A stretch of 64,000 bases of DNA from the NCBI GenBank assembly GCA_017499595.2, contig CM039002.1, positions 2,790,001 through 2,854,000 on the forward strand, in the 5' to 3' direction. Of the stretch, positions 1 through 64,000 are shown one piece after another. Each line of letters starts with the position of its first letter. Position 1 is the stretch's first letter. The notes beneath the pieces were generated by a model. That model did not search any database. It was not told where the DNA came from and worked only from the letters and a program-made list of their open reading frames with translations. This DNA is from Psilocybe cubensis (taxonomy: Eukaryota). Both the position numbers and the translations under genes were made by a program.

Positions 1-334
1 TTAAATTGCGACTTAAATTAAATAATGATTAGGAACTTGCCGTCGGAGTTTCTCGGAATTTATCTCCCTTTTCTTTCTCACACCACGACTTAGCGTCGGC
101 AAAACAAAGCATTTACTCATTCTCCTTCCAGCTGTGATACAAAGGCAGCAGGTTGGCAATAATCTCCGTCAATTATAACGAGGAAGGTTCATCTCTAACA
201 TATATGTGAGTGCGTTCATCGTATTTCGCGAAAATTTTGAGAGTGATGAATGTTTCGCATTTGTTTTGTTTTCAGGCAAAGCTAGATCATAAACTGCAAT
301 TTTCGGGTTTTTCAATCTATTTTTTACGTCCTCG

Positions 335-2549
335 ATGGATAATTCAATCCATCAGCATGTTTTTGACCCCGCGCTGAACCACGACCACAATGGCGTCCCT
401 GAAGAACAGAGGAATCAGGATGATCCTTCAACAAGCACCGCGGTTCTCAATCCTGACGGGACACCAATCAAGAGGCGGCCAGGGCGACCAAAAGGGAGCA
501 CGAAGAAGAATCTGTTAGCAGGAGGGCCGTTACCTCCAAAGCCCAAGAGGCCTGTAGGGAGACCGAGAAAGGATGGGTTTCCAGCGGGATCTGTTGGGCC
601 TAGGGTTAAAAGAGAGAGGACGGTGGGTGTTCCACAGGTGGTGAGTAACAGGATCTTCACCTTTCTTCTCTTTTGGAATTCAACGAGATCGTTGCATGCA
701 GGTTCAATATCCTGGTGTAGCTTACCCACCTATGCCTTACGGATACTCTATCAGCGCACCAATACCACCTGCTGTAGCTGCAGCTGCAGCTGCTCCGATG
801 TTCCAAATCGATCCGTCTTTGGCTGGTGACAATGAATGGGCTGACCTGGCGCGTACCAACCCAAATGCATTCCTCAGCACGCTGCTTGCAGCTCTGGCAG
901 CCCCAAACCCAGTATCCAGCGCAGGTCCAACTGTCGAAGAAGCCTTCAAATCTCACTTGGTCTCCTTGGCACCGAATCCGTCACAAATGCAACCCATCCC
1001 ATCCCTCTATTCTATTCTCAAAACATTCTGGTTGCCCTCAAGCCCCGCGTATTTCTCGCTCACTGCCTCAGCATCTACTGCTCGCACCCCCTCAGAACAT
1101 CGCTTCTTGTATTGGGATCCACAACCACTGGTGTTCAACGGAATCGCGTGCCCAAGTTGTTCCGCCCCACTTATCAACAAAGGCCGTATCAGCTCAGGGC
1201 CAGTCAAAATCTACGACATCGAACGCCCCTTCTTCATTGTAGGCTGCGAATACGTGTGTCGTTCGCCTACATGCATCGCTGCCACCGGATCTCCCGAGGG
1301 CCGCAAATACGCGTCGACAGATTCTTCGATCTTACGATCTTTGCCTTTGTTGTTGAAAGATGAATTTCCTGCTAAGCTCTTGAATGGAGACGCGGATGCA
1401 GGGAGCGGGCCAAATGTGTGGAATTGGAAAGCGATGGGTGTCAGCAGCGGTTTATGGCATCTGGTTATGGGTGCTTTAAGGTCGGGGTTGAAGAAGGATG
1501 TTATCCTCCGACTCATTTGGTCCGTTCAGACGAAAGCGACTGATACACCCGCCGAGAGCATTGCTATCGCTCCTCAAAGCAAGCCGGTCGTCTTGCCTCC
1601 CCCTCCGCCGCCGCCGCCAGCACCGATTCAAGACGGTCAAGTCCAAGAAAATGACCAAGAAGGCGATAAAATGGAAGATGGAGAAGATGAGGATCACGAG
1701 ATGAGTAACGCTGAGGACGACGGGGTAAACGGCCAAGATCAGGCCGATTCGAGCCAGACACAAACACTATCCACAAATGTGCGCCGTTACATATACGTAG
1801 ATGCCAGAAAATACATGAATACTGACGAATAAAAAAACAATCTATAGGCGTTCTCAGATGCATATGGCGATGCGTGGAAAGAAAACACAGCAACGGTCGA
1901 AACTCAGGCCAAGAATCCGACAGTTAATGGTGCCTCAACCACCCCTATATCTGCGCAGCCGCAACCTTCTCCAGCGTCTGGTTCTGCTACGTCATCAGGC
2001 GGGCCTACACCAGGACCTTCGGTAGCGGCAGCGCCATCGACGGCGCCTGCCCCTACTCAACCAACGCCGACACCATCTGCGGCCGCGCCCCCGACGCCTC
2101 AGGGGGTCACGGTGATGTCTCCGCAACCCCCACAGATGCTGCAAGCCATACCAAACTACAACCCATACGCCTACCCTTTCACACCGTATGCATACATGCC
2201 GCATCATATCGTGAACGGGACGTTGATGCAAGCCGGCCCGTCTGGGATGGTTCCCTCCTCCGGCATGCCACAGCAACCTCAGCAACAGCCACAGCAGCCT
2301 CAACAGCCACCTCAGCTCCAGCAACAGCAGATGGGTGCTGTGAATGGCCTACCGGGCGCTACACAGATGGTTACGGTGCAGCACAACAAGCGCAGCCCTC
2401 GCCACTGTTGCAAGTGCGGCTCACAAGAGTGCAAGGGCAAAGGAGGTCGCTCCTTCTGCACGAACGGCTGTCAGGACTGTGGAAAGATGGACTGCAAAGG
2501 GCGGAATAGCAGACGGCCTGATAAAAAGTGTACCGAAGGGTGGACTTGA
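335..2549 (+). CDS. AT-hook DNA-binding protein with central DUF6729-like Cys domain and C-terminal Cys-rich zinc knuckle (3 coding exons: 335-640, 702-1778, 1848-2549)
   Basis: AT-hook motifs KRRPGRPKG and KRPVGRPRK in exon 1; GT-AG introns 641-701 and 1779-1847 join the ORFs in frame; central WDP..CPSC..YDI..GCEYVC..ILRSLP..EFPAKL block; C-terminal CCKCGSQECKGKGGRSFCTNGCQDCGKMDCKGR. Probable 5' UTR intron near 206-275. Confidence 0.8.
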
Positions 2550-3298
2550 ACTATGACCACTGCTCTATCTTTTCCTTTCGTATTTCTTTCGTTCTTTTTC
2601 TCTCCTTTTTCTTTTTTTCTTTTCGCATATTGTTTGTTTCCTTGTTTCTGCGCGAGGTTGACCTAGCAGATTGTGGGGCGCTTTTTTTGGTTCATTGCCA
2701 GTCTGTTTTTTTCTTTTTCTTTTTTGTTAAGGCTGCTTGGGTTTTTTGTAGTGGACTCTTCTCGTCTGCCTGCTCTATTTTCCTGCATGAGTTCCCTTTG
2801 TAGCGTACGTCTTTTTCGCCATCTTTTTGTATTGTTACATATCGAATTTCCAGATTCGTGTGCTGAGCATTCTCATCTTTTCGACTAACTGGTGTTTTCC
2901 TAGCTGACGGGTACTTGAAATCAGAATCGGATTCTGCATCTGGTAATTCAATCTTACTCAAGTCGTTCATCTTTGATTCGAAGAAATTGTATAACATTTA
3001 CAGCTAGTAATTCATCCCGCAGGAAGAAGCACTGTATTTGATAATCACGCATCTTCCTATTCTCTACGCAGAGCTACCAACCATACCTGTTGGTAAGCTG
3101 ACTAGAAGCCTACACGTCCGCACCTCTACCAATTGTCTATGCTAGGCAGATGAAGTGGTCACCTTCATCCATCACCCACTTATTATCAGGACACTGAGCT
3201 AAAAACTTGTACAGGAAATAAGATATCCAACCATACATGGAGCGAAAGTTGGATACAATTGATTTGAGAAATACAACGTGTTTGGTACTATTCTACAT

Positions 3299-4127
3299 CT
3301 ACCATTTGGCATAGGGAAGGAACTTTCCACTATGATTATGCTTCATATTAGCATTCTCGAATGAAGACACGAACAGAACAGCTTACTCGAAACTTAAAAC
3401 GACACGATCGCCTTTGGGATCAGGCTTCTTTTCAATGTCGATCTTGCAGTCGATCATGGACATGATCCCATCACCGAACTGTTTATGCAGATGAATGGTG
3501 GTCATTACGAACTCTTCAAAAAGCCATACCTTTTCATGAATAATAGCCTAAAAAATGGGATGAGAAATCAATGATATTGCACACGTTAAAGCAACAACCC
3601 ACCTTGATAGCATGTCCGTACACCAAAACACCCTTGAATTACCGATGAGAATTAACCAACATGTGGAGAAGACGCGGGTTATGTACCTCGTACAGCCTGT
3701 AGATCACAGGGTCCTGTGGGGGCATCGGGCCCAGCCCTCTGTTTGGCCACCAGTGGTCACCGATCTCGCTAAGAGCAGATGCTGATGAGATGTCGAGCAC
3801 TTCAGCAACCTTTTTCAGCTCTTCTGTGGTAAATTTGGCCTACAGCACAGAACCATGAGGTAGGGACACAACATGGATATTTATTGCAATACTCACTTGG
3901 CCGTAGAAGGCAGCCGCAAGCCAGACCTCATCCCTTCCTATTTGTTTCGCAATCTGATCAAAGGTAAGGCCCTTCTTTGCCTTTGCCTCGAATAGAACGG
4001 AGCTAATAGCTGGTAAATCGGCGTAAGGCGAGTTGTTGGTCGCGACAGTCTGGTAAACGGTGTGAACCCGGTCAGGTCCCAGAGATGATCGTACGCAAAG
4101 TCAACATACGGGAGTTGCTGAAGACAT
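3299..4127 (-). CDS. CYN1: Cyanate hydratase (cyanase), multi-exon
   Basis: Spliced minus-strand translation gives [57 protein letters not shown]...[11 protein letters not shown]...[27 protein letters not shown]...GKFLPYAKW*, all hallmark cyanase motifs. Confidence 0.93.
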
Positions 4128-4601
4128 CTTTGCAATTCACAATTTACGAATGAGTGAGAGAAAGAAACAATTGGAAGACTCAAAACCGATGGTTAATATA
4201 AGGAACCCGAAACGACTGATAAGGCTCGTGGATTCATTGTTAGACGAGACCACATGAACAGAATTGGGGGGTATGGAAAATGAAACGGGGCCCTCCGGAA
4301 AGAGTCTTGTACACTCCAACACGCTCTATCTCGTACACGTGATGGCTTGGGAGGACTGTATGAGACATGGGGTTATCCGGGTACGGGTGTTTCTGGATGG
4401 GCGGTCGGCAATATATTCTGGAGGAGCGCGTCGAAATGCCCATGTAAGCTACAAACCCAAAATAAGGTGGGTACGCGCCGCCATGCATACAAGGGAACAT
4501 GATGGATGCCCACAATCGGCTTGACGTGTTCCGAGTCTTCACGTAGTTCATTCTCAGAAATGAAGATGGAGGGGTGGGTATCCGCATTTTTCATTAAGAT
4601 A

Positions 4602-5171
4602 TCAGGGTTTCTCTGTTCCATCTTCGGGTGTAACTGGCTTCCACACGTCCTTCGCGGCATGCATAAGCTCGTACAACTGACCGAGCTGCTCTGGGGACAT
4701 CTAAGGATGGGGATATTAATAAAGGGTGCGACTCGAAAGGTTGGATTACACACCTTTTCAAAAACTGTGGGATCCAGCCGTTTCCCTTTGTAATCTTCGT
4801 TAGGTTTTGTGGGTAACTCGTCGAGGTACATTTTCCATTGCGAAAGGAATCCCATGATGTGTACGGGGTTCGTGACTTCTTTGTGCCGTCGGAACTCTAT
4901 AACCTGTGTGAGCTTTCGCAGCAGGCCAACCAAGAATATCAACACACCTGACTTGACATAGTCGTCTCCCAAACTACGCATATCTGATGGCAAATTACGG
5001 TGTGAACGCAGCAGTCGTCTGTACAGTCTGCTGCAAATGTCAGCCCACGCTACCTCGACAACTAGATCCGGAGGCGTACGGAATAGGAGGGTATAACATT
5101 GCACTGGCGTCCGTCAGATTCAGAGGTGCCTTCGACACAGATTCCGCCAGCCTAATTAAAGTAGATCGCAT
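4602..5171 (-). CDS. SDH7: Succinate dehydrogenase assembly factor 3 (ACN9/SDH7, LYR family), multi-exon
   Basis: [19 protein letters not shown]...PPIP / [26 protein letters not shown] / [28 protein letters not shown]...[12 protein letters not shown]; the LYR motif with GD.YVK.EFR.HK is characteristic of ACN9/SDHAF3. Confidence 0.9.
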
Positions 5172-6114
5172 TTTGAAGTAAAGTTGTTGACACGGTGGTG
5201 AGCGCAAGAATTCGGGAGCGACTAGGTCCGTGAGGAATTCTGGCGGAGAATGAAAACTTGAGATTCGGCTGATTTCGGCGCGCGAAATCAGACTTGTACT
5301 GTGGGCAAATGTGGCTGTGTTGCGGCACCTCGGCTCAAAGATAACAGGCACTTGCTCAAATTTTAAAAGTACTGCCGTGTATATAAACCTTTTATATACC
5401 TAAATATATGTTTTTTTAAAAGACTAAGCTCGGGTTCTGCCGGGCAGACGCGCCCTTTCTGGCTCAACAAATTTGATTTCCGCTCGGTTTCAAATTTGTG
5501 ACCTTCACTGGGAATAAGATAACTGGCTGGTTTTAAGCTTTTTGTGGCAGAAGCTGGCAAGTTATTTTATCATGAGTATATAGTGGTTTTCCTATCAGTT
5601 AATTTTACTTAAAATGGATGCAAATACAGGCCTTTATTTTGAAACGTGATCGGTCTGTTAAATCACATGACATGAACACATCCGACGCGACCGAGACACG
5701 ACTGCGACTACCTTGGATCGAAAAGGCGGACACACGCCAGGACACGCCAAAAAGCACTATATTGGCATATGATCAACAATTTTCTTGGGATTTGGAAGTG
5801 TTAGGTTCTAATTTCATGATCCACATTTTTCAGCAAATCCTGACATGAAGCAGAGCTTGGTACCATACACACCCCAAATGGACTGTCTTTGGGAGTAACT
5901 CCATGCTCAAGAAATGAAAGTTTATCGGGACTAATAATATCCGCACAATGCTCACCGTATTGGTACTCCTTTAGATATCTCCATTATTGTGCCATATTCA
6001 CATTTAATTGGGCCATATCTTGTTATTGCTACCTTGAAGGATAGCTATGTGTCCCTCTTCTAGGTAATTCTGCGTATATTAAATGCCGTTATGATCTATA
6101 ACACCGTAAAGCAG

Positions 6115-6214
6115 NNNNNNNNNNNNNNNNNNNNNNNNNNNNNNNNNNNNNNNNNNNNNNNNNNNNNNNNNNNNNNNNNNNNNNNNNNNNNNNNNNNNNN
6201 NNNNNNNNNNNNNN
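6115..6214. other. Assembly gap (100 N)
   Basis: Run of 100 N, a placeholder for a gap of unknown size; it truncates the 3' end of the minus-strand cargo gene. Confidence 0.99.
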
Positions 6215-7084
6215 CATCACTCCTATGAATGCTATGGTCGCTCGGACTATGTCTCCAACTTTGAACACGCTGGGAACCACACGCGATGTGCTGAGTCATT
6301 GATCGGATACTGTTAGTATGCCGCTGTGTATGAGATGTACCACAAAGCTCACCTTGTACCGTTATCGTTTTTGACTTCTCGCAAATAGTCGACCTTGTTG
6401 TCCATGGTGTGTATGAGATCGTCTCCTCTCATGTGCGCCAACACGCCGTCTGGATCTACACCCATATCGAACGCCAGTCCTGCTTCTGTCGGCGCATGCT
6501 TTCTAGGTGTGAAGTAACGCGTACTTGCGTCGACCGCCCAATGACCTTCGTACATGCTTAAGTTCCACGGCTTTACCTCTATGTCTTCCTTTTTGAGGTA
6601 TGTCTTCATCATCTCGTGTACATGCTTTATACTAACCGCATCGTCGTTGAATCCGTTGCTCCGCAGTCCGGTAATTCTAACTCCCTGTCGAAGATATATC
6701 GCTTTCTTCTTCATAGACGGTGTTGCGTCACTACGATTGGGTCAGTTGGGTATGCATTTTGTATATATAGTTATATCATTTACCTTAATTTAATAGGCGG
6801 CAATTCGTTTCTGCATATTGCGCCGTACACGTAGAAGTTTTGTTCTTCAGTGGAATTCGTTCGTGTAATTCTCCACGAGCGAGGTTGTTCTACGTAGACC
6901 ACTCTATGATCTTCGAGCTGTCAATCGTGTTTTTGGAATCGTCAGTATGTTCGTCCATCCATATGAATATGTAAAATACCTGAAAGTCTACCACCGGCAT
7001 AGCATCGTGTATCGATTTTCGGGCGTCGCAGTACCCTTGGTCCATGAGGGCCTGCGCAGCGTATTGGTTATAGTTTGGGTCCAT
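6215..7084 (-). CDS. Element-borne hypothetical protein, possible OB-fold; 3' end lost in the gap
   Basis: Spliced exons give MDPNYNQYAAQ...DFQ / LEDHRVVY...FYVYGAICRNELPPIKL / ...YLRQGVRITGL...ASTRYFTPR...VDPDGVL...HTMDNKVDY / PSVFKVGDIVRATIAFIGV; resembles a recurrent Agaricomycete hypothetical family. The OB-fold call is inference. Confidence 0.6.
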
Positions 7085-8102
7085 GCAATTGGTTGAGGGT
7101 GGGATTCTGTTTCACTTTTTTTTTTTTTTGGCCTTGTTTGACCGTTTGGTTTTATGATGTTTCTCGCTTTCCGACTCGTATTCGTGTGTCCCTCTTGTGT
7201 AATCTTTCCGTTTCTGTCCGAAATCTGCTACTGTTCCGTTCTCATCGTCGTGCTTGGTTCGTACTGGTTGTTAATGTTTTGTCTCCTCTCCGGTTGTTGT
7301 TACCACCGATCATTTTGTAAAATTTTCATATATTTTTCCTCCTTGCTTATTCGCTATCGGCGCCGTTTTGACCCTGTCTACTTCGCTCTCATATGTTCCT
7401 CTTCCCTGGTGTTCCTGTTCTCGACCGCGGCATTAGGTCGGTTGTTCATCTATGGTGTTGTCGTCTCCTCATATGACGCGCTTCATTAAATTGCATTTGT
7501 TCTTTAACTTGATTTGGTGTACCGAGTGCCTACTTTTCTCGTTTCATGGAGCTCCTCTTGCTTTGCTTGCTCTTTGCCTTTGCTCATCAACGTGTCGCTT
7601 CGCCTAGTTCACCTTTTTCGTGTTTTTATGCGTAGTGCGACCATCATCTGTCGGCTTTTTTTTTACATCAAATTTTGGTCCATCATTTTTTTTGGCGTCT
7701 TTAATCCCTTAAGGCAATCGCTCCTGTACAATGGTGTTTGCTCTTGGTACGCTCATCACGCGTAATATCTTATTCGTGCTGACTTGCTTGTCTCAGTGGC
7801 TTCGGGAGTGTGTATGGTATTCGCTAAAGGCGTTTCCACTCATCGCTTTCTATCGTACCGAGCGTTAGTCTTTGCATTTTTCTACTCCGTATCAACTCAT
7901 GGATTTTATTATCCTTTTTCTCTGTTTTTCATGTTTCTCCAAGTAGTATTTATCATGTTGAATTCTTGTGATGCTGTCTCATAACCTTTTCTATAAAACC
8001 TTGGTTTTTTTTTGTTTAGTGCTTTCCATCTTCGACGCTCTACCTGCCTCGAGCTCTATCATCTACAGTATTCCTAAGTCTCTTTATCGTTTCAATCACA
8101 TT

Positions 8103-11100
8103 ATGGTTTCCATCAACTCTGCTTATGCTCCTGCTTCTCCCAAGCCTACATATGCCGATGTGGTTGCTGGTGATCGCTCGCCCTCTGCTGAATACAAGTA
8201 AGCCGTTCCATGTTATTCTATGTACAGTTTATGATTTTAAACGTTGTGCGTTGTAACAGACATCGTCCTGCAAAAGGCATTCGCAACGTCATAATCCACG
8301 TCAAACCCGACAACAAAGAAGATTCTTTTTCTGTTGCCACTGACTCTGATGACGGACCGTTAGACAGCGTCGCCTCTCGCATTGCTGCCGCAAAGGTCGT
8401 CAAACCGGGGAACAAGACTGTTGCGTACGTGTATCCCATACTATCTTACCCTGTGTCTTCAATCACGCACGTCGTTTACATGCGTTCCTTCCGTTTTCTT
8501 ATCTCTGTATTGCAGCGGATCAGATGCGTTGGACAATTTTGTTAGGAAGACCAGGTCAACAAGTGGCTTGTATGATTTTAGCTGCACATTCCGCACTTTT
8601 TTTCTTTTGTTTTGACTACTTTATTGTCGTTATAGGAAACGCGATATCGAAGATGCTGCGCTCGTTTGTTCCGATGAGGAGTTGCCGTTAGTGAAATTGC
8701 AATCTGATAACCCTTATGTTATGCTGATATTTTGGTTTTGTTATATATTTACCTCAGAGCCCGAATTTCCCCTCCGAAGAAGAGTCGTACATCCGTCAGC
8801 GCGAACGTTGATGCGACTGTCAATCACGTATCTTACTCGAGTGATTCTTCGGTCGAAGTCATTCGAGTCGTCGATAATTCGTAAGTTTTACTGCTTGTAT
8901 CAAATCTCGCCATTATTTCGTTCTGCTTAATACCGTTGGATACTCTGAACAGAGCCAACGCCCGATATCAGAAGGGTATTAGTGATGCCATATTAGTCGA
9001 TGATTCATCCGCGGATGAAATGGTCTCTGTTCATCCTACCAGCGGGTATGTTTATCATTTACATCTTTTATGTTATTATGTCATACGTTCTCACATCCGC
9101 GTATTACAATTCGTGCTCCTGTCAGAGCAAAACCGAATAAACAGAAAGGCAAGAAGCCACAGAAGACAATGCCCCAAACGGTCCGTATCAAACAAGAGCC
9201 TGGCATTGTCATAAAGCAAGAAGCATCTGCTCGTCCCACGTCCGTATTGCCCTCTGAAGTTATGGTTAAGAAAGAGTCTGTCGATGTTCATATCCCTCTT
9301 GCACCGGATAACGTTGCGTCCACCCCCACAAAGAAAGACAAAGGAAAATCATCCGTTTCAAAGAAGGGCTCTGTTGGGATTCGTAGATCCGCTCGGCGTT
9401 CGGAAGCTGCGATCGAGCGAGTACCGTTCTCTTTTATTCCACATTGCGATTGACTGACGTCCTGCTCTTAGTCTGTCGGTGTCTCCGCTGAAGATTGGGT
9501 CTGAAATTTCTGGATCTGCTGTTTTGTCTCCACCCATTACTTTGCAGGGTGATGCTGATTCTGATATCAACCCCTTCTTGCCGTCACCTGAAGTCATTTT
9601 GGGCACCAAGTATGTGTATGCTCTAAAAGTCTACGTGAGCATCACTTAACTTGATTTACAGAATTCCAGGAAAAGGCAAATCCATTCGCATTGTTCTTCC
9701 CAGCGGTCCAATCGATCTTCACGAAGATGAAGCTATGATGTTTGCGTCAGTAATGTTCATTTGTGGTGTTTTTCTTTTATCACTTCTTAATCGGGTTTGA
9801 TCAGGCACGCGGTCAGAGAGAGTCGAATGCATCAGACCACTTATCCATCTTCCAATGCTCTCCCCAGCGGTCCTTCCTCTAGCAAGTTGCTCAAAGCGCT
9901 CGATGATGCGTATGAAAAGTACAGTGAAGCAGATGCTCTTAAAACCGAACATTCGACTTTGGACCCCCCTGTTCAATTTAAGGCGTCTGTAATAAGGTAA
10001 ATATCCGTCATGCCAATATATGTGATCGTCTTTATCTACCTTTATTCAACAGTGCCAAATCTATCGACGCGCATTCTGATGTGGTTATGGCCAGTCTTTC
10101 TGAACAGCCAAAAACTCGACAAGTGCAGTTTCAATCTTCTTTGACAGCTGTTCCAATCAATGCCGCTGTTGAAGCTCCCCCTACACCTGTCACTCCAGTT
10201 CGAGTTCCCCGCAAGTTCAAGGATGTTGTGCCTGCCGGTCCTGTGAACAAAACTCCCAGTCTTGGATTGAACGGGCCGGCTCTGATGGAGGATACCATGC
10301 GCTTCTCGGTCAAGTAAGTTAACGTACCCATATGTCATCTTCAATCTGTTGTCTGACTTGATTTGTGTCTGACCTTAAGACATCTGCCGAAGAAATGCGA
10401 AGTTACGAAGACAGATTTACAAGATAGTCTTTTAGAAAGCACTTACGTTGACCTTCCCAATCTTCAGTAAGTTTTTACCTTCTAAGATAATCGATGTTTT
10501 GTTTTGACTATTTCAAGGCATGGTATTCTCAAGCAATGGAACTCGCCTAATGTCATGGCACCAGTCGACTGTGTTTCTTTTTCTCTCTGCGGTGAGAATT
10601 TCCCTGAGATGAATTTTGAGTGAGTTTCGTAAAGCCTTTGCTATACTTTACTTAATGATGCGTATTGCTTACTCTCTCTACTATGTTATATAGAAACGCT
10701 TATGACGCTGTGACTTTTGTAAGGAACAAGAACTTTATCAATCCTTCGCGGGTTTCGCCTCTGGACGTCAGCATCCTGTATATGGGAAACGATCGTAAGC
10801 GTGCCACTTTGCAGTGCAACTCGGTGCCTGCTATCTGCCTGAGTGCAATTCTCACCCGCGATTCGTATCTATTGGAGCCGATATCCAAAGGACTGTGTAA
10901 CAAATTTTTGTCTGGTCACATGATGCACCAGGAGTGGGAACGCTTCGCTGGATTTGCTTGCATGGCGTTCGGACATCAGGTTATGGTAGCCTCTATCCGT
11001 GATAAGGCAATCACCTTTGGCACTATGGGAGTTAAATGTCAGTGGGCACATATGCTTACTTTTTTTTTTTTTTCTTTTTGTACTCACTCAGACACTCACT

Positions 11101-11570
11101 CAAATAGCGGAGCGGGAATCAATCTCTCCTTCAAAACCTCCTAGGACACCCGGCATACTTTCTGGACAGAAAGATGCCAAACTCCAAGGAGGAAGCCGAA
11201 AAGCACTTAAATCAAGCACCAGGTTCAAGACCATGATGGATTCAACCGACACTAGTAAGTTATCAACATTGTATGTGCTTCAAACCACTGACAATGTCAT
11301 ATATTAGTTCCCATATATGATTCACGTAACCATGCCTTCAATTTCAACACTGACCTCGACCGGTTAGACGAATTGCTACCTAGATGGCGTCGCGGAGAGA
11401 TTCCACCTAACTCCTTTGTTATGGTGGCGTACACTATGACTCAATACGAGAAGGAACGGTCATTTCATCTGTGTACCAACATACAGTATGCCGTTGTGTT
11501 CGGTACGGAACACGATACCAGCGACATAGAGGCAGAACAGGAGTCCTTTGCAGGTTTTGATGAAGACTGA
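8103..11570 (+). CDS. Element-borne multi-exon protein: disordered N-terminus plus C-terminal putative OB-fold/SSB-like domain with acidic tail
   Basis: Many short GT-AG introns link the ORF pieces; conserved-looking C-terminal blocks NFINPSRVSP, QEWERFAGFACMAFG, VPIYDSRNHAFNFNTDLDRLDELLPRWRRGEIPPNSFVMVAYTMTQY...LCTNIQYAVVFG; ends EHDTSDIEAEQESFAGFDED*. Confidence 0.65.
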
Positions 11571-11959
11571 ATATTTCATTAAACCTAATGTCTTTTAATA
11601 CACATAGTTATGGTATTATTTACATTCTCCTTGCTATCTGTTGTTATTTTTTGGTATCATATACGTCGCGTAGTCTATTACTTCAATGTTTTTGTTCTTT
11701 CTTCGTGTCATTTGTACTCTGCTTCCTGTATCTTTGAATATCCAGTTAGTATTCTGTCTTATCAACTGCTTCGTATCATATTCTACTTGTCTTCCGTACA
11801 AATTTCTCCCGATATAATAATACATACATATTATCATGGCATTACAGTTGGACATATGCTTTTCCTTTGCGTGTCCCCTCTGCCAAAATTTAAGCGCCCG
11901 TTGTCAATAATCGTACGCTACACAGAGTTACCCGGTGTTACCTGTTGTCAGTGTCTACT

Positions 11960-11967
11960 TATATAAA
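11960..11967 (+). promoter_or_regulatory. Putative TATA box of the RepHel gene
   Basis: TATATAAA about 140 nt upstream of the inferred ATG at 12103, followed by a pyrimidine-rich tract. Confidence 0.4.
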
Positions 11968-12102
11968 TCGAGGGTCCTCGATGCGATTCCTTTAATTATT
12001 CCTACACATTCCTCCCCCCCCCCCTTGATCGATCTCACACTCATATCCATCAGACTAGTGAACATATCTATTTACCTTGAAACTTACATTACTCTTTTAT
12101 AT

Positions 12103-15100
12103 ATGCTCGCCGCATCACTTCATTTCTACGCTCTTTTTATTTTAGTTTCTGGTTGGGGTGAGTTATCTTCTCCTTATGTGTACTGTGTATGATCTGACAT
12201 TTGTCGCTATTTTGTAGGAATCCTATGTGGCCACATACAATGTTGCATTAATGTACACTCCTTGAACGCATCCAATTATGCTGGTGATTCTCGAACAATA
12301 TCGATGCTTAGTAGTTGTATAGCTGTCAATCAACAGTTGTTTAAAACAAATAATTGGTCAATAGACTTTTGCTTACCCTGTGGGGAATTTCCAACCTACG
12401 ATGTTCGATTTCCTGGCAATAATCTATTGCGTAGTCGTACATGTACTAGATCTAGCAGCGTATCAAGTGGGCACAAAGTTTGTAGAGTGCGTCTTACTGT
12501 AGTATTAGTTCATGTTATGCATTGCTTGAATCGTACTACTACGTCCGCTTCTGAGATACCCGTCAAACAGTCCCACTCGTATGGAAATGTGCGTTTGTTG
12601 CACTCGCAATTTCGCCGCTTCATATATATTGATTGTCATTCAATGTCGGCTTATTTGTGGTTAAGATTCACGCCTGCAACGTATACACGTAGAGTTTCTA
12701 TTTTAGTATCTCTGTTGCTCCAACGTAATCATCTCAGGAAGTGGGAATATAATAGGTGCCTGGTAGCCATTTTGCCAAGATGCGCCTTGCATCAATTCAC
12801 GCTCGACAGACATTACACGCAACCTCGTCTTTGGTCAGAGAAATATCCCTTCATTAATATAGTATCGAAGGGCGTTCTAATGTATCCGTTTCAGTGTTCC
12901 TGGTTATTCGGTCTCAACTATTTCCACTACATCTCATTTACTGCTAATGTTTCTGAATGCTCATACTATCATCCTTCCGATGTCTTGCAAGGCGGAGGTG
13001 GCGGTGTTTCAAAGGTTGTCAGCTCAGAGATTTTGCGATACCGTGTGGTACAAGATACGGGATGTGCCTCCGTTCAAGCTAAAACTAAATACAGATTTGT
13101 GAAGTACCTTGCTACAGACGCTCACATTTCAACTTCCATTGACAATATATCTGATTTAATAGTTGCTAGGTTCTCTCTCTTTGACACTGCTAGTTGGCTG
13201 TCTGTTTCTGAAATTAGGTCTATTGCAAGTTTACATGGAGTGTACGGCATCAATTCAACCACAAATAGAGGCAATGCCATTGAACTTTTGCGTGATCATG
13301 TGTGCGGAACTTGCCTTCGTAATGTCTGTATTTTTGAACGTGTGGTATCAGTGTCAGATAGAAAAATTAAGAGCAATTCATCTTCTTGTAATCCAGATCG
13401 GCAGTTTGAACTTACAGACAGTGCTGTAAATTTTTCTCGCTTCGTTTCATCTGCTTTAATAGAAAGTCATATTGTACCCTATAGTGGCACAGCATCGTTT
13501 AATTATAGTGATACATACAAGTTCGTTAGGTATATGCCGTACATACGTGATTTAGAGTCATTTCTCTCTGCCGAAGCGTCCGCACCCCACAAACGCCGTC
13601 TAGTTCTTTGTCGATTTTCTATACAAAGTGCAACCAAATGGCTCACTTCAAGCGAGCTTCGGGATGTACTGAAAGAACACGGTATTACATCATTTAATTC
13701 CAAGACCAAAAAATCTGCTCTGATAAAATTAACAGATGGTCATGAATGTGGTATATGTTCCACTCATTTATATATCTTTGAGGCAATACCTAGTACAGTC
13801 AATTCAGAAGAGTCAATCATGCATAATCGTAACCAAAATGTTCTACATAAACGAGCATCTCGAGAACGTCAGAGGCAGGCAGGCGCAGAATCTGCTAATT
13901 CCGATGTTGACATGCTCAACGGTGATGCTTTTGTATCCACATCAGACTCTGACCACACTTCAAACGACCATGTGTTTCCGCCACAACCACCGTCAAAGCT
14001 TCTGATAGAGGAAATCATCAATGGATTTTGCGCTGATTCATCTGCATCTCTACTGGAGGAAGCAGGCTGCATGGTCTGCGGTCTGCTGCAGCCTTTGCAT
14101 AATTTAACTCACTTGTCTATGTTTGATCATCCCCTTGACATACTCGCAGTTGAGGGAGCTACCCGTGTAGAGAGATTACATCCTGACGACCCGGTGAAGG
14201 ACATCCCGGGCCCTGTGATCGATCCTGCATGTAACCATGTATGCGATACTTGCTCTGCTGCGTTGAAAAAAGGTCATGTGCCGAGACATTCGCTTGCAAA
14301 TCATTTGTGGTTAGGTAAAATACCTTCTCAGCTGCAAGATCTTTCGTTTGCAGAGCGCATGATGATTGCTCGCATTCGGCATAATCGCTGTCTGGTCAGA
14401 GTTTCCTCTGGGCGGGCTAAAATGACAGCAAATGTCATCATGTACTCTAATCCAACGCTGAAAGTGTATCATGAATTACCTCCTTCAAAGCCAGAACTTG
14501 ACGAGGTACTTGCCTTTATATTTACAGGACCAACCCAACCCACGGAAGAAGAGTTCAAGCGTAGTCCAATGCTAGTGCGTCGCAATAAGGTCGCAGATGC
14601 TCTGGAATGGTTGAAACTTAACCATAAGGATTATATTGATCTTGAAATATCCAAGAAAAATCTCCAGTCTTACCCGCTGATAGGTGTCCCCGTAGCTGTA
14701 GACTACAGACAGCGCAACGGTACTAATCGTATGGAGTCTACAATGAGTCTACACGACGAAGGCGAAGATGAAGGAACTGTAGACGGACCTTGTCCGTTTA
14801 CTGTCCATGGCTTGAGTGGAACAGACTATGGCAATATGTCCATACAAGCTTTGAAGGCAAAAGCCTTGCAACACATAGAAAATGAAGGCAAAATGCTAGC
14901 TATTGGGCATGATCCAAAACCGCAGTCTATGTACGATAATCCTCAGGCCTATCCGCAGATGTTCCCTTGGCTATTTCCTTACGGTTATGGTGGAATAGGT
15001 CAGCATTGTCATAAGCGTAAACTTTCAGAGTCAGAACATAAGCGAATACTGCTTATGCACCATGATAAGCGTTTCCAGCGCGACCTTTATTTTCCTATTA

Positions 15101-18100
15101 TTGCATTCAATCACGAGCAACTGAAAGGTGGCGTTACTGGTAGCTTTCTTGTTGCAAAACGCCGTAATTTTGATGCGATATCTAAAAGATTGCTCTCTAT
15201 AGACAAAACGGTTCTTCAAGACATTTCCTCTCGTCTTGTAAATGGGGACCATGTATCACCTGAAACAGACAGTGAGAAAGACTGTTACAAACTTTTAGAT
15301 GATCTTGACCACGTTGGAGGATATGTTAAAGGGTCAATCACGTCTAAAAAGTATATGCGCAATGAGATATGGTCTTTGCTTTCTTTCAAAGGTTGCCCAA
15401 TATGGTTTATAACCTTGTCACCTGCCGATAACAGACATCCTATATCAATATATTATGCCAAAGAACAGCTGACCTTTACACCAGACATATTACCTTCTTC
15501 TGAAAGGAATAGACTGGTTGCACAGAATCCCGTATCGGCTGCCCGTTTTTTTCATCTCATAATTGAATTGTTTATTAAACACGTGCTAGGCGTCGGATCC
15601 AATATTCATCGAGGTTTGTATGGTAAAACTTCAGCGTACTATGGTACGGTAGAACAGCAGGGAAGACTCACCTTACATTTGCATATGTTACTATGGATTG
15701 AGAATTGCTTGTCTCCACAGCAAATCCGTGACCGTATTATGAACAACGACTCTGCATTTCAGGCGAGCCTTCTATCATATTTGGAAGGCTGTCATCAAGG
15801 CGAATTTCTTACAGGAAACATGCAGACTGTTAAAGACCGCGTGCCACATATTTACGACAAAGAAATTGATGGACTTCATTCAATTATACAAGAGGATGAC
15901 GAGGCTGTAAATTCCAGTTACGCAGATCCGACTCTAACACTCCCTATACCGGTAGAACATGCTTGTCAAGATTCCAATGGTCCGGACCACTGCACATCAT
16001 GCATTTCTAATGCTGAATGGTGGGACAATTACGAAACTACAGTCGATGATATCATATTGAAGTCCAATGTGCACAGATGCACTGTTTCATACGGTCAGCA
16101 AATTGATGACCCTGACGGATCAAAAGGTATAAAAAATATGCCTAAGGGCCCGAAAGGTTGCCTGGATTGGAATGGAAATTGTAAAGCACGATTTCCGCGA
16201 AGGCTGTACGAACAGTCTCAAGTCGATCACGTCGACGGTCACATATTTTTGAAAAAGTTGGAAGCGATGTTAAATACCTTTACTCTTCCGCTGTCGTACC
16301 TCACAAGAAGTAATACCGACGTGACATGTCTGTTGTCGGGTACTTCGATAAAAGCAATAATATATTATATATCAGACTATATTAGCAAACCCGCATTGAA
16401 AACGTATCAGATATTTACCTCTATGTATGACGTGTTTGAACGTGAAGAAAAAAAAGTTAAAGACGATGTCAAGATTGAAGGTAAAGACGCAGGCAGAAGG
16501 TTGATGCTTAAAATTGTCAACTCTCTGTCTTCTAAGATGGAGATAGGTTCTCCGATGGCCTCCTTGTATTTATTGGGCAACCCTGATCATTACACTGATC
16601 ATACCTTTGTACCTTTTTGGTGGAGAAGTTTTGTAAGTGACGCAAGGAGCAGTCATAAATCCGGTATCACTGATGACCAAGCCGCCCACCTACCTACCGT
16701 AGAGGATCTAGAAAATGCTGAAGATGAAGAACAGAAAGTTATATTAGCTCGACATGACGGTCATTATGTAGGTTCTAGTAATGTAGATGATTATAAATAC
16801 CGCCCAGTCACTCAAGAAGACATGTCTCTATTCGACTGGATTAGATCTTATGAGCGCCGTAAGCTCACTAAAAATGAAATGGAGCGTTTGCGTAGTGAAA
16901 CACTCACCTTCGAAGATGATCATGCGTCCGACATACGTGAAGGCGGGGGGATGGAAGATTTCATTGATGCATGTCTTGGTATACCTGCAGATGATGATTC
17001 TGATCAACGTGTTAAATATGACGGTGTGCGAAAAAATATTAAAATAAACAAAAGAAGTTTTGAACGTTTCACTGAGGAGCACCCTCTTTATTCCACTCAC
17101 GTAGTCAAATGTGACTCATCCCGAGCGCACAATATTGTCCCCAATTTTCTAGGCGGTCCCCTTCCACGGCGCGACAAAGGCGACAGAGAGTATTATTGTT
17201 GCAGTATGCTGACCTTGTTCAAACCTTGGAGGTCTGGGTTAGATTTGAAATCATTGCATCAGACTTGGGAACATGCATTCACCATTTACGCTTTTTCCGA
17301 CCGACAGTTGAAACTAATGGATAACTTTAATCTGCGATATGAATGTTTAGACGACAGAGACGATTTTCACGCACAGTTAAGAAGGAAAGACGGAGAACAA
17401 CAAGATGTTTACACGGATGAACTCTATCCTGATGGTTGCGGTCTCGACGATCAATACAACGACTTTGTCGGCCTTGAATTCGGTGAAGATCATTTAGATT
17501 ATGAAGAGATTGGTGAGGCATACCGCAGAGAGGTGTTGTTAAAGCGAGAAGTAGATGGCATCATACAATCTGCAGGATTGTTTTCTAACGCCTCTAGCGA
17601 TGTTACATGTCAAGAAGTCAGCATGTTCAGGCCTGCTGAATACAAGACGCATACGAGCTGGGCATCTCTAATAAAAGCTGAAAAAATTAGACTGTTTAAA
17701 CAGAAGTTGTCCGGTTACGTGCCTTCAGATCCCTCAGATGATATAACAAACATTCATATTTCCAACGAAGAGTCTACTAATGACGTCAAAGTAGTTTCTT
17801 CGGATTATCTGCTCAGGTCGTACAAGGCAAAGCAAATGGAACATAATGTGTTAGTAGATTCTACAGTCGCCGATTTCACCTTGAATACGGAACAGGAAAG
17901 GGCTTTCCGTATTGTTGCCAATCACGCTAGTTTGCTGTCGCCTGGTCAGCTGAGGATGCATCTCGGTGGCATGGGCGGTACTGGCAAAAGTCAAGTGATC
18001 AAATCTATCATTCATATGTTTGAGTCGAGAGGCGAATCTCACCGATTTGTGGTTCTCGCACCCACAGGTACCGCTGCTGCACTCCTCAACGGATCTACTT

Positions 18101-20619
18101 ATCACAGTGTATTAGGAATACGGTCCAAGTCGGATCGTGGTCAAGACTTTTCAAAAAACGAAGTCGCAGTAATAAATGACGTACGAGCTCGATTAAAGGG
18201 TGTCAAGTATATCTTTATTGATGAAATATCTATGCTGTCGTCGAGGGATTTATATGCCATTAGTAGACGTCTGTCACAAGTGTTTAACGACGATACACTG
18301 TTCGGAGGTATATCAATGATCTTAGCTGGTGACTTCGCTCAGCTACCGCCGGTAGGTAATCTCCCCTTTTATAGTCCTTCCATTAAACATACGCAAGACG
18401 CTCGCATGAAGGTGTCCGAGCAAGAAGCTACTCTAGGCAAGATATTCTGGCACCAATTCACGACTGTCGTTATTCTAAAACAAAACATGAGACAAAAAAC
18501 GCAGACTGAGGAAGACGCAAAGTTGCGCACTGCACTTGAAAACATGCGGTATGCCGCCTGTACAGACGCTGATATATCGTTCCTCAAGTCAAGGTTAGCT
18601 TCTAAACTGACGACTATTGAAGGTAAACCTATATTGACTGACCCTGCTTTTCGCAACGTATCTGTTATCACTGCGTGGAATAATCAAAAGGATAGGTTCA
18701 ATGAGCAGGGCATCGCAAGATACGCTAAAGAGAGCGGACGTACATTGCATCATTTTTTCTCTGTCGATAGTCTGGGTACACAAGAAGGAGAAACTCGCAG
18801 GCCTCGCGGACGACCATCAGGATCGTCTAAAGCAACCAAACAGACAAAGATGTCCCAGCGTCTTCAGGAAGCCCTATGGGGTCGCAGCGCCTGTTCTAGC
18901 GAACAAGTGCCAGCAAAACTTTCTCTGTGCGTAGGTCTGCCAGTTATGATACGGCATAACGACGCCACAGAGTTGTGTATCACTAAAGGACAGGAGGCTG
19001 TCGTCGTAGGATGGGAATCTTCTGTTGGTGCGTTTGGTAGACCTGTACTTGATACGCTGTTCGTGGAATTAATCAGACCGCCGAACCCTGTATCATTAGC
19101 TGACTTGCCTGTTAATGTTGTTCCACTTACGCGAACGTCGTCTCGAGTAACATGTACTCTCAAGTCTGGCACAAAAATCAATGTAAACCGCCAGCAGGTA
19201 TTAGTGCTGCCCAATTTTGCCATGACCGATTATTCGTCTCAAGGTAAGACGCGAGATTATAACTTGATACATTTAGATCATTGTAAGGATCATTCGTCTT
19301 ATTACACCTGTGTATCTAGAAGTTCGAACGCCAGTGGTACCATCTTACTCGGTAGATTCGATGCGTCTAAGATTACAAAGGGTATTAGTGGGCACCTGCG
19401 CCAGGAATTCCGTGAACTCAATATATTAGATCATATCACCACCATGAAATACAATGGACAGCTTCCAGACGGCGTGTTGCATGGATTAAGGAATCCGACA
19501 ATTCGGTCTTTCATGCTTCTCGACGTATCGCAATCCATTGGTACAGACTGGCATCCTACCTTGGCAGTCTCTTCATCAAAGCAGCTTATCAGAACTCCGG
19601 AAAAGGACGGCACCTGGTCTCTCAACAGTGTTAAGGCAATTGTCACCGACAGGGCAAAAGATAAGCGCAATAAGCGCCAACCAATTCGCTCAGACTGTAT
19701 AGGACCGAGGAAACGAATGTTGCTAAGCACACCCTCCGAGTTTGCGGTCCTACCTGTAGGTACAAAGTGGGACGCGGACAACTACAGTTGCAGTTACGAC
19801 TCCATCTTTACCGTGTTATATAACCTATGGATAAGTGCACCTGAGATGTGGACCAATAGATTCAGTGATTTGACACCGTTATTAGACAGACTCAGCGGAC
19901 AATTCGCACTTGTGCAGAATGGATCAATTTCTCTAGAGAGCGCACGAAACGACGTCAGAAACGATATGCACTCACGCAGCCCGCTTGATTTTCCTATGGG
20001 TCCAAATATGACATACATTGACAGAGTTATGACCGCTGTGATGGGCCAGCGATCTTCTGGAATGTCTGTTCTCGTGTGCAGTAAATGCGGCTACAATGAC
20101 CAAAGACCCGTAATGCGACTAGGCGAATATATAAGTGTGGCACGCACTGGCGTTTTCCACGACGACTCCCAGGAGGTGTCTTCTATTTCAGACAGTTTAG
20201 GTTTTAACCTGAGCGATGCTCAACGATTGAGTTCGAAGAATTGCCCTTCGTGTGCACAAAATCAGCATATCGTATATATGTCGCTATGCCATAAGGTTGA
20301 ACGATTACCTTACATTATGACAGTGGATATATGCTCGCCACGGTTTGCTATAAACCCTGATATTATGTTCAAATCGGATAGTTTCAACGTAGAGTATAAG
20401 CTTACTGGGGTTGTCTACGGCGGGCAACATCATTTTGTTTCTCGGTATGTTGACCTGCAAGGGGACGTGTGGTTCCACGACGGCATTACTACTGGAAATA
20501 GATGCGTAAAGGAGGGTAATGTTCATGACCTTGTTAATGATGTATCTCAATGGCTACGCATTTCCGTAAATGGGGGAAACTTGAAACATGCATTGTATGC
20601 TATTTACGCGAGGGAATAA
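12103..20619 (+). CDS. Helitron RepHel protein (DUF6570-like + HUH Rep + Pif1 helicase + C-terminal USP-like peptidase); exon 1 12103-12157, intron 12158-12217, exon 2 12218-20619
   Basis: 8.4-kb stop-free ORF. Rep motifs PIWFITLSPAD, YYGTVEQQGRLTLHLHMLLW (HUH) and YYISDYISK; Pif1 motifs GMGGTGKS, LAPTGTAA, IFIDEISM, GDFAQLPPV, QNMRQ, FAMTDYSSQGKT, YTCVSR; DUF6570-like LANHLWLGKIP..LQDLSFAE and VRRNKVADALEWLKLNH; C-terminal NYSCSYDS and HHFVSRY..WFHDG. Confidence 0.92.
13015..13790 (+). repeat. Internal ~140-aa domain duplication in RepHel (helix-extended-helix-like segment plus H-x-C-x2-C)
   Basis: Copy 1 KYRFVKY...ARFSL..TASWLSVSEIRSIASLHGV..INS...LLRDHVCGTCLRNVCIFE; copy 2 TYKFVRY...CRFSI..ATKWLTSSELRDVLKEHGI..FNS...LTDGHECGICSTHLYIFE. 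Confidence 0.75.
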
Positions 20620-21221
20620 GATGAAAATTTATCCAAAGTGTTTTATGGTTATGGAGGCCTCAGTTGATACATGCTCAGATAACAACTGTTTATATTCATA
20701 TCAGTATGGTATTTATCGTTCGATAGTGTCGCAGCGTATCAGTCTATTAGACTCAGCTGTATAATCTGAACCCATAGACTACATTGCATCGAGCATCGTG
20801 TGGTTGAAAGGACGATCCAAAAGCGTGGGAGAATGTCGTACATGTTCCTTTAATACCTTCGCATCAAAGGGATATCGGAACTTGCCGAAATTTCGTTCAC
20901 CGCTCTGTTTAAGAACTGTGCCTATCCGACTTGAACACCTTTTTCGACGTTGTCATTTGCTGCCACATCGTACCAGTATTCGTATCTTCAAGGCTAATAT
21001 ACAATATTTGTTAGGCTGTAGGTTATATTACGATATATGATAGAAATATTGATGGTATTCTAAATGTGTTCAAATCGATAGTTCATTTTGAAGAACACCT
21101 TAAACCTGTCAGCGACTGCTTTGCAGAGTCGTTGCTTTAGTATGTCTATATCTACTCACGCAATGCTATACATATAAACGGCAAATTTTTAATTTTTTTT
21201 CTGCTTCTTTTTAGACTACCT

Positions 21222-23925
21222 ATGGCTCCCAACCCATTCTTGGACTTAGAAGCGAATGTCGATCACGGAGATTCAGAGGATGGTTCAGCCGAATCTGACG
21301 AATTTGGTGCGCATAATATTTCGTTTTACTCAGTCTCATGTCATTCCAACATACGAGATAAACCAAATTTACTCGCAGAATGCTTCATCGACGACGGAAC
21401 TCAATCCCATGAAGATTGTGACGGTTCATCATCTGTGGCAATGGACAAACCCATTCCTGTTACAAAGAGAGACCGACTGGCCCTCGTAATTCAACAAATT
21501 GAAGAGAGAACACGTGGTAGATCTCACTCACTGCCCGCCTCTGATATGTACCGGGGTGTGGAACCATTGTATTCAAACGCTGACAATCCTACTGTTTTGT
21601 CACCGCACGGAAACACTGATTCGGGCTTCGAAAATCTGCCCACGGACTATCCTACATGGAGGATTGGATGTAAAGTAAGTTTAATACCATCGAATTAAAT
21701 TTGTGTGTTGCCAACCATATCGATGAACAATACGTAAGGTCGGATACGAAGAAATCGCGGTCGCTTCTTTACTCAAAAACTCGCGCCGAGAACATCATAT
21801 TCGGTCCGCGTTTTCACGCAGTTCTGTACATGGATACATATACTTGGAATGTTTGATGGATCAGCCTATGATTGACCTTATCAAAAGATCGCCCGGCATC
21901 ATCGTAAAAACTACGGACGTGCTCCTGAGTCCGATCGATAAGAATGAGGCTCAGCAACTGTTGTACATGGGAGGGGACATTACGAACCTATCGGTCGGAA
22001 AATGGCTCAAGGTTAAACGAGGTGTATACAAAGGCGATGTAGGCTTTGTCGTTTCGAAAGGATCGTGGGGGGTGTCAATGCTTATGATCCCCCGTTACGA
22101 GTACGTGTCCACCAAAACGAAGTCATCTCGTAAACGGAAGACATACACTGCGGTGCCCGCGCCTAAGCTATTCGATCCGACAGGCCTTCGTAACTCTCAT
22201 TTATACATAGAATCAGGCAGAGCATCTGTCTATCGCGTAGGTGATCTGATCTTTGAGCATGGTTTGGCCCGGGTGGACTACGATCCCAGACACGTTGCCT
22301 CATGTCGTGAAGGTCTGAGTTACGTGACGTATACATCATTTTGTATGAGTGGGCATCCCGCACTCCATCACGCGCCGATACCAAAGCCAAAGGAATGGAT
22401 CATGCGAACCATGGAATGGGTGGTAATGAGATCTACAGGTTGGCTCGGAGTCATTGCGCAAGCCGACGACGATAATATGGTCGATGTCGATATATACAAC
22501 AAAGGCTGCGACCATGACGAAACTGGTCAACATTACAACGAAACTGAAATCCACAGAGTTGATACAACTACGACCCAGCTGTTGACAACAATACGCACCG
22601 TATGGAGTGACATCTTAAAACATTTCGAAATAGGGGATTACGTAGGGGTTGACGCTGGCGTTAATGCTGGACGATCGGGTTGGGTCGTGGACATCAAGGG
22701 AGATGAAATACAACTAATCGATAAGCAAGGCACTACAAAAGACCAGCAAATCAATACAGCCGACTCGATGTTGGAGGCAAGTATTTGTCATTTAACCGTA
22801 TATATACTCTGGCTCATGCATACATCTCAGATTATATATATGCACAGGAATTTCGTTTCTCTGGGAGATGCGACGACATGTCAGCCTTCATCGCTCCTCG
22901 CGCTTATCCCAACATCACACACGACCCGATATCATCGTTGGAAAGGTGTAACTGTGATAGTGAGCAAGGTACATCATACGTTCAAAGGCTTAATCGGCAT
23001 TGTCGCCGAGGTACTACAGTCCGTAAGCCCAAGAACAGGTCAACCTGAGTTGCGTTTAGTTGTAGAGCCGACTCGATATGATCCGTCGAATCCCTTCAAG
23101 AAAATTGTTTTGAACAGAGACGACGTACTGGAATACAGGTAAGCGTATTTCATTTACCGATTTGTACTCGCGCTCACGGCTTGTAGTACCTTTGAGCCTC
23201 TAAGCCTGTCGAAGACGTATGATTCGAACGCTGTCCACCAGTCTCGTAACTTCGCCAACCCATCGATCATAATAACCACAGGAACTGAAAGCGCTGACAG
23301 TGGCAGACATACACCATTGCCTGATACTATTGAGGACACCTCGCCTGCGTGGGATCCATCTGACCATTCAGAAGATTTAACAAGCATTAGCATAGGAACC
23401 GTCGTCGTAAATTCAAGCGACGGTACCAACGTTGCATCTTTAACCACTCCTTGTAATCTTTTGTTGAAACGAGAGCTGATTGGAGTTCCTTTGACGGTGG
23501 AAGAGGCAACCGTCGATGGACACGTTTCTCCGTTGTTTGTAATCGTTCAGGAGGACGTGGATGGGCAGCTGTGCATGATGCGATTTACACCCAATTCGAA
23601 GCGGACGTTACGGATTGAATCGACCCATATAAAGCCCAAACATCCTACCATCAAGCACGACTTTGGGTTATTAGCCATCATTGAAGGAGAACACGCGGGT
23701 AAATGCGTCAGACGTGTGCATTCTAGGAAGGATACCAATGGCGTGGTATTGGTGGTCAAACAAGTACTGCCCACTGATCGAGGAGCTGATCAAATAGTGG
23801 ATGGCGAGCTATTGACGCCAACCGAAAATTGTTGTGTGGCCTATGAAACTCAAAAGAGAAAGAATGCTAATCGGAATCAGATGAGACACGAACACGATAT
23901 TTACATTAGTACTCATTTGCCATAA
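21222..23925 (+). CDS. Spt5-like protein (acidic N-terminus, NGN domain, multiple KOW motifs), element-borne, about 5 exons
   Basis: NPFLDLEANVD...FIDD acidic N-terminus; TWRIGCK/VGYEEIAV...IRSAFSRSSVHGYIYLE (NGN); KOW-like GKWLKVKRGVYKGDVGFV, GDYVGVDAGVNAGRSGWVVDI, TFKGLIGIV, IIEGEHAGK; TSPAWDP resembles an Spt5 C-terminal repeat unit. Confidence 0.78.
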
Positions 23926-24099
23926 TTGTTTACTGTATGTCATATGTGTTGTATGCTCTACAATGTAACCAATACAGACATCCTCATCAACGAGTTATAA
24001 AATATATATATAGCATGCAACTATCTATATAACACTGAACATTCATGTATCGACTGCGCTAATTGTGTGGATTGATACCATGCACTGGCATACGGTTTA

Positions 24100-25441
24100 C
24101 TAGTCGTCGAACAAACTTTCCACAGAATTATTGGGCGCCCTAAACTGTATGTCCTTGCCTGAATCTTTGTCACTGTATATCTTGGAAGCGTTGCGATCCA
24201 CTGCCTCTGCTATATTTGCCAATGTTTCGTGATTTACCGCATCGGTCATCGGTTGGAGACGATTGTGTTGAATAACATCATGTCCTGCAGCGGTGGTTGG
24301 TTGGAGACGATTTAGTTGAATGACGTCTTGCCCCGCAACTGGAAGGCGGGTGCGACGACCTTTGTTGCTTGGAGGTCCCGTGATGACGGGCACATTGATG
24401 GCCAATAAGGACACGAGGGCCTGAGGCAGAATGAAGCAATGTTGTAGATGATGGTGTAGATAAAGAACTCACAGTAGCGCTTAATGCATACACAACTAAC
24501 ATTGGATATTGTTGAGCTAACTTGACGTAAATCCCGAACCACACGGCGCTGGACAGCATTATGAAAACGCTGCTGTTGTAACCTAACGCGAACGGCACGC
24601 CAACGGTGCGTCAGTCTGAAAAAGGACACGCGGGTTTCTACTATTAGTATAGTCCAGCTTCGTCGAATAATCAAGATATCAGCAATGAGTTCAGCTATAT
24701 AGCAGTCAGCAATGGGCAGTCGATTAGATGAAGTGTGACTTACCTATAAGAGAAAACAACAGCAGAATGTAAGGTGGTTGGCATGGACACACAGTATCCG
24801 ACTTGCAATCGGTGTTGACCTTGCACACAAATATGGCGAAAGTGGAGAAGATAATGCCGATTGCGATGAATATGACAGCGTACAGCCAGCCCCATAATAC
24901 ACGGAGTTGTTTGGCCTTGTGCAGTCGATTCGGTGATAGCACTATACTGGCGCGGGAGACCCTGGACAGCGCATTCGTAGTAATAAGTGGCCATGCTTGT
25001 TGTGGAAAGTGACTACGCACCACAAAACTATAAAGAACGCAAATAGTTCGACTCGGTAGGAAACAGGAAGGGCGGTAGGTGTGTCGATGGCTATACATAG
25101 CAACCCCATGATATATGTCAATCAATGTAAAATAAAAAAAGACTGGCTACAAAAAGAAAAAAAAAAAAAAAAAAAGTATCACAACGCACCCAATTTAAAC
25201 AATGTGAGGGCAATGACAAAGTCTGCAACCACAGCCACAGCCGCCAGCCCATCGTCGTACCAACACCGTTTGTCGCACCGCCTGATAATGAGCCTGAAGA
25301 CGACCAAAAAAATGGCCAAGGCATGGCTGAAAGCCAATCCGTATGCTGCGACTGTAAAATAAAGAGGAAACAAATAAGTTCGTTAGTTTGTTGTTAGAAA
25401 AGGTTTACGAAGAATGCTGCCTTACCTATATTTACGTCCAT
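24100..25441 (-). CDS. Pth11-like (fungal rhodopsin-domain) multi-pass membrane protein, element-borne, possibly truncated
   Basis: MDVNI/VAAYGLAFSHALAIFLVVFRLIIRRCDKRCWYDDGLAAVAVVADFVIAL (R-L..R....W.DD motif), SRVSRASIVLS, further hydrophobic helices WLYAVIFIAIGIIFSTFAIFVC and VFIMLSSAVWFGIYV; exons bounded by GT-AG. Confidence 0.6.
24251..24340. repeat. Two-copy 48-nt tandem repeat in the C-terminal tail of the Pth11-like gene
   Basis: GGTTGGAGACGATT recurs at 24251 and 24299; encodes QDVIQLNRLQP / HDVIQHNRLQP on the minus strand. Confidence 0.7.
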
Positions 25442-25679
25442 TCTTTGTTCGCTGGTTTTGAGGGGCCGCAGATGCAGGTGATGGTAAGAAGTTGGCGGGA
25501 TACAAATTACGTGGCAAATGGAAAATGGGAAGGCCACCATATATGGACTTTCGTCGCTGGTCACGGATTGTTCGGCATTCAGAGCGCGGGCTCCAAACGG
25601 AAATCGGACAAGCGAACATTGGCTGATAATGCTGTTTACGGGCTACTACAACATCGAATCAGCGACTCAGACGCTGTAG

Positions 25680-26568
25680 ACCATGAGAAGCCATGATTGA
25701 ATGAAAGCCGAGACAGATATCACGCCCTCTTGTAGGCGATGGTGAGTAAATTTCAAACATAATCAGGATATAAAAGCTTACGATGTCATACGCGCATGAC
25801 TCTGGACATGATAAACTTTAACTTTACACCAGGCGACCTACCTGAGATGTTGTCCAATATACAACGGCATTCTGGTATATGGTGTCCGTTGCTAGGAGTT
25901 GAGATAAGTGTCATAATCGAGAGTATCGCCAGGTGTCGAAGACTCACCCGAATCGCCCAGGTCATCGATACGAAGGCCATCTTGATACCGACATGAACAG
26001 ACTCAGACTCTGCATCGACCTCCAAACGAATATTTATCCGAACGAACCACTACAAGCCATATCAGTCACACTCGATGCGGTGCAGGTGCTACGGAAACGC
26101 TTTGTTTGATATAGGTCATCTTGAATACTCGTTCAGCTCGGATAGCCTGTTCGAAACAAACCTACGACGTAGGTATGGTTTATTCTTAAGCGCATTTATA
26201 TGCTGGTGTATGGTTCATAGGTGTGGCATAATGATTTTGGTCCATTGAAGTGCCCTGTTGCGCGCAATTGTATTGCCTGACGTTACACCGCAGATACAAA
26301 GACCCCAATAAATGTCCATAGTCAAGAGGCGGACTATCATGTTGAAGTACTGACACAGAGGTAAGTCTTTTCACGTTATTTGTATCACCCTCTCTAGACT
26401 TACTTGGGATTCCTTCACGAACACGTAAAAAAAAAAAAACTGACAACGTACGAAGCCAACTAATAACATCTGCAGATTTTGCATTAAGCCACCGCATTTA
26501 GACATTTCAAATATGGGTACGTACCATGGAATACAACTTTGATCTAGGAATTTCAACTTCTCCAACAT
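25680..26568 (-). CDS. Hypothetical multi-exon cargo gene (structure uncertain)
   Basis: ATG at 26568 (MLEKLKFLDQ...), short ORF pieces separated by intron-like segments with poly-T tracts; no recognisable motif; 3' end approximate. Confidence 0.3.
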
Positions 26569-26750
26569 GCCGGGTCGTATCGTGTTGTATACACCTCTTA
26601 TTGGAACTACCTATTATTGTGAGTGCGAAACTATACGGTGGATACACAGCAAGTCATACAGACTTTAGCGTTTAACAGTTGGCCAGACGCCGTCTTAATC
26701 CGTATCTCGCGTCCCATGCGTTGTAAATGTCTTGTGTTTTTTTGCTGAAG

Positions 26751-28562
26751 TTAGACGACCCATCCATTTTCAGCATGTCTCGGACGAAGGTCTATGAACA
26801 CATTGAAACTCACGACAGTACGCTCGACGTGCCACATTGCAAACACCGACTCCCGTTTAAGCAGTTTTTTACGGAAACTGGATGGGTTGAAGAGTAGGCG
26901 GTGTACAAAGAAACTTTGATCCATCTCTGTTTGGGTGATTTGAGGTTGCACGGTTGCTGAATTCCAAACCAATACACGCGCTAACGTCCGTCGGACCGCA
27001 TTTTCTATGCTATATGTCGGTGCGTCTATTGACGTTGTCCCAGTTAGGTGTGCACCGACAATGTATGAGTAAGTGTGTTGCGGACTGGTTGATCGAACCC
27101 GGATCTCTATTTGTATGTGAGTGCCATGCTATGTTGACAATATAGGGTGAAACTCACGAGCGCCTAGCAGACGGCAATTAATCTCACAGTCTCGCACCTA
27201 TCCGTTCGTTTGTCGTAAAGACGTTGACCAAGGTGGATGGATGGTGCAAAGAGACACGAGCACTCAAATGAAAGTATATTTCAGAGGATACATTGACACT
27301 CACGGTAACACAGGCATCACGGTACATTCTTCCATCCTCTTCATACGGTTACGAGCTGTTGATCAACTATGGTTGGAGAAGTTGGAGGATGAGGGAGCGG
27401 GCGAATCTTTTGTGGTGAAGAGTATCATTGGATGGAGTGTACTGAAGGTGCGAGGTAGAAGGACTGCGTGCTGATGAGGGCACTGTTGCCTGTTGAAGAC
27501 GCACATTCCTCTAGTGCACACAATTGTACGGCCATTAGCAAATGTGAAACAAAGGTAACACCTGTAAGCAGTTCTGAGTAACGGAAGTGGACAGTAGGTA
27601 TTTTGGTAGATCACATGCCTGTTCAGTCCGCTTCCGGGGTTCTGTTGTGTGCATTGCGTACACTCCTCTATGTCTCCTATATTCCATTCACATCCTGCTA
27701 TGATCTTCTTCCGTACACTCCGTGGTTTCTGACGCAATGCAACATGAAGTCGTTTAGTTTTATGCCAAAGTATTTGAGAGTCAACTGACTTATAAATGCA
27801 GTGTGATCAACAATTTTCAAAGTGCCCTCGACGGTCTGGGCGGTACGCCTCTCTATCAATACAAAAGAATCCTGACAGTAAGTAGCACCCAAACAACTTT
27901 CCCCCTCTTAGATTGTTGCGCCACTGATAACCTCAAGCAACTTTTAGGGTGGAAACCATGCGATACCAGTCACTTTTCTTCATTTCCGTCAACGGTCTAC
28001 TGCGGTCAAACTTGTATCGAGTGGTATGAGACACTATAACATGACCGAATCCCCTCGATGCACTACTGAGAGAATACGGTACAACGGGTATAATCGATAT
28101 TAGTTGTCTGGAATACATTGATTCAGGTGAGAGACCGATTGCACGGTGAAAGTCGATGTATACTCACACTCCTGACTGTAGACGAGCTTGGACTGAGATC
28201 GAACGAACGAAAATAAACGGACCCTCACCGAAGCCGGTTGACAGCACGTTGGCTGTCTATCCTTCAGAACATATACTGTACTACGAATTAACAGAAAGTT
28301 AATGAGTTGAACGGGCAACGGGAGGATTGTTGCACGCCTGAACGGAATGTGCGTTTGCATTCACTGAAGGCGTCAAAACGAAGTTTGTTCTACGTGCTAA
28401 CCTCGGCCCATATAATATACAGCTTATCTCAACATCTGTTGACACAGGTCTGACAAAATCATGCTTTCGAACATCCACCCAGTTTAACAGATATGGGGAA
28501 AATATCGTGGCGAGGTGAATTGCTCCTCGCTGTCTTGTTGATTGAAACGCCTCCACGTTAAC
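26751..28562 (-). CDS. Hypothetical cargo gene(s) or fragments (structure uncertain)
   Basis: Several minus-strand ORF segments with plausible splice sites (e.g. poly-T CAAG acceptor near 28563); no family recognised. Confidence 0.25.
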
Positions 28563-28779
28563 CTTGAAAAAAAAAAATTCAGGAGAACTGTCACTGCCTT
28601 ACATCAACGGTATACCAAAACACGACCGCGCAAACTAACGACCGCTCCATAACATCGATTGTATGCACGCCCCATCGGTGCAGGCAACGATATCATCGCG
28701 TCGGACTTCAAAAGCCTACGTAGCACGTGCTTGCATATGTCAACGACCAAACATCTGGTTAGCGAAGTTCTACTTCTAC

Positions 28780-29461
28780 ATGGACGTCTTGCACGACAAC
28801 GCTACGGAAAGTAGTTCCTACAAAAGAGCTATCGCAAGGCGTAACGCCCTACTGAGTGACCCCTTGGCAGCATCGGTCACTGAGAACTCAGTGGAGTGTA
28901 AAAGTTGCGGGAAGAGCATATTACTGTCGAAGAAATGGCCCTTCGACCCTCAACATTGGACAAAGCATCTCAAGAGATGCGATTTTACGAGACATTCGAA
29001 TAACCACAAGGTGAGTGCGAACCATCATTAAGGACACTTTTAATTTTCGTTAACATACATTGTGTAGAGCCGTTCAAAAATTCAAATCAACAGACGGAAA
29101 AAGAGTAACTGCAACGGTCGGGCAAAGTCGTCAGCGAGGTCGATGACAGAATCAGTGCCTCCACGGCCAATAACCTCAAGCAACTCAATTCAAGAGACAG
29201 CCTCATCAACTTCACTATCGATGAAAGAGCCATTTCAACTACCGTCAACGAGGCTGATAGTAACTAGCAAAGGCAACTGTAGGTTTCCCAAACACGAATT
29301 CGTACTCTACACTGTCTAATTATAATGCAAATACAGATTTTCAGAATTTGATGGATCAGTATACTGTACGATGTCATCCTGACGTTATCACCAGGCCTCC
29401 TTCATGGGATCGCGAAAGATGGGATTGGAGTAATTTGAAGCAGCCTAGATTCGACGATTGA
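28780..29461 (+). CDS. Small zinc-finger protein (C-x2-C...H-x3-C), element-borne, 3 exons
   Basis: RRNALLSDPLAASVTENSVECKSCGKSILLSKKWPFDPQHWTKHLKRC; last exon HPDVITRPPSWDRERWDWSNLKQPRFDD*; GT-AG introns after about 29010 and 29270. Confidence 0.6.
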
Positions 29462-29595
29462 ACTGGCGTTTACAGTACACGCAACTTAACATAAATATTT
29501 ACGTAATGTTTATGATGTTCTTATTTATATTATACAATATGATGATATCAGTATCTAATCTTATCATAGGGTGAGGGAAATCAAGGACTCGTATC

Positions 29596-29625
29596 GCCGT
29601 GCGAAGCAACGGCCCTCAACTCAAG
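29596..29625 (+). terminator. Helitron 3' rolling-circle terminator hairpin and putative terminus
   Basis: GCCGT-GC-GAA-GC-A-ACGGC stem-loop followed by CCTCAACTCAAG then T; the spacing matches Helitron 3' ends, with CAAG in place of canonical CTAG. Confidence 0.7.
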
Positions 29626-30196
29626 TTAGATCATGTGTGACGACCCCGAGTAGATCTAAATATGGCCAACGCCAATACCTGCAACTTTGGCAACCTATGG
29701 GCTGTTTTAGGAACTGTTGAGTAGCAAGGTAGCAATCGTGGTAAGTGGTGAGTGTTGGTATCGGCAGGGTTCTAAACATTGACTGTTTCTTCCAAGCCAA
29801 GTTTGTGAAGAAACTTTTGCTATCTACGAACACGACGTACCTGTCGAACGCTTTCACGTCGATCCTGTACAAGTGCGGCTAGCATAGTACGAGCTCATCA
29901 ACGATGCTACCATTTAGCCATGAGATGCGTCTATTCGGGTTTCCCGCATGGGATGGATCTTTCAATGACTCCGCTTTGATGGATTCTTTGCAACAATGCA
30001 CTAATGGCCTTGCCCTCGTCTAACATGTCTTCATAATTTGACCACATGCTTCGGTCCGAACATACTGTCTCGTTTTTTACATCAGTACATCTGTTACGAC
30101 TTACGATCCGTGCAAGAATCACTCCAAGCCTGTGCTCGACCTCTCGAACCCTATAAATACAGGGTAAGTCAATGTAAATGTACTGTAGCTTTCGAG

Positions 30197-31471
30197 ATGT
30201 TCCACAGGACCTTCACCGCCATCGCAATTACCGTTCTTCTCAGCTTCACGGCGCCTGTACTGGCGACTAACCATATGTCAGGCCTGGCTGTCTCGAACAG
30301 TCCAGGAGGAACGACGACCTATGGCTGCCGTTCTCAAGCTCAGGTATGTAAATGTATTTTGCTCAACTCGATGCCGGTTAGTAACCAAGTCATTCAGTGG
30401 AATCAACTGGCCAACGATGCCAAAAGCCAGGGATTCAAGATAATACGTATCATCGGGTTCGATTGCAATGCTCTTGACCTTGCATCTTCAGCTGCAGCCT
30501 CTGCAGGCCTCCAAATCATGGCAGGAATCTATGCACAATCTGTAAATGAGTTGTACGATGTTCTATGCCTTGGTCTCAACCTTTCTTTGTCTTTAGGGAA
30601 CTATTGCAGCTAGCATGACCCAAATCAAGTACAGTTGCATTTCTATCTTAGCGTATTTGCGCTAACAGTTCATTGATTGTAGCAATGATGTGCAAACATT
30701 CCGTGCAGCATACACTAAATATGGAGCAGGCCGATATGTCGGATTGACGGTTGGAAATGAGGTCGGCACCACCATTGATAGAAGCTCTTTGCGATCTAAG
30801 AAGTTAACCATTTCTATAGGTCCAAGATTCTGTTGGTAACATTATGGCAAAAGTATACGACGTCCGAGGTAACTCCTATACAAATTTATGAAGCCTTTAT
30901 GCCGTTCATTAATGCTCTGGAATAGGGTACCTCGGATCGGTGGGCGTTACAACCCCCGTTTCCACTGTACACACTTGGGTTGACATTCGAAACAATCCCG
31001 CCCTGTGTGGTGCCGACTTTGTTGGGGCAAATGCACAGTAAGCATAAGATTTGTCTCAAGCCGACACATCTAATACTCTAATCCAGTGCATTCTATGACG
31101 GAGGTGTAAATTCAGGGCAGGCTGGTAGCTTCCTTTACAACACTGTCAAACCCGCGTTGCAAGCTGCGTGCCCCGGAAAGAAGATATACATTACCGAGTA
31201 CGTCATTCCATTTGTATCAAAGTCTCGATAAACTGAGTTACTTTTCAGGACTGGTTGGCCATCTCGAGGCAGCAATAATGGAAATGCAGCCCCATCCGTA
31301 CCCGATGAGCACAACGCAATTTCCAGCATCAACTGTGCCGCTCGTGACACAAGCATGACAATATTTGCTTTCGAATACGATGACCAATTGTGGAAGACGG
31401 GTGGTGCCGTTGAACAGAGCTTCGGAATCTTCGGCAAAATCCTGCCAGGAGACGCTTTAAACGCATGCTAA
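30197..31471 (+). CDS. Secreted glycoside hydrolase family 17 (beta-1,3-glucanase/glucanosyltransferase), copy 1
   Basis: Signal peptide MFHRTFTAIAITVLLSFTAPVLA; motifs LTVGNE, ADFVGANAHAFYDG, IYITETGWPSRG, FAFEYDDQLWK; about 8 introns. Confidence 0.88.
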
Positions 31472-32128
31472 TTTGTAAAACCGATAAAGGCTACCAGGAT
31501 ACTAAACTCTATACTATCAACAAGACCTGCATATTAGTTCTGGTCTCAAAACATTTTATTAATAACATAATGATTAAACCCTATTTCTTCAATCCTGGAC
31601 ACGAATGCGAAGGCGATCTCTGCATACCCTCACGGGATCTCCCAGTGGGATCATTGGTCTGAAAGCACTCCTAGCCAGTTTAGAGAAGTGGCAAGGATTT
31701 ATAACAATTGGGGTTCGCTATTTCTCGAACTGAGGGATACGAAGTTGAGAGCGTTCTATATATAGCTTCATCAATGTCATTTTAATGCCCTAAAATGAGG
31801 TGCTATAGCATCTGTAGGGACTATGTAACGTCAGCCAGCTGCGAGCAGAAGAATGATATTCCAAGAATGTATTTTAGTACGATTTTGGGTCTGATACATT
31901 CACTAAGTTTGCCCTTAGGAAGAATAGTTGAGCATCTACCAATATTGCTTTGTATCTCATGGTTTCTGAACGAACTGACTAATAACTACAGATATGTCCT
32001 GAAGCTATACCGTAGTATTCATTTCTCCCCACTAATGACATAAGAGACAGTAATTTGGCTCGCTATAATAGGGCAGAGTTTCGCTAGAACTTATTCTCAC
32101 TCTCTTTTTACAGTCTATCAACGAAAAA

Positions 32129-33399
32129 ATGCATTCTACAATCACCATAGCCAGCATAATCCTTCTTTCTTTTGCACCTGCAACATTTGGGAACAACAAT
32201 TTTGCTGGACTGGCCGTTTCCAATAGTATCGGAGGCTCGTCCTCCTATTCATGTCGCAGTCAGGCTCAGGTAAGAACCAATGTAGTGCCTCATTGACCAC
32301 ACAATGATATGCTGAAACATTGCAGTGGAAACAGGTAGCTAATGACGCCAAAGCTCAAGGCTTCAAAGCACTTCGTATTCTTGGGTTTGATTGCAATGCA
32401 CTGGACATGGCTTCGTCTGCGGCGGCGGCGGCTGGACTGCAAATCATGGCTGGAATATTTGCTCAATCTGTTAGTGGAGACCAGTGTCCATAAAAAGCTT
32501 TTCTAAATCTATTAACACCGGCAGGGTACCATCGCCAATAGCTTGACTCAAATAAAGTACTTGAATTTAGCAATTCGCGGAGCTATGCGTTGATTCTTTT
32601 AGCAACGATGTTCAGACATTTAGAAATGCGTATAACAAATACGGAGCCGGAAGATACATCGGATTAACCATCGGAAACGAAGTAAGTGATACTAACATTT
32701 CTTTTGGCCAGTGAGATTCCTCATGAAAATTTGTATCAGGTTGCCGACTCTGTAGGGAACATTATGGCTAAAGTGTACGATGTTAGAGGTATGAATTAGA
32801 GGCAATTTAATTACTTTTCTATTCCCTTATGTATGAATAGGGTATCTTGGATCGGTTGGCGTACATACACCCGTATCGACTGTCCACACCTGGGTGGAAA
32901 TCCGGGACAACCCTCAACTTTGCGGAGCGGATTTCGTGGGCGCCAATGCACAGTTTGTTTATTCCTGTTCATATCAGATTTCGTCACCAACTCGTTTTTG
33001 TACTACAGTGCCTTTTATGATGGAGGGGTCGGTTCGGGACAAGCCGGAGACTTCGTCTTCAAGACTGTCAGACCAGCTTTACAGAAAGCCTGTCCTGGGA
33101 AGAAAATCTACATCACTGAGTAATCCAATTTCTTTTTAATTCTTCTGGAATACCGATGCTTCAATCCATTCAGAACCGGTTGGCCCTCTAGGGGAGCAAA
33201 TAATGGAAAGGCCGTTCCCTCGATAGCTGATGAAAGAAATGCTCTCCTCAACATCAATTGTGCTTGCCGGGACGATACAAGTGTCTCCGTTTTTGCCTTT
33301 GAATATGATGACCAGCTGTGGAAGTCCAACGACAACGAAAGAAGTTTTGGTATATTTTCAAAAATCAAGCTCCAGGGGGATGCATTCAACCCGTGTTAA
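32129..33399 (+). CDS. Secreted glycoside hydrolase family 17, copy 2 (tandem paralogue)
   Basis: Signal peptide MHSTITIASIILLSFAPATFG; LTIGNE, ADFVGANAH, IYITETGWPSRG, FAFEYDDQLWK; same intron positions as copy 1. Confidence 0.88.
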
Positions 33400-33652
33400 T
33401 GGATACAGACCATGTAGCGCTACCGTATAGTGTAAAAAATTCTGTAGTCCACTCCACACCCTGGGCCGAGTCTTATGATTGAAACTAGAAGGAGCCATAC
33501 TATAGTCACGCGCTTTGCTTAGGTTTGGTTCTGAAAGATTCATGCATTCAACGTTCAAGTTTTGTCTTGACCAATACAAGTTAGTGCTAAAAATCAACGC
33601 CTTACAAGGCCCAGAAGGTGTAACACCACCACCACCACTGTCGGACGCCTCA

Positions 33653-34153
33653 ATGAATCCTTCGATTCTGTACAAGAAGCTCCTCTACCTCACCACCAAA
33701 CATGCCCAACCTTCAGGTCTCGAAGAGATCTTGGCTATACGGTCATCAGATGCAATCCACGCATGGGGACACAACTACCTCATTTCCCGCAATCCGCTGC
33801 TCGCCGATCGGATGGACAATGAAGCGTTTAAAGCCCATCTCCTTAGCACAGGACCCTATATAGGAGATAGTACCAGCAAAGTACATGCAGTCACCATCGA
33901 CGAGTATCAGAGGACAGCGGTTCTCCACATGAGCTACTTCCTGCGGCCAGCCAAATCGGACGAGATAGTCGAACAGGACCTGATTTGGACAATCAAATTC
34001 ACGGATGATGAAGATGTGGAAAAAATCTTGATCAAAGAGACTGTCGAGTTTATCGATGCAGCGGCGAGTTCAAGGCTGGGGGAGATAATTCGAAGTATAC
34101 ATGGCGAGATCGCGGAAAATGTCCGTGGAGGTATCACACTCAGAGGGTTTTGA
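33653..34153 (+). CDS. SnoaL/NTF2-like small protein, intronless
   Basis: 166-aa ORF with EEILAIRSSDAIHAWG, VTIDEYQRTAVLHM and IKETVEFIDAA, a pattern typical of SnoaL/NTF2-like folds. Confidence 0.6.
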   Translation: MNPSILYKKLLYLTTKHAQPSGLEEILAIRSSDAIHAWGHNYLISRNPLLADRMDNEAFKAHLLSTGPYIGDSTSKVHAVTIDEYQRTAVLHMSYFLRPAKSDEIVEQDLIWTIKFTDDEDVEKILIKETVEFIDAAASSRLGEIIRSIHGEIAENVRGGITLRGF

Positions 34154-34355
34154 AGCTCGAAGTAGCCAATGAAAGGCAATTCCCTAGAAAATTGAGTATC
34201 GTATTTAGGATTTGATGGCAACTTGATGAGGGATACGATGTTAACGGGAACAAAATTGACCTACAGGCCTATATTAGATCAGAGAGAATATACATGTACG
34301 TCTACACATCTATCCACTAAGGTCCAAAAGGCGATTCTAGTACTATCTATCTACA

Positions 34356-37300
34356 CTACATTGTCTATTGTCCAAACAGTGTCCAAGAAGTCCGAAATGT
34401 CCAAGATAAAGTACAGAAATCAGAAAAGTACCTGCAATTTCCTAGAGGACGGCCCAGTTCTTCCATCACTCGTATTCCTGAAAACACCAAAGCTGGGTTG
34501 GGGGACGTCGAAGTTCTCGATGAAGCCCGGAGACAGCAATTGGGAGGGAGGAGCAGTGGAAGAACGCGAACGCTTAGGAAAGACAGAGACGGCCTTTCGC
34601 GTGATCTTGTTGAAATACCGTCGAAGTCGATTGGTCGATTTTGCAGCAGGGAGAGCAGGAACATTGTCTCCCTGAGATGAAGTACCCGAGTTGTCCCTGG
34701 TATCAGGAACGATATCACCAGTTGGATCCTCATTGGATCCGTTTCCATCTTCGTTGGATCCCTTCCTGTTGGTGAAGAGGGGACCGGGAGATACCCTGCT
34801 GGAAGAGCGCAGCCGCCTAAGCACAGAGCCGCCAGACCATTTGCGAGATTCCGATGGTTGGCGTGCAAGAAGGAGCTTTGAGTGGGGAGTAGGCGTGCGA
34901 GTCCGAATGCGATGAGCAGACGATGTCGGGGAAGGCGTCCGCTGTTCAGGGATGTCGTAAAGCCTGCGCTTAGCGAACCTGGGAACCTTGAAGAACAGAC
35001 GGGGCGTCGTCGGGGAACCGGAAGGTTGGGGGGAGACGATGACAAGGTCGGTATCATCGGAACCAGAGTTTTGAAGATCGTCAGCGGCAGGGGATGGAGC
35101 AGATGCCAGCTCAGCGAGGTTTTGGCACTCTTCCGCGGTCGACATAGTGGATACCGAGGTTACAAGCATTCCAGATGGTCGCCCAATTCCGAGCGCTTCG
35201 AGGTCCATGCTTTTGCTGGGCGCAAGACCCCCGGAAGAAGAAGAAGGAATGGCGACAACACGATCCGTAGAAGCGGAGGAAGAAATCCGAGCGGAATGAT
35301 CTGTAGGAGGGAGAGCACTTTCGCAGCCAAGAACATAGCTATCAGAATGGAAGTACTCAGCCGATAGTGAACAAGGACTCCTAGGATCGTTCTCCGGAGT
35401 CAAAACAAACGCCGTGAGTCCAAGGTTGCTGACGTCTGAATTTTGCGCATTGTACGAATACGAGGAAGCCGGTGACCCATCATTAGCTCGGGGCCTGGCA
35501 AGATGGTGGGTGGATCGTAAAGACCGGGCAAGTTGGTGAAGAGGAGACACTCGGGAAAGGAATGAAGGATGTTCAGGTGAGCTAAGTACAGTGTCCATGA
35601 GAGGTGGCTCATGTCCAGAGGGTTTGGGAAGAGTCCCAAGTAAGTCCGATGTAGTATCCCGAGAAACGTTGCCAGAAAATGGTTCAGTAGCAGTTTCGAA
35701 GCCATGAGAAAGCGAGTCAGAAGGATGATTAAGAGATAAAGCAGCAATAGTGGAAGTGATAGGATGAGTTACAGCAGATGTGTTGGCAATAGTAGATGCC
35801 AGGTCAGTAGGGTCGAGAGTGGAAGCAGCAGCAGAAGATGATACAGGCGCAGAACTCATGAAGGCAGAAGAACCGGAAGGAGAAGAACGGAAGAAACGAG
35901 AAAGTCGCTTGCTTGAGTTCAAGAGCAATTGACGACGCGAGGATACCAAGTCCAGAGAAGGCCGTTCGAGGGAGGTTGTAGATCCAGAAGGAGCACCATG
36001 TGGCTCGCTTACTACATTACCTGCCCCAGCCTCGAGCGGATTGGCCATGAAAGATGCGCGCAAGTTCGGCCCCGAGGAACAAGACTCTGTACGATTCTGG
36101 CTGCGAAGATGCAATTCAGAGGTAGCAGCCACTGGCATAACCACTGACTCATCATCCGCAATGTAAGCCATATCGACAGCTACATAGCAGGACATACACA
36201 GCATCAGCTCAACTCGATATGATGAAAAAGCAAAGTGAGAAAACTTACAAGACGAAGACGATTGCCCAGATTCCGAAGACTGACGGTGGGGAACATTATG
36301 ATCTCCATTCGGACCCTCGAGAACTTTTTGTTGTTCTCGACGGCCACGAAGGCTCACGGACATACGTGACTGCATGGCCTGCAAGCAAGAAAGAACACCC
36401 ATGGGCTCAATTTCGGCAGTGCATTGACCAGCAGACATATCGACATCTGGTGATAAAAGATGAATGTTTGGGAGTATGAAAGAAGTGAATGGAAGGTGAC
36501 GTACGAGGAGAAGAATGTTCAGCTTGGCGAATGCCCACCGCAGGCTTTTTGGAGTCGCCAGCGACACCTTTGGGTTCGTCTTCAAGTCTTGTAATCGAGG
36601 AAGAGGGTCGAACTGCGCCATCCGTCAAAGAGCCCAACCCAAGTCCGACCAGCGGGGAGAGGGTGGATGGTGAGGGGCTCTTGGCAACATTTTTGACCTG
36701 CAAGAAATCCGGGCGGCGTGTCAGGAATTGATAAATCGCGTTGGGGTACTCATATTGGTTCTCTTCTTCCGGCGTCAACTCATCATAGCAATTGGACGCA
36801 ATAATCATGAACTGTTGGTAGCTGTGGCTCTCGGGCATGGTGGAGTCGTTGAAAGAATGATCATAAAAAGAAGGATAGCTGTTAATGTCCATTGGCTAGA
36901 ATCACAGTCAGAGATATTGATAAGAGGAAAAGACCAAGTACTCACGGGTATAGTTTGCTGCTGTTGAGCGTTAGTAACTGGAAGTCCGTGTGCTACATAG
37001 TGTCCGTGATTGGGTTGGGGAAGGTGTTGAGGCCTGGGATCAGTGTTCGTAGCAATTTCAAGGCGGATGATAGCAGCCATATCGAGATTCTCTCCAGTCA
37101 ATGCAACGGGGAAAGAACGATGTTCACGACGAGTAGCGAACATCAACCTAGAGACGGGGGCGGGGGAAGAAACGACAGGTACGTTTCCTTGAGCGTATGA
37201 CTCGTTGAAGATGGCGGGGGACAAGATGGGACTGGTGTCCTGTTGGGCAGGGGAAAGGAGAGACGTAGAGATCGACGCAGAAGACTCAAAGGAGGGACCA

Positions 37301-38390
37301 TCGCAAAGGGACAAACAAGATGCATCATTGTTTGTAGTAGGGGAGGGAGTAACATCGGAAGCGTGCTGAGCTGCGACAAATGGTATTAACGACATAGGAA
37401 AGGAGGACCCAGACACATAAGACGGGGTGCCTAGGCATAAGGAAGAAACATCCCACTCCGATTCCACAGGTCGAATCTTAGGCTTCGCTGGTGCCTGGGG
37501 GGTAGGTGGAAGCCTTTCGAATACCATTCCACGAGGGATATTGTCTCTTCCAAGCTGATGACCGACGTCGGAATCGCGGTCAAAAATGGGGAAATCGTTG
37601 GACCGGGAGTTAGGCTCGCTTCTGTTTGCATATGGAAGAGGGAGATTCTGTGGTTCAGGGTCTTGGGGGTTGAACCCGTAGACGCTTTCCTTGAATTCCT
37701 GAAAGTAATTCATTGAGTTTGTAGAAGATACAAAAGGGTGAAACCTGTATGTACCTTCCATATCGCAGCCATACCCTGGTCGTAGATATTCTCCCAGTCA
37801 TGGGGTAACACGAATTCCTCCTCCTCACTTCCTCCCTCCATCTTCGAAGCAGAACTCACACTGGGTGGCGCCTCAACAAAATCCTTGTCCTTAGTAGCCA
37901 TGCCTTCAGCAGAGCTAGTGCGACTATCCATGATCCTCAACGCCCGTTGACTGGTTACAGTTTGCTTGGAGTTGAGGAGCCTAGTTCTGAAGCTCGCAAC
38001 GGCATCGAAGACACCGCTATCATCCTCGCTGTCCGACTTATAGACCGTGTCATCCTCCAGAGTAACAATTGGCCTCAAGATTGAATTGTTCAGATGCTCA
38101 GCAGTGAGATGATCCTGCAGCGAACGTTCGTCACGAAATGGACCAGCTGAGGCGACGGTACCTGGCTTCAACTCTATGTCAAAGTTGGAGTAGGTGGGCG
38201 TAATAGGAGGAGTGATGTCGGTTGCATATGCAGAGGTAGATGATCCATGAGAATGACGATCAAAGTAACTTGCGGATGCGGACGACGACGAGGAGGAAAA
38301 GGAGTTTGTTGACCCAGAGAAAGCCTGCTTCTCGGATGAAGGGAAAAGTGAGGGAGGATGGGGAGCGAGGTACCCATTGGATTCCGGCAT
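34356..38390 (-). CDS. Large Ser/Pro-rich low-complexity hypothetical protein, multi-exon
   Basis: Four overlapping ORFs (38390-37710, 37761-36805, 36892-36407, 36621-34420) can be joined in frame by short GT-AG introns near 37700-37754, 36896-36945 and 36448-36504; no domain recognised; the 3' end is tentative. Confidence 0.6.
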
Positions 38391-39624
38391 CTTGTATATG
38401 CTTGAAAATACGATGTAGGTTTGTAGATAATGCGATTTGTATGGTCAGGAAATGAGTGTGCTTCTGTATATGAACTGGAAGACCGTCTCCTCGGTTTATA
38501 TAGTTGTTTCCATTGGTCTGAATCATAATTCCCTAGGTAATCGCCAGCGTCAGCGATGAGAAAATGAGATCTTTGCTGCGTCTCATTAGAGTAACATAGG
38601 CTGAAACGCGATGAGCGGTGAAAATAAGTGATGATGACTAGGTAATGTTTGGGATGATAGGTTCACCTTTTCGATCAAACCTCTGCAATATTTGAGCCTG
38701 AGCGAAAGTCGTCGTTTGTAATTTTGACATTCGGAAGAAATTAAGAACGGGAGCACTACGTTGTAGTAGTTGGCCAGTGGCCATATTGGCGGTGTTAGAT
38801 TACACTTGTTTGGCTGTCATAATTGAAATGGAGTTTAAACTTTTCTAAATCACGATCATTTTTGAGTGTGCCGAAACCTTGTTGGAAGGTTGAAAATGGC
38901 CCACAAATCACCAAAAAAATGTTAAAAGATACGGAAATCTAATTGAAACATGATATGTTAGTGTACAAGAGATCCACAATTGCAAAACTGAAGCATAGAT
39001 ATGTATTTGTATAATTTGGAAAATACGTCGGAAATTAATTTCAAAGTCCTTCGAATAATTTGCAAGCGCTAGTGCATTATGATCTCCCCAAATTATATTA
39101 AATGTGTAAGTTACATGAGCTTAAATACATTTTGCGCATTGACCAAACCTTTCAGTGCTCGGAAAACATTGTTCAAAATTATCAGTTCTTGACCAAAGTG
39201 GACAGCCGCACTTGCCGAGATTATGTAAATTGATCCAGAAATTAATAGCACATTGTTACAGGTATAACTAGTTAAACTTAAAGCTCCGACAGATGACTTA
39301 TTTGTGAACAGTCACTGGCTTGGCCAATGTTGTCGTGGGTCGAATTGAACCGTGGCCAATGTTTCCCGATCAAGCATGAACAAACTCAAAAAACGCGTGC
39401 CAGCGTGTGCCGCCCAAGGCGGCGCTTTCCGAGTCACATGATCTTACGTAATATATTGCTCATAGGTCATCGTCCTCGCCAGGACCACGGTTGGGATTGT
39501 GCAACAATCAAGGATTTTTGCTTTTGACTATTCTCGCCTTTGCTGGTTTCCTCGCCATTCTTTATGAACAATCTACAAATGTCCTGTGACTGCTAGGCGG
39601 CAGCAGTGTACACCACAATTGGAA

Positions 39625-41207
39625 ATGGACAAGAAACGCGTCTTCAAGGCAAGTTGGACGGGCTTACCAGTTACGCAAAGCTAATACGAATTGCATTAGG
39701 AGCTTACCAACTTTTGGGAGGTTCAGGCTTCCTCGGAGCAACATTGCCCACCTTCCAGGTCTAAAATGTGAATGTTTTTGATACTTCATAAGGTGGTTTT
39801 TCTAACAGGCGAACCCAGGTATTCAAAGGGCATTGTAGCAACTCAGAGGCCACCCGTTTCTTCTCAGAATCTTACCGCTAAAGAATCCAAACCAATTGAA
39901 AGATGGATACAGGACGTTGAATCCAAGGATCGCAGAGTCATATCACGAAGTATGCTTGGTTCCTTCATCTCTTTTATCTATTCCAACATTCCATTCTAGG
40001 TGTAACAGATGAGGGTATATTTCATTCAAAGGCGGACAACAAAAGAAATAAACGTTACAGCAAAGCTGAGCGGGAGTTGATCGATACATTCGCTCGTTGT
40101 CAGCAAGAAAAGAGCCTTCAAGAACTCCAAGTGGCTTCGCTGAAGAAGGTTCTTTCTATTCTGAGCAACAGCATTGCTGACTCCAAGGCGCGCCTGGATC
40201 AACTTCATGTTCTTCTAGCAGACAGAGACACCGACCCTGAACTATATAGGTCCCTGCAATGCGAACGGTGGATGGAGGAGAGGCGCCAACTCTCTGCTGT
40301 TGAGGTGTCGAAGGTTCTCGAAGAACGTCTCGCCATTGTCATGTCATCGTTACCGGCTCCCGCGGAAGCAAGTTGTAGCTCTGAACCTTCAGCGTCACGG
40401 GCGAATTCGAATCTTGCAAAGTTTCTCGAGTCACCTAGACGACGTGTGCCGACCCGCAACCGCACGCGCAGACGAGTATATGTGCCTCCGGGTCCACAAG
40501 ACGTTCTTTCTCGCCTCCCCAGTACTTCGGTCATGCAAACAGAGTCCAACCCCACCATTTCTACCGCTCTTTCAACTCCTGCGACCCCGCAAGCATCACC
40601 GTCACTGCTTCAGACTGCCTTAATTAATTCAACACAGAAGCTTTCTACGGTCGACGAGAATTCTGGATGTATCACTATTTGGCGTGACTCTCCGCGTTCC
40701 AAGGAAGAGATTCTGGCTGACCTTACAGTCGACATGCCCGACTATGTTGGCGACCTTCTCTCTGGTCTGGATTCAACAACATACTCTCCAGCGTCCTTAC
40801 AAATTCCAGAAGAGGTTCATTCTCCCCACTTAAAGCACTCAAAGGCCCGTGAAATCCAAAGTCCTTGTTCCACACATTCCAGAACGTCGTTCGTTCCCGA
40901 AACACCTCGTTCCCACCGTTCCTCGGTGCAAGTTCATATGTCTCCATCCCGCAAACGGATCAGCACACTCTTTTCTCTTCCAGAAGCACTATCGTCCAAG
41001 AGGACCATCAACATCGACTCTGAACGGGCAAAGAATAGTAGTACACCTCCTGAACCGAAAGGCGTGGATGCAACTACCTCACGCCCATTCTCCGTATCGT
41101 TTTCTGGTCTCCCTTCCAGTGACTCTGGGGCCTCTCATGACCCGACAACAGACAAGAAAACGCCTTCTCGCCTCAGACACCGTCTATCATTCTTCCGCCG
41201 CCATTAA
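39625..41207 (+). CDS. Hypothetical protein with N-terminal coiled coil and Ser-rich tail; 5' exons tentative
   Basis: Long final exon (about 40000-41207) joined in frame to the upstream exon via an intron at about 39950-39999; heptad-like segment SLQELQVASLKKVLSILSNSIADSKARLDQL. Confidence 0.55.
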
Positions 41208-42471
41208 ATTCACATTTCACACTATTCGTTCCTTTATCATCAGCATACACCATCTTTACTCGGTAACAAATGTTAACCGCATTGTACACTGGATATTTCC
41301 TATCATTTCCTTTTTGTCTTTGTCTTTTACCCTCGCATTGCTTTCGTTGACTTCGATACTGTACATTCTTTTTTTTTTTCCTCATTCATTTCACGCATTA
41401 CTCCAACGTCAATTTCTTGGTTACGATGATCACTCCACGGACCCCAGCATGTTACGGAACATAGGCATAGAGTAAGGCACCATCGCGTCTCACTCTGTTG
41501 TCGAACTCCTTCATTTACACAACACGTAGTATAACTTGCATAACAGAGCTCAGTTTCCAAATCAACTTCCCATTCGAGGGTCTCGTGCATTTCCCTCGGG
41601 CCGTACCGAGAATCGTGAACGTGACTGTTGATGACAGGTGAGCGGCTAAACCTCCCGACGCGCACAGTGCCCCTAACACGAGGCGTTCACCTGCGTTCAC
41701 ACGAACGCAACGAGTTTCCCGTACACAACTTCTGGAATATGCCAATCTATCACAGGATTTAGTATCAATGTTCCTTTTGGGATTTTTTTCAGCGGCGGCA
41801 CAGCCTGCGTTATCATGCTCCGATTAATGGCCCTAGAGAGAGACAGACAAAGCGAGGCTATTGAGGCCGTTGGAGAAGTTGTCACCACGACGCGTTCCCA
41901 TTGTTCTTTCAATGGAGTGCTTGTGCCACCTTCATATATGGAATCCAATGCGCTAATTGATTATTATTACATTTTAATTATTACTACAGACGGCCCGTCT
42001 CTACGCTTTCTGGTGAGTTTGCTACTGGTCACTACTCGCTGAATGTATAGCATTTAGTGGCAAGTTGATTCCTAGTTGATATAGGATGTCTTTATACCAC
42101 CCAAAACGAGGATGATTTATTTATGGGGATCAGTGGAAGGGAAGGCCGAAACTCATAGGATTCTGCCGTGTTCCCGAGGTGCGCAACTCAAAGGGGCAAT
42201 TCAAAGCGGGCTTACGCTTGGCCATTGATTACTTGGCAATGATTGTCACAGCACGCACCTCTACATCGACCTTGACAAAGCGTATCAGCAGTGTACTAGT
42301 CAATGCGCGCCCTCTACTCCTGGTGGACCGCTCTCCCGCTCTGGGTTCTGTGCAAAGCGAGTCGACACGCATTGTTTTCAACGATGATGGTTATAACTTG
42401 GGTAAAATGGGACGGAGGAGTCCCAGAACTTCACATACTACTATCGCATCCTCCTCTACACAGTGAAAACC

Positions 42472-43572
42472 ATGAACACAACAGCATTTTCTCAGAACTG
42501 GAATGGGACTGTCAACCCAAAGCTTATACAAGGCGACTACCATCCATATTCACTCAACAACCCATGGGTTAGCAATGGTGGCAACCCTCTAAAGACTGAA
42601 CAAAGTCTCAATGCAAATCCTTTCTTCCGTCAGTACGCAGAGGACGCCTTCCTTCCTAATTATACTTCCCCGGCTCCCGACTACTCGTATAATTTCCAGG
42701 ACCTTTTCAATACAAACTACGCACAAGATTCCTCATCGCTTTTGCAACCTTTCCAACCAAACGCTTCTCTGTCGCAGATACCGACACAGGCTATTAACGC
42801 GCATGATCAGATCGACGTTGCTCCTTTCGAATTTCCTCCATTCACGCAATTTGATCCAACTATGAATTTACCACCAGTCCAGTCTATCTTTGACGAATCT
42901 TTCGTTGGTACCTTGGACGCTACTTCCACTCCACCCGTTCCAAGCCTGCTGGACCGCGAACATGTTCCCCTGGCTGGACTCTCGGAGGGGACAGCGCTCC
43001 CTGATGCTGAACCTTTCCAAAGTGGAAAACGTATGTCAATTGCTATTAAGATAGAAGATTGTTCGAGTGCCTTACCCTCCACTGAAGCTTCCCCGCCATC
43101 GTCCAGAACTGCCCCCACTTCAGCTGCTATCTCTTTCCAGTGCTTCACCTCCGCCGACTTCACTAATTCTTCCCATGCCTCTGCTCTGGTCCCCACAAGG
43201 CGTCGCTCTAAGTTCATCAAGGAAGACCCAAACTGCGGATATTTTGTCGAGTATGATGCACTAGGGAAGAAATTCTACCAGTGCAAAACATGCCCCAATA
43301 TGGGAACTTACCACAGAGGCGATATGTGTCGCCACCAGATGTCGAGTAAGCACAAGGCCCCCAGCTTTTGTTGCACCTTGTGCGACAAGAAGTTCACCCG
43401 CCCGGATGCCCTCAAGCGTCATATGAGTCGGGAGAATGCGCACATACCCAAACCTAGACGAAAGTACATGGGGCCCGTAAATGCTGAAGTGACAGAGGGG
43501 AGACCATTGAAGTGGGCAAGGATTGGCGGTTTCACTGGAAGCGATCTCCTTGAATCCCAGGCTCACTTCTAA
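42472..43572 (+). CDS. C2H2 zinc-finger transcription factor, intronless
   Basis: YQCKTCPNMGTYHRGDMCRHQMSSKH and FCCTLCDKKFTRPDALKRHMSRENAH fingers; acidic/Pro-rich N-terminus. Confidence 0.85.
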   Translation: MNTTAFSQNWNGTVNPKLIQGDYHPYSLNNPWVSNGGNPLKTEQSLNANPFFRQYAEDAFLPNYTSPAPDYSYNFQDLFNTNYAQDSSSLLQPFQPNASLSQIPTQAINAHDQIDVAPFEFPPFTQFDPTMNLPPVQSIFDESFVGTLDATSTPPVPSLLDREHVPLAGLSEGTALPDAEPFQSGKRMSIAIKIEDCSSALPSTEASPPSSRTAPTSAAISFQCFTSADFTNSSHASALVPTRRRSKFIKEDPNCGYFVEYDALGKKFYQCKTCPNMGTYHRGDMCRHQMSSKHKAPSFCCTLCDKKFTRPDALKRHMSRENAHIPKPRRKYMGPVNAEVTEGRPLKWARIGGFTGSDLLESQAHF

Positions 43573-44387
43573 CTCTGCTTGTTTGGTTTCTCTCTTTCTT
43601 GAATTATTCGCTAATGTCTATAACACCTTTTCCGGTTATCTTTCGAGTTCAGTAGTACTATTACACTTCCAGATTCATAGACTCTAATCTCCTAATATAT
43701 TGGTTTCCATTTCCCCGTCTACTTTCATGAAGCTATTATTAACTTGTTAGTCGACCTTTCGCATTCCTTGAACATCGAGTTTTTACTCGACTTAGATTAT
43801 GCACCGCGCTGTAACTTTTGATATACACAAATATCCAATGCCCACTTTCGCTGATTGAGGCGTCTGTGATGCCAGATTGAAGCATCCGCTGAAGGCTACT
43901 TCCTGGGCCACACACCGATGGATCATGGCAGGGACATCGTCATTTCCCACGAAATTGATTTCAATAAGCGCCAGGAAAATGACACGTCAAATTTGAGTAA
44001 CTCGTCAGCAATTAATATTGCTCAGCTCCGCACAATCAACAGTGAACGATATCCCAGTATGTACTGAGAGTTCGACTTAACTAAAGAGGCCTGGAAATAG
44101 TAATGCATAGGTCTGAACAACGATGGCCACATTATAGTGCAGTGGCCCGATCTAGTGCGTTGAAAATTGGCCGTATGTAGGCATAAAGATAAAAAGATCT
44201 AAGAAAACGTGTACTCGAGACCTATTTCAAAACATCGTAAGTTGTGGTGGCCTACTGTGCTTAAATAATCTTGGAAAAAGTCATATAAGCTCAGGAAGAT
44301 TTGTATGGGCGTCTCCATTACTTCCCCTAATACGTAACGTCAACTATCAACTTTCTGTTCTCTTACACTGCAGATTATCGACTGAAA

Positions 44388-45226
44388 ATGCCCAAGCAAG
44401 TTAGCGAACAAAGCCGAAAGAGTTCCGGAACTCGTCGTATGAATTCGCAGGGACCCTCTGTGCCGTCTCTCCAGAGAGACTTTAGTTTTGAATTTTCCAA
44501 TGATGAGAAGCAGAATAATCCTGTGTTCCATACCATCATAAAACCTGCTCTCGAAGGCAAGAGTGTGAGGTAATCGACGTTGCTTTCTTTAGTACCGTAT
44601 TGCTCCAATTGTTCCTTCACAGGCGCTACGATTCGCCTTCAGAGTCCGAGCAAGAATTGAATTATGTCTTCAACAAGGAAGAGAAAGGGGGTTTGGTTAA
44701 TGGGCTCTCTCGTTGGGCATCTGTGTCCTCGCTCAATACCGAAAGTTCGTTCTTCCTTGAGGGAAATCTTCATCCCGAAGTCACGCGCGAGCTTAGCATC
44801 GACGATCCAATAGAAGAAGAAGACGAGGACATATATACTGGGTCTGTTTCCGGGAGAAGCGAGACGACTGAACGTATATTCGAAGATTATGACAGCAGAA
44901 CCGAGATTGGTTCAGCGTCCCGTTACGGAACACCAGCATCCGTCTATTCTGGGACTAGTGGAAGAAGGATCACCTCGAGCACTGAAGCTGAAGAATTCAC
45001 CGCGATAGACTTTAATTATGAAGATGATCGCGAGAAAACGCCAACATCCACTGCTCCCATAAACGAGCCACAGTTTGGGTATCATAGTGGCACCCCAAAC
45101 GTAATAGTAACTCACAGTGTTTCGGCTCCTATCACGCCCCGTCGATACCCTACGCGCAGTGGACAAGTCCCACCGGAAAAAACGAAATTTCGGAGTCCCC
45201 AAAAGCCTCGTCCTAAAAGGGCATAA
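44388..45226 (+). CDS. Hypothetical acidic/Ser-rich protein, 2 exons
   Basis: ATG at 44388; GT-AG intron about 44570-44622 joins the exons; disordered composition. Confidence 0.5.
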
Positions 45227-45456
45227 CGGTTATCAGACTGTTATTACTACTAAAATTTTTCAGCACGACTGGGTCGATATCCAAACACCTTATGCCATGT
45301 ACCTGCCACATTGTCACACTCGTTAAACATGTAGACTCAATTCGACGGACCAATATATTGCACCTACACATACCACGTTCCTTATATGACATAGCTTATC
45401 ATAGTTAGATATTTAATACACATGAAGACATTTCTTTCAATGTTGAGCAAACTAAA

Positions 45457-47693
45457 TCACTGCTTGAGTTCGGAGCCTAACTCGGAAAGACCAGCTGCCT
45501 TGAGATCAGCATTAACTTCGTCGATGTGGTTCATAAATTGAGCTTTGAGGTTATCCCACATTGCGGGCTCGTGCTCTAGAACGCTTTATGAGAAGTTGAA
45601 AGTTGAAAAATTATTAACAACTGACCGTGCAGCTTCCCTGATCTTAGCATTGCGTAATCTGTTATGGTGAACATCAAACTAGATTCGAACATAAAGGCTA
45701 AAAAATCAATTAGGAAAGAGTGAACGTAAGTTGTGTTTGATGAACTTGCCAATGGTTCCTTCATGAATTCGTTCCGGGACCAAGGAAGCTTCAGACGCTC
45801 CTTTGAACTCGTCGTAGGAAACTACACCGTTTTCGTATTAGCGGGGGTGGGGGGCAAGAAAACGGATATATACAAACCTCCATGGGGACAAAAACCAGTT
45901 TCGTAGCTGGCACCACCTACAAAAAATGTAAGAGGTAGGGAAGGGAAGGTCTGATGTATAATATACCTGGCTTGAATCCATCACTACGGCCACCGTACTC
46001 TCCATAGAGCAATCCCATAAATTCTGTGGCCGAGTTTCGGTGGTAGTACTATGGTTACTGTAAGTCCAATGTGTCTTGGACAGAAAATTAAAAGGCGTAC
46101 AGGAGGCCTAAAAGTACCAGTTGCAACATTCCATCGAGGACTGAAAATCAAGAAATCTGCCAGAGGGACTCCCGGTTGCTTCGATTTTGCAGTGAGAACA
46201 CAGAAGATCGATGGGTCGATGTGGTCTTTCGAAATACTTCCCACATTGACGAACTTCTCCAATGCGTATTTGTAAGGCACATATCTGACATGCATCCATG
46301 AGCATCGAAAAAACGATTGAGGTTTGATTGACGAACTTTCCATGCCATGCAACCACGTCAAACGGAGTGTGCTCCTGCGAACATAAATGTAATTGACCAC
46401 CAACTCTATAAATACATTGATAAGTGCCGACAAAGAACCTGAACGACAATCTACTCACTTGTAAACAACTGAACAAGTCAAAGTCAGTTGAACGAAATAA
46501 AAGGAGTAACAGACAATACGCACTTTCCCAATGGCTTTGATCGATATCAAAGGAAGCAACGGGTGTTTCAAAATCGCGTGCATTGGCAAGACCGTGTCCT
46601 CCCAGTGGACCAAGTTCAGGCAGAGAATAATGTTGTCCATAAATTTCCTGGATGTCTAGCGTGAACTAGTCAGCCTATATATGAACAAAAAATATAAAAA
46701 ACACCCTTACATCCTCGAGAAGGTCCGTCAGGGAGAATGACCTACGGTGCATTTCAGAAAACTGACATCGTCCAAATGAACTATATCTGACCTTGAACTT
46801 CATTCCTCGTTGGATGACACATAATTCTCCAGATCTAACCATCATTCTAAAAATAACATGATTAGTCCTAATACTCAAAATAAAGCTTGTATGTCACTTA
46901 CTTGCCAAACTCGGTCTGGATATCCAACCGGCCTTGCTGAGGAAGGATCAACATGTCTCCATCATTGTTGCAAAATGCCTTCTTCTCCATTGAGGTGTTT
47001 GCGAGATACATATGGATTGCGAGGCCCTCATGCAAGGTGGGATCCCCGTTCCCTGCGATGGTCTTCAACCCATCCACGAAATCAACCTTGGCCGAGTCAG
47101 GAGGAAGATCGAAGGGGTGCCAAGCAAGCTGGGTAGGACTGATGTGTACTTTTGGATTGAGAGGAAGGAAGCATGCTTCGAGCTGAAATAATAAGGATGA
47201 ATATGATTAATGTGGTGAAAGTTAATGGCTACGCACGTCCGGGTTATCGGGTAAACGTTTAAAGCCTTTGTGAGCGACAGAGGGCCGAATGCGGTAAAGC
47301 CACCTGCAGAACAATTACCACCCAATTGTCTCCACGAACCAGAAAGCATACGCACGCCGTCACGTTCTCAGACCGTGGTGCAACGAAAGAAGCTCCGGTC
47401 ATCTAGAACCATAGATAACAATCAGCAGACCGAACCAAGAGGTCATTGACTGGACGTACTCCTTCAGTATAAAGGTCATATTTGTTTTTTTGAGGACTGT
47501 TTTGGGCATCTGGTAAAGTTCCTGGGCTGCATCCGCGTTCGTCACAGGGTTCAAAGAGCAGGAATAGACCAACTCACATGGCTTCACTGGCAAACAGATT
47601 GCCAAACCCGACCTGGTACTTGTACGGGTCCTTCTCGATAGGTTTAGTCGAGAAAGAGCCAGCGGCAGACGTCCCAGATGCTGTCAGAGGCAT
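45457..47693 (-). CDS. hmgA: Homogentisate 1,2-dioxygenase, multi-exon
   Basis: MPLTASG...[87 protein letters not shown]...TFRPP; AFMFESS. Confidence 0.95.
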
Positions 47694-48220
47694 GACCTAA
47701 AAGCTTGAAATACGTTTAAAAGGACTAGACAAATGATGCAATATCCAAAGGATGGAGAGAGGAAAGAGTGTGCTTTGTTTCAAATGAGGATCGCAGGCTA
47801 TATATACCTCTTTGTCTCCTCTCTTGATAAAGATGGAAACTCCCAGATATAAGCGGGAAAGGTTCTTTTCATGATATTGGTGTGGCAATTGTAAGAAATC
47901 AGTCAGAATGGGATACTCATGCTGTGTAATGCATCAGTGAGGGACGCATACGGGCGTAATGAGATTTGGAAGCCGTACCCCGTGGCCAATGACGCTCGAG
48001 ATCGCCGGTCAGACATATCCCAATCAAGTAGGATTTACGCACAACCTTGGCAGACTCAATCATACGGAGCCCAAATTTAACAATTCAAAACAGAGTGGAT
48101 CGCACCGATAATGATATTGCAGAACGATTGGACATACTAGGATACAAACAGATTCTTCTCCATCTTTCTTTGACCTTCTTCTGCAGCAGCCATCTTTCCA
48201 TTTCCCATGGGGCGTTCTTT

Positions 48221-50882
48221 CTATTGAGACAGCTGTTTGATCTTGACGATGATCGCTGCGAAGAAATAGCCATCAGCATATTGACCTTGGAGACATCGCA
48301 GGAAAATGAAGTCACTCACATTGAGGATCAAGGTTCTGGTATGGAATTTGTTCCCATAACCCCCCACAGCCTGGAAAAAATCGCATCAAATTTTGTTAGA
48401 CAGGACACTCTGTGAGAGGACCTACCCTCTTTGGTGGTACCCATGTAGCCGTACTTCGGCGTCAGCTGGCGTTCCAGGAGCCATGTGCCATATTTAGACC
48501 CAAGCTACAAATGATTGAAAATGAGTGTCGCTATAATTTGAACTCTGATATTCATACCCCCGTCTTTTGGTTAAATGATTCGACAACCAATACGAAAGGG
48601 CTTGTTCCGATCTTTCTTGTCATCTATGACACACCCATATGTTTCAGTTTGTGATGTAGGAGGGTCAAAAAGAGATACCTGTTCATCCACAACATTCAAA
48701 CAGGGCTTGTTCACCAGACCCACATCCAATCCTTGTTCTCTACAGCGCAAGACAGCATCGAGAGACCTATAAAGCATCTCTCCAAAGCTAACCACGTATC
48801 CAGCCTTACCCTCCAAGATAAGGTCATCCTTGCCAGGAACGAATTCATAGTCATCTTCGAAGAACCTCGTCTTGCCGTCGGGTTTGAGGATCCAAGGCAC
48901 CTTGGACCGTGTGGAGAAAATGAACCTCAGGCCACGTTCAAAAAAGACGCGCTTGACGATGGCGACCATTTGTGCAGGATCAGCCGGGAAGTAGAGGAAA
49001 GATTGTACGTCAGATAAACCATTGTCGGCATACATGTTATTGACACCTAATCCACGATTAATATTCGTCCAATTAAGTCAAATTTAAGAACCACACCAAA
49101 GTGACATGTATTGTCGGCCTTTTCAATTAATGTCAGTACACGTTGCACCAGCGATCAATGAAAAACCGACCATCTTAGTTTTGAAAGAAGCGAATAATTT
49201 GTTAGAAAATAATATTTATGAAGAAAAAGGACAAACCTCATCAACTAGAATACGCGAATTTGTTTAGCAACGTGCTCACCTCTTAATGCAAAGAATATAC
49301 ATTTATACTTACCTCCGGAATGGGAGAAATGACTGAGAACATTGCAATTGTTCAAACGCGCCATAGTGATTTCTGAAACCACCATTTCGAGGAAAGCTGA
49401 GAAAGTTGAGAATACTCCAAATTTGTCAGGTGCGAAACCAAAACCGGCCGCGGCAGAGAAATTGCCTCGTTCCATGATACCGGAGGGGACGAACACTTCA
49501 GGATGCTTTTGATGGATGACCTTCAAACCGGTTGAGCCTTCGAGATCACCTGAGACCGATATGTTAGAATCAGAATATGAGGCAAAGTCACGGAACGCAC
49601 TATCGATGACCATGACCTTCTTCGCCGCCTCTTCCTTGCTAAGGGTATCCAAAACCATGTTAACAGCTTCTCCGAAAATGACACGATTTGCTCCGACTTC
49701 TTTGGTGGAACCAGAGTATATGTATGGATTTGGGACGGGCTTGATGTTATCGTATATCGAGGAGAAGTTGCTTAATCCTCTCTTTTCCAAATATTTGACT
49801 GCCGCTTTGATAGGGATTACATCGTGTCCATGAGAGCTTCCTTCAATATCTGGAATGCCAGGAGCCATGACTCGCTTGGCAATAACTGAAATGACGTTAA
49901 CAACACGAACAAGAGGAAAAATGAAACATTTTCCTACCCGCCGCTGGACCATTGTGCGTCACGATAGCGCTAATACCGCCCCATAGCTCATCGAGGTCCT
50001 CACCTTGCACGGTTACGACTTTCAAACCGTGGCCCGCCAAAGTGTTGGTGACGTCGTATCCCGGGAGATATTGCGATGGGTGCCCGGCGATAGTTACGTC
50101 ATTGTCATCGATGAGGAGCTTGACGTTCAACCCTTGCGCAACAGCGAGTCTGGCGGCTTCCGCGTCGTTGCCCTCTTGCTGCGAGCCGTCGGAACCCAGG
50201 CAGAATACGGTCTTGTCGCGATTGGCGAGGGCGACGCCGTTGACAAGAGGCCTGAGTGACCAATGAACAAACTGCTTATCATGGCGGGGTCATGTCACAT
50301 ACCACATGTGGCCGAGACGTCCTGAAGAAAACTTGACGCCAGGAGTCAAGCCCAGCTCGGGGTGGCCTGGAAGTTTGGAGTTCGCTTCTCGATAATGAAG
50401 GAGGTGCTCGGCGGGAAGCGACCCCTCGAGGGTGGCGAGAATGTATTGAGTAGCCACACGGTGTCCTGCAGCACGACGTCATATCGCGAAGAGCTTCCGA
50501 TGCAAAACACACGCATACCTGCTTCGTCGAATACAACGGGATAAAAGTCCTTGGAATGCTCGAACAGTGCTAGAAGAATGCAGACCTCTGGAACGGTGTC
50601 ATATGCACCGCCTATGATATTGTCAGCCAGTGGACACACTCGCGGAGTAAGTTAGGCTCGCCTGTGTGTCCACTAACACCTCGCGCGGCGCCAGTGGCTG
50701 TAAACACCACAATGGCGTCCCGCAGGAGTTGTATATTCGCCTGCAAGTCAGCCTTTTGCTCGGCAGTGAGGGTCGGGTTGTGGGGGTCAAGAGACAACCT
50801 ACACGAAATTAGAAGAAGAAAATTGGGATGTGAAAACACTAAACTTTTTAAACTGCTTGAGGTCGATAGGAAATTCTGCCAT
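48221..50882 (-). CDS. Transketolase-like thiamine diphosphate-dependent enzyme, multi-exon
   Basis: GAARGVSGHTGG, PGHPELGLTPGVKFSSGRLGHMW, CLGSDGSQQEGNDAEAA (ThDP motif), DLEGSTGL, GIMERGNFSAAAG, FSHSG, YFPADP; ends IKQLSQ*. Confidence 0.9.
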
Positions 50883-51962
50883 GGTAGTGGTGGTGTAAGA
50901 TAAAGATCGGAATGGAATCAAGAATAGTGGAGCAAGCACGCTTTAAGAGGAAACCACATAGTCTGAAAGTGGACATACACTTCCCCCGATCCACCCGCTT
51001 GCACTCCCATACAAAAATGATGAGCGCGGCTGTATCCCTTCACGACCTACATGAAATGCGGATCCGCCTTTTCCATGGTTGAAAATGACCGAGGCGAACA
51101 CCGATACAAAGAAAGATGAATTGGTTTTCTTGCGGGAGACGAGCACGAAGTCATAAATTTGCACACCCAAAATATGCTAAAAAGGGCTAGAAAAGGCTTC
51201 ACCACACTGCAAGCGAGTTATTATATGTGAATGCATCGATTGAGCTACTGTACGACATGGAATATTTAGGAGGAAATACGATACACAGACCATTAATTAA
51301 ACCGTGAACCCTGTGATAACCACCCTGTTCCCAAAAGCGTTGTGCCACGTCCCATCCACCAACTTCTACTTTTACGCACGTTTGTGGAAAGAGATAGAAC
51401 TTTCCCATTGGTTATCTGTGAAATGACATGTTAATTCGGATCCGAAAAATAGAATAGACAAGCATAAAGGAAGAAAAAAAATCAGAGAACCGGGAATCGA
51501 CTTGGGTCTCTCCCGAAGGGGCCCTTCAGACGGCACTTCCTAAAGCTTTCGGTTTGAAATCGTCATAGATAATGAAAAGCAAAAGTAGAAACCAAATTTT
51601 GATGGAGAAGAACTTACATCGTCCAGATCGTCATCACCGTCGTCGTCGTCGTCCAGTGCGAAAGAATACAGAAAGATTTCTGTGAAAAATTGCTGAAAAA
51701 AAAGGTTCAGAGTCCGACATACTTTAAACTCCGATTTGTCAGGTGACCGACTGGCGCTCAGCGCTGAGAGCGACTCTGAGCCAACTCTGAGCGACTCATT
51801 GGCAACTCGGTCGTATTTTGGAGTCTACGCTCAACCAACACCATTTTACATGAAAGTACTCTGAAGCATTCATGGATATCAAATATTTATATTAATACAA
51901 ATAGTGACAAACATGTCCGTACTGTAGCATACTGTGACAATCATAAATCTAGCGAGATAAAT

Positions 51963-52941
51963 TCAACGAAGACTGAGAGAAAGATGGCATGCCCACATTG
52001 AGGTCCACTGAAATCTCAGTTTGTAAAATTTGAACAAACCTGGCAGGAGGTCAACCCTTCGATAAATTAATTTTGTATTTGGGTTTATCGGACTGGACAG
52101 CGGATGTCTTGCCTTCCATGCCTTTGAAATGCGATCTTGCGCCTTTGAAGTGGATATAAACAGTCTGAAATCTCCCTCTGTGAGCGGTTGACAGAAATAA
52201 TAGCATATAGAATCCAAGACGTCGCCCAAGCTAATCGGACCGTGTTGATTGTTGACAACAATTGGGCCCCAAGCTTTCATAATCCAAGCCAGCTCGCTCT
52301 GGTCAAAATCAATCATCGCAACCTTGATATTCTCCGGAAGAGCTGGAGCTTTGAATGGTGGATGATACAGAATATCTCCGTCGGCGACTTTAGCTGTGCG
52401 CGGGCTGGTGCGCAAGTCCCATACCATTTCTCCGCTAGTGAGGGTCTCGTCAATAAATTGACTTTCTAAGCTTTGATGGCATCGAGGTCGGTGGGATTTT
52501 GATTTGTGCCTTTTGGTTTCAGGGGACATTGCACCACTCTTGGAAGATTTAGATAACAATAACGCTCTTTTCTCAGGTGTACGTGGAGGTTCTTGCTTAT
52601 GGCACCAGTCACCCAGTGACAATGCTTGAGGCGAACTGTATGAGTCGGTATCCGCGCACTGACTAAACTGATCGTGGGGGATGTGATATGGCGAGCTGTA
52701 TGCCGGAGGGGAATCAGCAAAACTATTCCAAAGTGCATCCCTGTATTCGACGTAGTCCTGCTGGGCTGTTCTCTCTGCCGACGTGTTTCTTTGATAAGGT
52801 CAAACTCCATCATATCAATAAGATTAGGCTATTACCTTGTTTAATGTAAGGGTATAAGTATTTCTCTCGGTTGTACGGGTACATAGGAGCGTGGTTCAGA
52901 TAACTTGAACTCCAGGCTGTCCGTACATTGAGTGTGTCCAT
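51963..52941 (-). CDS. Mushroom-type hypothetical protein with C-terminal DUF6699-like domain
   Basis: MVWDLRTSP, WGPIVV..GPISLGDVLDSICYYFCQPLT, RRVDLL..LFKFYKL motifs; 5' exons inferred. Confidence 0.55.
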
Positions 52942-53498
52942 TATTGAGGGATGTGTGGGCGTTGTGGTGGGCGTATGAGTGGGTTTTGAAGAGAACGAGA
53001 TGGTGTCGTTAGTTAGATTTAGAAGGATTATATAGTTTAAGCACTAAATGTTCGGATACCGTACACGCCAGGCGACCGTTACTGCGAATAACAACGAGCG
53101 CCTAATCAAGCCATCTCGACGTGAGCTGATCACAAGCATGGTGCAATAGCCTAAACTTCGCTCCGTTAAACAATGGAATATTCACACTTTGCTAGAGTTA
53201 CCTTGTAATGGGCAAGGTCGTTAAGGGTACATGCCGTCCATGTCAAATCGCATCTGCCATCTTTCGCCCACAACCCATAGCCGACAACCCACAGAGAAAA
53301 AAGAACAAAGACCGGCAAGTTATTGCCGAGTCTATAAATGACTTTGCGGCAAACAGCGAATTTGATCATGACTTTGAAATTCGACGGTGGCCGGTTCTTC
53401 GCAGGCCTCATCATGGGTTCACTCTCAATTGTTTCTTGGAATCATTCCTCTCCTAGTTCGTCCTCTAAATAACGCAAGAATCTTGTTATTAATTTTCA

Positions 53499-55237
53499 AT
53501 GGAAAACGCAACAACTTCTAGGAATCTTGGTAACATTGTTGAAATCGTCAATGAAGCCTATAGCGACCGTGCAAGGCAGGGTGCCCCAGTAGACTGTAAG
53601 TCGGCGCTCTACGTCTTTCTAGCTGTCTATAATAACGAAATATTAGATGCCAACAAAGTAGCTGAGGCATTTGGATACACGGAAGAACAACTGCGTTCAG
53701 TGCCCGAGAATGCACACATGGGGTTGAGCTGTGGTAACCCAGTCGCCGCTGCTACAATCAAGGAGGTAAGAGGAAGATCACCACTTCAAAGTAGGTCGTT
53801 ATTAAGCTTGAATGTAGGGAGAAACCGTAGTCGATCTTGGATCGGGGGGTGGAATCGATGTTTTGCTCGCTGCAGATAAAGTAGGGCCGACCGGGAAAGC
53901 GATTGGCCTTGATATGTCCCAGGTACATTGTATTTGAATCTATTTTATAACACCTTCTAATTTGCCCTTGATACGCAGGACATGATATCTCTAGCTCGTA
54001 AGAATGCTGCAAAGAAGGGCCTCAAACCTCCTCAGGTTGCTTTCGTGCAAGCACTGTTAACTGAGCCCCTTCCTATTGAGCCCGATTCAGTAGATTGTAT
54101 TCTGTCCAACTGTGTCATCAATCTTTTACCGTTTGACGGCAAGGCTCATCTTCTGAAGGAGGTGCACCGTATACTGAAGCCCGGAGGAAGGATCGTCCTC
54201 GATGACGTTTGTTTTGTCGTCCATCACGACTTATGACACGTTATCTAACAATTCGCACGTAGATCATTGCAAAGAAGGAGCTCCCGGGATATATCAAAGA
54301 TGATCTCGCATCGTATGTCGGATGTATCTCAGGTGCTCTGCTTCTGGAGCAGTACAAATCACTCTTGAACGATGCTGGTTTTTCAGGCAAGTCTTATATT
54401 TCCACAGTTCTTTTCTTCATCTTTTCGAACTATTGTTTTAGATGTACTTTTCGTCGACAACAAGAGTGATCTCAGTGTTTACTACCAGCAGTCTGATAGT
54501 AACAGCGGTTGTAGCACCACAACTACAGGCTGTTGCACACCCGCACCTCGGGGATCCAAAGCACAAAGGCCAAGTTACGATGTAAATGAGTGGGCCGGTG
54601 AGTTTTCTCTTGAAGCTCCCTTGAATCACATATCTCAGTTTCATTAGCATCATATCAGATTTACGCTAAGAAAGAAGGAGGCCCCGTCCCCAATCCACCA
54701 ACGGCATTGCTCCGCTGGTGGGACGCATACCCTACCGTAAAATCATCTCCAGCATCCATGACAGCGGAGGAAGTAGCATCACTCATACGCGGTGAGGGAG
54801 ATGCAGGCGAATTTGCAGTTATTGATGTTCGCAGGAATGATCATGCTGTATGTATAAATATCAAACTATACCTTCTCCCCATTTCACAAACAACTTTTAC
54901 CTATAAGGGGGGCCATGTCAGAGGCAGCCACAACCACCACGCCCAAACATTCTTCGACGAACTCCCGGCCTTCTATGAGCGATTTAAGGATACAAAGAAA
55001 GTCATTTTCTACTGCCAAAGCTCAAATGGCAGAGGGCCTCGATGCGCTGGATGGTAAGCCACCCCAATAATATAAGCAGTTATTTAACGCTTACTTTCTT
55101 GGATTTCAAGGTACCAGGACTATCTAAATTCCAAAGCTAACCATGATAATAAATCGACCGCCTACGTTTTAAAAGGCGGGATCAAAAACTGGCTTTCTAA
55201 ATTCGAAGGACAGGAGGATTTGGTAGACGCCGATTGA
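53499..55237 (+). CDS. Arsenite S-adenosylmethionine methyltransferase (ArsM/AS3MT-like) fused to a C-terminal Acr2/Cdc25-type rhodanese domain
   Basis: [19 protein letters not shown] (SAM motif I), [25 protein letters not shown]; intron 54598-54647 gives in-frame readthrough into [42 protein letters not shown]. Confidence 0.88.
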
Positions 55238-55770
55238 GCGTCCTGGCCACCTATAGGCTGTGGTATATAAACTATATATATTGGCTCGCTATACTCTGCA
55301 ACAATATGATCACGCCACGATATCTTGGAGAGAACATATAAAATACCAAAAACTTGTTGTGGCCTTACGAGTCGGTTCAAACCTGTCGGACTGGTCCCTC
55401 TTGAAGAGGATAGGACGCTGGGGAAATTCCTTGTTGCTCTGACAGCATAGCAACATTCAATGGCGAGTCCTGGTCAAAGCAGAAGAGTGGGTGGTTCATT
55501 GTCGCTAGGTTACCCCAGAAATGGAGCACCATGTATGGCCAGAGGCAACCTGAATGGCAAGGCCTGTAAGTGGCGTCTTGATGTTTGAAAATCTATAAAA
55601 CATGACAATGTAGATTGCAAGACTCAGGATCAAAACCGATTGCATCGCAACCAAGTCTGGAGGAATATTCATCTCTCTGTCGCAGATTCGTCACTCCAGC
55701 GAACGATGGATCTCAGTCTCTCCCAAGTTCCCGGTCTGAGACAAGTGACACCTACTTCTTCCCTGCTGAT

Positions 55771-56535
55771 ATGGATATAATGGCAAACCGGATTGATGAT
55801 TCGTCTTTTGATTCTCTAGCGCTTTCCGATACAGACTCATGCGCGTCACAGCTTCCCACCCCAGTCGACGACGATTTTTTCACCCCAAAAGACAGTGTCG
55901 AGTCTCTCGCTGTTCAGGGCTGGACTGATGATTTCGACGATGGTGATAGCTTTCTAATCTCTGGGGTCGTATGGGATCAAGCGTCGGGGCAGCATCTCCT
56001 CACGGCACCACGTCAAGTTTCTCGAAAGTCGTTCTACGACTACTACTACCCGCCATTGCAACCGAATCACTGGCAAGAATACTATCGTGAACAAGAAAGG
56101 CTCAATGTCAAATCTGACAACAGATTCTCGGGTAAGGCCTCTGTGGCAGCACCGTCTGACTCTGAACCCGGACCGATTCCTCGCGTGGACCTTTCCGCAG
56201 CATACATCTCGTCAGATGGTGTCGAGCAAAGCAATGAGGTTGAGGATCTGAACCCTGATCCTGAATGTGTATACACGGTAAGCCGCAGAAGCGATGGGTT
56301 GCTTTGGTACCAGTGCAAGACATGTCCCAACCGGGGCACTGACAGGCGCTCTGATATGGTGCGCCATGCTAAAACCAGGCTGCATAAAGCTGAGAATTTT
56401 ACATGCACACTCTGCAACATGGAGTATCCTTCAAAGGATGCGTTGGAACGGCACTTCCAAAGAAAGAGTCACCAGTCTCGAGTTGAAAAGAATAAGGCAC
56501 GTTATAACTTGCGAAAACGAGTGGGAAGGAAGTAG
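55771..56535 (+). CDS. C2H2 zinc-finger protein, intronless, paralogue of 42472-43572
   Basis: YQCKTCPNRGTDRRSDMVRHAKTRLH and FTCTLCNMEYPSKDALERHFQRKSH; first in-frame ATG at 55771. Confidence 0.8.
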   Translation: MDIMANRIDDSSFDSLALSDTDSCASQLPTPVDDDFFTPKDSVESLAVQGWTDDFDDGDSFLISGVVWDQASGQHLLTAPRQVSRKSFYDYYYPPLQPNHWQEYYREQERLNVKSDNRFSGKASVAAPSDSEPGPIPRVDLSAAYISSDGVEQSNEVEDLNPDPECVYTVSRRSDGLLWYQCKTCPNRGTDRRSDMVRHAKTRLHKAENFTCTLCNMEYPSKDALERHFQRKSHQSRVEKNKARYNLRKRVGRK

Positions 56536-56822
56536 AACACTGCAGTATGGGTGGTAGCACATTGCCAGCTATAACCGTGATCAATTAGTTTTCCTTGTGT
56601 TGTAATAAATAGCATGCTGTTGACAAGCTGTTGAAAGGTTTATTTTGATAGTAACTCGGAGGCAATATGCGCTGTATCTTATCCTCATCGGGAATGTTTT
56701 TAACCGGATCCGGTACTAGGTGCAACTTGTGTGCGCCAGATGAAATGAGAAGGAACAGCCAAAGCCAAAGCCCATGGTCTCTCTCGCTGGTTTACTCTTG
56801 AAGCTCCTTCCCCTCATCTAAA

Positions 56823-57430
56823 ATGGCTGATATACCAAGCAGTTCGGCCCCCTCTATGGAAAGGCTCGAGATAGAGCGTATGTTTTCGTCTTCTTTAGTG
56901 CCACAAAAAATACAGCAAGAGCTCAAGATATATCCACAGTAAGAAACGAAAAGATCAGAAGAGTTGAAGATTACATTGTATACCAGTCCGAGCGTAAGTA
57001 TCCACGATATTGGTGAGTAAAAGTGACCATTTTGACAGATTCCGTATGCGGTAGTCAACAATTGGAAGTATAAATGTAAAGATTTGCAAACGAAAATCGA
57101 TCAACTTGAGCAAATCTACCAAGGAACAAGCAGAATCATGAATCAACATCGTAATCATATTCATCTCTTTAAGATTATGAGGTTAACCTAACATCGAGCA
57201 GATAAATTCCAAAAAGAGGAGTATAAAAGGTTACAACAAAAAATCGAGGTTTTAGAGGATGATTTGGATGACGAAGAAGAAGAAACGATGCTTGTCATAG
57301 AACTGTTGATTTCTATTTTCGAAAAAGGTGCGTATCATTCCTTTTGGATATCATTTTAAAGCATATTTACGACACTAACATCGTCAAATCAGTTATTCAA
57401 GCTTTCTACCAGTTCAAGCCCAGTGTAAAC
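56823..57430 (+). CDS. Small multi-exon hypothetical coiled-coil protein
   Basis: ATG at 56823 (MADIPSSSAPSMERLEIE), several GT-AG-bounded short exons, DKFQKEEYKRLQQKIEVLEDDLDDEEEE segment; end approximate. Confidence 0.35.
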
Positions 57431-57650
57431 ATAGGCTAAGGGCTGAATTTAGCTACGCAATCTGTCACGGTGTACCTATGCAAAGTTCTCTGATTCATCT
57501 GCGGCAGAAATCTATTAACCATTGATCTACCATATTACAAATAAGGGACCGCATTCGTTGGGGAAGCAACTAGTATCATAGTTCAATCCAGAAGACTTTT
57601 CCTATTGCTCCGACGAATATGTGTACGTACATGTCCGCTGAATGAGTGCA

Positions 57651-57750
57651 GCCCGCCTAGCTCAATCGGATAGAGCGTCAGACTCTTACGGCGGGTTTCT
57701 TCCTTCCCTTTGACATCTGAAGGCTGCGAGTTCGACCCTCGCGGTGGGCT
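57651..57750 (+). tRNA. tRNA-Lys(CTT) with canonical intron
   Basis: GCCCGCC acceptor stem pairing with GGTGGGC, D arm TAGCTCAATCGGATAGAGC, anticodon loop CT-CTT-A followed by an intron, T arm GCGAGTTCGACCCTCGC. Confidence 0.93.
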
Positions 57751-58072
57751 ACAGGGTTACATCCGAACTTTTTGGAAATGTTTACCTTTTGCTTCCGCGT
57801 TTCCGAGGGCGCTTAAAATTTTCACCATCACTTACCTTAATGATTTGTAACCGTTTAACGACTGGAAAGATTTGTTGCGCATATTGAATTGGGATGGACT
57901 TCAATGATATAATAAATAATGACTCTCATTGTTTTCGAGATGCTTTATGGCATGTTTCTTGCAAAACCACTAGCAACGAAGTTTGAACGCAGTCGACGAG
58001 AAAAATTTGTCATCGCTGGCGTGGGACCCTTTGTAAGCGTGACAGGTAAGCCACAATCCAATAATCGATATG

Positions 58073-58171
58073 GCCCGCCTAGCTCAATCGGATAGAGCGT
58101 CAGACTCTTAAAGGCGGTGTCATCCCTCATTGGGAATCTGAAGGCTGCGAGTTCGACCCTCGCGGTGGGCT
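58073..58171 (+). tRNA. tRNA-Lys(CTT) with canonical intron, second copy
   Basis: Exons identical to the 57651 copy; different intron sequence; downstream T-runs. Confidence 0.93.
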
Positions 58172-58510
58172 ACTGTTGTTTTGCATTTTATTTTGGTCAC
58201 CACATGCCAGCGGGTTGCGGGTATACACCGGATTCATTTCCAGGTCAAGTGGACACAGTCCAGCACACCTTCTACTGCTGTCTTGCCTTTTATTTTATTA
58301 CTTTTCTCACAGGTTCTATAGAAGCGAGTACCCACCGGAGTACGGGTGATCCGGTCATTCGTTAGAATCGATGCAATGAAGCAAGGTGCCAGTTCACCTT
58401 CGTTAGGTGTCTTTTTGGTCCAAGGCATATGACTCCTCTTTGGCACATCGCATCGCGGACCGACAACAAGAAATTCAAGTTGAGTGGTGCTACAAATAAA
58501 AGCAGAAGCG

Positions 58511-60699
58511 ATGGATTCCAAGTCCGCTGGCAATCCTCCCTCTCAACGAAATCATTCACTTGTCATCATGTTACTGTCTGCGGTCCTTGTAGCGCTCGCT
58601 AGCTATGCATATCGAGACACCTTGCTTGCTCTGGCTTCTCCGAGTGCTATCTTAGATGCGTCTCAGGCTGCGGATATTGTAGATACTGGGTATGCTAGGT
58701 ATCTGGGCAATCGCTCGTTCCCGAACACTGTTGCTTTTCTGGGTGTTCCGTATGCGGAACCACCGTTGGGAGAACGACGGTTCCGCGCACCTCTTCCTTT
58801 GGACAAGGCTAGGATAGCAAGGGAGGCTCGTGGAAAGGTGGTGGATGTCACCAAGAACCCTGCCTTTTGTATTCAGGGTACCACGGGAGGTCAGTTCAAT
58901 TGCGCATGTTATTAGGGGCCAAATATAGATCTTGAATGCGTTCTGCAGGTGGTGACGCTGGAGGAGCCGGAAGTGAAGATTGTTTGAATGTAAATATCTA
59001 CGCACCTGTTGGTGCAAATCGCGGAAGCAAATGCAAGTCTTTCTTTGCTCTTTCGTTATCATTTAATCTGACGTGACAATCCCAGTGCCGGTGCTCGTGT
59101 ACATTCACGGAGGAGGCGAGCTCAAACCGTCTATATGATCATTGCGTAAACTCACGTTTATACCCTTACCCACAGGATATGTATTTGGGAACCCTGTAAA
59201 CTGGCCTTTCGACCATTGGATTAACCAAAGCCCAAACGTGGTTATCGTCTCGGTGTACTACCGTTTGTCGTCATTTGGATTCCTTGCTTCTCCTGCAATG
59301 CGCGATCCTGCAGTTGGTGACCTGAACGCGGGATTCCTGGACCAGATACAAGCTCTCAAATGGGTCAAAGAGAATATTGCCAGCTTCGGAGGAAACCCAG
59401 ACATGGTCACCATCAATGGTGAAAGTGCTGGGGGAAGCTCAACGGAGTTGCATCTGGTCGCCAATGAAGGCGAAAAACTTTTTAATGCTGCTATTGCACA
59501 GAGCGTGTACAGGACCCCTTTGCCTACCCCGGAACAGCAGGAGGTAAGCCGTGCTGAGTTACAACGGGGCTAAGCGCTGACTCCATCTCCAGCCACTATT
59601 CAATTTCTATGCCAACCACGCTGGATGTGGCACAGGGTCAGCTGCCGATCAGATAGCATGTCTACGGAAAGCCAGCGTTAGCGCGCTGGCTATGGCCCAG
59701 GACGCGGCGGTTACTTCTGCCTTGTAAGACATTTACCTTGTATGATGGACAATTTTTTGGGCTTAAATGAGCAATTTATAGCACCGCGTCAGGATACAAC
59801 ACTTTCCACCCCGTCATTGATGGAAAAACGCTCACGGACTTCCCTACTAAATCGATCTTAGCTGGAAACTTTGCCAAAGTGCCTTTAATTGTTGGGTGGG
59901 TAATTAAATTTTTAGTCCTTTATTGTTCTAATATTTAATGTCAGAGCAACTACCAATGAAACTCTGTCGGGGGGCTCTAGTGTGTCAGGCGCTTTAAAGG
60001 GATTCTTCCCTTCTATCACAGACTCGGATGTCAACGCGCTACTTGATGTAAGCTCGTTTCCTCGAATTTAATTTGCCCATAGCTCATTGGAAAAAGGCGT
60101 ACCCACTCTCTGAATTTTCTTCGTCTCTACAATTCCAAACTATCACAGGAGATGCCGAGCTTAGATGTGCTGTAAGCCTCTTAGAACTCCAGTATAGATT
60201 ATCTCGCTCAAATACCCTGCAGCGCTCCATTCTAGGAACAGAATTCGGGAAAGCCCAGAAATCTTGGACATACAGATATAACCAACCAACTCCGGGAGCC
60301 AACGCTGTATTCCACGCAGCTGAGAACTTCATGATGTTCAAGGGCACTAGCACCGGGTATGTCCACAGATGTCCTTGTTACAACTGATCTCACGCAAATC
60401 TGGATACTAGCTTCAACGGAACCACCACCTTCAACGCGTTGACGCCAACTCAAAACGCATTCGCGCAAGAGTTAATTGCTTACTGGCTATCCTTCGTCCG
60501 AACACACGATCCAAATACGTTTAAGCTATCCCGTTCCCCGACATGGCAGCCTTTTACGACCAAAAACTCGCGGATTGTTCTTCAGGAAGGCCCAGGAGAT
60601 ACAACTACTGTCAGCGGTAGCTTCTTGGAGACACAAGGAACGGAGGAGACGGATCGGTGCAATCTTATCGCAAGCCAGGTGCTGTCCCAGCAAAATTAA
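58511..60699 (+). CDS. Type-B carboxylesterase/lipase (alpha/beta hydrolase) with N-terminal membrane anchor, multi-exon
   Basis: FLGVPYAEPPLGERRFRAP, SEDCLNVNIYAP, YIHGGG, YRLSSFGFL, NAGFLDQIQALKWVKENIASFGGNP, nucleophile elbow GESAGG, FHAAE. Confidence 0.93.
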
Positions 60700-61070
60700 A
60701 AAATTCACTTGTGCAAACCGCAAAATATTAACTACCTAAAGTTAAATTCCGTACTCAAAAAAATGGCATGATGCTTAGCATCAACGTTCCTATATTTTAG
60801 CGTGTATGTATCTATGAATTTCGGAGAGTTTAGAAAAACTCAGAAATACAACTGGACCAACGTTTGTCCAGCACTACCGTGAAATAAGGCGCCTTCATTG
60901 AGAAGCCCCTATCGAAATAAAAGTCACGCGCTATTTGTCCCTGTGTACGTGTTTTCGGGTAAACCTTGCAGCGTGCTCGGCTTTTCCAACAGTTTTCCTT
61001 CTTTTCTGAGTTCAGTCGACATTGTCGAGCCCTTCGCCACTTCGAAGCCTTGTAAAGTGTTACTCTCGAA

Positions 61071-62548
61071 ATGGTTCAATTGACCATCTCTGCTGCCTCT
61101 AAGCCTCCAGCTTTGGCTAGAGGCCTACCTCTCACAATTGACGTCGCCCCTGAAGCCACTGTTCTGGACGTGAAACGCGCGATTGTGGCCAAATATCCAA
61201 AGGTGTGTACCTTTTACGAATGACAACATTTTCGCGTCGAAATAGTGCTGGATACCTGCGCAACTGGTGGATGGAATGCCTACCTGACGCGGAATGGATG
61301 CGGCCAATACCGGGTGCAAACACGATGGTCTGGAGGGAGCGTACGCTAACGCAATTTTCTATGAAACTAGTTCACCCCTTCGCGCCAACGTATCACCGTC
61401 AAAGGTGATAGGAAAGGCCTTTTTGACGAGATCAAGCTTGCGGATGTTCTTTCTGGTAAAGATGGATGGGAGGTGGAGCTGAAGGATCTTGGGGCCCAGA
61501 TTAGCTGGCAGACGGTATTCCTTGTCGAATACGTGAGTAACGTTTCAAATCCTTTCAACTCAAGCTAAGATGCCACTTACAGCTCGGCCCGATGCTGATT
61601 CACCCTGTGTTCTACCATTTCCCTCGATTGTGGTATGGTGTTGACGTGGAGCATAGTGCTCTTCAAAGGTTTGTATTTCTCAGCCTGTTGGTGTCACATT
61701 CAAATTCACAATACTCCCTTTAGATATATCTATGCATTTGTCATGCTTCATTTCGCTAAAAGAGAGCTTGAGACCCTCTAGTGAGCTTTTAAGACCTTCG
61801 CAAGATTTCTAATCTAACCGAGGATGCAGTGTTCATCGTTTCTCAAATGATACTATGCCTTGGTTTAACATTTTCAAAAAGTAAGCTTTTCGAAACAGTT
61901 CCACATTAATTCCACTAACGTTTCCATGACAGTTCGACACATTACTGGATCCTGAGCGGTGTGTAAATTCTTCTCTGCGATTGATATCTTGCTAATTTTG
62001 ATTCAGGTGTCATTTTTGCCGCTGATATCTACCGACCCGCCTTCTCGGCCACCTCTCCCTACATTGTCAACACAATCAGGGATAATGAGCATTTCCTCTG
62101 GATCGGCGCTGGACTATGGGCTGTAAGTTATATCCGCTACCCAATATCCTATGTCGAATTTTCTAACAATTTGCTCTAGTTTGCTGAACTGTCCAATCTC
62201 CATACTCACTTGACCGTCAGCGCTTTGCGCCCACCTGGCACCCGCAAGAGGGGCATTCCTTACGGCTACGGATTTAACCTCGTCTCCTTCCCCAACTATT
62301 TCTTCGAAACTCTCGGATGGGTTGTTATCACCGGAATGTCCGGAAGTATCGGCGGTTAGTTGCCTTTTCGCATCTTCAAAAAATTATAACTTTGGACTGA
62401 CGTCGTATACTTTATAGTGGCTTTCTTCACTGTTGTATCGTTCTACACCATGGCCATCTGGGCTATCAAAAAGCACAAAAACTACAAGAAAGAATTCGGT
62501 AAAGAATACCCCAGGAACCGAAAGGCTATTATTCCTTTCATTCTGTAG
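61071..62548 (+). CDS. TSC13: Very-long-chain enoyl-CoA reductase, multi-exon
   Basis: Ubiquitin-like N-terminus, KDLGAQISWQTVFLVEY, HFAKRELET, VHRFSNDTMP, FAELSNLHTH, GYGFNLVSFPNYFFE, WAIKKHKNYKKEFGKEYPRNRKAIIPFIL*. Confidence 0.92.
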
Positions 62549-62738
62549 AGTAGCACTAATAACTACTTCGGTCGTTTCCAGTAAAATGATTTACATGTAA
62601 TATAAATCATTTGATGGAACACTCATTACTTGATTACATATAATTGAACGGGTTAGAATGTCCTTTGTATCGATTATAAAACAAAGGTTTGAAACCTGGT
62701 TTTAGCATTGAAAAACAATCAAATGGCAAAAACTAAGT

Positions 62739-62842
62739 AGCCCACCGCGAGGGTCGAACTCGCAGCCTTCAGATGCCTTGATCGCCTAACGAGTCAGACG
62801 CCCGTAAAAGTCTGACGCTCTATCCGATTGAGCTAGGCGGGC
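62739..62842 (-). tRNA. tRNA-Lys(TTT) with canonical intron
   Basis: Reverse complement gives GCCCGCCTAGCTCAATCGGATAGAGCGTCAGACT-TTT-A, an intron, then ATCTGAAGGCTGCGAGTTCGACCCTCGCGGTGGGCT. Confidence 0.92.
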
Positions 62843-62938
62843 ATGTTTGTGAATGAATTTGTGCTTATATAACAAATGTTCTAAGCTACAGCGCTTGACG
62901 CGGCGGTTGTCAGCTCGCCTGCGAACTTACTCTCCGCC

Positions 62939-64000
62939 ATGTCGTCCGTCCTTGGTTTACGACTGCTACGGCCCAGCTGTGCTGTCAATCGCCTGCAATG
63001 TCGTCTCAAATATCGAAATATGTCCCGAACGCACGGTTCCATTCTAACTCACGATCCAATCAAACTGGAGTGCACCGAGTTCATACCCAGCGACGGAAAT
63101 GCTACCCAAGGACCTTTGATCATCCTACACGGGCTTTTGTGAGGAACGGCGTCTAGAAGTACGGAGTATGAGGCTGATATGTGTGTTGAAGTGGGTCAAA
63201 GAGGAACTGGGTATCCATGTGTAAGGCATTCCACTCACAAATGCCGACGCACCCAATATACGCGCTCGATCTTCGCAATCATGGAACATCACCACATGCC
63301 ACTCCAATGACATATGAAGCTATGGCTGGCGATGTGCATGCGTTCATTCAAGAGCGAGGAATGAAGGACGTTTCATTACTTGGACATTCTATGTGAGTTT
63401 TTCTGATATTGAGAAAGATCCCTCTAACGCATATGTAGGGGCGGAAAAGTCGCCATGTCTTATGCTCTTTCCCTTGAAAAGTGGAATGTGTCACCAGGAA
63501 CGCTAGGAAAACTTATCATCGCGGATATTGCCCCGTCAATAGGCAACCTTTCTCCAGAATTCATTCGTTACATCGGTGCAATGCAGAAGATTGAAGCGCT
63601 TCCTTTTGGCAAGATCAAAACACGAACGGATGCCGATCACATACTTCAAGCATACGAATCAGTTCGTCTATATTATAGTCATAATTAATTTAAAAACTGA
63701 TTGTTATTATTCAGGACGTGTCTGTTCGTCAATTCCTACTCACAAATCTTCGACTGCCACATGCACATGAGCCGTCGAAAGCCAAATTCATTGTCCCTTT
63801 GTCCATACTTTCAAAATCTATGGAAGCCTTGGGTTCATTTCCTTACGAATTTAATGCGGCAGATAACATAGTCCCGGTAACCTTTGATGGCCCAACGCTT
63901 GCTATCAAGGGCACCAAGAGCCCGTGCGTTAAGTTTTCGGTTATGTTGATTGATGCTAAAGAGCATTTAACAGGTATATAAACCATAAAAATATTCCGGC
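62939..64000 (+). CDS. ABHD11/IMO32-like mitochondrial alpha/beta hydrolase, truncated at the window end
   Basis: Mitochondrial-type presequence; IILHGLL/GSKRNW, YALDLRNHGTSPH, LGHSM/GGKVAM, LIIADIAP, VRQFLLTNL. Confidence 0.88.

Follow-up and report, generated by a model that had tools for sequence, protein, structure and literature searches.

Predicted spliced leader, conserved Gly-Gly junction and predicted USP-fold domain in a Helitron transposase of Psilocybe cubensis

A Helitron transposase gene and its domain order

The window, that is, the whole stretch of DNA analyzed here, comprises 64,000 nucleotides of the Psilocybe cubensis genome (contig CM039002.1, positions 2,790,001 to 2,854,000), and all features described below lie on its + strand. 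Judged from sequence, the locus starting at position 12103 represents the 5' portion of a transposase gene carried by an autonomous Helitron of the Helitron_like_N plus PIF1 type, belonging to a large Helitron family whose named members are found in mushroom-forming fungi. No second copy of the element was detected in the window, nor any with at least 85% identity in one DNA run; similarly, no repeats were found within the window, and the flanking open reading frames (ORFs) matched no Pfam family above threshold. Outside the ORF core, the window showed no DNA similarity to the related locus L001. L001 and a second relative, L002, have a common 3' end with a hairpin.

The spliced gene is predicted to encode a protein of 2818 amino acids, its second exon running to the stop codon at 20619. 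The first folded N-terminal domain (13006..13392; HMM match at residues 240-377; pLDDT 90–97) contains an HeH/SAP-like motif and an H.C..C motif and is a family-specific fold of about 130 residues. A sequence-only reading of the locus had placed the first recognizable domain directly after a run of glycines; a folded domain does begin there, but its sole Pfam signal is a sub-threshold HeH/SAP-like match. A second copy of this domain follows (13435..13875), matching the profile from position 13 onward, without a Gly-Gly (GG) at its start and with Pfam HeH/LEM scores of 22.4–26 bits, under the cut-off of 28.9. Further downstream are DUF6570 (14269..14667; Pfam E-value 1.3e-39), the Helitron_like_N (Rep/HUH) domain (15049..15693; E-value 5.2e-33, above the cut-off), with its HLH motif at 15676-15684 (residue 1139) and a YxxxY motif further on at residue 1369, and a PIF1-like helicase core (17881..18516; E-value 4.9e-27) with the Walker A sequence GGMGGTGKS; Pfam AAA_19 and AAA_30 were matched as well.

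RepHel proteins of the Helraiser type consist of a Rep HUH domain (HLH and YxxxY motifs), a Pif1-like helicase and N-terminal DNA-binding modules. The window protein shares all of these; it differs in the features found additionally in its family, namely the spliced hydrophobic exon, the leader of some 260 residues, DUF6570 and the C-terminal USP fold. Its total length is 2818 residues.

A short predicted intron joins a hydrophobic first exon to the body of the gene

Upstream of the gene, a TATA-like box (TATATAAA, 11960..11967), a putative promoter element, lies 136 nt 5' of the ATG at 12103, and a pyrimidine (CT) tract that may also have a role here is found between the two (12010..12026). 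The relative L001 likewise has a CT-rich stretch, immediately 5' of its exon-1 ATG. The sole ATG between the TATA-like box and 12103, at 11981, opens a frame of four codons.

The sequence-only reading had proposed that the protein starts at ATG 12103 and that a 60-nt intron restores its frame, and we found every element of this proposal in place. Exon 1 (12103..12157; ATG at 12103-12105) has 55 nt, that is, 18 codons plus one nucleotide (phase 1), and encodes the hydrophobic N-terminus MLAASLHFYALFILVSGW(G). The phase-1 intron (12158..12217), predicted from the sequence and from comparison with L001, consists of a GTGAGT donor (12158-12163), a CTGAC branch site (12194-12198) and a TAG acceptor (12215-12217). 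The unspliced frame from 12103 contains a single stop codon, TGA at 12190-12192, which falls inside the intron, and the spliced product reads MLAASLHFYALFILVSGWG/ILCG, in frame with the ORF at 12262..20619. When both strands were scanned for GTRNGT...CTRAY...YAG patterns of 45–120 nt, 44 were found in 128 kb (both strands), and only one in positions 11500-13100, namely 12158-12217. By a rough estimate, chance alone would place such a pattern there, spanning the sole stop and preserving the frame, about once in 100 cases. Two sequencing runs presumed to be RNA from the same species gave no alignments over positions 11000-22000.

In L001, exon 1 (MLLDILSFYLCIIYAYLLL) and the body of the gene lie in different frames, which a 55-nt phase-1 intron (GTACTT...CTGAT...CAG) joins; this intron is at the homologous place, one codon further along than that at 12158-12217. 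L002 has the same layout, with a homologous hydrophobic exon 1 off the frame of the body. Because the relatives show the same arrangement, we regard the spliced first exon and the 60-nt intron as features of the family, not products of chance. Between 12103 and the next in-frame ATG (12304) there are six out-of-frame ATGs, and the in-frame ATG nearest 5' of the GG is at 12880.

The leader is compositionally distinct, fast-evolving and apparently under selection

The leader comprises 276 residues after splicing, close to the length of about 280 proposed for it earlier, and its exon-2 part (12218..12990) encodes residues 19-276. Its hydrophobic, Cys- and aromatic-rich character was borne out by comparison with the rest of the protein: the GRAVY score is +0.06 as opposed to −0.41, Cys accounts for 5.1% as opposed to 2.0% of residues, and F, W, Y and H together for 18% as opposed to 12%, while the acidic residues and Lys (D+E+K) are depleted (6% vs 18%). 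Over the 271 codons of 12193-13005, the leader frame contains no stop codon, in comparison with 12 and 21 in the other forward frames and 14, 15 and 21 in the reverse frames. Its codons are T-rich at positions 1 and 2 and lack an excess of G at position 1. In 100 homologues, the frame stays open 5' of the GG for a median of 261 residues.

The ratio of non-synonymous to synonymous substitution (dN/dS) between the leaders of L001 and L002 is 0.36 in frame (95% bootstrap interval 0.23–0.53), compared with 1.02 and 0.94 in the two wrong frames. Since even the upper bootstrap bound is 0.53, the relatives' leader appears to be selected as an amino acid sequence, beyond the mere openness of its frame, and we consider the leader, on the evidence of these comparisons, a translated and selected part of this Helitron family.

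BLAST links 82 of 96 homologue leaders to one another, and these 82 share the motif C..[LI].L.[LF].R...[RK][KR]HD[FY], with the His present in 69 and the Asp in 73 of them. No BLAST link was found between the window's leader and other leaders. The window copy contains a degenerate form of the motif, RRVSILVSLLLQRNHLRKWEYNRCLVA (12688..12768), with WE in place of HD, which a MAFFT alignment places in register; an HMM of the motif gave an E-value of 0.083 for this copy, not significant alone, and one shuffled control scored higher. The motif lies 80 residues before the GG in the window copy; among homologue leaders, 46 match the pattern, and in these the distance is 33–154 residues. AlphaFold2 (AF2) predicts a helix for the motif region of the window's leader (pLDDT 79–87), the confidence for the remainder being mostly low. 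The window's leader has no Pfam match, PDB sequence match or ESM Atlas match, and that of L001, which folds poorly, is likewise without a Pfam or PDB match. A language model gave the window's leader a low recognition score, and a word-seeded search for homologues of residues 1-330 among long proteins yielded none in 1322 candidates.

An invariant Gly-Gly pair ends the leader

The leader ends, as had been noted from the sequence, at DVLQGGGGG (12979-13005), the five glycines being encoded by GGC GGA GGT GGC GGT (12991..13005). A GG is present at the leader end in all 103 homologues that reach the start of the domain profile; 101 of these have [G/A]GG, and the others VGG and RGG. A second set, drawn from representatives at 50% identity by a search that gave mostly short fragments, agrees, with GG in 58/58 (54 [G/A]GG and 4 xGG). 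At position −1, 79 of 101 homologues have I, V, Y, F, M or C. Thus, of the putative L-x-G-G cleavage signal that the sequence-only reading had seen here, the GG is retained in all alignable homologues, whereas Leu at P4 is not conserved, and the junction motif of the family is best described as hydrophobic-[G/A]-G-G.

Six GG pairs are conserved in these proteins, and only the junction pair has unconserved flanks (0.29/0.30, as opposed to 0.58–0.93 for the others). In the AF2 model, pLDDT is 34–46 at the junction, which we therefore consider a flexible linker, directly before a domain with values of 90–97, and the GG lies one to three residues before the first strand of that confidently folded domain.

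Several other explanations of the GG were considered. A signal at the level of DNA is unlikely, as the Gly codons at the junction are not the same in L001, L002 and the window copy; a dN/dS of 0.36 in the relatives' leader frame argues for translation, and against a 3' splice site; and a translation start at M-GGG was rejected, Met being present at −1 in just 5/101 homologues and the window copy having no ATG there. We also looked for a ubiquitin-like fold before the GG. AF2 predicts helices and coil for the 65 preceding residues, with no beta-grasp seen, although at low confidence (pLDDT 34–58), and structural comparison of this stretch (Foldseek and a wide VIA-align search) returned nothing above Z 6.4, so this candidate was dropped.

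The protein ends in a predicted USP-fold domain

The sequence-only reading had assigned a cysteine protease to the C-terminus, and structure prediction upholds this. The C-terminal 291 residues (19744..20616) are predicted to form a USP-fold cysteine protease domain with a CxxC...CxxC zinc ribbon and a candidate triad of Cys2510 (19789-19791), His2724 (20431-20433) and Asp2740 (20479-20481). AF2 models this domain (residues 71-361 of the folded piece) with pLDDT values exceeding 90; in the model, Cys2510 lies at the N-terminal end of a helix, His2724 opens a strand and Asp2740 comes after the following strand. Among the Foldseek matches listed, all are cellular USP-family catalytic domains (best E-value 2e-10), and VIA-align aligned 230–258 residues to the USP fold with Z 15–17. 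Across 101 such domains, the Cys and the His are conserved in 101/101, the Asp in 100/101, and each zinc-binding Cys in at least 100/101. There was no match to Pfam UCH or UCH_1 up to an E-value of 10, nor any in a sequence search of the PDB; given the lack of a UCH match, we describe the domain as having the USP fold and not as a Pfam-level member of the family. On the strength of the models, we assign the C-terminal domain to the USP fold and regard its candidate triad as intact.

Twenty homologues have the GG but not the USP domain; all are shorter proteins (1531–2338 residues) that end before the USP position. As every complete family member has both, co-occurrence of the GG and the USP domain is uninformative. 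A complex prediction for the USP domain and a 61-residue junction piece, run without alignments and with the fold of the partner uncertain, gave a score of 0.02 and a mark of 0.34.

Might the transposase trim itself?

USPs and the coronavirus papain-like protease PLpro cut after Gly-Gly. PLpro, which folds like a USP, with thumb, palm and zinc fingers, cuts the replicase polyprotein at LXGG and is also a deubiquitinase. With the GG conserved and a predicted USP-type protease at the C-terminus of the protein that carries it, self-trimming of the transposase is plausible. The transposase would be made as a pro-protein in which (i) the conserved hydrophobic N-terminus is followed by a leader of about 260 residues, fast-evolving yet selected and probably mostly unstructured apart from one conserved helix motif; (ii) the leader passes into a flexible linker with a hydrophobic-[G/A]-G-G end; and (iii) this putative cleavage site precedes two SAP-like, presumably DNA-binding modules, DUF6570, the Rep (HUH) domain, the Pif1 helicase and the USP-fold protease. 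In the reading that we consider the most likely, the element's own USP domain would then cut after the Gly-Gly, in cis or between molecules, and by analogy with PLpro at LXGG this would free the working transposase of its leader, which may until then serve in anchoring, masking or destabilizing the protein. Cutting at the GG, the part of the USP domain in it and what the leader does beforehand are points that we infer; for the USP domain as the enzyme acting at the GG, we would put the likelihood somewhat below even.

The likeness to PLpro lies in a candidate hydrophobic-x-G-G site, set in a flexible junction of the chain that also carries the protease, and in the retention of Cys, His and Asp. 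In contrast to the viral case, the Helitron protease lies about 2250 residues downstream of a single candidate site, in a DNA transposon, the site has G/A at P3 and I, V, Y or F instead of Leu at P4, and cleavage is here a prediction; furthermore, no PLpro chains are among the structural matches listed for the domain. A second parallel is provided by polyubiquitin and the ubiquitin–ribosomal protein fusions, which USPs trim after ...LRGG. There, as proposed here, a USP-type enzyme removes an N-terminal part ending in Gly-Gly; the part removed is, however, a 76-residue beta-grasp domain and not a hydrophobic region of about 260 residues predicted to be helical or disordered, and the enzyme is not part of its own substrate, as the one proposed here would be.

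Some observations were counted against cleavage. Cellular USPs grip the ubiquitin fold, and no beta-grasp is predicted, at low confidence, before the GG. The restriction of P3 to G/A is tighter than in LXGG sites, and the P4 Leu is not conserved. The window copy has a degenerate leader motif, and no further copy with an identity of 85% or above was found in one DNA run. Finally, the available portions of PMC9741609 and PMC11417382 ascribe deubiquitination or the control of protein degradation to the other protease domains of Helitron-like elements (OTU, VTD, UCH and Ulp1), and do not give them a role in processing.

This last interpretation leads to the alternative that survives best, namely that the GG remains uncut, being a hinge, or a structural or DNA-contact motif, where the first SAP-like domain starts. 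In this case the leader would be retained and the USP domain would only deubiquitinate other targets, for example to keep the transposase or some host factor from being degraded. The position of the GG, one to three residues ahead of the first strand in a domain predicted with high confidence, would suit such a role, as would the lack of a predicted ubiquitin-like fold ahead of it, and the OTU, VTD and UCH domains that recur in Helitron-like elements are taken, in the parts of PMC9741609 and PMC11417382 available, as protection from degradation. A hinge should, however, tolerate Ser, Asn or Pro, yet the GG is invariant in both homologue sets (103/103 and 58/58); the duplicated copy of the domain folds without one; the flanks of the GG are unconserved, as in a linear motif; and a hydrophobic residue at −1 would not be expected. 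We consider this alternative a real possibility, while leaning against it.

According to a further alternative, exon 1 is a signal peptide or anchor that places the pro-protein on the membrane of the ER or the nuclear envelope, where leader and N-terminal exon hold or mask the transposase until a USP cut at the GG frees the nuclear RepHel. The sequence-only reading had likened the N-terminus to a signal peptide, and the conserved hydrophobic character on which this was based is real: the Kyte-Doolittle mean over 19 residues reaches 1.70 at residues 4-22, and homologous N-termini of about 19 hydrophobic residues (M......[F/S/L]Y) are found across several subfamilies, in L001 and L002 and in frame in the predicted proteins P0004, P0011, P0014 and P0027. 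This alternative also draws on the same GG and USP evidence as self-cleavage. Against it, the motif is convincingly in frame in only these four predicted proteins, and there is no basic n-region: Lys and Arg are absent from the first residues of the window protein (MLAAS...), which does have an h-region, and from those of L001, L002, P0014 and P0027, and an Asp occupies position 4 in the N-termini of the family. Moreover, the hydrophobic stretch, at about 19–22 residues, is long for a cleavable signal and by its sequence resembles an anchor more closely. TM-like segments elsewhere in the leaders are no more frequent than composition alone would give (42/95 vs a shuffled mean of 46.3). We regard this alternative as improbable. 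Its logic, by which a hydrophobic segment would retain a protein with a nuclear function until intramolecular proteolysis releases it, recalls that reported for MYRF, a membrane-tethered regulator that frees itself by self-cleavage. The likeness is one of concept, without any relation in sequence or fold, the anchor in the Helitron protein being only putative. Were it true, virus-like polyprotein logic would time or limit transposition across the Helitron family of mushrooms.

That the leader is a functionless translated 5' region, its frame open only since ribosomes start at the first AUG (12103) and have to continue into the transposase, would fit its odd codon composition, the poor folding and lack of Pfam and PDB matches of the window and L001 leaders, and the low language-model score and missing BLAST links of the window copy, but is very improbable given the relatives' dN/dS of 0.36 (upper bootstrap bound 0.53) and the conservation of the HD[FY] motif and the N-terminal exon.

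Relation to other Helitron proteases

Returning to self-trimming by the element's own USP domain, such a mechanism, if true, would mean that a DNA transposase of a eukaryote relies for its maturation on a ubiquitin-type protease of its own, of which we know of no earlier case, and would point to a post-translational brake on transposition. Regardless of how the junction is used, this Helitron family offers a concrete candidate substrate for a transposon-borne protease, an invariant GG between a leader and the first folded domain.

Proteases as such are not new to these elements. The occurrence of OTU, VTD, UCH and Ulp1 domains in Helitron-like elements has been noted many times in print, as the available portions of PMC9741609 and PMC11417382 attest: Helentrons carry OTU and VTD domains, the latter proposed to protect from degradation (PMC9741609), and UCH, OTU and Peptidase_C48 are among 20 recurrent extra domains (PMC11417382). 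Like these, as far as the same portions describe them, the domain reported here is a ubiquitin-type cysteine protease, stably carried, fused or adjacent to RepHel, with conserved catalytic residues; it differs in being USP-like, C-terminal, part of a Helitron_like_N/PIF1 type element and below Pfam detection. Within the available portions, neither PMC9741609 nor PMC11417382 connects the protease with any leader at the N-terminus or with a Gly-Gly junction that is conserved.

In the literature searched, we found no description of the leader/GG/USP arrangement, and the order of leader, GG, transposase and USP domain is a real and conserved, pro-protein-like architecture that has apparently gone undescribed. 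Even without cleavage, the spliced hydrophobic exon, the leader motif and the Pfam-invisible USP fold are features that escape ORF-based annotation.

The transposase gene and its predicted spliced first exon

The open reading frame at 12262..20619 (forward strand; 2785 aa counted from a TTG) is that of a Helitron RepHel transposase, since Pfam recognises DUF6570, Helitron_like_N and PIF1 in it. The landmarks on which the sequence-only reading had built a hidden first exon and a cleavable junction are all present on the forward strand, as read from the sequence: a start ATG at 12103, a GTGAGT 5' splice site (12158-12163), a CTGAC branch site (12194-12198), a TAG 3' splice site (12215-12217) and DVLQGGGGG (12979-13005). 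ATG 12103 shares the frame of the ORF, the sole interruption (TGA, 12190-12192) falling within the proposed 60-nt intron, and the predicted spliced product has the N-terminus MLAASLHFYALFILVSGWG/ILCG, a 276-aa leader ahead of GGGGG and 2818 aa overall. The leader frame has no stop in 271 codons, against 12 and 21 in the other forward frames and 14-21 in the reverse frames. Scanning of both strands found 44 intron-like patterns in 128 kb, and 11500-13100 holds only the proposed intron.

Upstream of ATG 12103, a TATATAAA box (11960) and a CT tract (12010-12026) can be read on the forward strand, and 12103 is the first ATG past them, save for a four-codon one at 11981. Unspliced, it would open a 29-codon upstream ORF. 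The next in-frame ATG is 12304, which six out-of-frame ATGs precede, and 12880 is the final in-frame ATG upstream of the Gly-Gly pair; given this layout, the leader must be translated at least partly if the first conserved domain is made.

A search with the DUF6570/Rep region (E <=1e-10) returned 534 proteins, the best 120 of which were examined; the few named proteins among these 120 come from Gymnopilus, and named short C-terminal relatives from Flammula and Mycena. BLAST alignments to the window protein start with the Gly-Gly pair, around residue 241-245, and mostly extend to the C-terminus. When residues 1-330 alone served as query in a word-seeded search, 0 of 1322 candidates proved homologous. 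Scanning metagenome contigs with the homologue P0017 retrieved two related Helitron loci, L001 (intact, with a 2670-codon frame) and L002 (degenerate), which are 87.7% identical across the gene. An upstream ATG at 2556 of L001 encodes MLLDILSFYLCIIYAYLLL in a frame differing from that of the body, and a 55-nt phase 1 intron (GTACTT...CTGAT...CAG) joins the two exactly; L002 repeats this two-frame layout. The window's exon 1 shares M1, L2, L6, F8, Y9 and I13 with MLLDILSFYLCIIYAYLLL, and its predicted intron is also phase 1, positioned one codon earlier. Four predicted homologues (P0004, P0011, P0014, P0027) carry the same N-terminus in frame, and a strict N-terminus pattern occurs in 3 of 96 leaders (0.05 expected by shuffling). 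The L001 intron, which joins a homologous exon to the body, thus backs the putative spliced exon 1 of the window, the comparative proof coming from the single pair L001/L002. Pleurotus RepHel genes contain introns according to RNA-seq, at positions left unstated in the accessible text (PMC4289320).

The leader

Between L001 and L002, dN/dS in the leader is 0.36 in frame (211 codons; bootstrap 0.23-0.53) and 1.02 and 0.94 in the wrong frames used as controls, which argues that the leader is translated and constrained, though weakly, in this single pair of relatives, as distinct from the window's own element. The same pair gives 0.25-0.29 for the first 400-500 codons past the Gly-Gly pair and 0.08-0.14 for the Rep/helicase core. 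Leader dS is 0.58 (L001 2671-3318), against about 0.35 elsewhere in the gene; alignment, composition or local mutation rate could account for the rise.

Among 100 homologues, the open stretch upstream of the Gly-Gly pair has a median of 261 aa (10-90% range 84-380). Compared with the remainder of the protein, the leaders show a consistent bias towards hydrophobic residues and C/W/F/Y/H, and contain less D/E/K. One BLAST-linked group takes in 82 of 96 leaders and has a common motif, C..[LI].L.[LF].R...[RK][KR]HD[FY] (R in 64/81, H in 69/82, D in 73/82), lying 33-154 aa, commonly 55-80 aa, ahead of the Gly-Gly pair in those homologue leaders (46) where the pattern is matched. The window leader has no BLAST link to the other leaders; it holds RRVSILVSLLLQRNHLRKWEYNRCLVA 80 aa ahead of the pair, in register with the family motif in a MAFFT alignment, at a motif-profile E of 0.083 that is not significant alone, one shuffle scoring above it. 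In an AF2 model of residues 100-380 the motif is predicted to be helical (pLDDT 79-87); the remaining leader is of low confidence, and within that low-confidence stretch no ubiquitin-like fold precedes the pair. A search for solved structures matching the leader found none.

The Gly-Gly junction

A first-domain profile matched 113 of 121 proteins, and 103 of these matches extend to the profile start. At that point 101 of the 103 have [G/A]GG (G 87, A 14), the remaining two having VGG or RGG. The residue at -1 is I in 25, V in 21, Y in 12, F in 11, M in 5 and C in 5; F occupies -2 in 31, and R occupies +3 in 39. For a wider sample, a profile of the window and L001 first domains was run against 1.84 billion representatives and gave 92 matches, mostly short fragments. 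The start of the domain could be aligned in 58 of them; 54 of these have [G/A]GG, and four have SGG, DGG, EGG or VGG. From these counts, the LxGG site proposed earlier survives as hydrophobic-[G/A]-G-G, and its Leu is not conserved.

The junction pair is distinctive in its flanks, its codons and its absence from a duplicate of the domain. Six Gly-Gly pairs are conserved in 29 full-length rows, and only at the junction are the flanks unconserved (0.29/0.30 versus 0.58-0.93). The junction Gly codons are unlike among the window, L001 and L002. In the AF2 model, pLDDT is 34-46 across GGGGG and 90-97 in the domain directly after it. That SAP/HeH-like domain is tandemly duplicated in the window (13006-13392 and 13435-13875), the second copy lacking the Gly-Gly pair; P0009, P0011, P0015-P0018 and P0027 also have the tandem, and most other relatives a single copy. 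Two further conserved x-V/L-G-G motifs, both with conserved surroundings, are similar to the F-[I/V]-G-G consensus of the junction: DLDHVGG at residue 1017 (15310-15321), before the Rep core, and VPNF[V/L]GG at residue 1628 (17143-17157), between Rep and helicase; they may be additional cleavage sites or simply structural. Two homologues, P0005 and P0087, have predicted starts directly at the motif (MGGG..., VGGG...), and in five more a leader precedes a Met at -1; some copies of the family may start leaderless.

The C-terminal domain

Pfam and PDB sequence searches do not recognise the C-terminal domain. Residues 71-361 of the C-terminal piece, folded with a 34-row alignment, have pLDDT >90, and all Foldseek matches listed are USP-family catalytic domains (best E 2e-10); VIA-align gave Z 15-17 over 230-258 residues with USP12, USP46, USP1, USP54, USPL1, CYLD, USP18 and USP30. 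Among 101 complete domains, the candidate triad residues Cys2510 and His2724 are invariant and Asp2740 is present in 100, and each of four zinc-ribbon Cys is retained in at least 100. The earlier USP assignment stands for fold and triad, and not for Pfam membership. Because all complete family members have both the junction and this domain, no co-occurrence contrast between the two is possible.

Possible processing of the leader

USP-type enzymes, coronavirus PLpro included, cut after Gly-Gly. We tentatively favour a pro-protein whose leader would be removed by its own USP-fold protease: the chain would run from a hydrophobic first exon through a selected leader to an invariant Gly-Gly island in a flexible linker, where the USP fold, its triad intact and located at the opposite end of the polypeptide, would cut. 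The hydrophobic exon, the selected leader, the invariant pair and the intact triad all fit this reading. The openly accessible articles searched describe no self-cleaving Helitron transposase.

A somewhat less probable account is that the Gly-Gly pair is never cut and serves as a hinge or contact motif, with the USP domain acting solely as a deubiquitinase; the accessible part of PMC9741609 discusses Helentron domains of a similar kind as deubiquitinases, and that of PMC11417382 names UCH, OTU and Peptidase_C48 as extra domains that recur. It is unlikely that the hydrophobic N-terminus also anchors the pro-protein to a membrane before release at the Gly-Gly pair: its 19-residue stretch reaches a KD of 1.70 and the segment is conserved, but it is long and has no basic n-region, both of which count against a classical signal, and TM-like segments elsewhere in the leaders (42 of 95) are not above shuffled leaders (mean 46.3). 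Least probable of all, given the in-frame constraint, is a leader that is functionless read-through.

The element and its surroundings

One DNA run covering the region contains a single contig matching it at 99% identity or more, with A at window position 14692, where the window has G, and no second copy at >=85% identity. A 100-N run at 6115-6214 is an assembly gap. Downstream of the transposase, a 432-aa ORF (21844-23142) has a sub-threshold match to KOW1_SPT5 (E 0.0016, 18.9 bits; cut-off 22), and the remaining flanking ORFs have no Pfam family. The ends of the window's Helitron were sought and not found. L001 (12219-12275) and L002 (11441-11497) have in common a 57-nt block at 98% identity, with a short hairpin (GCCATGCAAAGCAGTGGC), a terminal ...CCGCAAGT and divergence beyond, which is probably the 3' terminus of the family, about 1.67 kb beyond the stop codon.

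Follow-up and report, generated by a model that had tools for sequence, protein, structure and literature searches.

An intact USP-fold protease and a Gly-Gly-ending leader in an Agaricomycete Helitron2-type transposase suggest self-maturation of the RepHel polyprotein

The 64,000-nucleotide stretch of Psilocybe cubensis DNA analysed here (the window) carries an HLE2 (Helitron2-type) element whose RepHel transposase ends in a USP-fold cysteine protease domain and begins with a leader that closes on Gly-Gly. By analogy with coronavirus polyproteins, the pairing of an intact protease with such a leader points to a transposase that matures by cutting itself. We consider it somewhat probable that the C-terminal protease removes the leader at Gly-Gly and thereby matures RepHel; for this reading we infer catalysis, the cut, its cis or trans mode and the role of the leader. 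In one clade of HLE2 transposases from Agaricomycetes the protease is a constant component, and the conserved site and the altered substrate-binding residues of the domain bear on what it may cut.

The transposase, its element and its relatives

The polyprotein is encoded on the forward strand, to which all gene, domain and residue positions below refer, by one stop-free frame (12193..20619; 2808 aa from stop to stop). Its parts would be translated in the order leader-Gly-Gly, HeH-zinc repeat(s), DUF6570, Rep, Pif1 and protease. The leader (12193..13005, about 270 aa) is hydrophobic and acid-poor and ends L-Q-G-G-G-G-G; the Gly-Gly motif, the predicted cleavage site (12985..13005), has the form hydrophobic-[G/A]-G-G across the family. 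Two copies of a HeH/SAP-like domain with an H-x-C-x2-C motif follow (12997..13785; aa 269-383 and 418-531; HeH E 5.8e-6), and their homologue stands at the N-terminus of HLE2 RepHels that lack the protease. Then come DUF6570 (14269..14667; Pfam E 1.3e-39), the Helitron_like_N/Rep region with its HUH motif, LHLH (15049..15693; Pfam E 5.3e-33), the Pif1-like helicase (17881..19527; Pfam E 5e-27 over aa 1897-2108, with the last motifs reaching to about aa 2445) and, in frame with Pif1, the protease domain, which makes up the last 289 aa (19750..20619). The motifs that the earlier note quoted from this terminal part, after Pif1, are all present, in frame, in this single stop-free ORF. Helentrons carry an AP endonuclease at the transposase C-terminus; after the helicase no Pfam match to this mark of a Helentron sensu stricto was found, and the ORF ends with the protease.

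The element occupies 6215..29627 on the forward strand and is 99.97-100% identical to other genomic copies. Full copies are about 24.2 kb long; other copies share 804-806 further bases upstream of 6215, and this first ~0.8 kb of the element is not readable in the window. The 3' end (29584..29627, forward strand) consists of an inverted repeat, a small hairpin and a terminal ...CAAG/TT. The 10-bp subterminal inverted repeat (29584-29593) is complementary to bases 3-12 at the 5' end of other copies. The hairpin (29596-29613; -5.5 kcal/mol, z -0.3) is not significant by energy alone and, though energetically weak, lies where it is expected in HLE2, after the right subterminal repeat. Since DUF6570, an HLE2 marker domain, is found together with a 10-bp subterminal inverted repeat and then a 3' hairpin, we place the element in HLE2, following PMC11417382. 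The last 50 bases of the element are common to 7 further loci at 86-94%. GTT stands at both element ends in all junctions seen, and the insertion border, which in HLE2 lies between T and T, is placed approximately. Within the shared 23-kb block lies a Spt5-like (NGN + KOW) passenger gene (21141..23925) with weak Pfam matches (Spt5-NGN E 2.7e-4, KOW1 E 1.5e-3); fourteen other ORFs in or near the element gave no Pfam match apart from HeH.

A search of the genome (46.6 Mb, 21 contigs) returned seven copies with a 100% identical protease domain, five of them with the full 2808-aa frame, and three more distant protease loci, one with an intact 2781-aa frame. Five different left and four different right flanks were seen among the copies, and the five left flanks imply at least five insertions. 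A 2.8-kb right flank is common to three copies, in two of them up to an assembly gap, and one left flank is common to two copies; part of the seven may therefore have arisen by duplication in the assembly. Several copies are intact and nearly identical, and the element has recently been active and multiplied.

The fusion of the domain to the helicase was followed in relatives selected by the Rep region alone: a search with it gave 556 long proteins, of which the best 120 were taken, a set independent of the domain. Nineteen of the 120 end before the last helicase motifs. The protease domain is present in 96 of the 101 with a complete helicase end, about 330-410 aa after that end (two are cut short within the domain), and the other five stop 4-106 aa after the helicase. 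The best 150 matches to the domain itself comprise 64 of at least 400 aa and 86 shorter ones. Sixty of the 64 have the helicase upstream, one has the linker only and three have neither; 84 of the 86 are without a helicase and may be either fragments or stand-alone genes. Pairwise identities of the domain track those of Rep and helicase (Spearman 0.6), consistent with co-inheritance of the three. Only 1 of 97 linkers from helicase to protease contains a further Gly-Gly site, which makes release of the protease from RepHel unlikely; to judge by sequence, the enzyme probably stays within the polyprotein.

Named relatives come from the Agaricales (Psilocybe, Flammula, Gymnopilus, Galerina, Mycena, Favolaschia, Tetrapyrgos, Ephemerocybe, Pleurotus) and, beyond them, from the Hymenochaetales (Phellopilus) and Polyporales (Trametes). 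As most matches are unnamed, the host range of the protease-bearing family may be wider.

Fold and conserved residues of the C-terminal domain

The earlier note had proposed a USP-like structure for the C-terminal domain, and structure prediction bore this out. The AlphaFold2 model, built with 103 aligned relatives, reached a pLDDT of 95.4 and a pTM of 0.92, and in it the USP-type thumb-palm-fingers papain-like fold of the last 289 aa is confirmed. The 42 matches listed among the top 50 ranks of a Foldseek search against the PDB were all USPs (E 1e-10 to 1.5e-8). Over the whole domain, VIA-align gave Z scores of 16.9 for USP12 (rmsd 5.2, 248 aligned), 16.7 for USP46, 16.3 for USP1, 15.9 for USP54, 15.8 for USPL1 and 15.7 for CYLD (rmsd 3.5, 221 aligned). 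In a search independent of Foldseek the top 36 matches were USP-fold chains (Z 11-17), followed by coronavirus PLpros (Z 8-11). Giant-virus USPs were the best matches among viral models, and in the Atlas unnamed basidiomycete clusters came first, with PF00443 clusters at 0.90-0.94. A profile of 48 short members matches the USP12 fingers (E 0.005), and in this match the zinc-ribbon cysteines align to those fingers.

Assignment to VTD, OTU, calpain or Ulp1 was set aside: none of these appeared among the best 50 matches of the fold search, and the USP matches span the whole domain, although absence from the best 50 is not a formal exclusion.

The residues expected of such an enzyme can be placed individually (domain numbering). 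Cys14 (codon 19789-19791) lies within GTKWDADNYSCSYDSIF, His228 (20431-20433), followed by Phe229, within YKLTGVVYGGQHHFVSRY, and Asp244 (20479-20481) within WFHDG; Tyr223 (20416-20418) stands five residues before His228. The halves of the zinc ribbon are CSKC (C110/C113, residues 110-113; 20077-20088) and CPSC (C165/C168, residues 165-168; 20242-20253). In the predicted model helix 14-29 begins with Cys14 and strand 228-234, second in the palm hairpin, with His228, while Asp244 comes after strand 239-243; Cys236, His456 and Asp472 of USPL1 occupy equivalent secondary-structure positions in the published description (PMC8983731).

At E<=0.001 the domain is matched by 1114 representatives of clusters at 50% identity. 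In an alignment of 153 sequences taken from the best domain matches, conservation is 146/147 for Cys14, 143/144 for His228 and 139/143 for Asp244, and 151/151, 145/151, 141/144 and 142/143 for the four zinc cysteines. Given the number of representatives and these conserved residues, the motifs are not due to chance. The Rep-selected set agrees (Cys14 96/96, His228 94/94, Asp244 93/94, zinc cysteines 93-95 of 96) at a median identity of 29% in the protease domain versus 57% in Rep. Of the N-x-x-C Cys box in the earlier note the Cys stands, and the Asn is weaker than described, since its position holds Asn in 60/96 and Asp in 30/96. Asp8 is kept in 88/96, so that any assignment of the oxyanion-hole residue is tentative.

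Taken as part of the leader-removal reading, the domain is moderately likely to be an active cysteine protease with a Cys14-His228-Asp244 set and zinc-ribbon fingers; here, too, it is catalysis that we infer. The element might instead carry a catalytically silent USP-fold scaffold or zinc-binding module, on the model of Pan2 or Sad1. The usual oxyanion Asn is indeed not conserved, and the pseudo-USP Pan2 is within the fold list (Z 11-14), but Cys, His and Asp are nearly invariant despite 29% domain identity, and we regard a silent domain as very improbable.

Sequence searches with single proteins see little of this kinship. Pfam gave no match of note in the last 290 aa of the query, PF00443 included; among 103 members PF00443 reached E<=0.1 in two (best 3.8e-4), below the cut-off for UCH. 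Searched singly against PDB sequences, the domain gave no meaningful match, and a hit to Rrp40 (E 0.9) was dismissed as noise.

The leader and the Gly-Gly motif

The search for the Gly-Gly motif was anchored on the first H-x-C-x2-C motif, independently of the glycines, with the expectation taken from shuffles. Among the 87 proteins with enough N-terminal sequence (33 of the 120 are without the anchor or the sequence), 81 have [A/G]GG 90-105 aa upstream of the first H-x-C-x2-C, against 0.96 expected. A first-domain profile, partly circular because it was built from motif-bearing sequences, finds Gly-Gly ahead of the first copy in 102 of 104 proteins; P3 is Gly or Ala in 99/102 and P4 hydrophobic in 76/102. 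Ahead of the second copy the glycines are present in only one of the nine duplication-bearing proteins, the ORF of the window being among the nine. Because it is mostly missing there, the motif marks the leader junction rather than the repeated domain. A splice signal or other DNA-level origin is unlikely, as codons differ between the two copies compared (two DNA sequences only) and Ala replaces Gly at P3.

In 67 of 86 relatives the leader is 150-520 aa long; Cys, Phe, Tyr and Leu are frequent in these leaders, Asp and Glu scarce, and a weak R...HD[F/Y] motif of the RNxxRKHDF type is kept in 31 of the 67. The leader frame of the window has 0 stops versus 12-21 in the five other frames. An Atlas search with the leader returned no match.

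Five protease-less HLE2s were compared, three from this genome (L067, L068 and L069) and two from metagenomes (L075, complete, and L079, its N-terminal part), while the metagenome relatives L076, L077, L078 and L080 were left out as too broken or short. None of the five has Gly-Gly upstream of the first domain or a long in-frame leader. L067 and L075 start with a homologous first domain (E 5e-11 and 3e-9), and the first Met of L075 stands 100 aa before the zinc motif, which is where the predicted cut would fall. As elements with and without the protease fall into separate clades, the co-occurrence of protease and motif amounts to about one or two independent contrasts, and an upstream exon is possible in L067, L068, L069 and L079.

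Two further observations touch the leader junction. The same motif would arise if a Gly-rich hinge joined leader and first domain, which counts against leader removal. A complex prediction for the domain with leader residues 240-285, in which the alignment was not used, scored 0.02 versus a mark of 0.34 and counts neither way.

Substrate contacts and relation to known proteases

USP-fold enzymes cut after Gly-Gly, the ubiquitin site being L-x-G-G. Ubiquitin USPs hold the LRLRGG tail with two blocking loops, a His at least five residues before the catalytic His, a Tyr after the catalytic His and a conserved Gln, and in USPL1 these contacts are missing, Tyr451 replacing the His and Phe457 following the catalytic His (PMC8983731). 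The Helitron domain resembles USPL1 in this respect. In the Rep-selected set Tyr occupies His-5 in 93/94, with a Tyr-His spacing of five residues in 94/94, which leaves no second blocking loop in any of the 94; His+1 is Phe in 83/94 and Tyr in 11/94, and the His-Asp spacing is 16 in 85/94. The KRF motif is absent at the USP12 position in the profile alignment of the family, and no conserved Gln was found in the 153-sequence alignment. As far as these residues tell, the domain is not a canonical deubiquitinase and has lost the ubiquitin-tail contacts in the manner of USPL1. The description in the earlier note of a catalytically complete USP-like domain thus holds for the predicted fold, the motif order and the conserved Cys-His-Asp set, but not for canonical ubiquitin-tail contacts.

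The USPL1-type features signal the loss of these contacts without proving SUMO specificity. An isopeptidase for SUMO (or another Ubl), similar to USPL1 and countering SUMO-dependent silencing, would account for Tyr at His-5, Phe at His+1, the His-Asp spacing of 16 and the lost blocking loops, all common to USPL1 (peptidase C98), a compact USP fold without blocking loops (PMC8983731). USPL1 also ties among the top folds (Z 15.8), and other Helitrons carry SUMO protease domains of the Ulp1 type (PMC11417382). Its Z score is, however, not above those of ubiquitin USPs, and the shared features are a loss of ubiquitin-tail contacts, not a gain of SUMO contacts. Moreover, PF15499 matched neither the query nor, among the 25 families listed (of 57), any for the 103 members, and the Helitron domain differs from USPL1 in its 15% identity and in being transposon-borne. 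We find such an isopeptidase quite improbable.

Compared with USPs at large (USP/UBP, MEROPS C19, PF00443; USP12, USP46, USP54, CYLD), the domain shares the thumb-palm-fingers architecture (Z 15-17, 220-257 residues aligned, rmsd 3.5-5.5 A), the Cys-His-Asp order and the split CxxC...CxxC zinc ribbon. It differs in its 8-16% identity, in Pfam matches below the cut-off, in having no blocking loops and no KRF, in Tyr/Phe for His/Tyr and in its fusion to a transposase. That it is a deubiquitinase only, acting on RepHel or on host silencing or chromatin factors, with Gly-Gly as a hinge or a host-enzyme site, is unlikely, though less so than a SUMO isopeptidase. Among solved structures, ubiquitin USPs come closest in fold (USP12 at Z 16.9, USP46 at 16.7), and both the profile match to the USP12 fingers and the Atlas neighbours with PF00443 point the same way. 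VTDs from zebrafish Helitrons have Ub and NEDD8 as substrates (PMC9741609), and animal HLE2s of subgroups c and d are reported to contain UCH domains (PMC11417382). Against this, the LRLRGG-tail contacts are replaced (Tyr at His-5, Phe at His+1, no second blocking loop, no KRF, no conserved Gln), and the co-occurring Gly-Gly site is left unexplained. Because the Gly-Gly site is conserved and the ubiquitin-tail contacts are replaced, we favour self-processing over deubiquitination of host chromatin, the two functions between which the earlier note had left the choice.

In the favoured reading of leader removal, the protease would recognise the leader by its terminal hydrophobic-[G/A]-G-G, much as USP-fold enzymes recognise the L-x-G-G of ubiquitin and PLpro its polyprotein sites. 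The hydrophobic leader would be cut off, leaving RepHel with an N-terminus that matches the one in HLE2 relatives with neither leader nor protease. As long as it is attached, the leader would render the transposase inactive, mislocalised or unstable, and the cut would serve as a maturation switch; like PLpro, the enzyme may also act on conjugates of host ubiquitin or SUMO. The wider picture, in which a fungal transposon clade makes a virus-like polyprotein self-matured at Gly-Gly, the protease is a new ubiquitin-independent or dual-use USP branch and the leader is a self-released transposition brake, seems to us evenly balanced between true and false.

The zinc-ribbon fingers of USPs grip the folded ubiquitin-like body and are unneeded for a linear peptide. 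The domain keeps the full zinc-ribbon fingers subdomain, which counts against leader removal; with the fingers retained, a folded Ub-like substrate may still bind, which makes dual use plausible.

A precedent is PLpro, a USP-fold enzyme that processes a polyprotein at LXGG and also deubiquitinates (PMC7417481). Both are USP-fold proteases inside a polyprotein with its own hydrophobic-x-Gly-Gly site (fold Z 8-11); the Helitron fold is closer to cellular and giant-virus USPs, its host is a DNA transposon and one site is predicted.

Proteases on Helitrons have been described before. In animals, the VTD domains of Helentron ORFs act on both Ub and NEDD8, and OTU is carried in addition by 121 of these VTD-bearing elements (PMC9741609). 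The HELIANO survey lists UCH (PF00443) and Ulp1 among 20 extra domains, with UCH enriched in HLE2 subgroups c/d, mostly of lungfish and axolotl, and counted among separate-ORF domains (PMC11417382). The label 'calpain-like' of the earlier note was not met in the Helitron literature available. That the experimentally tested Helitron-borne proteases, the VTDs, are true deubiquitinases counts against leader removal. All of these are papain-like proteases of Ub/Ubl type on HLE2, the VTDs lying within a Helitron ORF as well. The Agaricomycete domain differs from animal Helentron VTD/OTU in its USP-fold family, its host and its conserved candidate site, and from HELIANO UCH in its fusion at the RepHel C-terminus rather than in a separate ORF. 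A cysteine protease was not found in the Pleurotus RepHel ORFs in the available part of PMC4289320, and the literature on Helitron proteases covered here, with most subscription papers and Repbase reports outside its scope, describes no fused USP-fold domain or Gly-Gly leader in fungal Helitrons. Helitron-borne proteases of deubiquitinase type are thus already published; the fused fungal form with its own Gly-Gly site appears new.

As to the role of such proteases, deubiquitination has been shown for VTDs (PMC9741609), and cleavage of RepHel subunits, by OTU, has so far been a matter of speculation (PMC4067079). A candidate enzyme and a candidate site in one protein make self-processing directly testable. 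The domain also defines a large unannotated USP-fold family, with more than 1100 clusters at 50% identity, which has lost the ubiquitin-tail contacts as USPL1 has; substrate change within the USP fold can be studied there in a natural case. UniRef labels two Ephemerocybe relatives 'USP domain-containing protein', so automatic annotation has occasionally caught the family.

HLE2 families with and without the protease

The same P. cubensis genome encodes a second intact protease-bearing HLE2 family (2781 aa), located on contig C3 (G000:C3:3683249-3691541; L013:699-9041, minus strand). Its protease domain shows 32% identity to that of the window's element, and its own leader ends in L-M-G-G-G. 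Another HLE2 family is present in five copies (L067:2628-8501 and four further loci matching Helitron_like_N, the Rep domain of Helitrons), and its 1958-aa RepHel contains neither the leader motif nor the protease, which makes this family a natural control for experiments. In the G000:C10 copy of the window's element (L029), about 2.2 kb have been deleted internally (window-equivalent 11498-13712); the missing segment includes the leader with its Gly-Gly motif and the greater part of both N-terminal repeats.

In three related gene models from Mycena and Favolaschia (P0039, P0109, and P0080), the protease domain is N-terminal or internal and is followed by 400–480 unannotated residues. These proteins may have been rearranged or domesticated, or the gene models may have fused separate genes.

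Passenger genes

The element carries an Spt5-like gene with NGN and KOW domains (window 21141-23925). Two other sets of this gene, each of five equal-scoring copies with 35–37% identity, are found elsewhere in the genome, together with additional broken copies. Since none of these adjoins a Helitron_like_N match found in the genome search, the Spt5-like gene may also be the cargo of other mobile families. Several spliced-looking passenger ORFs occupy window positions 8192-11307 and 24100-29031, and a Pfam search with them gave no match.

Element ends, flanks, and insertion sites

The last 50 bases of the element (window 29578-29627) match seven other loci at 86–94%, and two loci match the 3' end over 228 bases at 69%. 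All of these loci are probably non-autonomous or related HLE2 ends.

The right flank (window 29628-32442) is identical in two other copies, L034 and L036, as far as their 100-base gaps, and L034 contains another piece of the element past its gap. This exact sharing and the extra piece reflect either assembly duplication or 3' read-through. A duplicated gene in the right flank (window 30391-31396 and 32318-33324, 65% alike) is 77% similar to the left flanking sequence in two other element copies, a hint that members of a single gene family have served as insertion sites.

Elsewhere in the window, a 100–130-base repeat occurs in three copies, one of them inverted (57651-57752, 58073-58192, and 62717-62842; 81–88% alike).

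Follow-up and report, generated by a model that had tools for sequence, protein, structure and literature searches.

Eukaryotic Spt5 is normally the product of a single essential gene, and to our knowledge no transcription factor other than Spt5/NusG is conserved across all of life. What, then, is an Spt5-like gene doing directly behind a Helitron-type RepHel gene in Psilocybe cubensis: is it a genuine member of the family, is it kept by selection, and does it travel with transposons? We analyzed a stretch of 64,000 nt of contig CM039002.1 (the window), in which the Spt5-like gene occupies positions 21222-23925 of the forward strand (ATG at 21222, TAA at 23923-23925). It lies on the same strand as RepHel, 602 nt downstream of the RepHel stop, in agreement with the spacing of about 600 nt given in an earlier note on this DNA. 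The features of the locus are as follows.

12193..20619, + strand: RepHel ORF, 2808 codons from stop to stop, intact, true start not fixed
20620..21221, + strand: spacer from the RepHel stop to the Spt5-like ATG, 602 nt
21222..21306, + strand: exon 1 of the Spt5-like gene, acidic N-terminus, MAPNPFLDLEANVDHGDSEDGSAESDEF
21379..21674, + strand: exon 2, FIDD motif, linker and start of the NGN domain (DYPTWRIGCK)
21739..22776, + strand: exon 3, NGN (~21739-21966), KOW1-linker (~21991-22458) and the next KOW (~22540-22725)
22777..22830, + strand: putative third intron, GC-AG, 54 nt, in frame and without a stop
22831..23138, + strand: exon 4, family-conserved KOW, HRWKGVTVIVSKVHHTFKGLIGIVAEV ... 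RYDPSNPFKKIVLNRDDVLEY
23187..23925, + strand: exon 5, disordered linker, TSPAWDP, tandem beta-barrel module, terminal helix and TAA
23338-23358, + strand: single CTR-like unit TSPAWDP, within exon 5
~23455-23922, + strand: KOW6-KOW7-like tandem beta-barrel and terminal helix, within exon 5

The predicted product of 821 aa is joined from five exons across four introns (72, 64, 54 and 48 nt), and the spliced frame contains no stop, so that the exons are intact as first described. The promoter and 5′ UTR presumably lie in the spacer. Intron 1 is also used by the public model P0001 and fits the family alignment. Because the third intron is in frame and stop-free, its retention is also possible; in the read-through model that keeps it, pLDDT falls below 50 at residues 365-398. 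The KOW encoded by exon 4 aligns with 15 of 16 homologues and is folded with high confidence by AlphaFold (residues 405-465). It is spliced out or frameshifted in both public models of the gene (P0001, 744 aa; P0153, 789 aa), and a search by word index turned up no longer protein. Genes of this family in P. cubensis are annotated as "Transcription elongation factor SPT5", with wrong splice models. The DNA contig of run X1 is unbroken over ~5416-25178, its depth being no measure of copy number, and in three contig sets placed on the window no transcript contig covers the gene.

The order of domains in the protein is that of Spt5: the acidic N-terminus is followed by NGN and KOW1-linker, then by further KOWs, a single TSPAWDP unit and, at the C-terminus, a tandem of KOW-like domains. 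The first 60 residues, which include FLDLEA...FIDD, contain 17 D/E against 3 K/R, and the NGN signature IRSAFSRSSVHGYIYLE is present, so that each element of the architecture originally proposed for this gene was recovered. Profile matches fall close to their thresholds. On the window piece, Pfam Spt5-NGN (PF03439) scores 21.3 bits (E = 2.7e-4), just under the cutoff of 22.4, and KOW1_SPT5 scores 19 bits (E = 1.5e-3), under the cutoff of 22; for P0153, a public model of this gene, the NGN domain reaches 25.6 bits, above the cutoff, and 9 of 13 long family members have an NGN match. A phmmer search of the PDB returned 17 sequences at E ≤ 1, of which 14 are Spt5 or SPT5L chains (best E = 1.4e-10) and three are FliM (E ~0.2). 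The SPT5L chain 8hyj_W ("RNA-directed DNA methylation 3") is among them (E = 1.6e-5). In Foldseek, the AlphaFold model (pLDDT 83.7) matches Spt5 as it is folded in elongation complexes with Pol II, the NGN domain included (E = 4e-17), with TMt of 0.79 to 4ytk (KOW1-linker) and 0.77 to 4ytl (KOW2-KOW3). The C-terminal exon also gives a confident predicted fold, similar to KOW6-7 of DSIF (5ohq, TMt 0.66, E = 1.1e-3). Relatives carry one or two CTR-like units, and the gene studied here has a single unit in place of a CTR array; the W of the TSPAWDP unit is invariant across 27 sequences. The family has motifs of its own (WGVxVLLVPR, LFDP, FEHGL and PxPxEW). Together, these data support the identification of the gene as a genuine divergent NusG/Spt5-family paralogue.

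The gene is not single-copy, as canonical SPT5 is. An identical 744-aa product is deposited under four GenBank accessions on three contigs of P. cubensis, along with two partial models (P0002 and P0152). At least 16 Spt5-like accessions are found in this species, falling into three subfamilies, the second and third with five accessions each; the possibility that the genome has no further SPT5-like gene is thereby set aside. A wider search yielded 522 representatives at E ≤ 1e-3, of which 170 reach E ≤ 1e-10. All named members come from Agaricales (Psilocybe, Panaeolus, Pholiota, Flammula, Cyclocybe, Hymenopellis and Dendrothele), and several Basidiomycota Atlas clusters of the family hold 50-168 members. 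Each of the top 150 matches of the family search belongs to the family, and none shows a strong canonical Pfam array. Members often lie on contigs of only 3.6-16 kb.

One rival reading is a captured host fragment that decays without a function. Consistent with decay, evolution is fast, the subfamilies being ~30-35% identical to one another and end branches exceeding one change per site in a quick tree, and the two partial models exist. Against it, the gene of the window retains the full domain set and an open spliced frame, carries the family-wide conserved motifs and gives two confident predicted folds, one for the protein and one for its C-terminal exon. For the relatives we used metagenome loci, identified with an 11-sequence alignment (A3), a larger alignment (A2) being too diverse for the scan. 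In 33 of these loci the NGN exon is still open over 257-532 codons. Pairwise dN/dS has a median of 0.39 (range 0.27-0.60) in the 267 of 528 pairs with 0.05 < dS < 1.5, every one of which lies in that range; the pairs are non-independent and include near-duplicate contigs, and a value of 0.39 indicates relaxed constraint. The relatives are thus not drifting neutrally, and the data support purifying selection. The decaying-fragment reading, already disfavoured, appears very improbable to us.

We next consider what the relatives travel with. Among the 50 metagenome loci, nine have at least 3 kb of upstream sequence. RepHel was found in 0 of 50 loci by tblastn, a sample that may stem from few species, its members cross-hybridizing at DNA identities of 70-92%, and Pfam detected no RepHel among 113 neighbour ORFs. 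The family as a whole is therefore not a Helitron gene. Its neighbours belong to other DNA transposons: Plavaka (L016, L012), KDZ with CxC2 (L028) and Transposase_21 (L023, L019). In L031 and L032, inverted repeats of at least 967 nt and 94.5% identity bracket an Spt5-like gene together with a Transposase_21-like ORF (Atlas 0.98; BLASTP motif E = 0.002). These associations support a transposon-associated divergent Spt5 paralogue that is repeated among DNA transposons. The earlier description of the gene as transposon-borne accordingly stands in part: membership of a repeated family among DNA transposons is upheld, and proximity to RepHel is not a feature of the metagenome loci, nor did a 3′ terminus stand out at the window locus.

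At that locus, the RepHel ORF encodes DUF6570 (E = 1.3e-39), Helitron_like_N (Rep, 5.3e-33), a PIF1 helicase (5e-27) and an HeH/LEM-like domain (HeH, 1e-4). Its last ~450 residues have no Pfam or PDB match; a Cys/His region near the C-terminus, taken by eye as USP-like, found no support in either collection. No P. cubensis RepHel protein of at least 1544 aa is present in the protein collection, where the best match has 56% identity, and NGN or KOW Pfam domains are absent from the best 120 RepHel relatives. An exact look-up of ten single-exon neighbour ORFs in the protein collection found none, and neither the family alignment nor the C-terminal part of RepHel brought up relatives in scans of viral contigs. 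RepHel apart, no transposase-like gene was found in the window (Pfam among 28 large ORFs), which makes it plausible that the Spt5-like gene is Helitron cargo here. Its spacing and orientation match the published layout of Helitron cap genes (PMC4289320).

A different account places the gene in a mobile unit other than the Helitron, which that unit would adjoin or beside which it was inserted; the unit would be a short self-contained repeat or an EnSpm-, Plavaka- or KDZ-type remnant. The linkage of metagenome relatives to Plavaka, KDZ and Transposase_21 rather than RepHel speaks for such a unit. So does one group of loci with differing flanks that share a repeat unit of only ~3.2 kb with recurring ends, consisting of the gene and ~900 nt upstream, which suggests that no fixed partner is needed for the gene to spread. 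When 20620-26000 was scanned in the manner of HelSearch for a Helitron 3′ hairpin-CTRR end, two candidates appeared against 2.5 expected from shuffles, so none stood out downstream of the gene, and no Helitron-type 3′ end was found in the 602-nt spacer. A better hairpin with CTTG (stem 8) at 28510-28537, past a convergent gene, is a weak lead. A 3′ end chosen by eye at 24078-24103 (bulged hairpin and CTAG) failed the scan criteria. On the other hand, neither those transposases nor DUF6698 have a relative in the window, the 5′ region of the gene has no inverted duplicate there, and 20 neighbour ORFs of the metagenome loci gave 0 matches to the window by tblastn. The palindromic motif at the ends of the metagenome unit has two matches in the window against 1.07 expected, both ~20 kb from the gene. 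Together with the cap-gene layout, these observations lead us to regard the non-Helitron unit as unlikely.

Expanded host paralogues that sit in transposon-rich regions, and that the fungus turns against transposons through, for instance, small-RNA or heterochromatin pathways, would not be mobile cargo at all. Specialized eukaryotic Spt5 paralogues, as far as we know them, all act in transposon silencing, and a host role of this kind would agree with the match to the SPT5L chain, with purifying selection and with deep subfamilies common to different Psilocybe species (the latter in the quick tree only). The four accessions of an identical product, as well as the long terminal inverted repeats around gene and transposase-like ORF, fit cargo better; members often occupy short contigs, as repeats do; and the protein has no GW/WG array, only three isolated dipeptides in 821 aa. 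We judge a host gene family to be distinctly unlikely.

The reading that we favour, with moderate confidence, is a functional, fast-evolving Spt5 paralogue from a large family repeated in Agaricales, the family members being passenger genes of several DNA transposon superfamilies. As passengers, they could act through the NGN domain of the element-borne protein, which would bind Pol II and take the position of host Spt5 when the element is transcribed. This might favour full-length, capped transcripts of the element or shield it from co-transcriptional silencing, and the protein would then be a possible counterpart, in eukaryotes, of the NusG paralogues that bacterial elements encode. The whole mechanism, Pol II binding included, is a guess, which we hold possible but more doubtful than probable. 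The earlier note likewise put forward that such a protein could aid processive transcription of RepHel or counter host silencing. About as tentative is the wider proposal that unrelated superfamilies (Helitron, EnSpm/Transposase_21, Plavaka and KDZ) share and exchange an Spt5 of their own, which would replace host Spt5 on element transcripts and protect them from premature termination or co-transcriptional silencing, in parallel to the RfaH/ActX-type NusG paralogues of mobile DNA in bacteria.

If the favoured reading is true, hundreds of divergent, selected copies ride with transposons, and mobile elements can bring their own elongation factor. The family would then offer a tractable system for the specialization of the Pol II elongation complex on particular templates and a way to ask how fungal transposons escape or tune transcription-coupled silencing. 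It also has a bearing on annotation, through the misspliced models that carry the SPT5 name in P. cubensis.

The protein shares with canonical Spt5, the large subunit of DSIF, the domain order, including KOW2-3, and a TPAW-type CTR unit, and canonical chains are its best PDB matches in sequence and fold. It differs in being multi-copy, in its length of 821 aa, in having one CTR-like unit rather than an array, in its transposon context and in its own family-specific motifs, and its similarity to yeast or human Spt5 reaches only E ~1e-10. Plant SPT5L contains a long GW/WG Argonaute-hook region, which is absent from the Spt5-like protein. Like SPT5L/KTF1 (RDM3) and Paramecium Spt5m (cited in PMC13085455), the protein is a lineage-specific Spt5 paralogue tied to transposon biology; SPT5L/KTF1 and Spt5m are single host genes for silencing, whereas the family described here is repeated and adjoins transposases.

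Among transposons, one comparable arrangement is HELPO1 of Pleurotus ostreatus, also an Agaricales Helitron. Autonomous Agaricales Helitrons carry one to four genes downstream of RepHel (Castanera et al. 2014, PMC4289320), and in HELPO1 these cap genes are expressed. Among the cap genes described there, capA, capA2, capB and capC have no recognizable domain, and what the others encode are viral or nuclease domains rather than Spt5. Since HELPO1.1 and the shorter HELPO1.2 copy measure 6.6-7.2 kb in total, the cap genes they carry can only be much shorter than the 2.7-kb Spt5-like gene. The ends of HELPO1 are defined, unlike those of the element in the window. A second parallel is TET/JBP, one accessory gene present in many transposon lineages (KDZ, Plavaka, EnSpm and Helitron) of Agaricomycetes and other fungi, according to the main text of PMC12730594. 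TET/JBP is likewise a chromatin- or transcription-related accessory gene on transposons, with a different protein and activity. The words Spt5, KOW and elongation have 0 occurrences in that text, although its supplement (e.g., Table S1) could list extra genes, and Spt5 or KOW has 0 mentions in the main texts of PMC5751038 and 10.1101/2024.12.17.628972. Further genes of such elements could likewise be listed in the additional files of PMC4289320. Our literature searches, which covered main texts, returned no report of a transposon-borne Spt5 in fungi.

The systems that may come closest in function lie in a different domain of life, and their ops-like recruitment site and fold switching are without evidence here. 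The bacterial NusG paralogues RfaH, ActX and LoaP are encoded in horizontally acquired operons and plasmids. By analogy with them, the Spt5-like gene would be an element-encoded copy of an elongation factor, possibly one that favours its own element.

The gene at 21222–23925 (+) encodes an Spt5-like protein. As the earlier note had it, the gene is co-oriented with the RepHel gene, and its ATG at 21222 lies 602 nt past the RepHel stop. Splice signals and a homologue check give a five-exon reading that ends with a TAA at 23923–23925:

21222–21306, plus strand, exon 1
21379–21674, plus strand, exon 2
21739–22776, plus strand, exon 3
22831–23138, plus strand, exon 4
23187–23925, plus strand, exon 5

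The four introns measure 72, 64, 54 and 48 nt and the spliced product of 821 aa has no internal stop, bearing out the earlier description of the exons as intact. The third intron (54 nt, 22777–22830) is of the GC-AG type and keeps the reading frame, and so may be retained. A public 744-aa model of this gene, P0001, is named "Transcription elongation factor SPT5 [Psilocybe cubensis]", and its exons match the window exactly. A second public model, P0153, has 789 aa. In both models 22831–23066 is left out or frameshifted; aligned with 16 homologues, the spliced product has a conserved KOW there (HPW-G-x-V-I-x-K...KG...RYDP-x-x-PF...DYDDVVE). Homology supports the 54-nt GC-AG intron and the exon 22831–23138; both public models are mis-spliced within 22777–23138, losing this family-conserved KOW.

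HMM searches recover NGN (E 2.7e-4) and KOW1_SPT5 (E 1.5e-3) in the window piece, both slightly under the curated Pfam cutoffs, and NGN is above its cutoff in P0153. A phmmer search of PDB sequences yielded 17 matches at E≤1, of which 14 are Spt5 or plant SPT5L chains (top E 1.4e-10) and three are FliM (E ~0.2). For the contiguous reading 21739–23136, an AlphaFold model was built with a 144-sequence family alignment (mean pLDDT 83.7), and Foldseek matched it to Spt5 chains in Pol II elongation complexes (E 4e-17). Every one of the best 31 rows is either a Pol II elongation complex with Spt5 or a KOW domain of Spt5 on its own; TMt is 0.79 for KOW1-linker and 0.77 for KOW2-KOW3. The last exon is predicted to fold as two beta-barrels plus a helix (residues 90–245; overall pLDDT 81.9), closest, in a weaker match, to the Kin17 tandem SH3-like domain and human DSIF KOW6-KOW7 (TMt 0.66, E 1.1e-3). 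The Spt5-like architecture proposed earlier is thus found again in the NGN and KOW domains, in an acidic N-terminus with FLDxEA...FIDD motifs common to the family, and in a single TSPAWDP unit (23338–23358) whose tryptophan is invariant across 27 aligned relatives. We take this unit to be reminiscent of the TPAW-type CTR nonamer of fission-yeast Spt5.

The window gene is neither a lone nor the canonical SPT5. At least 16 Spt5-like accessions occur in one P. cubensis annotation, so it is not the only SPT5-like gene of the genome. Four GenBank accessions, spread over three contigs, carry the identical 744-aa product of P0001, and there are two further partial models; a second subfamily (938–948 aa) counts five accessions, each on a different large contig, and a third also counts five, with only ~35% identity between subfamilies. 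In a quick tree without an outgroup, the partner of the window gene is a protein of Psilocybe cyanescens rather than one of the other P. cubensis subfamilies. None of 13 long family matches scanned has a Pfam array as strong and complete as a canonical Spt5 should show. Because Spt5 is universally conserved, a separate canonical SPT5 would be expected in P. cubensis. Of 1.84 billion representative proteins scanned in full with HMMER, 522 reached E≤1e-3, among them 170 at ≤1e-10 and 49 at ≤1e-30. All 20 organism-named matches looked up are Agaricales, many on 3.6–16 kb contigs, and a protein atlas holds several Basidiomycota clusters of 50–168 members each with KOW1_SPT5 and NGN. The 90%-identity cluster of P0009, a P. 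cubensis Spt5-like protein, also includes 53–57-aa bacterial PspC-domain proteins, which probably reflects an artefact in how the collection was clustered.

A metagenome scan provided 50 loci holding relatives, 33 of which have an open NGN-containing exon of 257–532 codons. Of 528 pairs, 267 had 0.05<dS<1.5; their Nei-Gojobori dN/dS had a median of 0.39 (range 0.27–0.60), the pairs being non-independent and including near-duplicate contigs. As all informative pairs fall well under 1, these relatives are not neutrally decaying fragments.

The upstream gene is an intact Helitron RepHel, as its ORF and Pfam domains (DUF6570, E 1.3e-39; Helitron_like_N, 5.3e-33; PIF1 helicase, 5e-27) indicate:

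12193–20619, plus strand, RepHel ORF, 2808 codons stop-to-stop

Its closest relative in the protein collection is just 56% identical, and NGN/KOW domains were seen in none of the best 120 relatives there. At the N-terminus (12193–13900), ~250 codons are open upstream of the first plausible Met, and there are two similar HeH/LEM (SAP-like) segments, one of them detected by Pfam (E 1e-4 to 1.4e-5). The ~450 residues past the helicase (19150–20616) carry Cys...His motifs and CxxC pairs (CSYDSIF..., CSKCGY, CPSCAQ, HHFVSRYVD...WFHDG); to the eye they resemble a cysteine protease (USP-like), and they had zero matches in Pfam or among PDB sequences.

RepHel is the only transposase-like gene found in the window, since Pfam identified no other transposase among 28 large ORFs (the ordinary genes being LYR, homogentisate dioxygenase, transketolase-like, carboxylesterase and C2H2) and tblastn with 20 neighbour ORFs of the metagenome loci (transposases, DUF6698 and others) gave zero matches within the 64 kb. 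An ORF at 645–1829, 20 kb from the Spt5-like gene, has a weak, sub-cutoff match (E 7.9e-4) to DUF6729, a domain that occurs in repeated fungal genes. A run of large minus-strand ORFs at 34400–38500 (734, 330 and 244 aa; no Pfam match) lies where G+C is raised (0.50) and GC skew is strongly positive (0.13–0.22). Repeats resembling tRNAs (GCCCGCCTAGCTCAATCGGATAGAGCGTCAGACTCTTA...) at 57651–58189 and 62721–62842, in direct and inverted copies ~0.4 and 4.5–5 kb apart, are probably a small tRNA gene cluster.

The Spt5-like gene is most likely cargo of this Helitron, though this is not established: it follows a co-oriented RepHel, the only transposase-like gene found in the window, in a layout matching that of Pleurotus HELPO1 Helitrons, in which, according to Castanera et al. 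(PMC4289320), RepHel is followed by one to four 'cap' genes that are expressed. Against this reading, no convincing Helitron 3' end was found past the gene. HelSearch-like rules gave two candidate ends there against 2.5 expected by chance; a better hairpin+CTTG site lies at 28510–28537. From ~175 nt past the Spt5-like stop, an apparent multi-exon membrane-protein gene (24100–25146, minus strand) runs convergently and may be either a host gene or further cargo. It has hydrophobic membrane-like segments, a 48-nt tandem duplication at 24232–24327 and zero Pfam matches.

The metagenome loci reveal the habits of the family, not of the window copy; their proteins are just ~30% identical to the window's, and the loci cross-hybridise at 70–92% DNA identity and so may come from few species. 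Pfam placed transposases beside several Spt5-like genes. In four independent loci it also found a DUF6698 gene that follows the Spt5-like gene in the same orientation and may be a second recurrent passenger:

L016 and L012, Plavaka transposase
L028, KDZ and CxC2
L023 and L019, Transposase_21, with or without DUF4218
L002 4499–4888, same strand, DUF6698 gene
L005 3250–4009, same strand, DUF6698 gene
L012 7443–7838, same strand, DUF6698 gene
L016 13173–13795, same strand, DUF6698 gene

At L031/L032, the Spt5-like gene lies together with a 492-aa ORF between inverted repeats that are at least 967 nt long and 94.5% identical; the ORF is similar to Transposase_21 clusters (atlas score 0.98; common 'IIL-x-x-NLP-x-x-R' motif, BLASTP E 0.002). 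At other loci the common unit is just ~3.2 kb, the Spt5-like gene plus ~900 nt upstream. Its left end is a palindrome that recurs between loci, and several loci also have the 5' region duplicated head to head. Head-to-head palindromes of the upstream region (81–92% identity) lie at:

L016 8223–10019, head-to-head palindrome, upstream region and exon 1
L023 3292–4841, head-to-head palindrome, upstream region
L027 4125–4633, head-to-head palindrome, upstream region
L028 4287–4795, head-to-head palindrome, upstream region

The palindrome centre, with its conserved motif (...CGTCGGGCATCTCGGG / CCCGAGATGCCCGACG...), may be a transposon end, a foldback or a bidirectional promoter. The window has no inverted copy of its gene's 5' region, and the end motif was not found near that gene. 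The window RepHel as tblastn query matched none of the 50 loci at E≤1e-3, 9 of which extend 3 kb or more upstream of the Spt5-like match, and Pfam detected no Helitron or PIF1 domain among 113 neighbouring ORFs. The earlier observation of an Spt5-like gene behind RepHel is confirmed, and its transposon-borne interpretation is partly supported, by the transposase neighbours but not by a recurrent RepHel.

The family combines a complete Spt5-type architecture, selection, many copies and positions beside transposases. From the established roles of Spt5 domains, the NGN would sit on the Pol II clamp, like that of Spt5, and the KOWs and single CTR-like unit would contact nascent RNA and capping or processing factors. 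An element-encoded Spt5 could help long element genes to yield transcripts that are complete and stable, or it could interfere with silencing that is coupled to transcription. Functionally, the closest analogy is with the specialised NusG paralogues that bacterial plasmids and acquired operons encode. Among eukaryotes, the closest paralogues are SPT5L/KTF1 and Paramecium Spt5m, which function in silencing; unlike SPT5L, the window protein lacks an Argonaute-hook GW/WG array. A literature search, supplements aside, found no published report of transposon-associated Spt5 paralogues in fungi. Accessory-gene sharing among transposon superfamilies is already known from the TET/JBP gene, which PMC12730594 places in KDZ, Plavaka, EnSpm and Helitron elements, the same distribution as that of the Spt5-like family. 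Transposons may share their own Pol II elongation factor, and the family would join two known kinds, the cargo genes of Helitrons and DNA transposons and the specialised Spt5/NusG paralogues.

Follow-up and report, generated by a model that had tools for sequence, protein, structure and literature searches.

The window analyzed here, a stretch of 64,000 nucleotides from the Psilocybe cubensis genome (contig CM039002.1, positions 2,790,001 to 2,854,000), contains a gene that raises the question whether a single mushroom protein joins an arsenite methyltransferase (ArsM) to an Acr2-type arsenate reductase and what the two halves would do together. According to a 2026 study, the As(V) reductase and the ArsM of mushrooms are still unidentified and represent a key objective (PMC13314834). 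An earlier study from 2022 speculates on an unknown methyltransferase in Agaricus bisporus (PMC9609160).

Gene structure and transcripts

Removal of eight introns leaves a coding sequence of 1302 nt for 433 residues, with a single stop at 55235-55237. The features of the gene, given in window positions, are as follows.

53499-55237, plus strand: whole gene, nine exons, 433-residue fusion of ArsM and an Acr2-clade domain; based on splice model and contigs
53499-53595, plus strand: exon 1, with ATG and N-terminal helix, cysteine-free; based on splice model and the loose end of an X1 contig
53647-53765, plus strand: exon 2, with Cys61 (SCGNP, 53727-53741), corresponding to CmArsM Cys72
53818-53922, plus strand: exon 3, with the SAM-binding glycine loop DLGSGGG (53833-53853)
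53979-54206, plus strand: exon 4, with Cys147 and Cys152 (SNCVINL, 54105-54125), Cys152 corresponding to CmArsM Cys174
54263-54386, plus strand: exon 5, with Cys204 (GCISGA, 54320-54337), corresponding to CmArsM Cys224
54387-54441, plus strand: GC-AG intron, wrongly placed in the database model P0001; based on contigs
54442-54597, plus strand: exon 6, with the Cys255-Cys256 pair (within 54528-54536) in a flexible loop of pLDDT <50
54598-54647, plus strand: intron directly 5' of the domain junction, spliced in X1 and X2
54648-54847, plus strand: exon 7, ArsM part, with the final strand of the ArsM fold (54653-54673), the point at which ArsMs without the fusion stop, followed by a short linker
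54648-54847, plus strand: exon 7, second part, with a tryptophan motif typical of the Arc2 clade (54716-54733); the rhodanese fold begins here
54908-55053, plus strand: exon 8, with the C-x5-R loop CQSSNGR (Cys379-Arg385, 55013-55033), preceded by Tyr, not His
55111-55237, plus strand: exon 9, end of the rhodanese fold and stop

Introns 1-4 (53596-53646, 53766-53817, 53923-53978 and 54207-54262) and introns 5-8 (54387-54441, of the GC-AG type, 54598-54647, 54848-54907 and 55054-55110) are 50-60 nt long and have a GC content of 0.30-0.41, compared with 0.42-0.54 in the exons. Besides the intron at 54598-54647, two introns interrupt the rhodanese domain.

Contigs of run X1 skip seven of the eight introns exactly, four of these also in run X2, and because of this precision the X1/X2 material includes spliced RNA. 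For intron 1, the support comes from an X1 contig whose loose end of 15 letters matches the end of exon 1. The same stretch is covered unspliced, with zero joints, in runs X3 and X5. X1 and X2 belong to one study and were classed as RNA-type by guess; contigs drop rare variants, and rare isoforms, expression level and transcript ends are outside their scope.

A first-pass annotation, made from the sequence alone, had proposed that the fusion reads in frame and without a stop through intron 54598-54647, and had suggested RNA across the domain junction as a check. Spliced contigs of both runs cross this junction. An 848-nt contig (X1) runs from the ArsM exons across the intron and the whole second domain past the stop, and a 757-nt contig (X2) has the same span, from the ArsM exons through the junction to beyond the stop. 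One transcript and one polypeptide are thus supported. All motifs named by that annotation (SCGNP, DLGSGGG, SNCVINL, GCISGA, the CC pair and CQSSNGR) were also found in place. It could be argued that annotation merged two neighbouring genes or that the transcript is mostly ArsM-only: retention of intron 54598-54647 would lead to a stop after 292 residues, an acceptor at 54658 to a stop after 279, and rare variants would be lost in the contigs. However, the intron is spliced in frame in X1 and X2 with reading on past the stop, neither a stop nor an intergenic gap separates the domains, and the identical junction occurs in many genera, so that this explanation is extremely improbable. At an intron-free metagenome locus (L040), one open frame extends over both domains.

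P0001, the Psilocybe cubensis entry in the database (430 aa), is identical to our gene model except that three residues are missing at the GC-AG intron; here the contigs favour the 433-residue model. An intron-blind search of the genome with the ArsM half matched this locus only, and the gene is apparently single-copy. In the exon of the CC loop (54497-54542), four clustered C/T differences occur in RNA-type contigs, three of them also in a DNA-type run; these are probably alleles.

The N-terminal ArsM half

The N-terminal half matches Pfam PF13847 with 100 bits. Among 37 families, the NCBIfam ArsM model NF008823 is the best by 87 bits (228 bits, E 1.2e-67; the cut-off of this prokaryote model is 263 bits). 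In a PDB sequence search, the five best of 21 matches are ArsM/AS3MT structures, with an E-value of 1.6e-24 for CmArsM. The AlphaFold model of the whole protein (pLDDT 87, pTM 0.85, linker ordered) superimposes on CmArsM (4fr0) with Z 24.0 and an rmsd of 2.8 over 216 aligned residues. The domain therefore has a class I SAM-binding methyltransferase fold, which is nearest to ArsM structures by sequence and by fold.

The domain had been described as a complete ArsM. This holds for the fold and for three cysteines, since Cys61, Cys152 and Cys204 align to CmArsM Cys72, Cys174 and Cys224 in the PDB sequence alignment, but not for the fourth: CmArsM residue 44 aligns to model residue 37-38, no cysteine is found at this position, and the first cysteine is Cys61. 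A three-cysteine ArsM of Aspergillus fumigatus is reportedly active only on MAs(III). At least three of the four conserved ArsM cysteines, the number used as a criterion in PMC5552862, are present, but because the Cys44 equivalent is absent the protein is not a canonical four-cysteine ArsM. Methylation of As(III) has been described for some ArsMs that have three conserved cysteines, or even just two (PMC6950371).

The same pattern was seen in an alignment of 107 fused and 18 unfused ArsMs, from which 18 of 143 proteins were left out for short coverage. The positions of Cys61, Cys152 and Cys204 are kept in 105, 106 and 105 of the 107 fusions, while any cysteine within residues 28-46 is found in five of them. 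The CC loop, disordered in the model, occurs in 95/107 fused and 18/18 unfused ArsMs and, being present in all of the latter, predates the fusion. The ArsM half is 50% identical to an unfused A. fumigatus ArsM over the whole length of that protein, which ends just past the strand preceding the linker.

Two ascomycete ArsMs (P0162 and P0363) have a basic N-terminal extension that looks bZIP-like by eye, without any Pfam match, and may be merged with an upstream regulator gene. P0363 (458 aa) was considered as a second fusion and rejected.

The C-terminal rhodanese domain

The C-terminal domain matches Pfam PF00581 with 41 bits. All 16 matches of a domain-profile search against the PDB are Cdc25, Ych1, AtCDC25 or LmACR2, in the order AtCDC25 (E 1.9e-13), Ych1 (8.7e-11) and LmACR2 (7.1e-9). 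The fold search with the whole protein was filled by methyltransferases, and the second domain was folded via a 63% identical proxy (P0072). In this model, LmACR2 (Z 16.9, rmsd 2.2, 125 residues aligned) ties with Ych1 (Z 16.7, rmsd 2.8, 125 residues), followed by all other rhodaneses at Z 13.8 or less and Cdc25A at 12.0. Because of this tie, the fold alone cannot separate reductase from phosphatase.

Within 50 aligned fusions, the catalytic loop keeps its Cys in 50 and its Arg in 49. The residue before the catalytic Cys is Tyr in 49 and His in one. In Acr2p, the His at this position is dispensable. The loop is glycine-rich and is followed by a second cysteine in 38/50 fusions and by Ser in 12/50. 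Profile, proxy fold and loop alignment agree with the initial assignment as a Cdc25/Acr2-fold rhodanese domain with a C-x5-R loop. Compared with the HC-x5-R signature described in PMC6272796, the His position is taken by Tyr, and for this reason it is not a strict HC-x5-R protein; both residues are found within the clade. The six-residue loop given there for sulfurtransferase rhodaneses does not fit either, as the C-x5-R loop has seven residues.

A tree of 100 domains that passed the coverage filter (149 columns) splits in two groups (SH-aLRT 97.5). All 22 fused domains belong to the Arc2-labelled group, which also contains unfused proteins from chytrids, Sporobolomyces, Saitozyma and ascomycetes; one of them is named 'related to arsenate reductase (Arc2)'. 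Three further proteins of the group are named 'arsenical-resistance protein 2'. These labels are automatic, and S. cerevisiae Acr2p is not among the domains of the tree. The other group has HC-x2-SQ-x-R loops, like Ych1 and AtCDC25. Forcing the three 'arsenical-resistance protein 2' proteins into this Ych1-like group was marginally rejected (AU p 0.044). The P. cubensis genome has a stand-alone gene of the Ych1/AtCDC25 type on contig C6 (about 1448.3-1449.0 kb, minus strand, L012), and the genome searches found no second Arc2-type gene.

Four stand-alone proteins (P0076, P0078, P0084 and P0086) start with Met, yet are nested in the fused clade. This might reflect a later splitting of the fusion, or transcripts that start internally, in some Agaricomycetes. 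Multi-repeat rhodanese proteins were rejected as close relatives, since their top scores come from summed repeats. The protist-type proteins P0168, P0169 and P0178 contain Cdc25-like rhodanese domains in four or five tandem copies; in P0178 (Sulcionema), a Dpy-30 motif is present and the catalytic cysteine is missing.

Genomic context

A metagenome scan for the clade gave 56 loci, which correspond to 40 distinct genes at 95% identity. Ten of these genes are fused to arsM and 30 are unfused or too short to tell. The context count covers the 21 unfused genes for which 700 nt or more of upstream sequence were available: 11 lie head-to-head with ACR3, 15 lie beside ACR3, ArsH or a separate arsM, and six beside none of them, where the ACR3 and ArsH matches are exon-sized and under the curated cut-offs. 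In four cases, an unfused clade member is followed by ArsH. Identity among the ACR3-linked loci is 58-100% (median 70%), and they probably represent one lineage; the ArsH-linked ones are close kin. Because of this relatedness, the number of independent arsenic links is about three or four plus the fusion, not fifteen. By context, the neighbourhood supports the predicted arsenate reductase activity of the clade.

This bears on whether the second domain might lack arsenate reduction and act solely as a phosphatase or as a thiol-redox helper that returns the ArsM cysteines to the reduced state. Such a role would agree with the profile ranking, which puts AtCDC25 and Ych1 over LmACR2, with the glycine-rich loop and the second cysteine behind it, and with the plant and yeast knockouts of ACR2 (AtACR2 and ScACR2), which still reduced arsenate with unchanged arsenic speciation (PMC3412857). 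However, that second cysteine is replaced by Ser in almost a quarter of the aligned fusions, the genome keeps a separate Ych1/AtCDC25-type gene, and the links of the clade to ACR3, ArsH and arsM, fused or not, are hard to reconcile with signalling. We therefore regard a role without arsenate reduction as improbable. Several Acr2-like proteins are reductase and phosphatase both (PMC6272796).

The ACR3-family arsenite exporter of P. cubensis is located on another contig than the fusion (C10:321235-321876, minus strand, L017), and ArsH was not found in this genome by an intron-blind, weak search. The genome also has an LMWPc-family gene. One fusion adjoins ACR3: at the metagenome locus L075 (5373-7887), an agaricomycete-type fusion lies head-to-head with an ACR3 that is 70% identical to the one of P. 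cubensis. Its ArsM half is degenerate, with an altered SAM loop and the third cysteine and CC loop not seen, while the C-x5-R loop is intact.

In the window, a DUF6699 gene (51966-52799, minus strand) is located upstream of the fusion in divergent orientation. At metagenome locus L051, a DUF6699 frame (4806-5660) also lies upstream of the fusion, on the same strand as the fusion, and the neighbourhood is thus partly conserved. Directly downstream, an intron-free frame of about 300 codons (55609-56532, plus strand) has C2H2 zinc fingers at its end. Frames that by eye are of the transketolase type (49900-50900, minus strand) and of the carboxylesterase type (58500-60100, plus strand) are ordinary neighbours. 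A single AP-1-like heptamer at 53486 was rejected as a sign of arsenic control.

Distribution and evolution of the fusion

The fusion is not limited to this genome. Among the longer relatives of the second domain, 65 of 66 carry an ArsM domain, and the second domain is present in 102 of the 120 best among 2524 relatives of the ArsM half. The remaining 18 include, as far as organism names are given, 11 ascomycetes and 3 agaricomycetes (one partial). All named fusion carriers among the relatives listed belong to agaricomycete genera. Besides Agaricales and Boletales, they include Heterobasidion, Sparassis, Gloeophyllum, Sphaerobolus and Sistotremastrum. Edible and wild mushrooms like Agaricus, Cyclocybe, Hypsizygus, Boletus and Suillus are included, as well as Hebeloma cylindrosporum (P0010) and A. 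bisporus (P0033). Judged by these sequences, most mushroom-forming fungi appear to carry the fusion. Armillaria ArsMs have 282 and 287 residues according to rows of a supplement of PMC10199152.

In the ArsM tree, all 107 fused proteins fall into one group (SH-aLRT 71.4), within which three unfused ones are nested. This is compatible with one early fusion and occasional loss, the single origin being weakly supported.

Cys152, Cys204 and the C-x5-R loop are all kept in 115 of 129 fusions. Both ArsM cysteines are lost with an intact C-x5-R loop in three (Pluteus, Astraeus and Pisolithus), the reverse decay, with loss of the loop and ArsM cysteines kept, is seen in two Mycena proteins, and the remaining nine are partial or unclear. 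The ArsM half also looks decayed at the metagenome loci L037, L072 and L075. Since the C-x5-R loop survives decay of the ArsM half, the second domain would be useful by itself. This is in line with a general arsenate reductase and speaks against an obligatory channel.

The first-pass annotation had proposed that one polypeptide channels arsenate reduction into methylation. The one polypeptide is borne out by the contigs; channelling beyond proximity is not, as either half decays alone in some relatives. A strict form of this idea, in which As(III) passes directly from the C-terminal domain to the ArsM site without release, perhaps via the Cys255-Cys256 loop, would agree with the retention of the fusion in most of the best ArsM relatives, with the pTM and the ordered linker, which suggest a fixed arrangement, and with the CC loop in the great majority of fusions. 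However, in addition to the decay in both directions and the ACR3-linked L075, the CC loop is older than the fusion, and mushrooms release much As(III), or retain it in free form (PMC9609160, PMC13314834). Strict channelling is quite unlikely on this evidence.

Predicted function and arsenic physiology

From the analysis as a whole, we consider it rather probable that the protein is a bifunctional arsenic-processing enzyme, consisting of an Acr2-type reductase half and an ArsM half, which arose by an early agaricomycete fusion. A fungal Acr2-type ('Arc2') gene would have been added to a three-cysteine arsM, at its 3' end, early in the Agaricomycetes. As judged from the alignments, the catalytic residues are kept in both halves. 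In the C-terminal domain, As(V) would be bound at the C-x5-R loop (Cys379/Arg385) and reduced to As(III), with glutathione/glutaredoxin as the putative reductant, as in the chemistry described for yeast Acr2p. The N-terminal domain would bind trivalent arsenic at Cys152/Cys204 and Cys61, perhaps with assistance from the mobile pair Cys255-Cys256, and methylate it from SAM, mainly to DMA, as expected from CmArsM chemistry (for both chemistries, PMC6272796 and PMC8618186). The reductase half is probably the ordinary Acr2 of the cell, and its As(III) would reach both the tethered methyltransferase and the unlinked ACR3 pump. The fusion would thus give co-expression and proximity, not a sealed channel. 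Because ACR2 knockouts still reduce arsenate and an LMWPc-family gene exists, the second domain may be dispensable in vivo.

Axenic Hebeloma mycelia on As(V) reduce it, export As(III) and make DMA(V) along with traces of TMAO; in some cultures of H. bulbiferum, DMA(V) accounts for >90% of the arsenic (PMC13314834). This DMA-making genus is also a carrier of the fusion. Against the prediction, A. bisporus has the fusion, yet in a culture that was not sterile As(V) was largely reduced and As(III) and As(V) were hardly methylated, while MAs(V) was for the most part turned into DMAs(V) (PMC9609160).

The findings in A. bisporus would fit a methylarsenate route, in which MAs(III) is the preferred substrate of the three-cysteine ArsM, and the domain fused to it is mainly an MAs(V) reductase that feeds or recycles the intermediate. 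The Cys44 position without cysteine and the rarity of any cysteine in this region of the fusions agree with this, as does the occurrence of ArsH, an MAs(III) oxidase, behind four unfused clade members; no MA(V) was found in the mycelia of two species of Hebeloma (PMC13314834). However, pure Hebeloma cultures form DMA from inorganic As(V) (PMC13314834), three- or two-cysteine ArsMs methylate As(III) (PMC6950371), and ACR3, an exporter of inorganic As(III) only (PMC12860867), is the gene most often found next to clade members. We consider this route unlikely.

A full reduce-and-methylate cycle is a more far-reaching, tentative and somewhat doubtful form of the bifunctional enzyme. Here As(V) and MAs(V), possibly also DMAs(V), would be reduced, and the mobile CC loop would replace Cys44 and pass trivalent arsenic on to the methyltransferase.

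Comparison with known systems

Both halves are known enzyme types, and the fused architecture is already visible in database domain lists, for example under the name 'arsenite methyltransferase'. The ArsM half shares the SAM-binding fold and the equivalents of Cys72/174/224 with CmArsM (PDB 4fr0, 4fsd, 6cx6) and differs in the missing Cys44 equivalent. With the fungal/planctomycete group IV ArsMs, for example Aspergillus fumigatus Cyt19, it shares the CC loop, and it is 50% identical to an A. fumigatus ArsM. In contrast to ascomycete ArsMs, an Acr2-clade domain is added where theirs end. In A. fumigatus, a separate reductase gene named ArsC lies in a cluster with arsM, ArsH and a permease (PMC3289889). 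The reading that this cluster holds an Arc2-type gene was rejected, since the gene listed there is named ArsC.

S. cerevisiae Acr2p, LmACR2 (2j6p) and the fungal 'arsenate reductase (Arc2)' share the rhodanese fold and the C-x5-R loop with the C-terminal domain. The fusion differs from these Acr2p-type reductases in being joined to ArsM, in the Tyr before the catalytic Cys, in an ACR3 that is unlinked in its own genome and in an activity that is predicted. In yeast, ACR2 and ACR3 are arranged divergently. According to a reference title, the two yeast genes are contiguous, and unfused clade members likewise lie beside ACR3. The phosphatases Ych1 (3f4a) and AtCDC25-AtACR2 (1t3k) have the same fold, a tied Z-score (Ych1) and the best profile matches, but this type forms its own clade with the HC-x2-SQ-x-R loop and is a separate gene on contig C6.

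Other ArsM fusions are known, namely ArsM-SelD in Naegleria (PMC5552862) and, by NCBIfam names, the bacterial ArsM-AhpD and ArsM-DUF2284 selenoproteins. Their partners are unrelated to Acr2, and none is named arsenate reductase. Our literature search, with subscription papers largely outside its reach, found no description of a fungal fusion of ArsM with rhodanese/Acr2, nor a relevant study on Serpula himantioides. The passages considered from two ArsM phylogenies (PMC5552862, PMC5398495) do not mention the fusion, and their supplements may list fused sequences. The word 'rhodanese' has no occurrence in PMC13314834, PMC12860867, PMC9609160, PMC10199152 and three supplements of PMC10199152. A published description may exist outside the literature searched.

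Implications

One conserved gene is a candidate for both steps that are missing in mushrooms, As(V) reduction and methylation. Relevant fields are the speciation of arsenic in food, its cycling in soil and remediation by means of one-gene modules for the conversion of As(V) to DMA. If the full cycle were true, the protein would contain a fungal methylarsenate reductase, the DMA and TMAO that build up in mushrooms and are converted there to arsenobetaine would come from it, and variants of the fusion would set the arsenic profile of each species.
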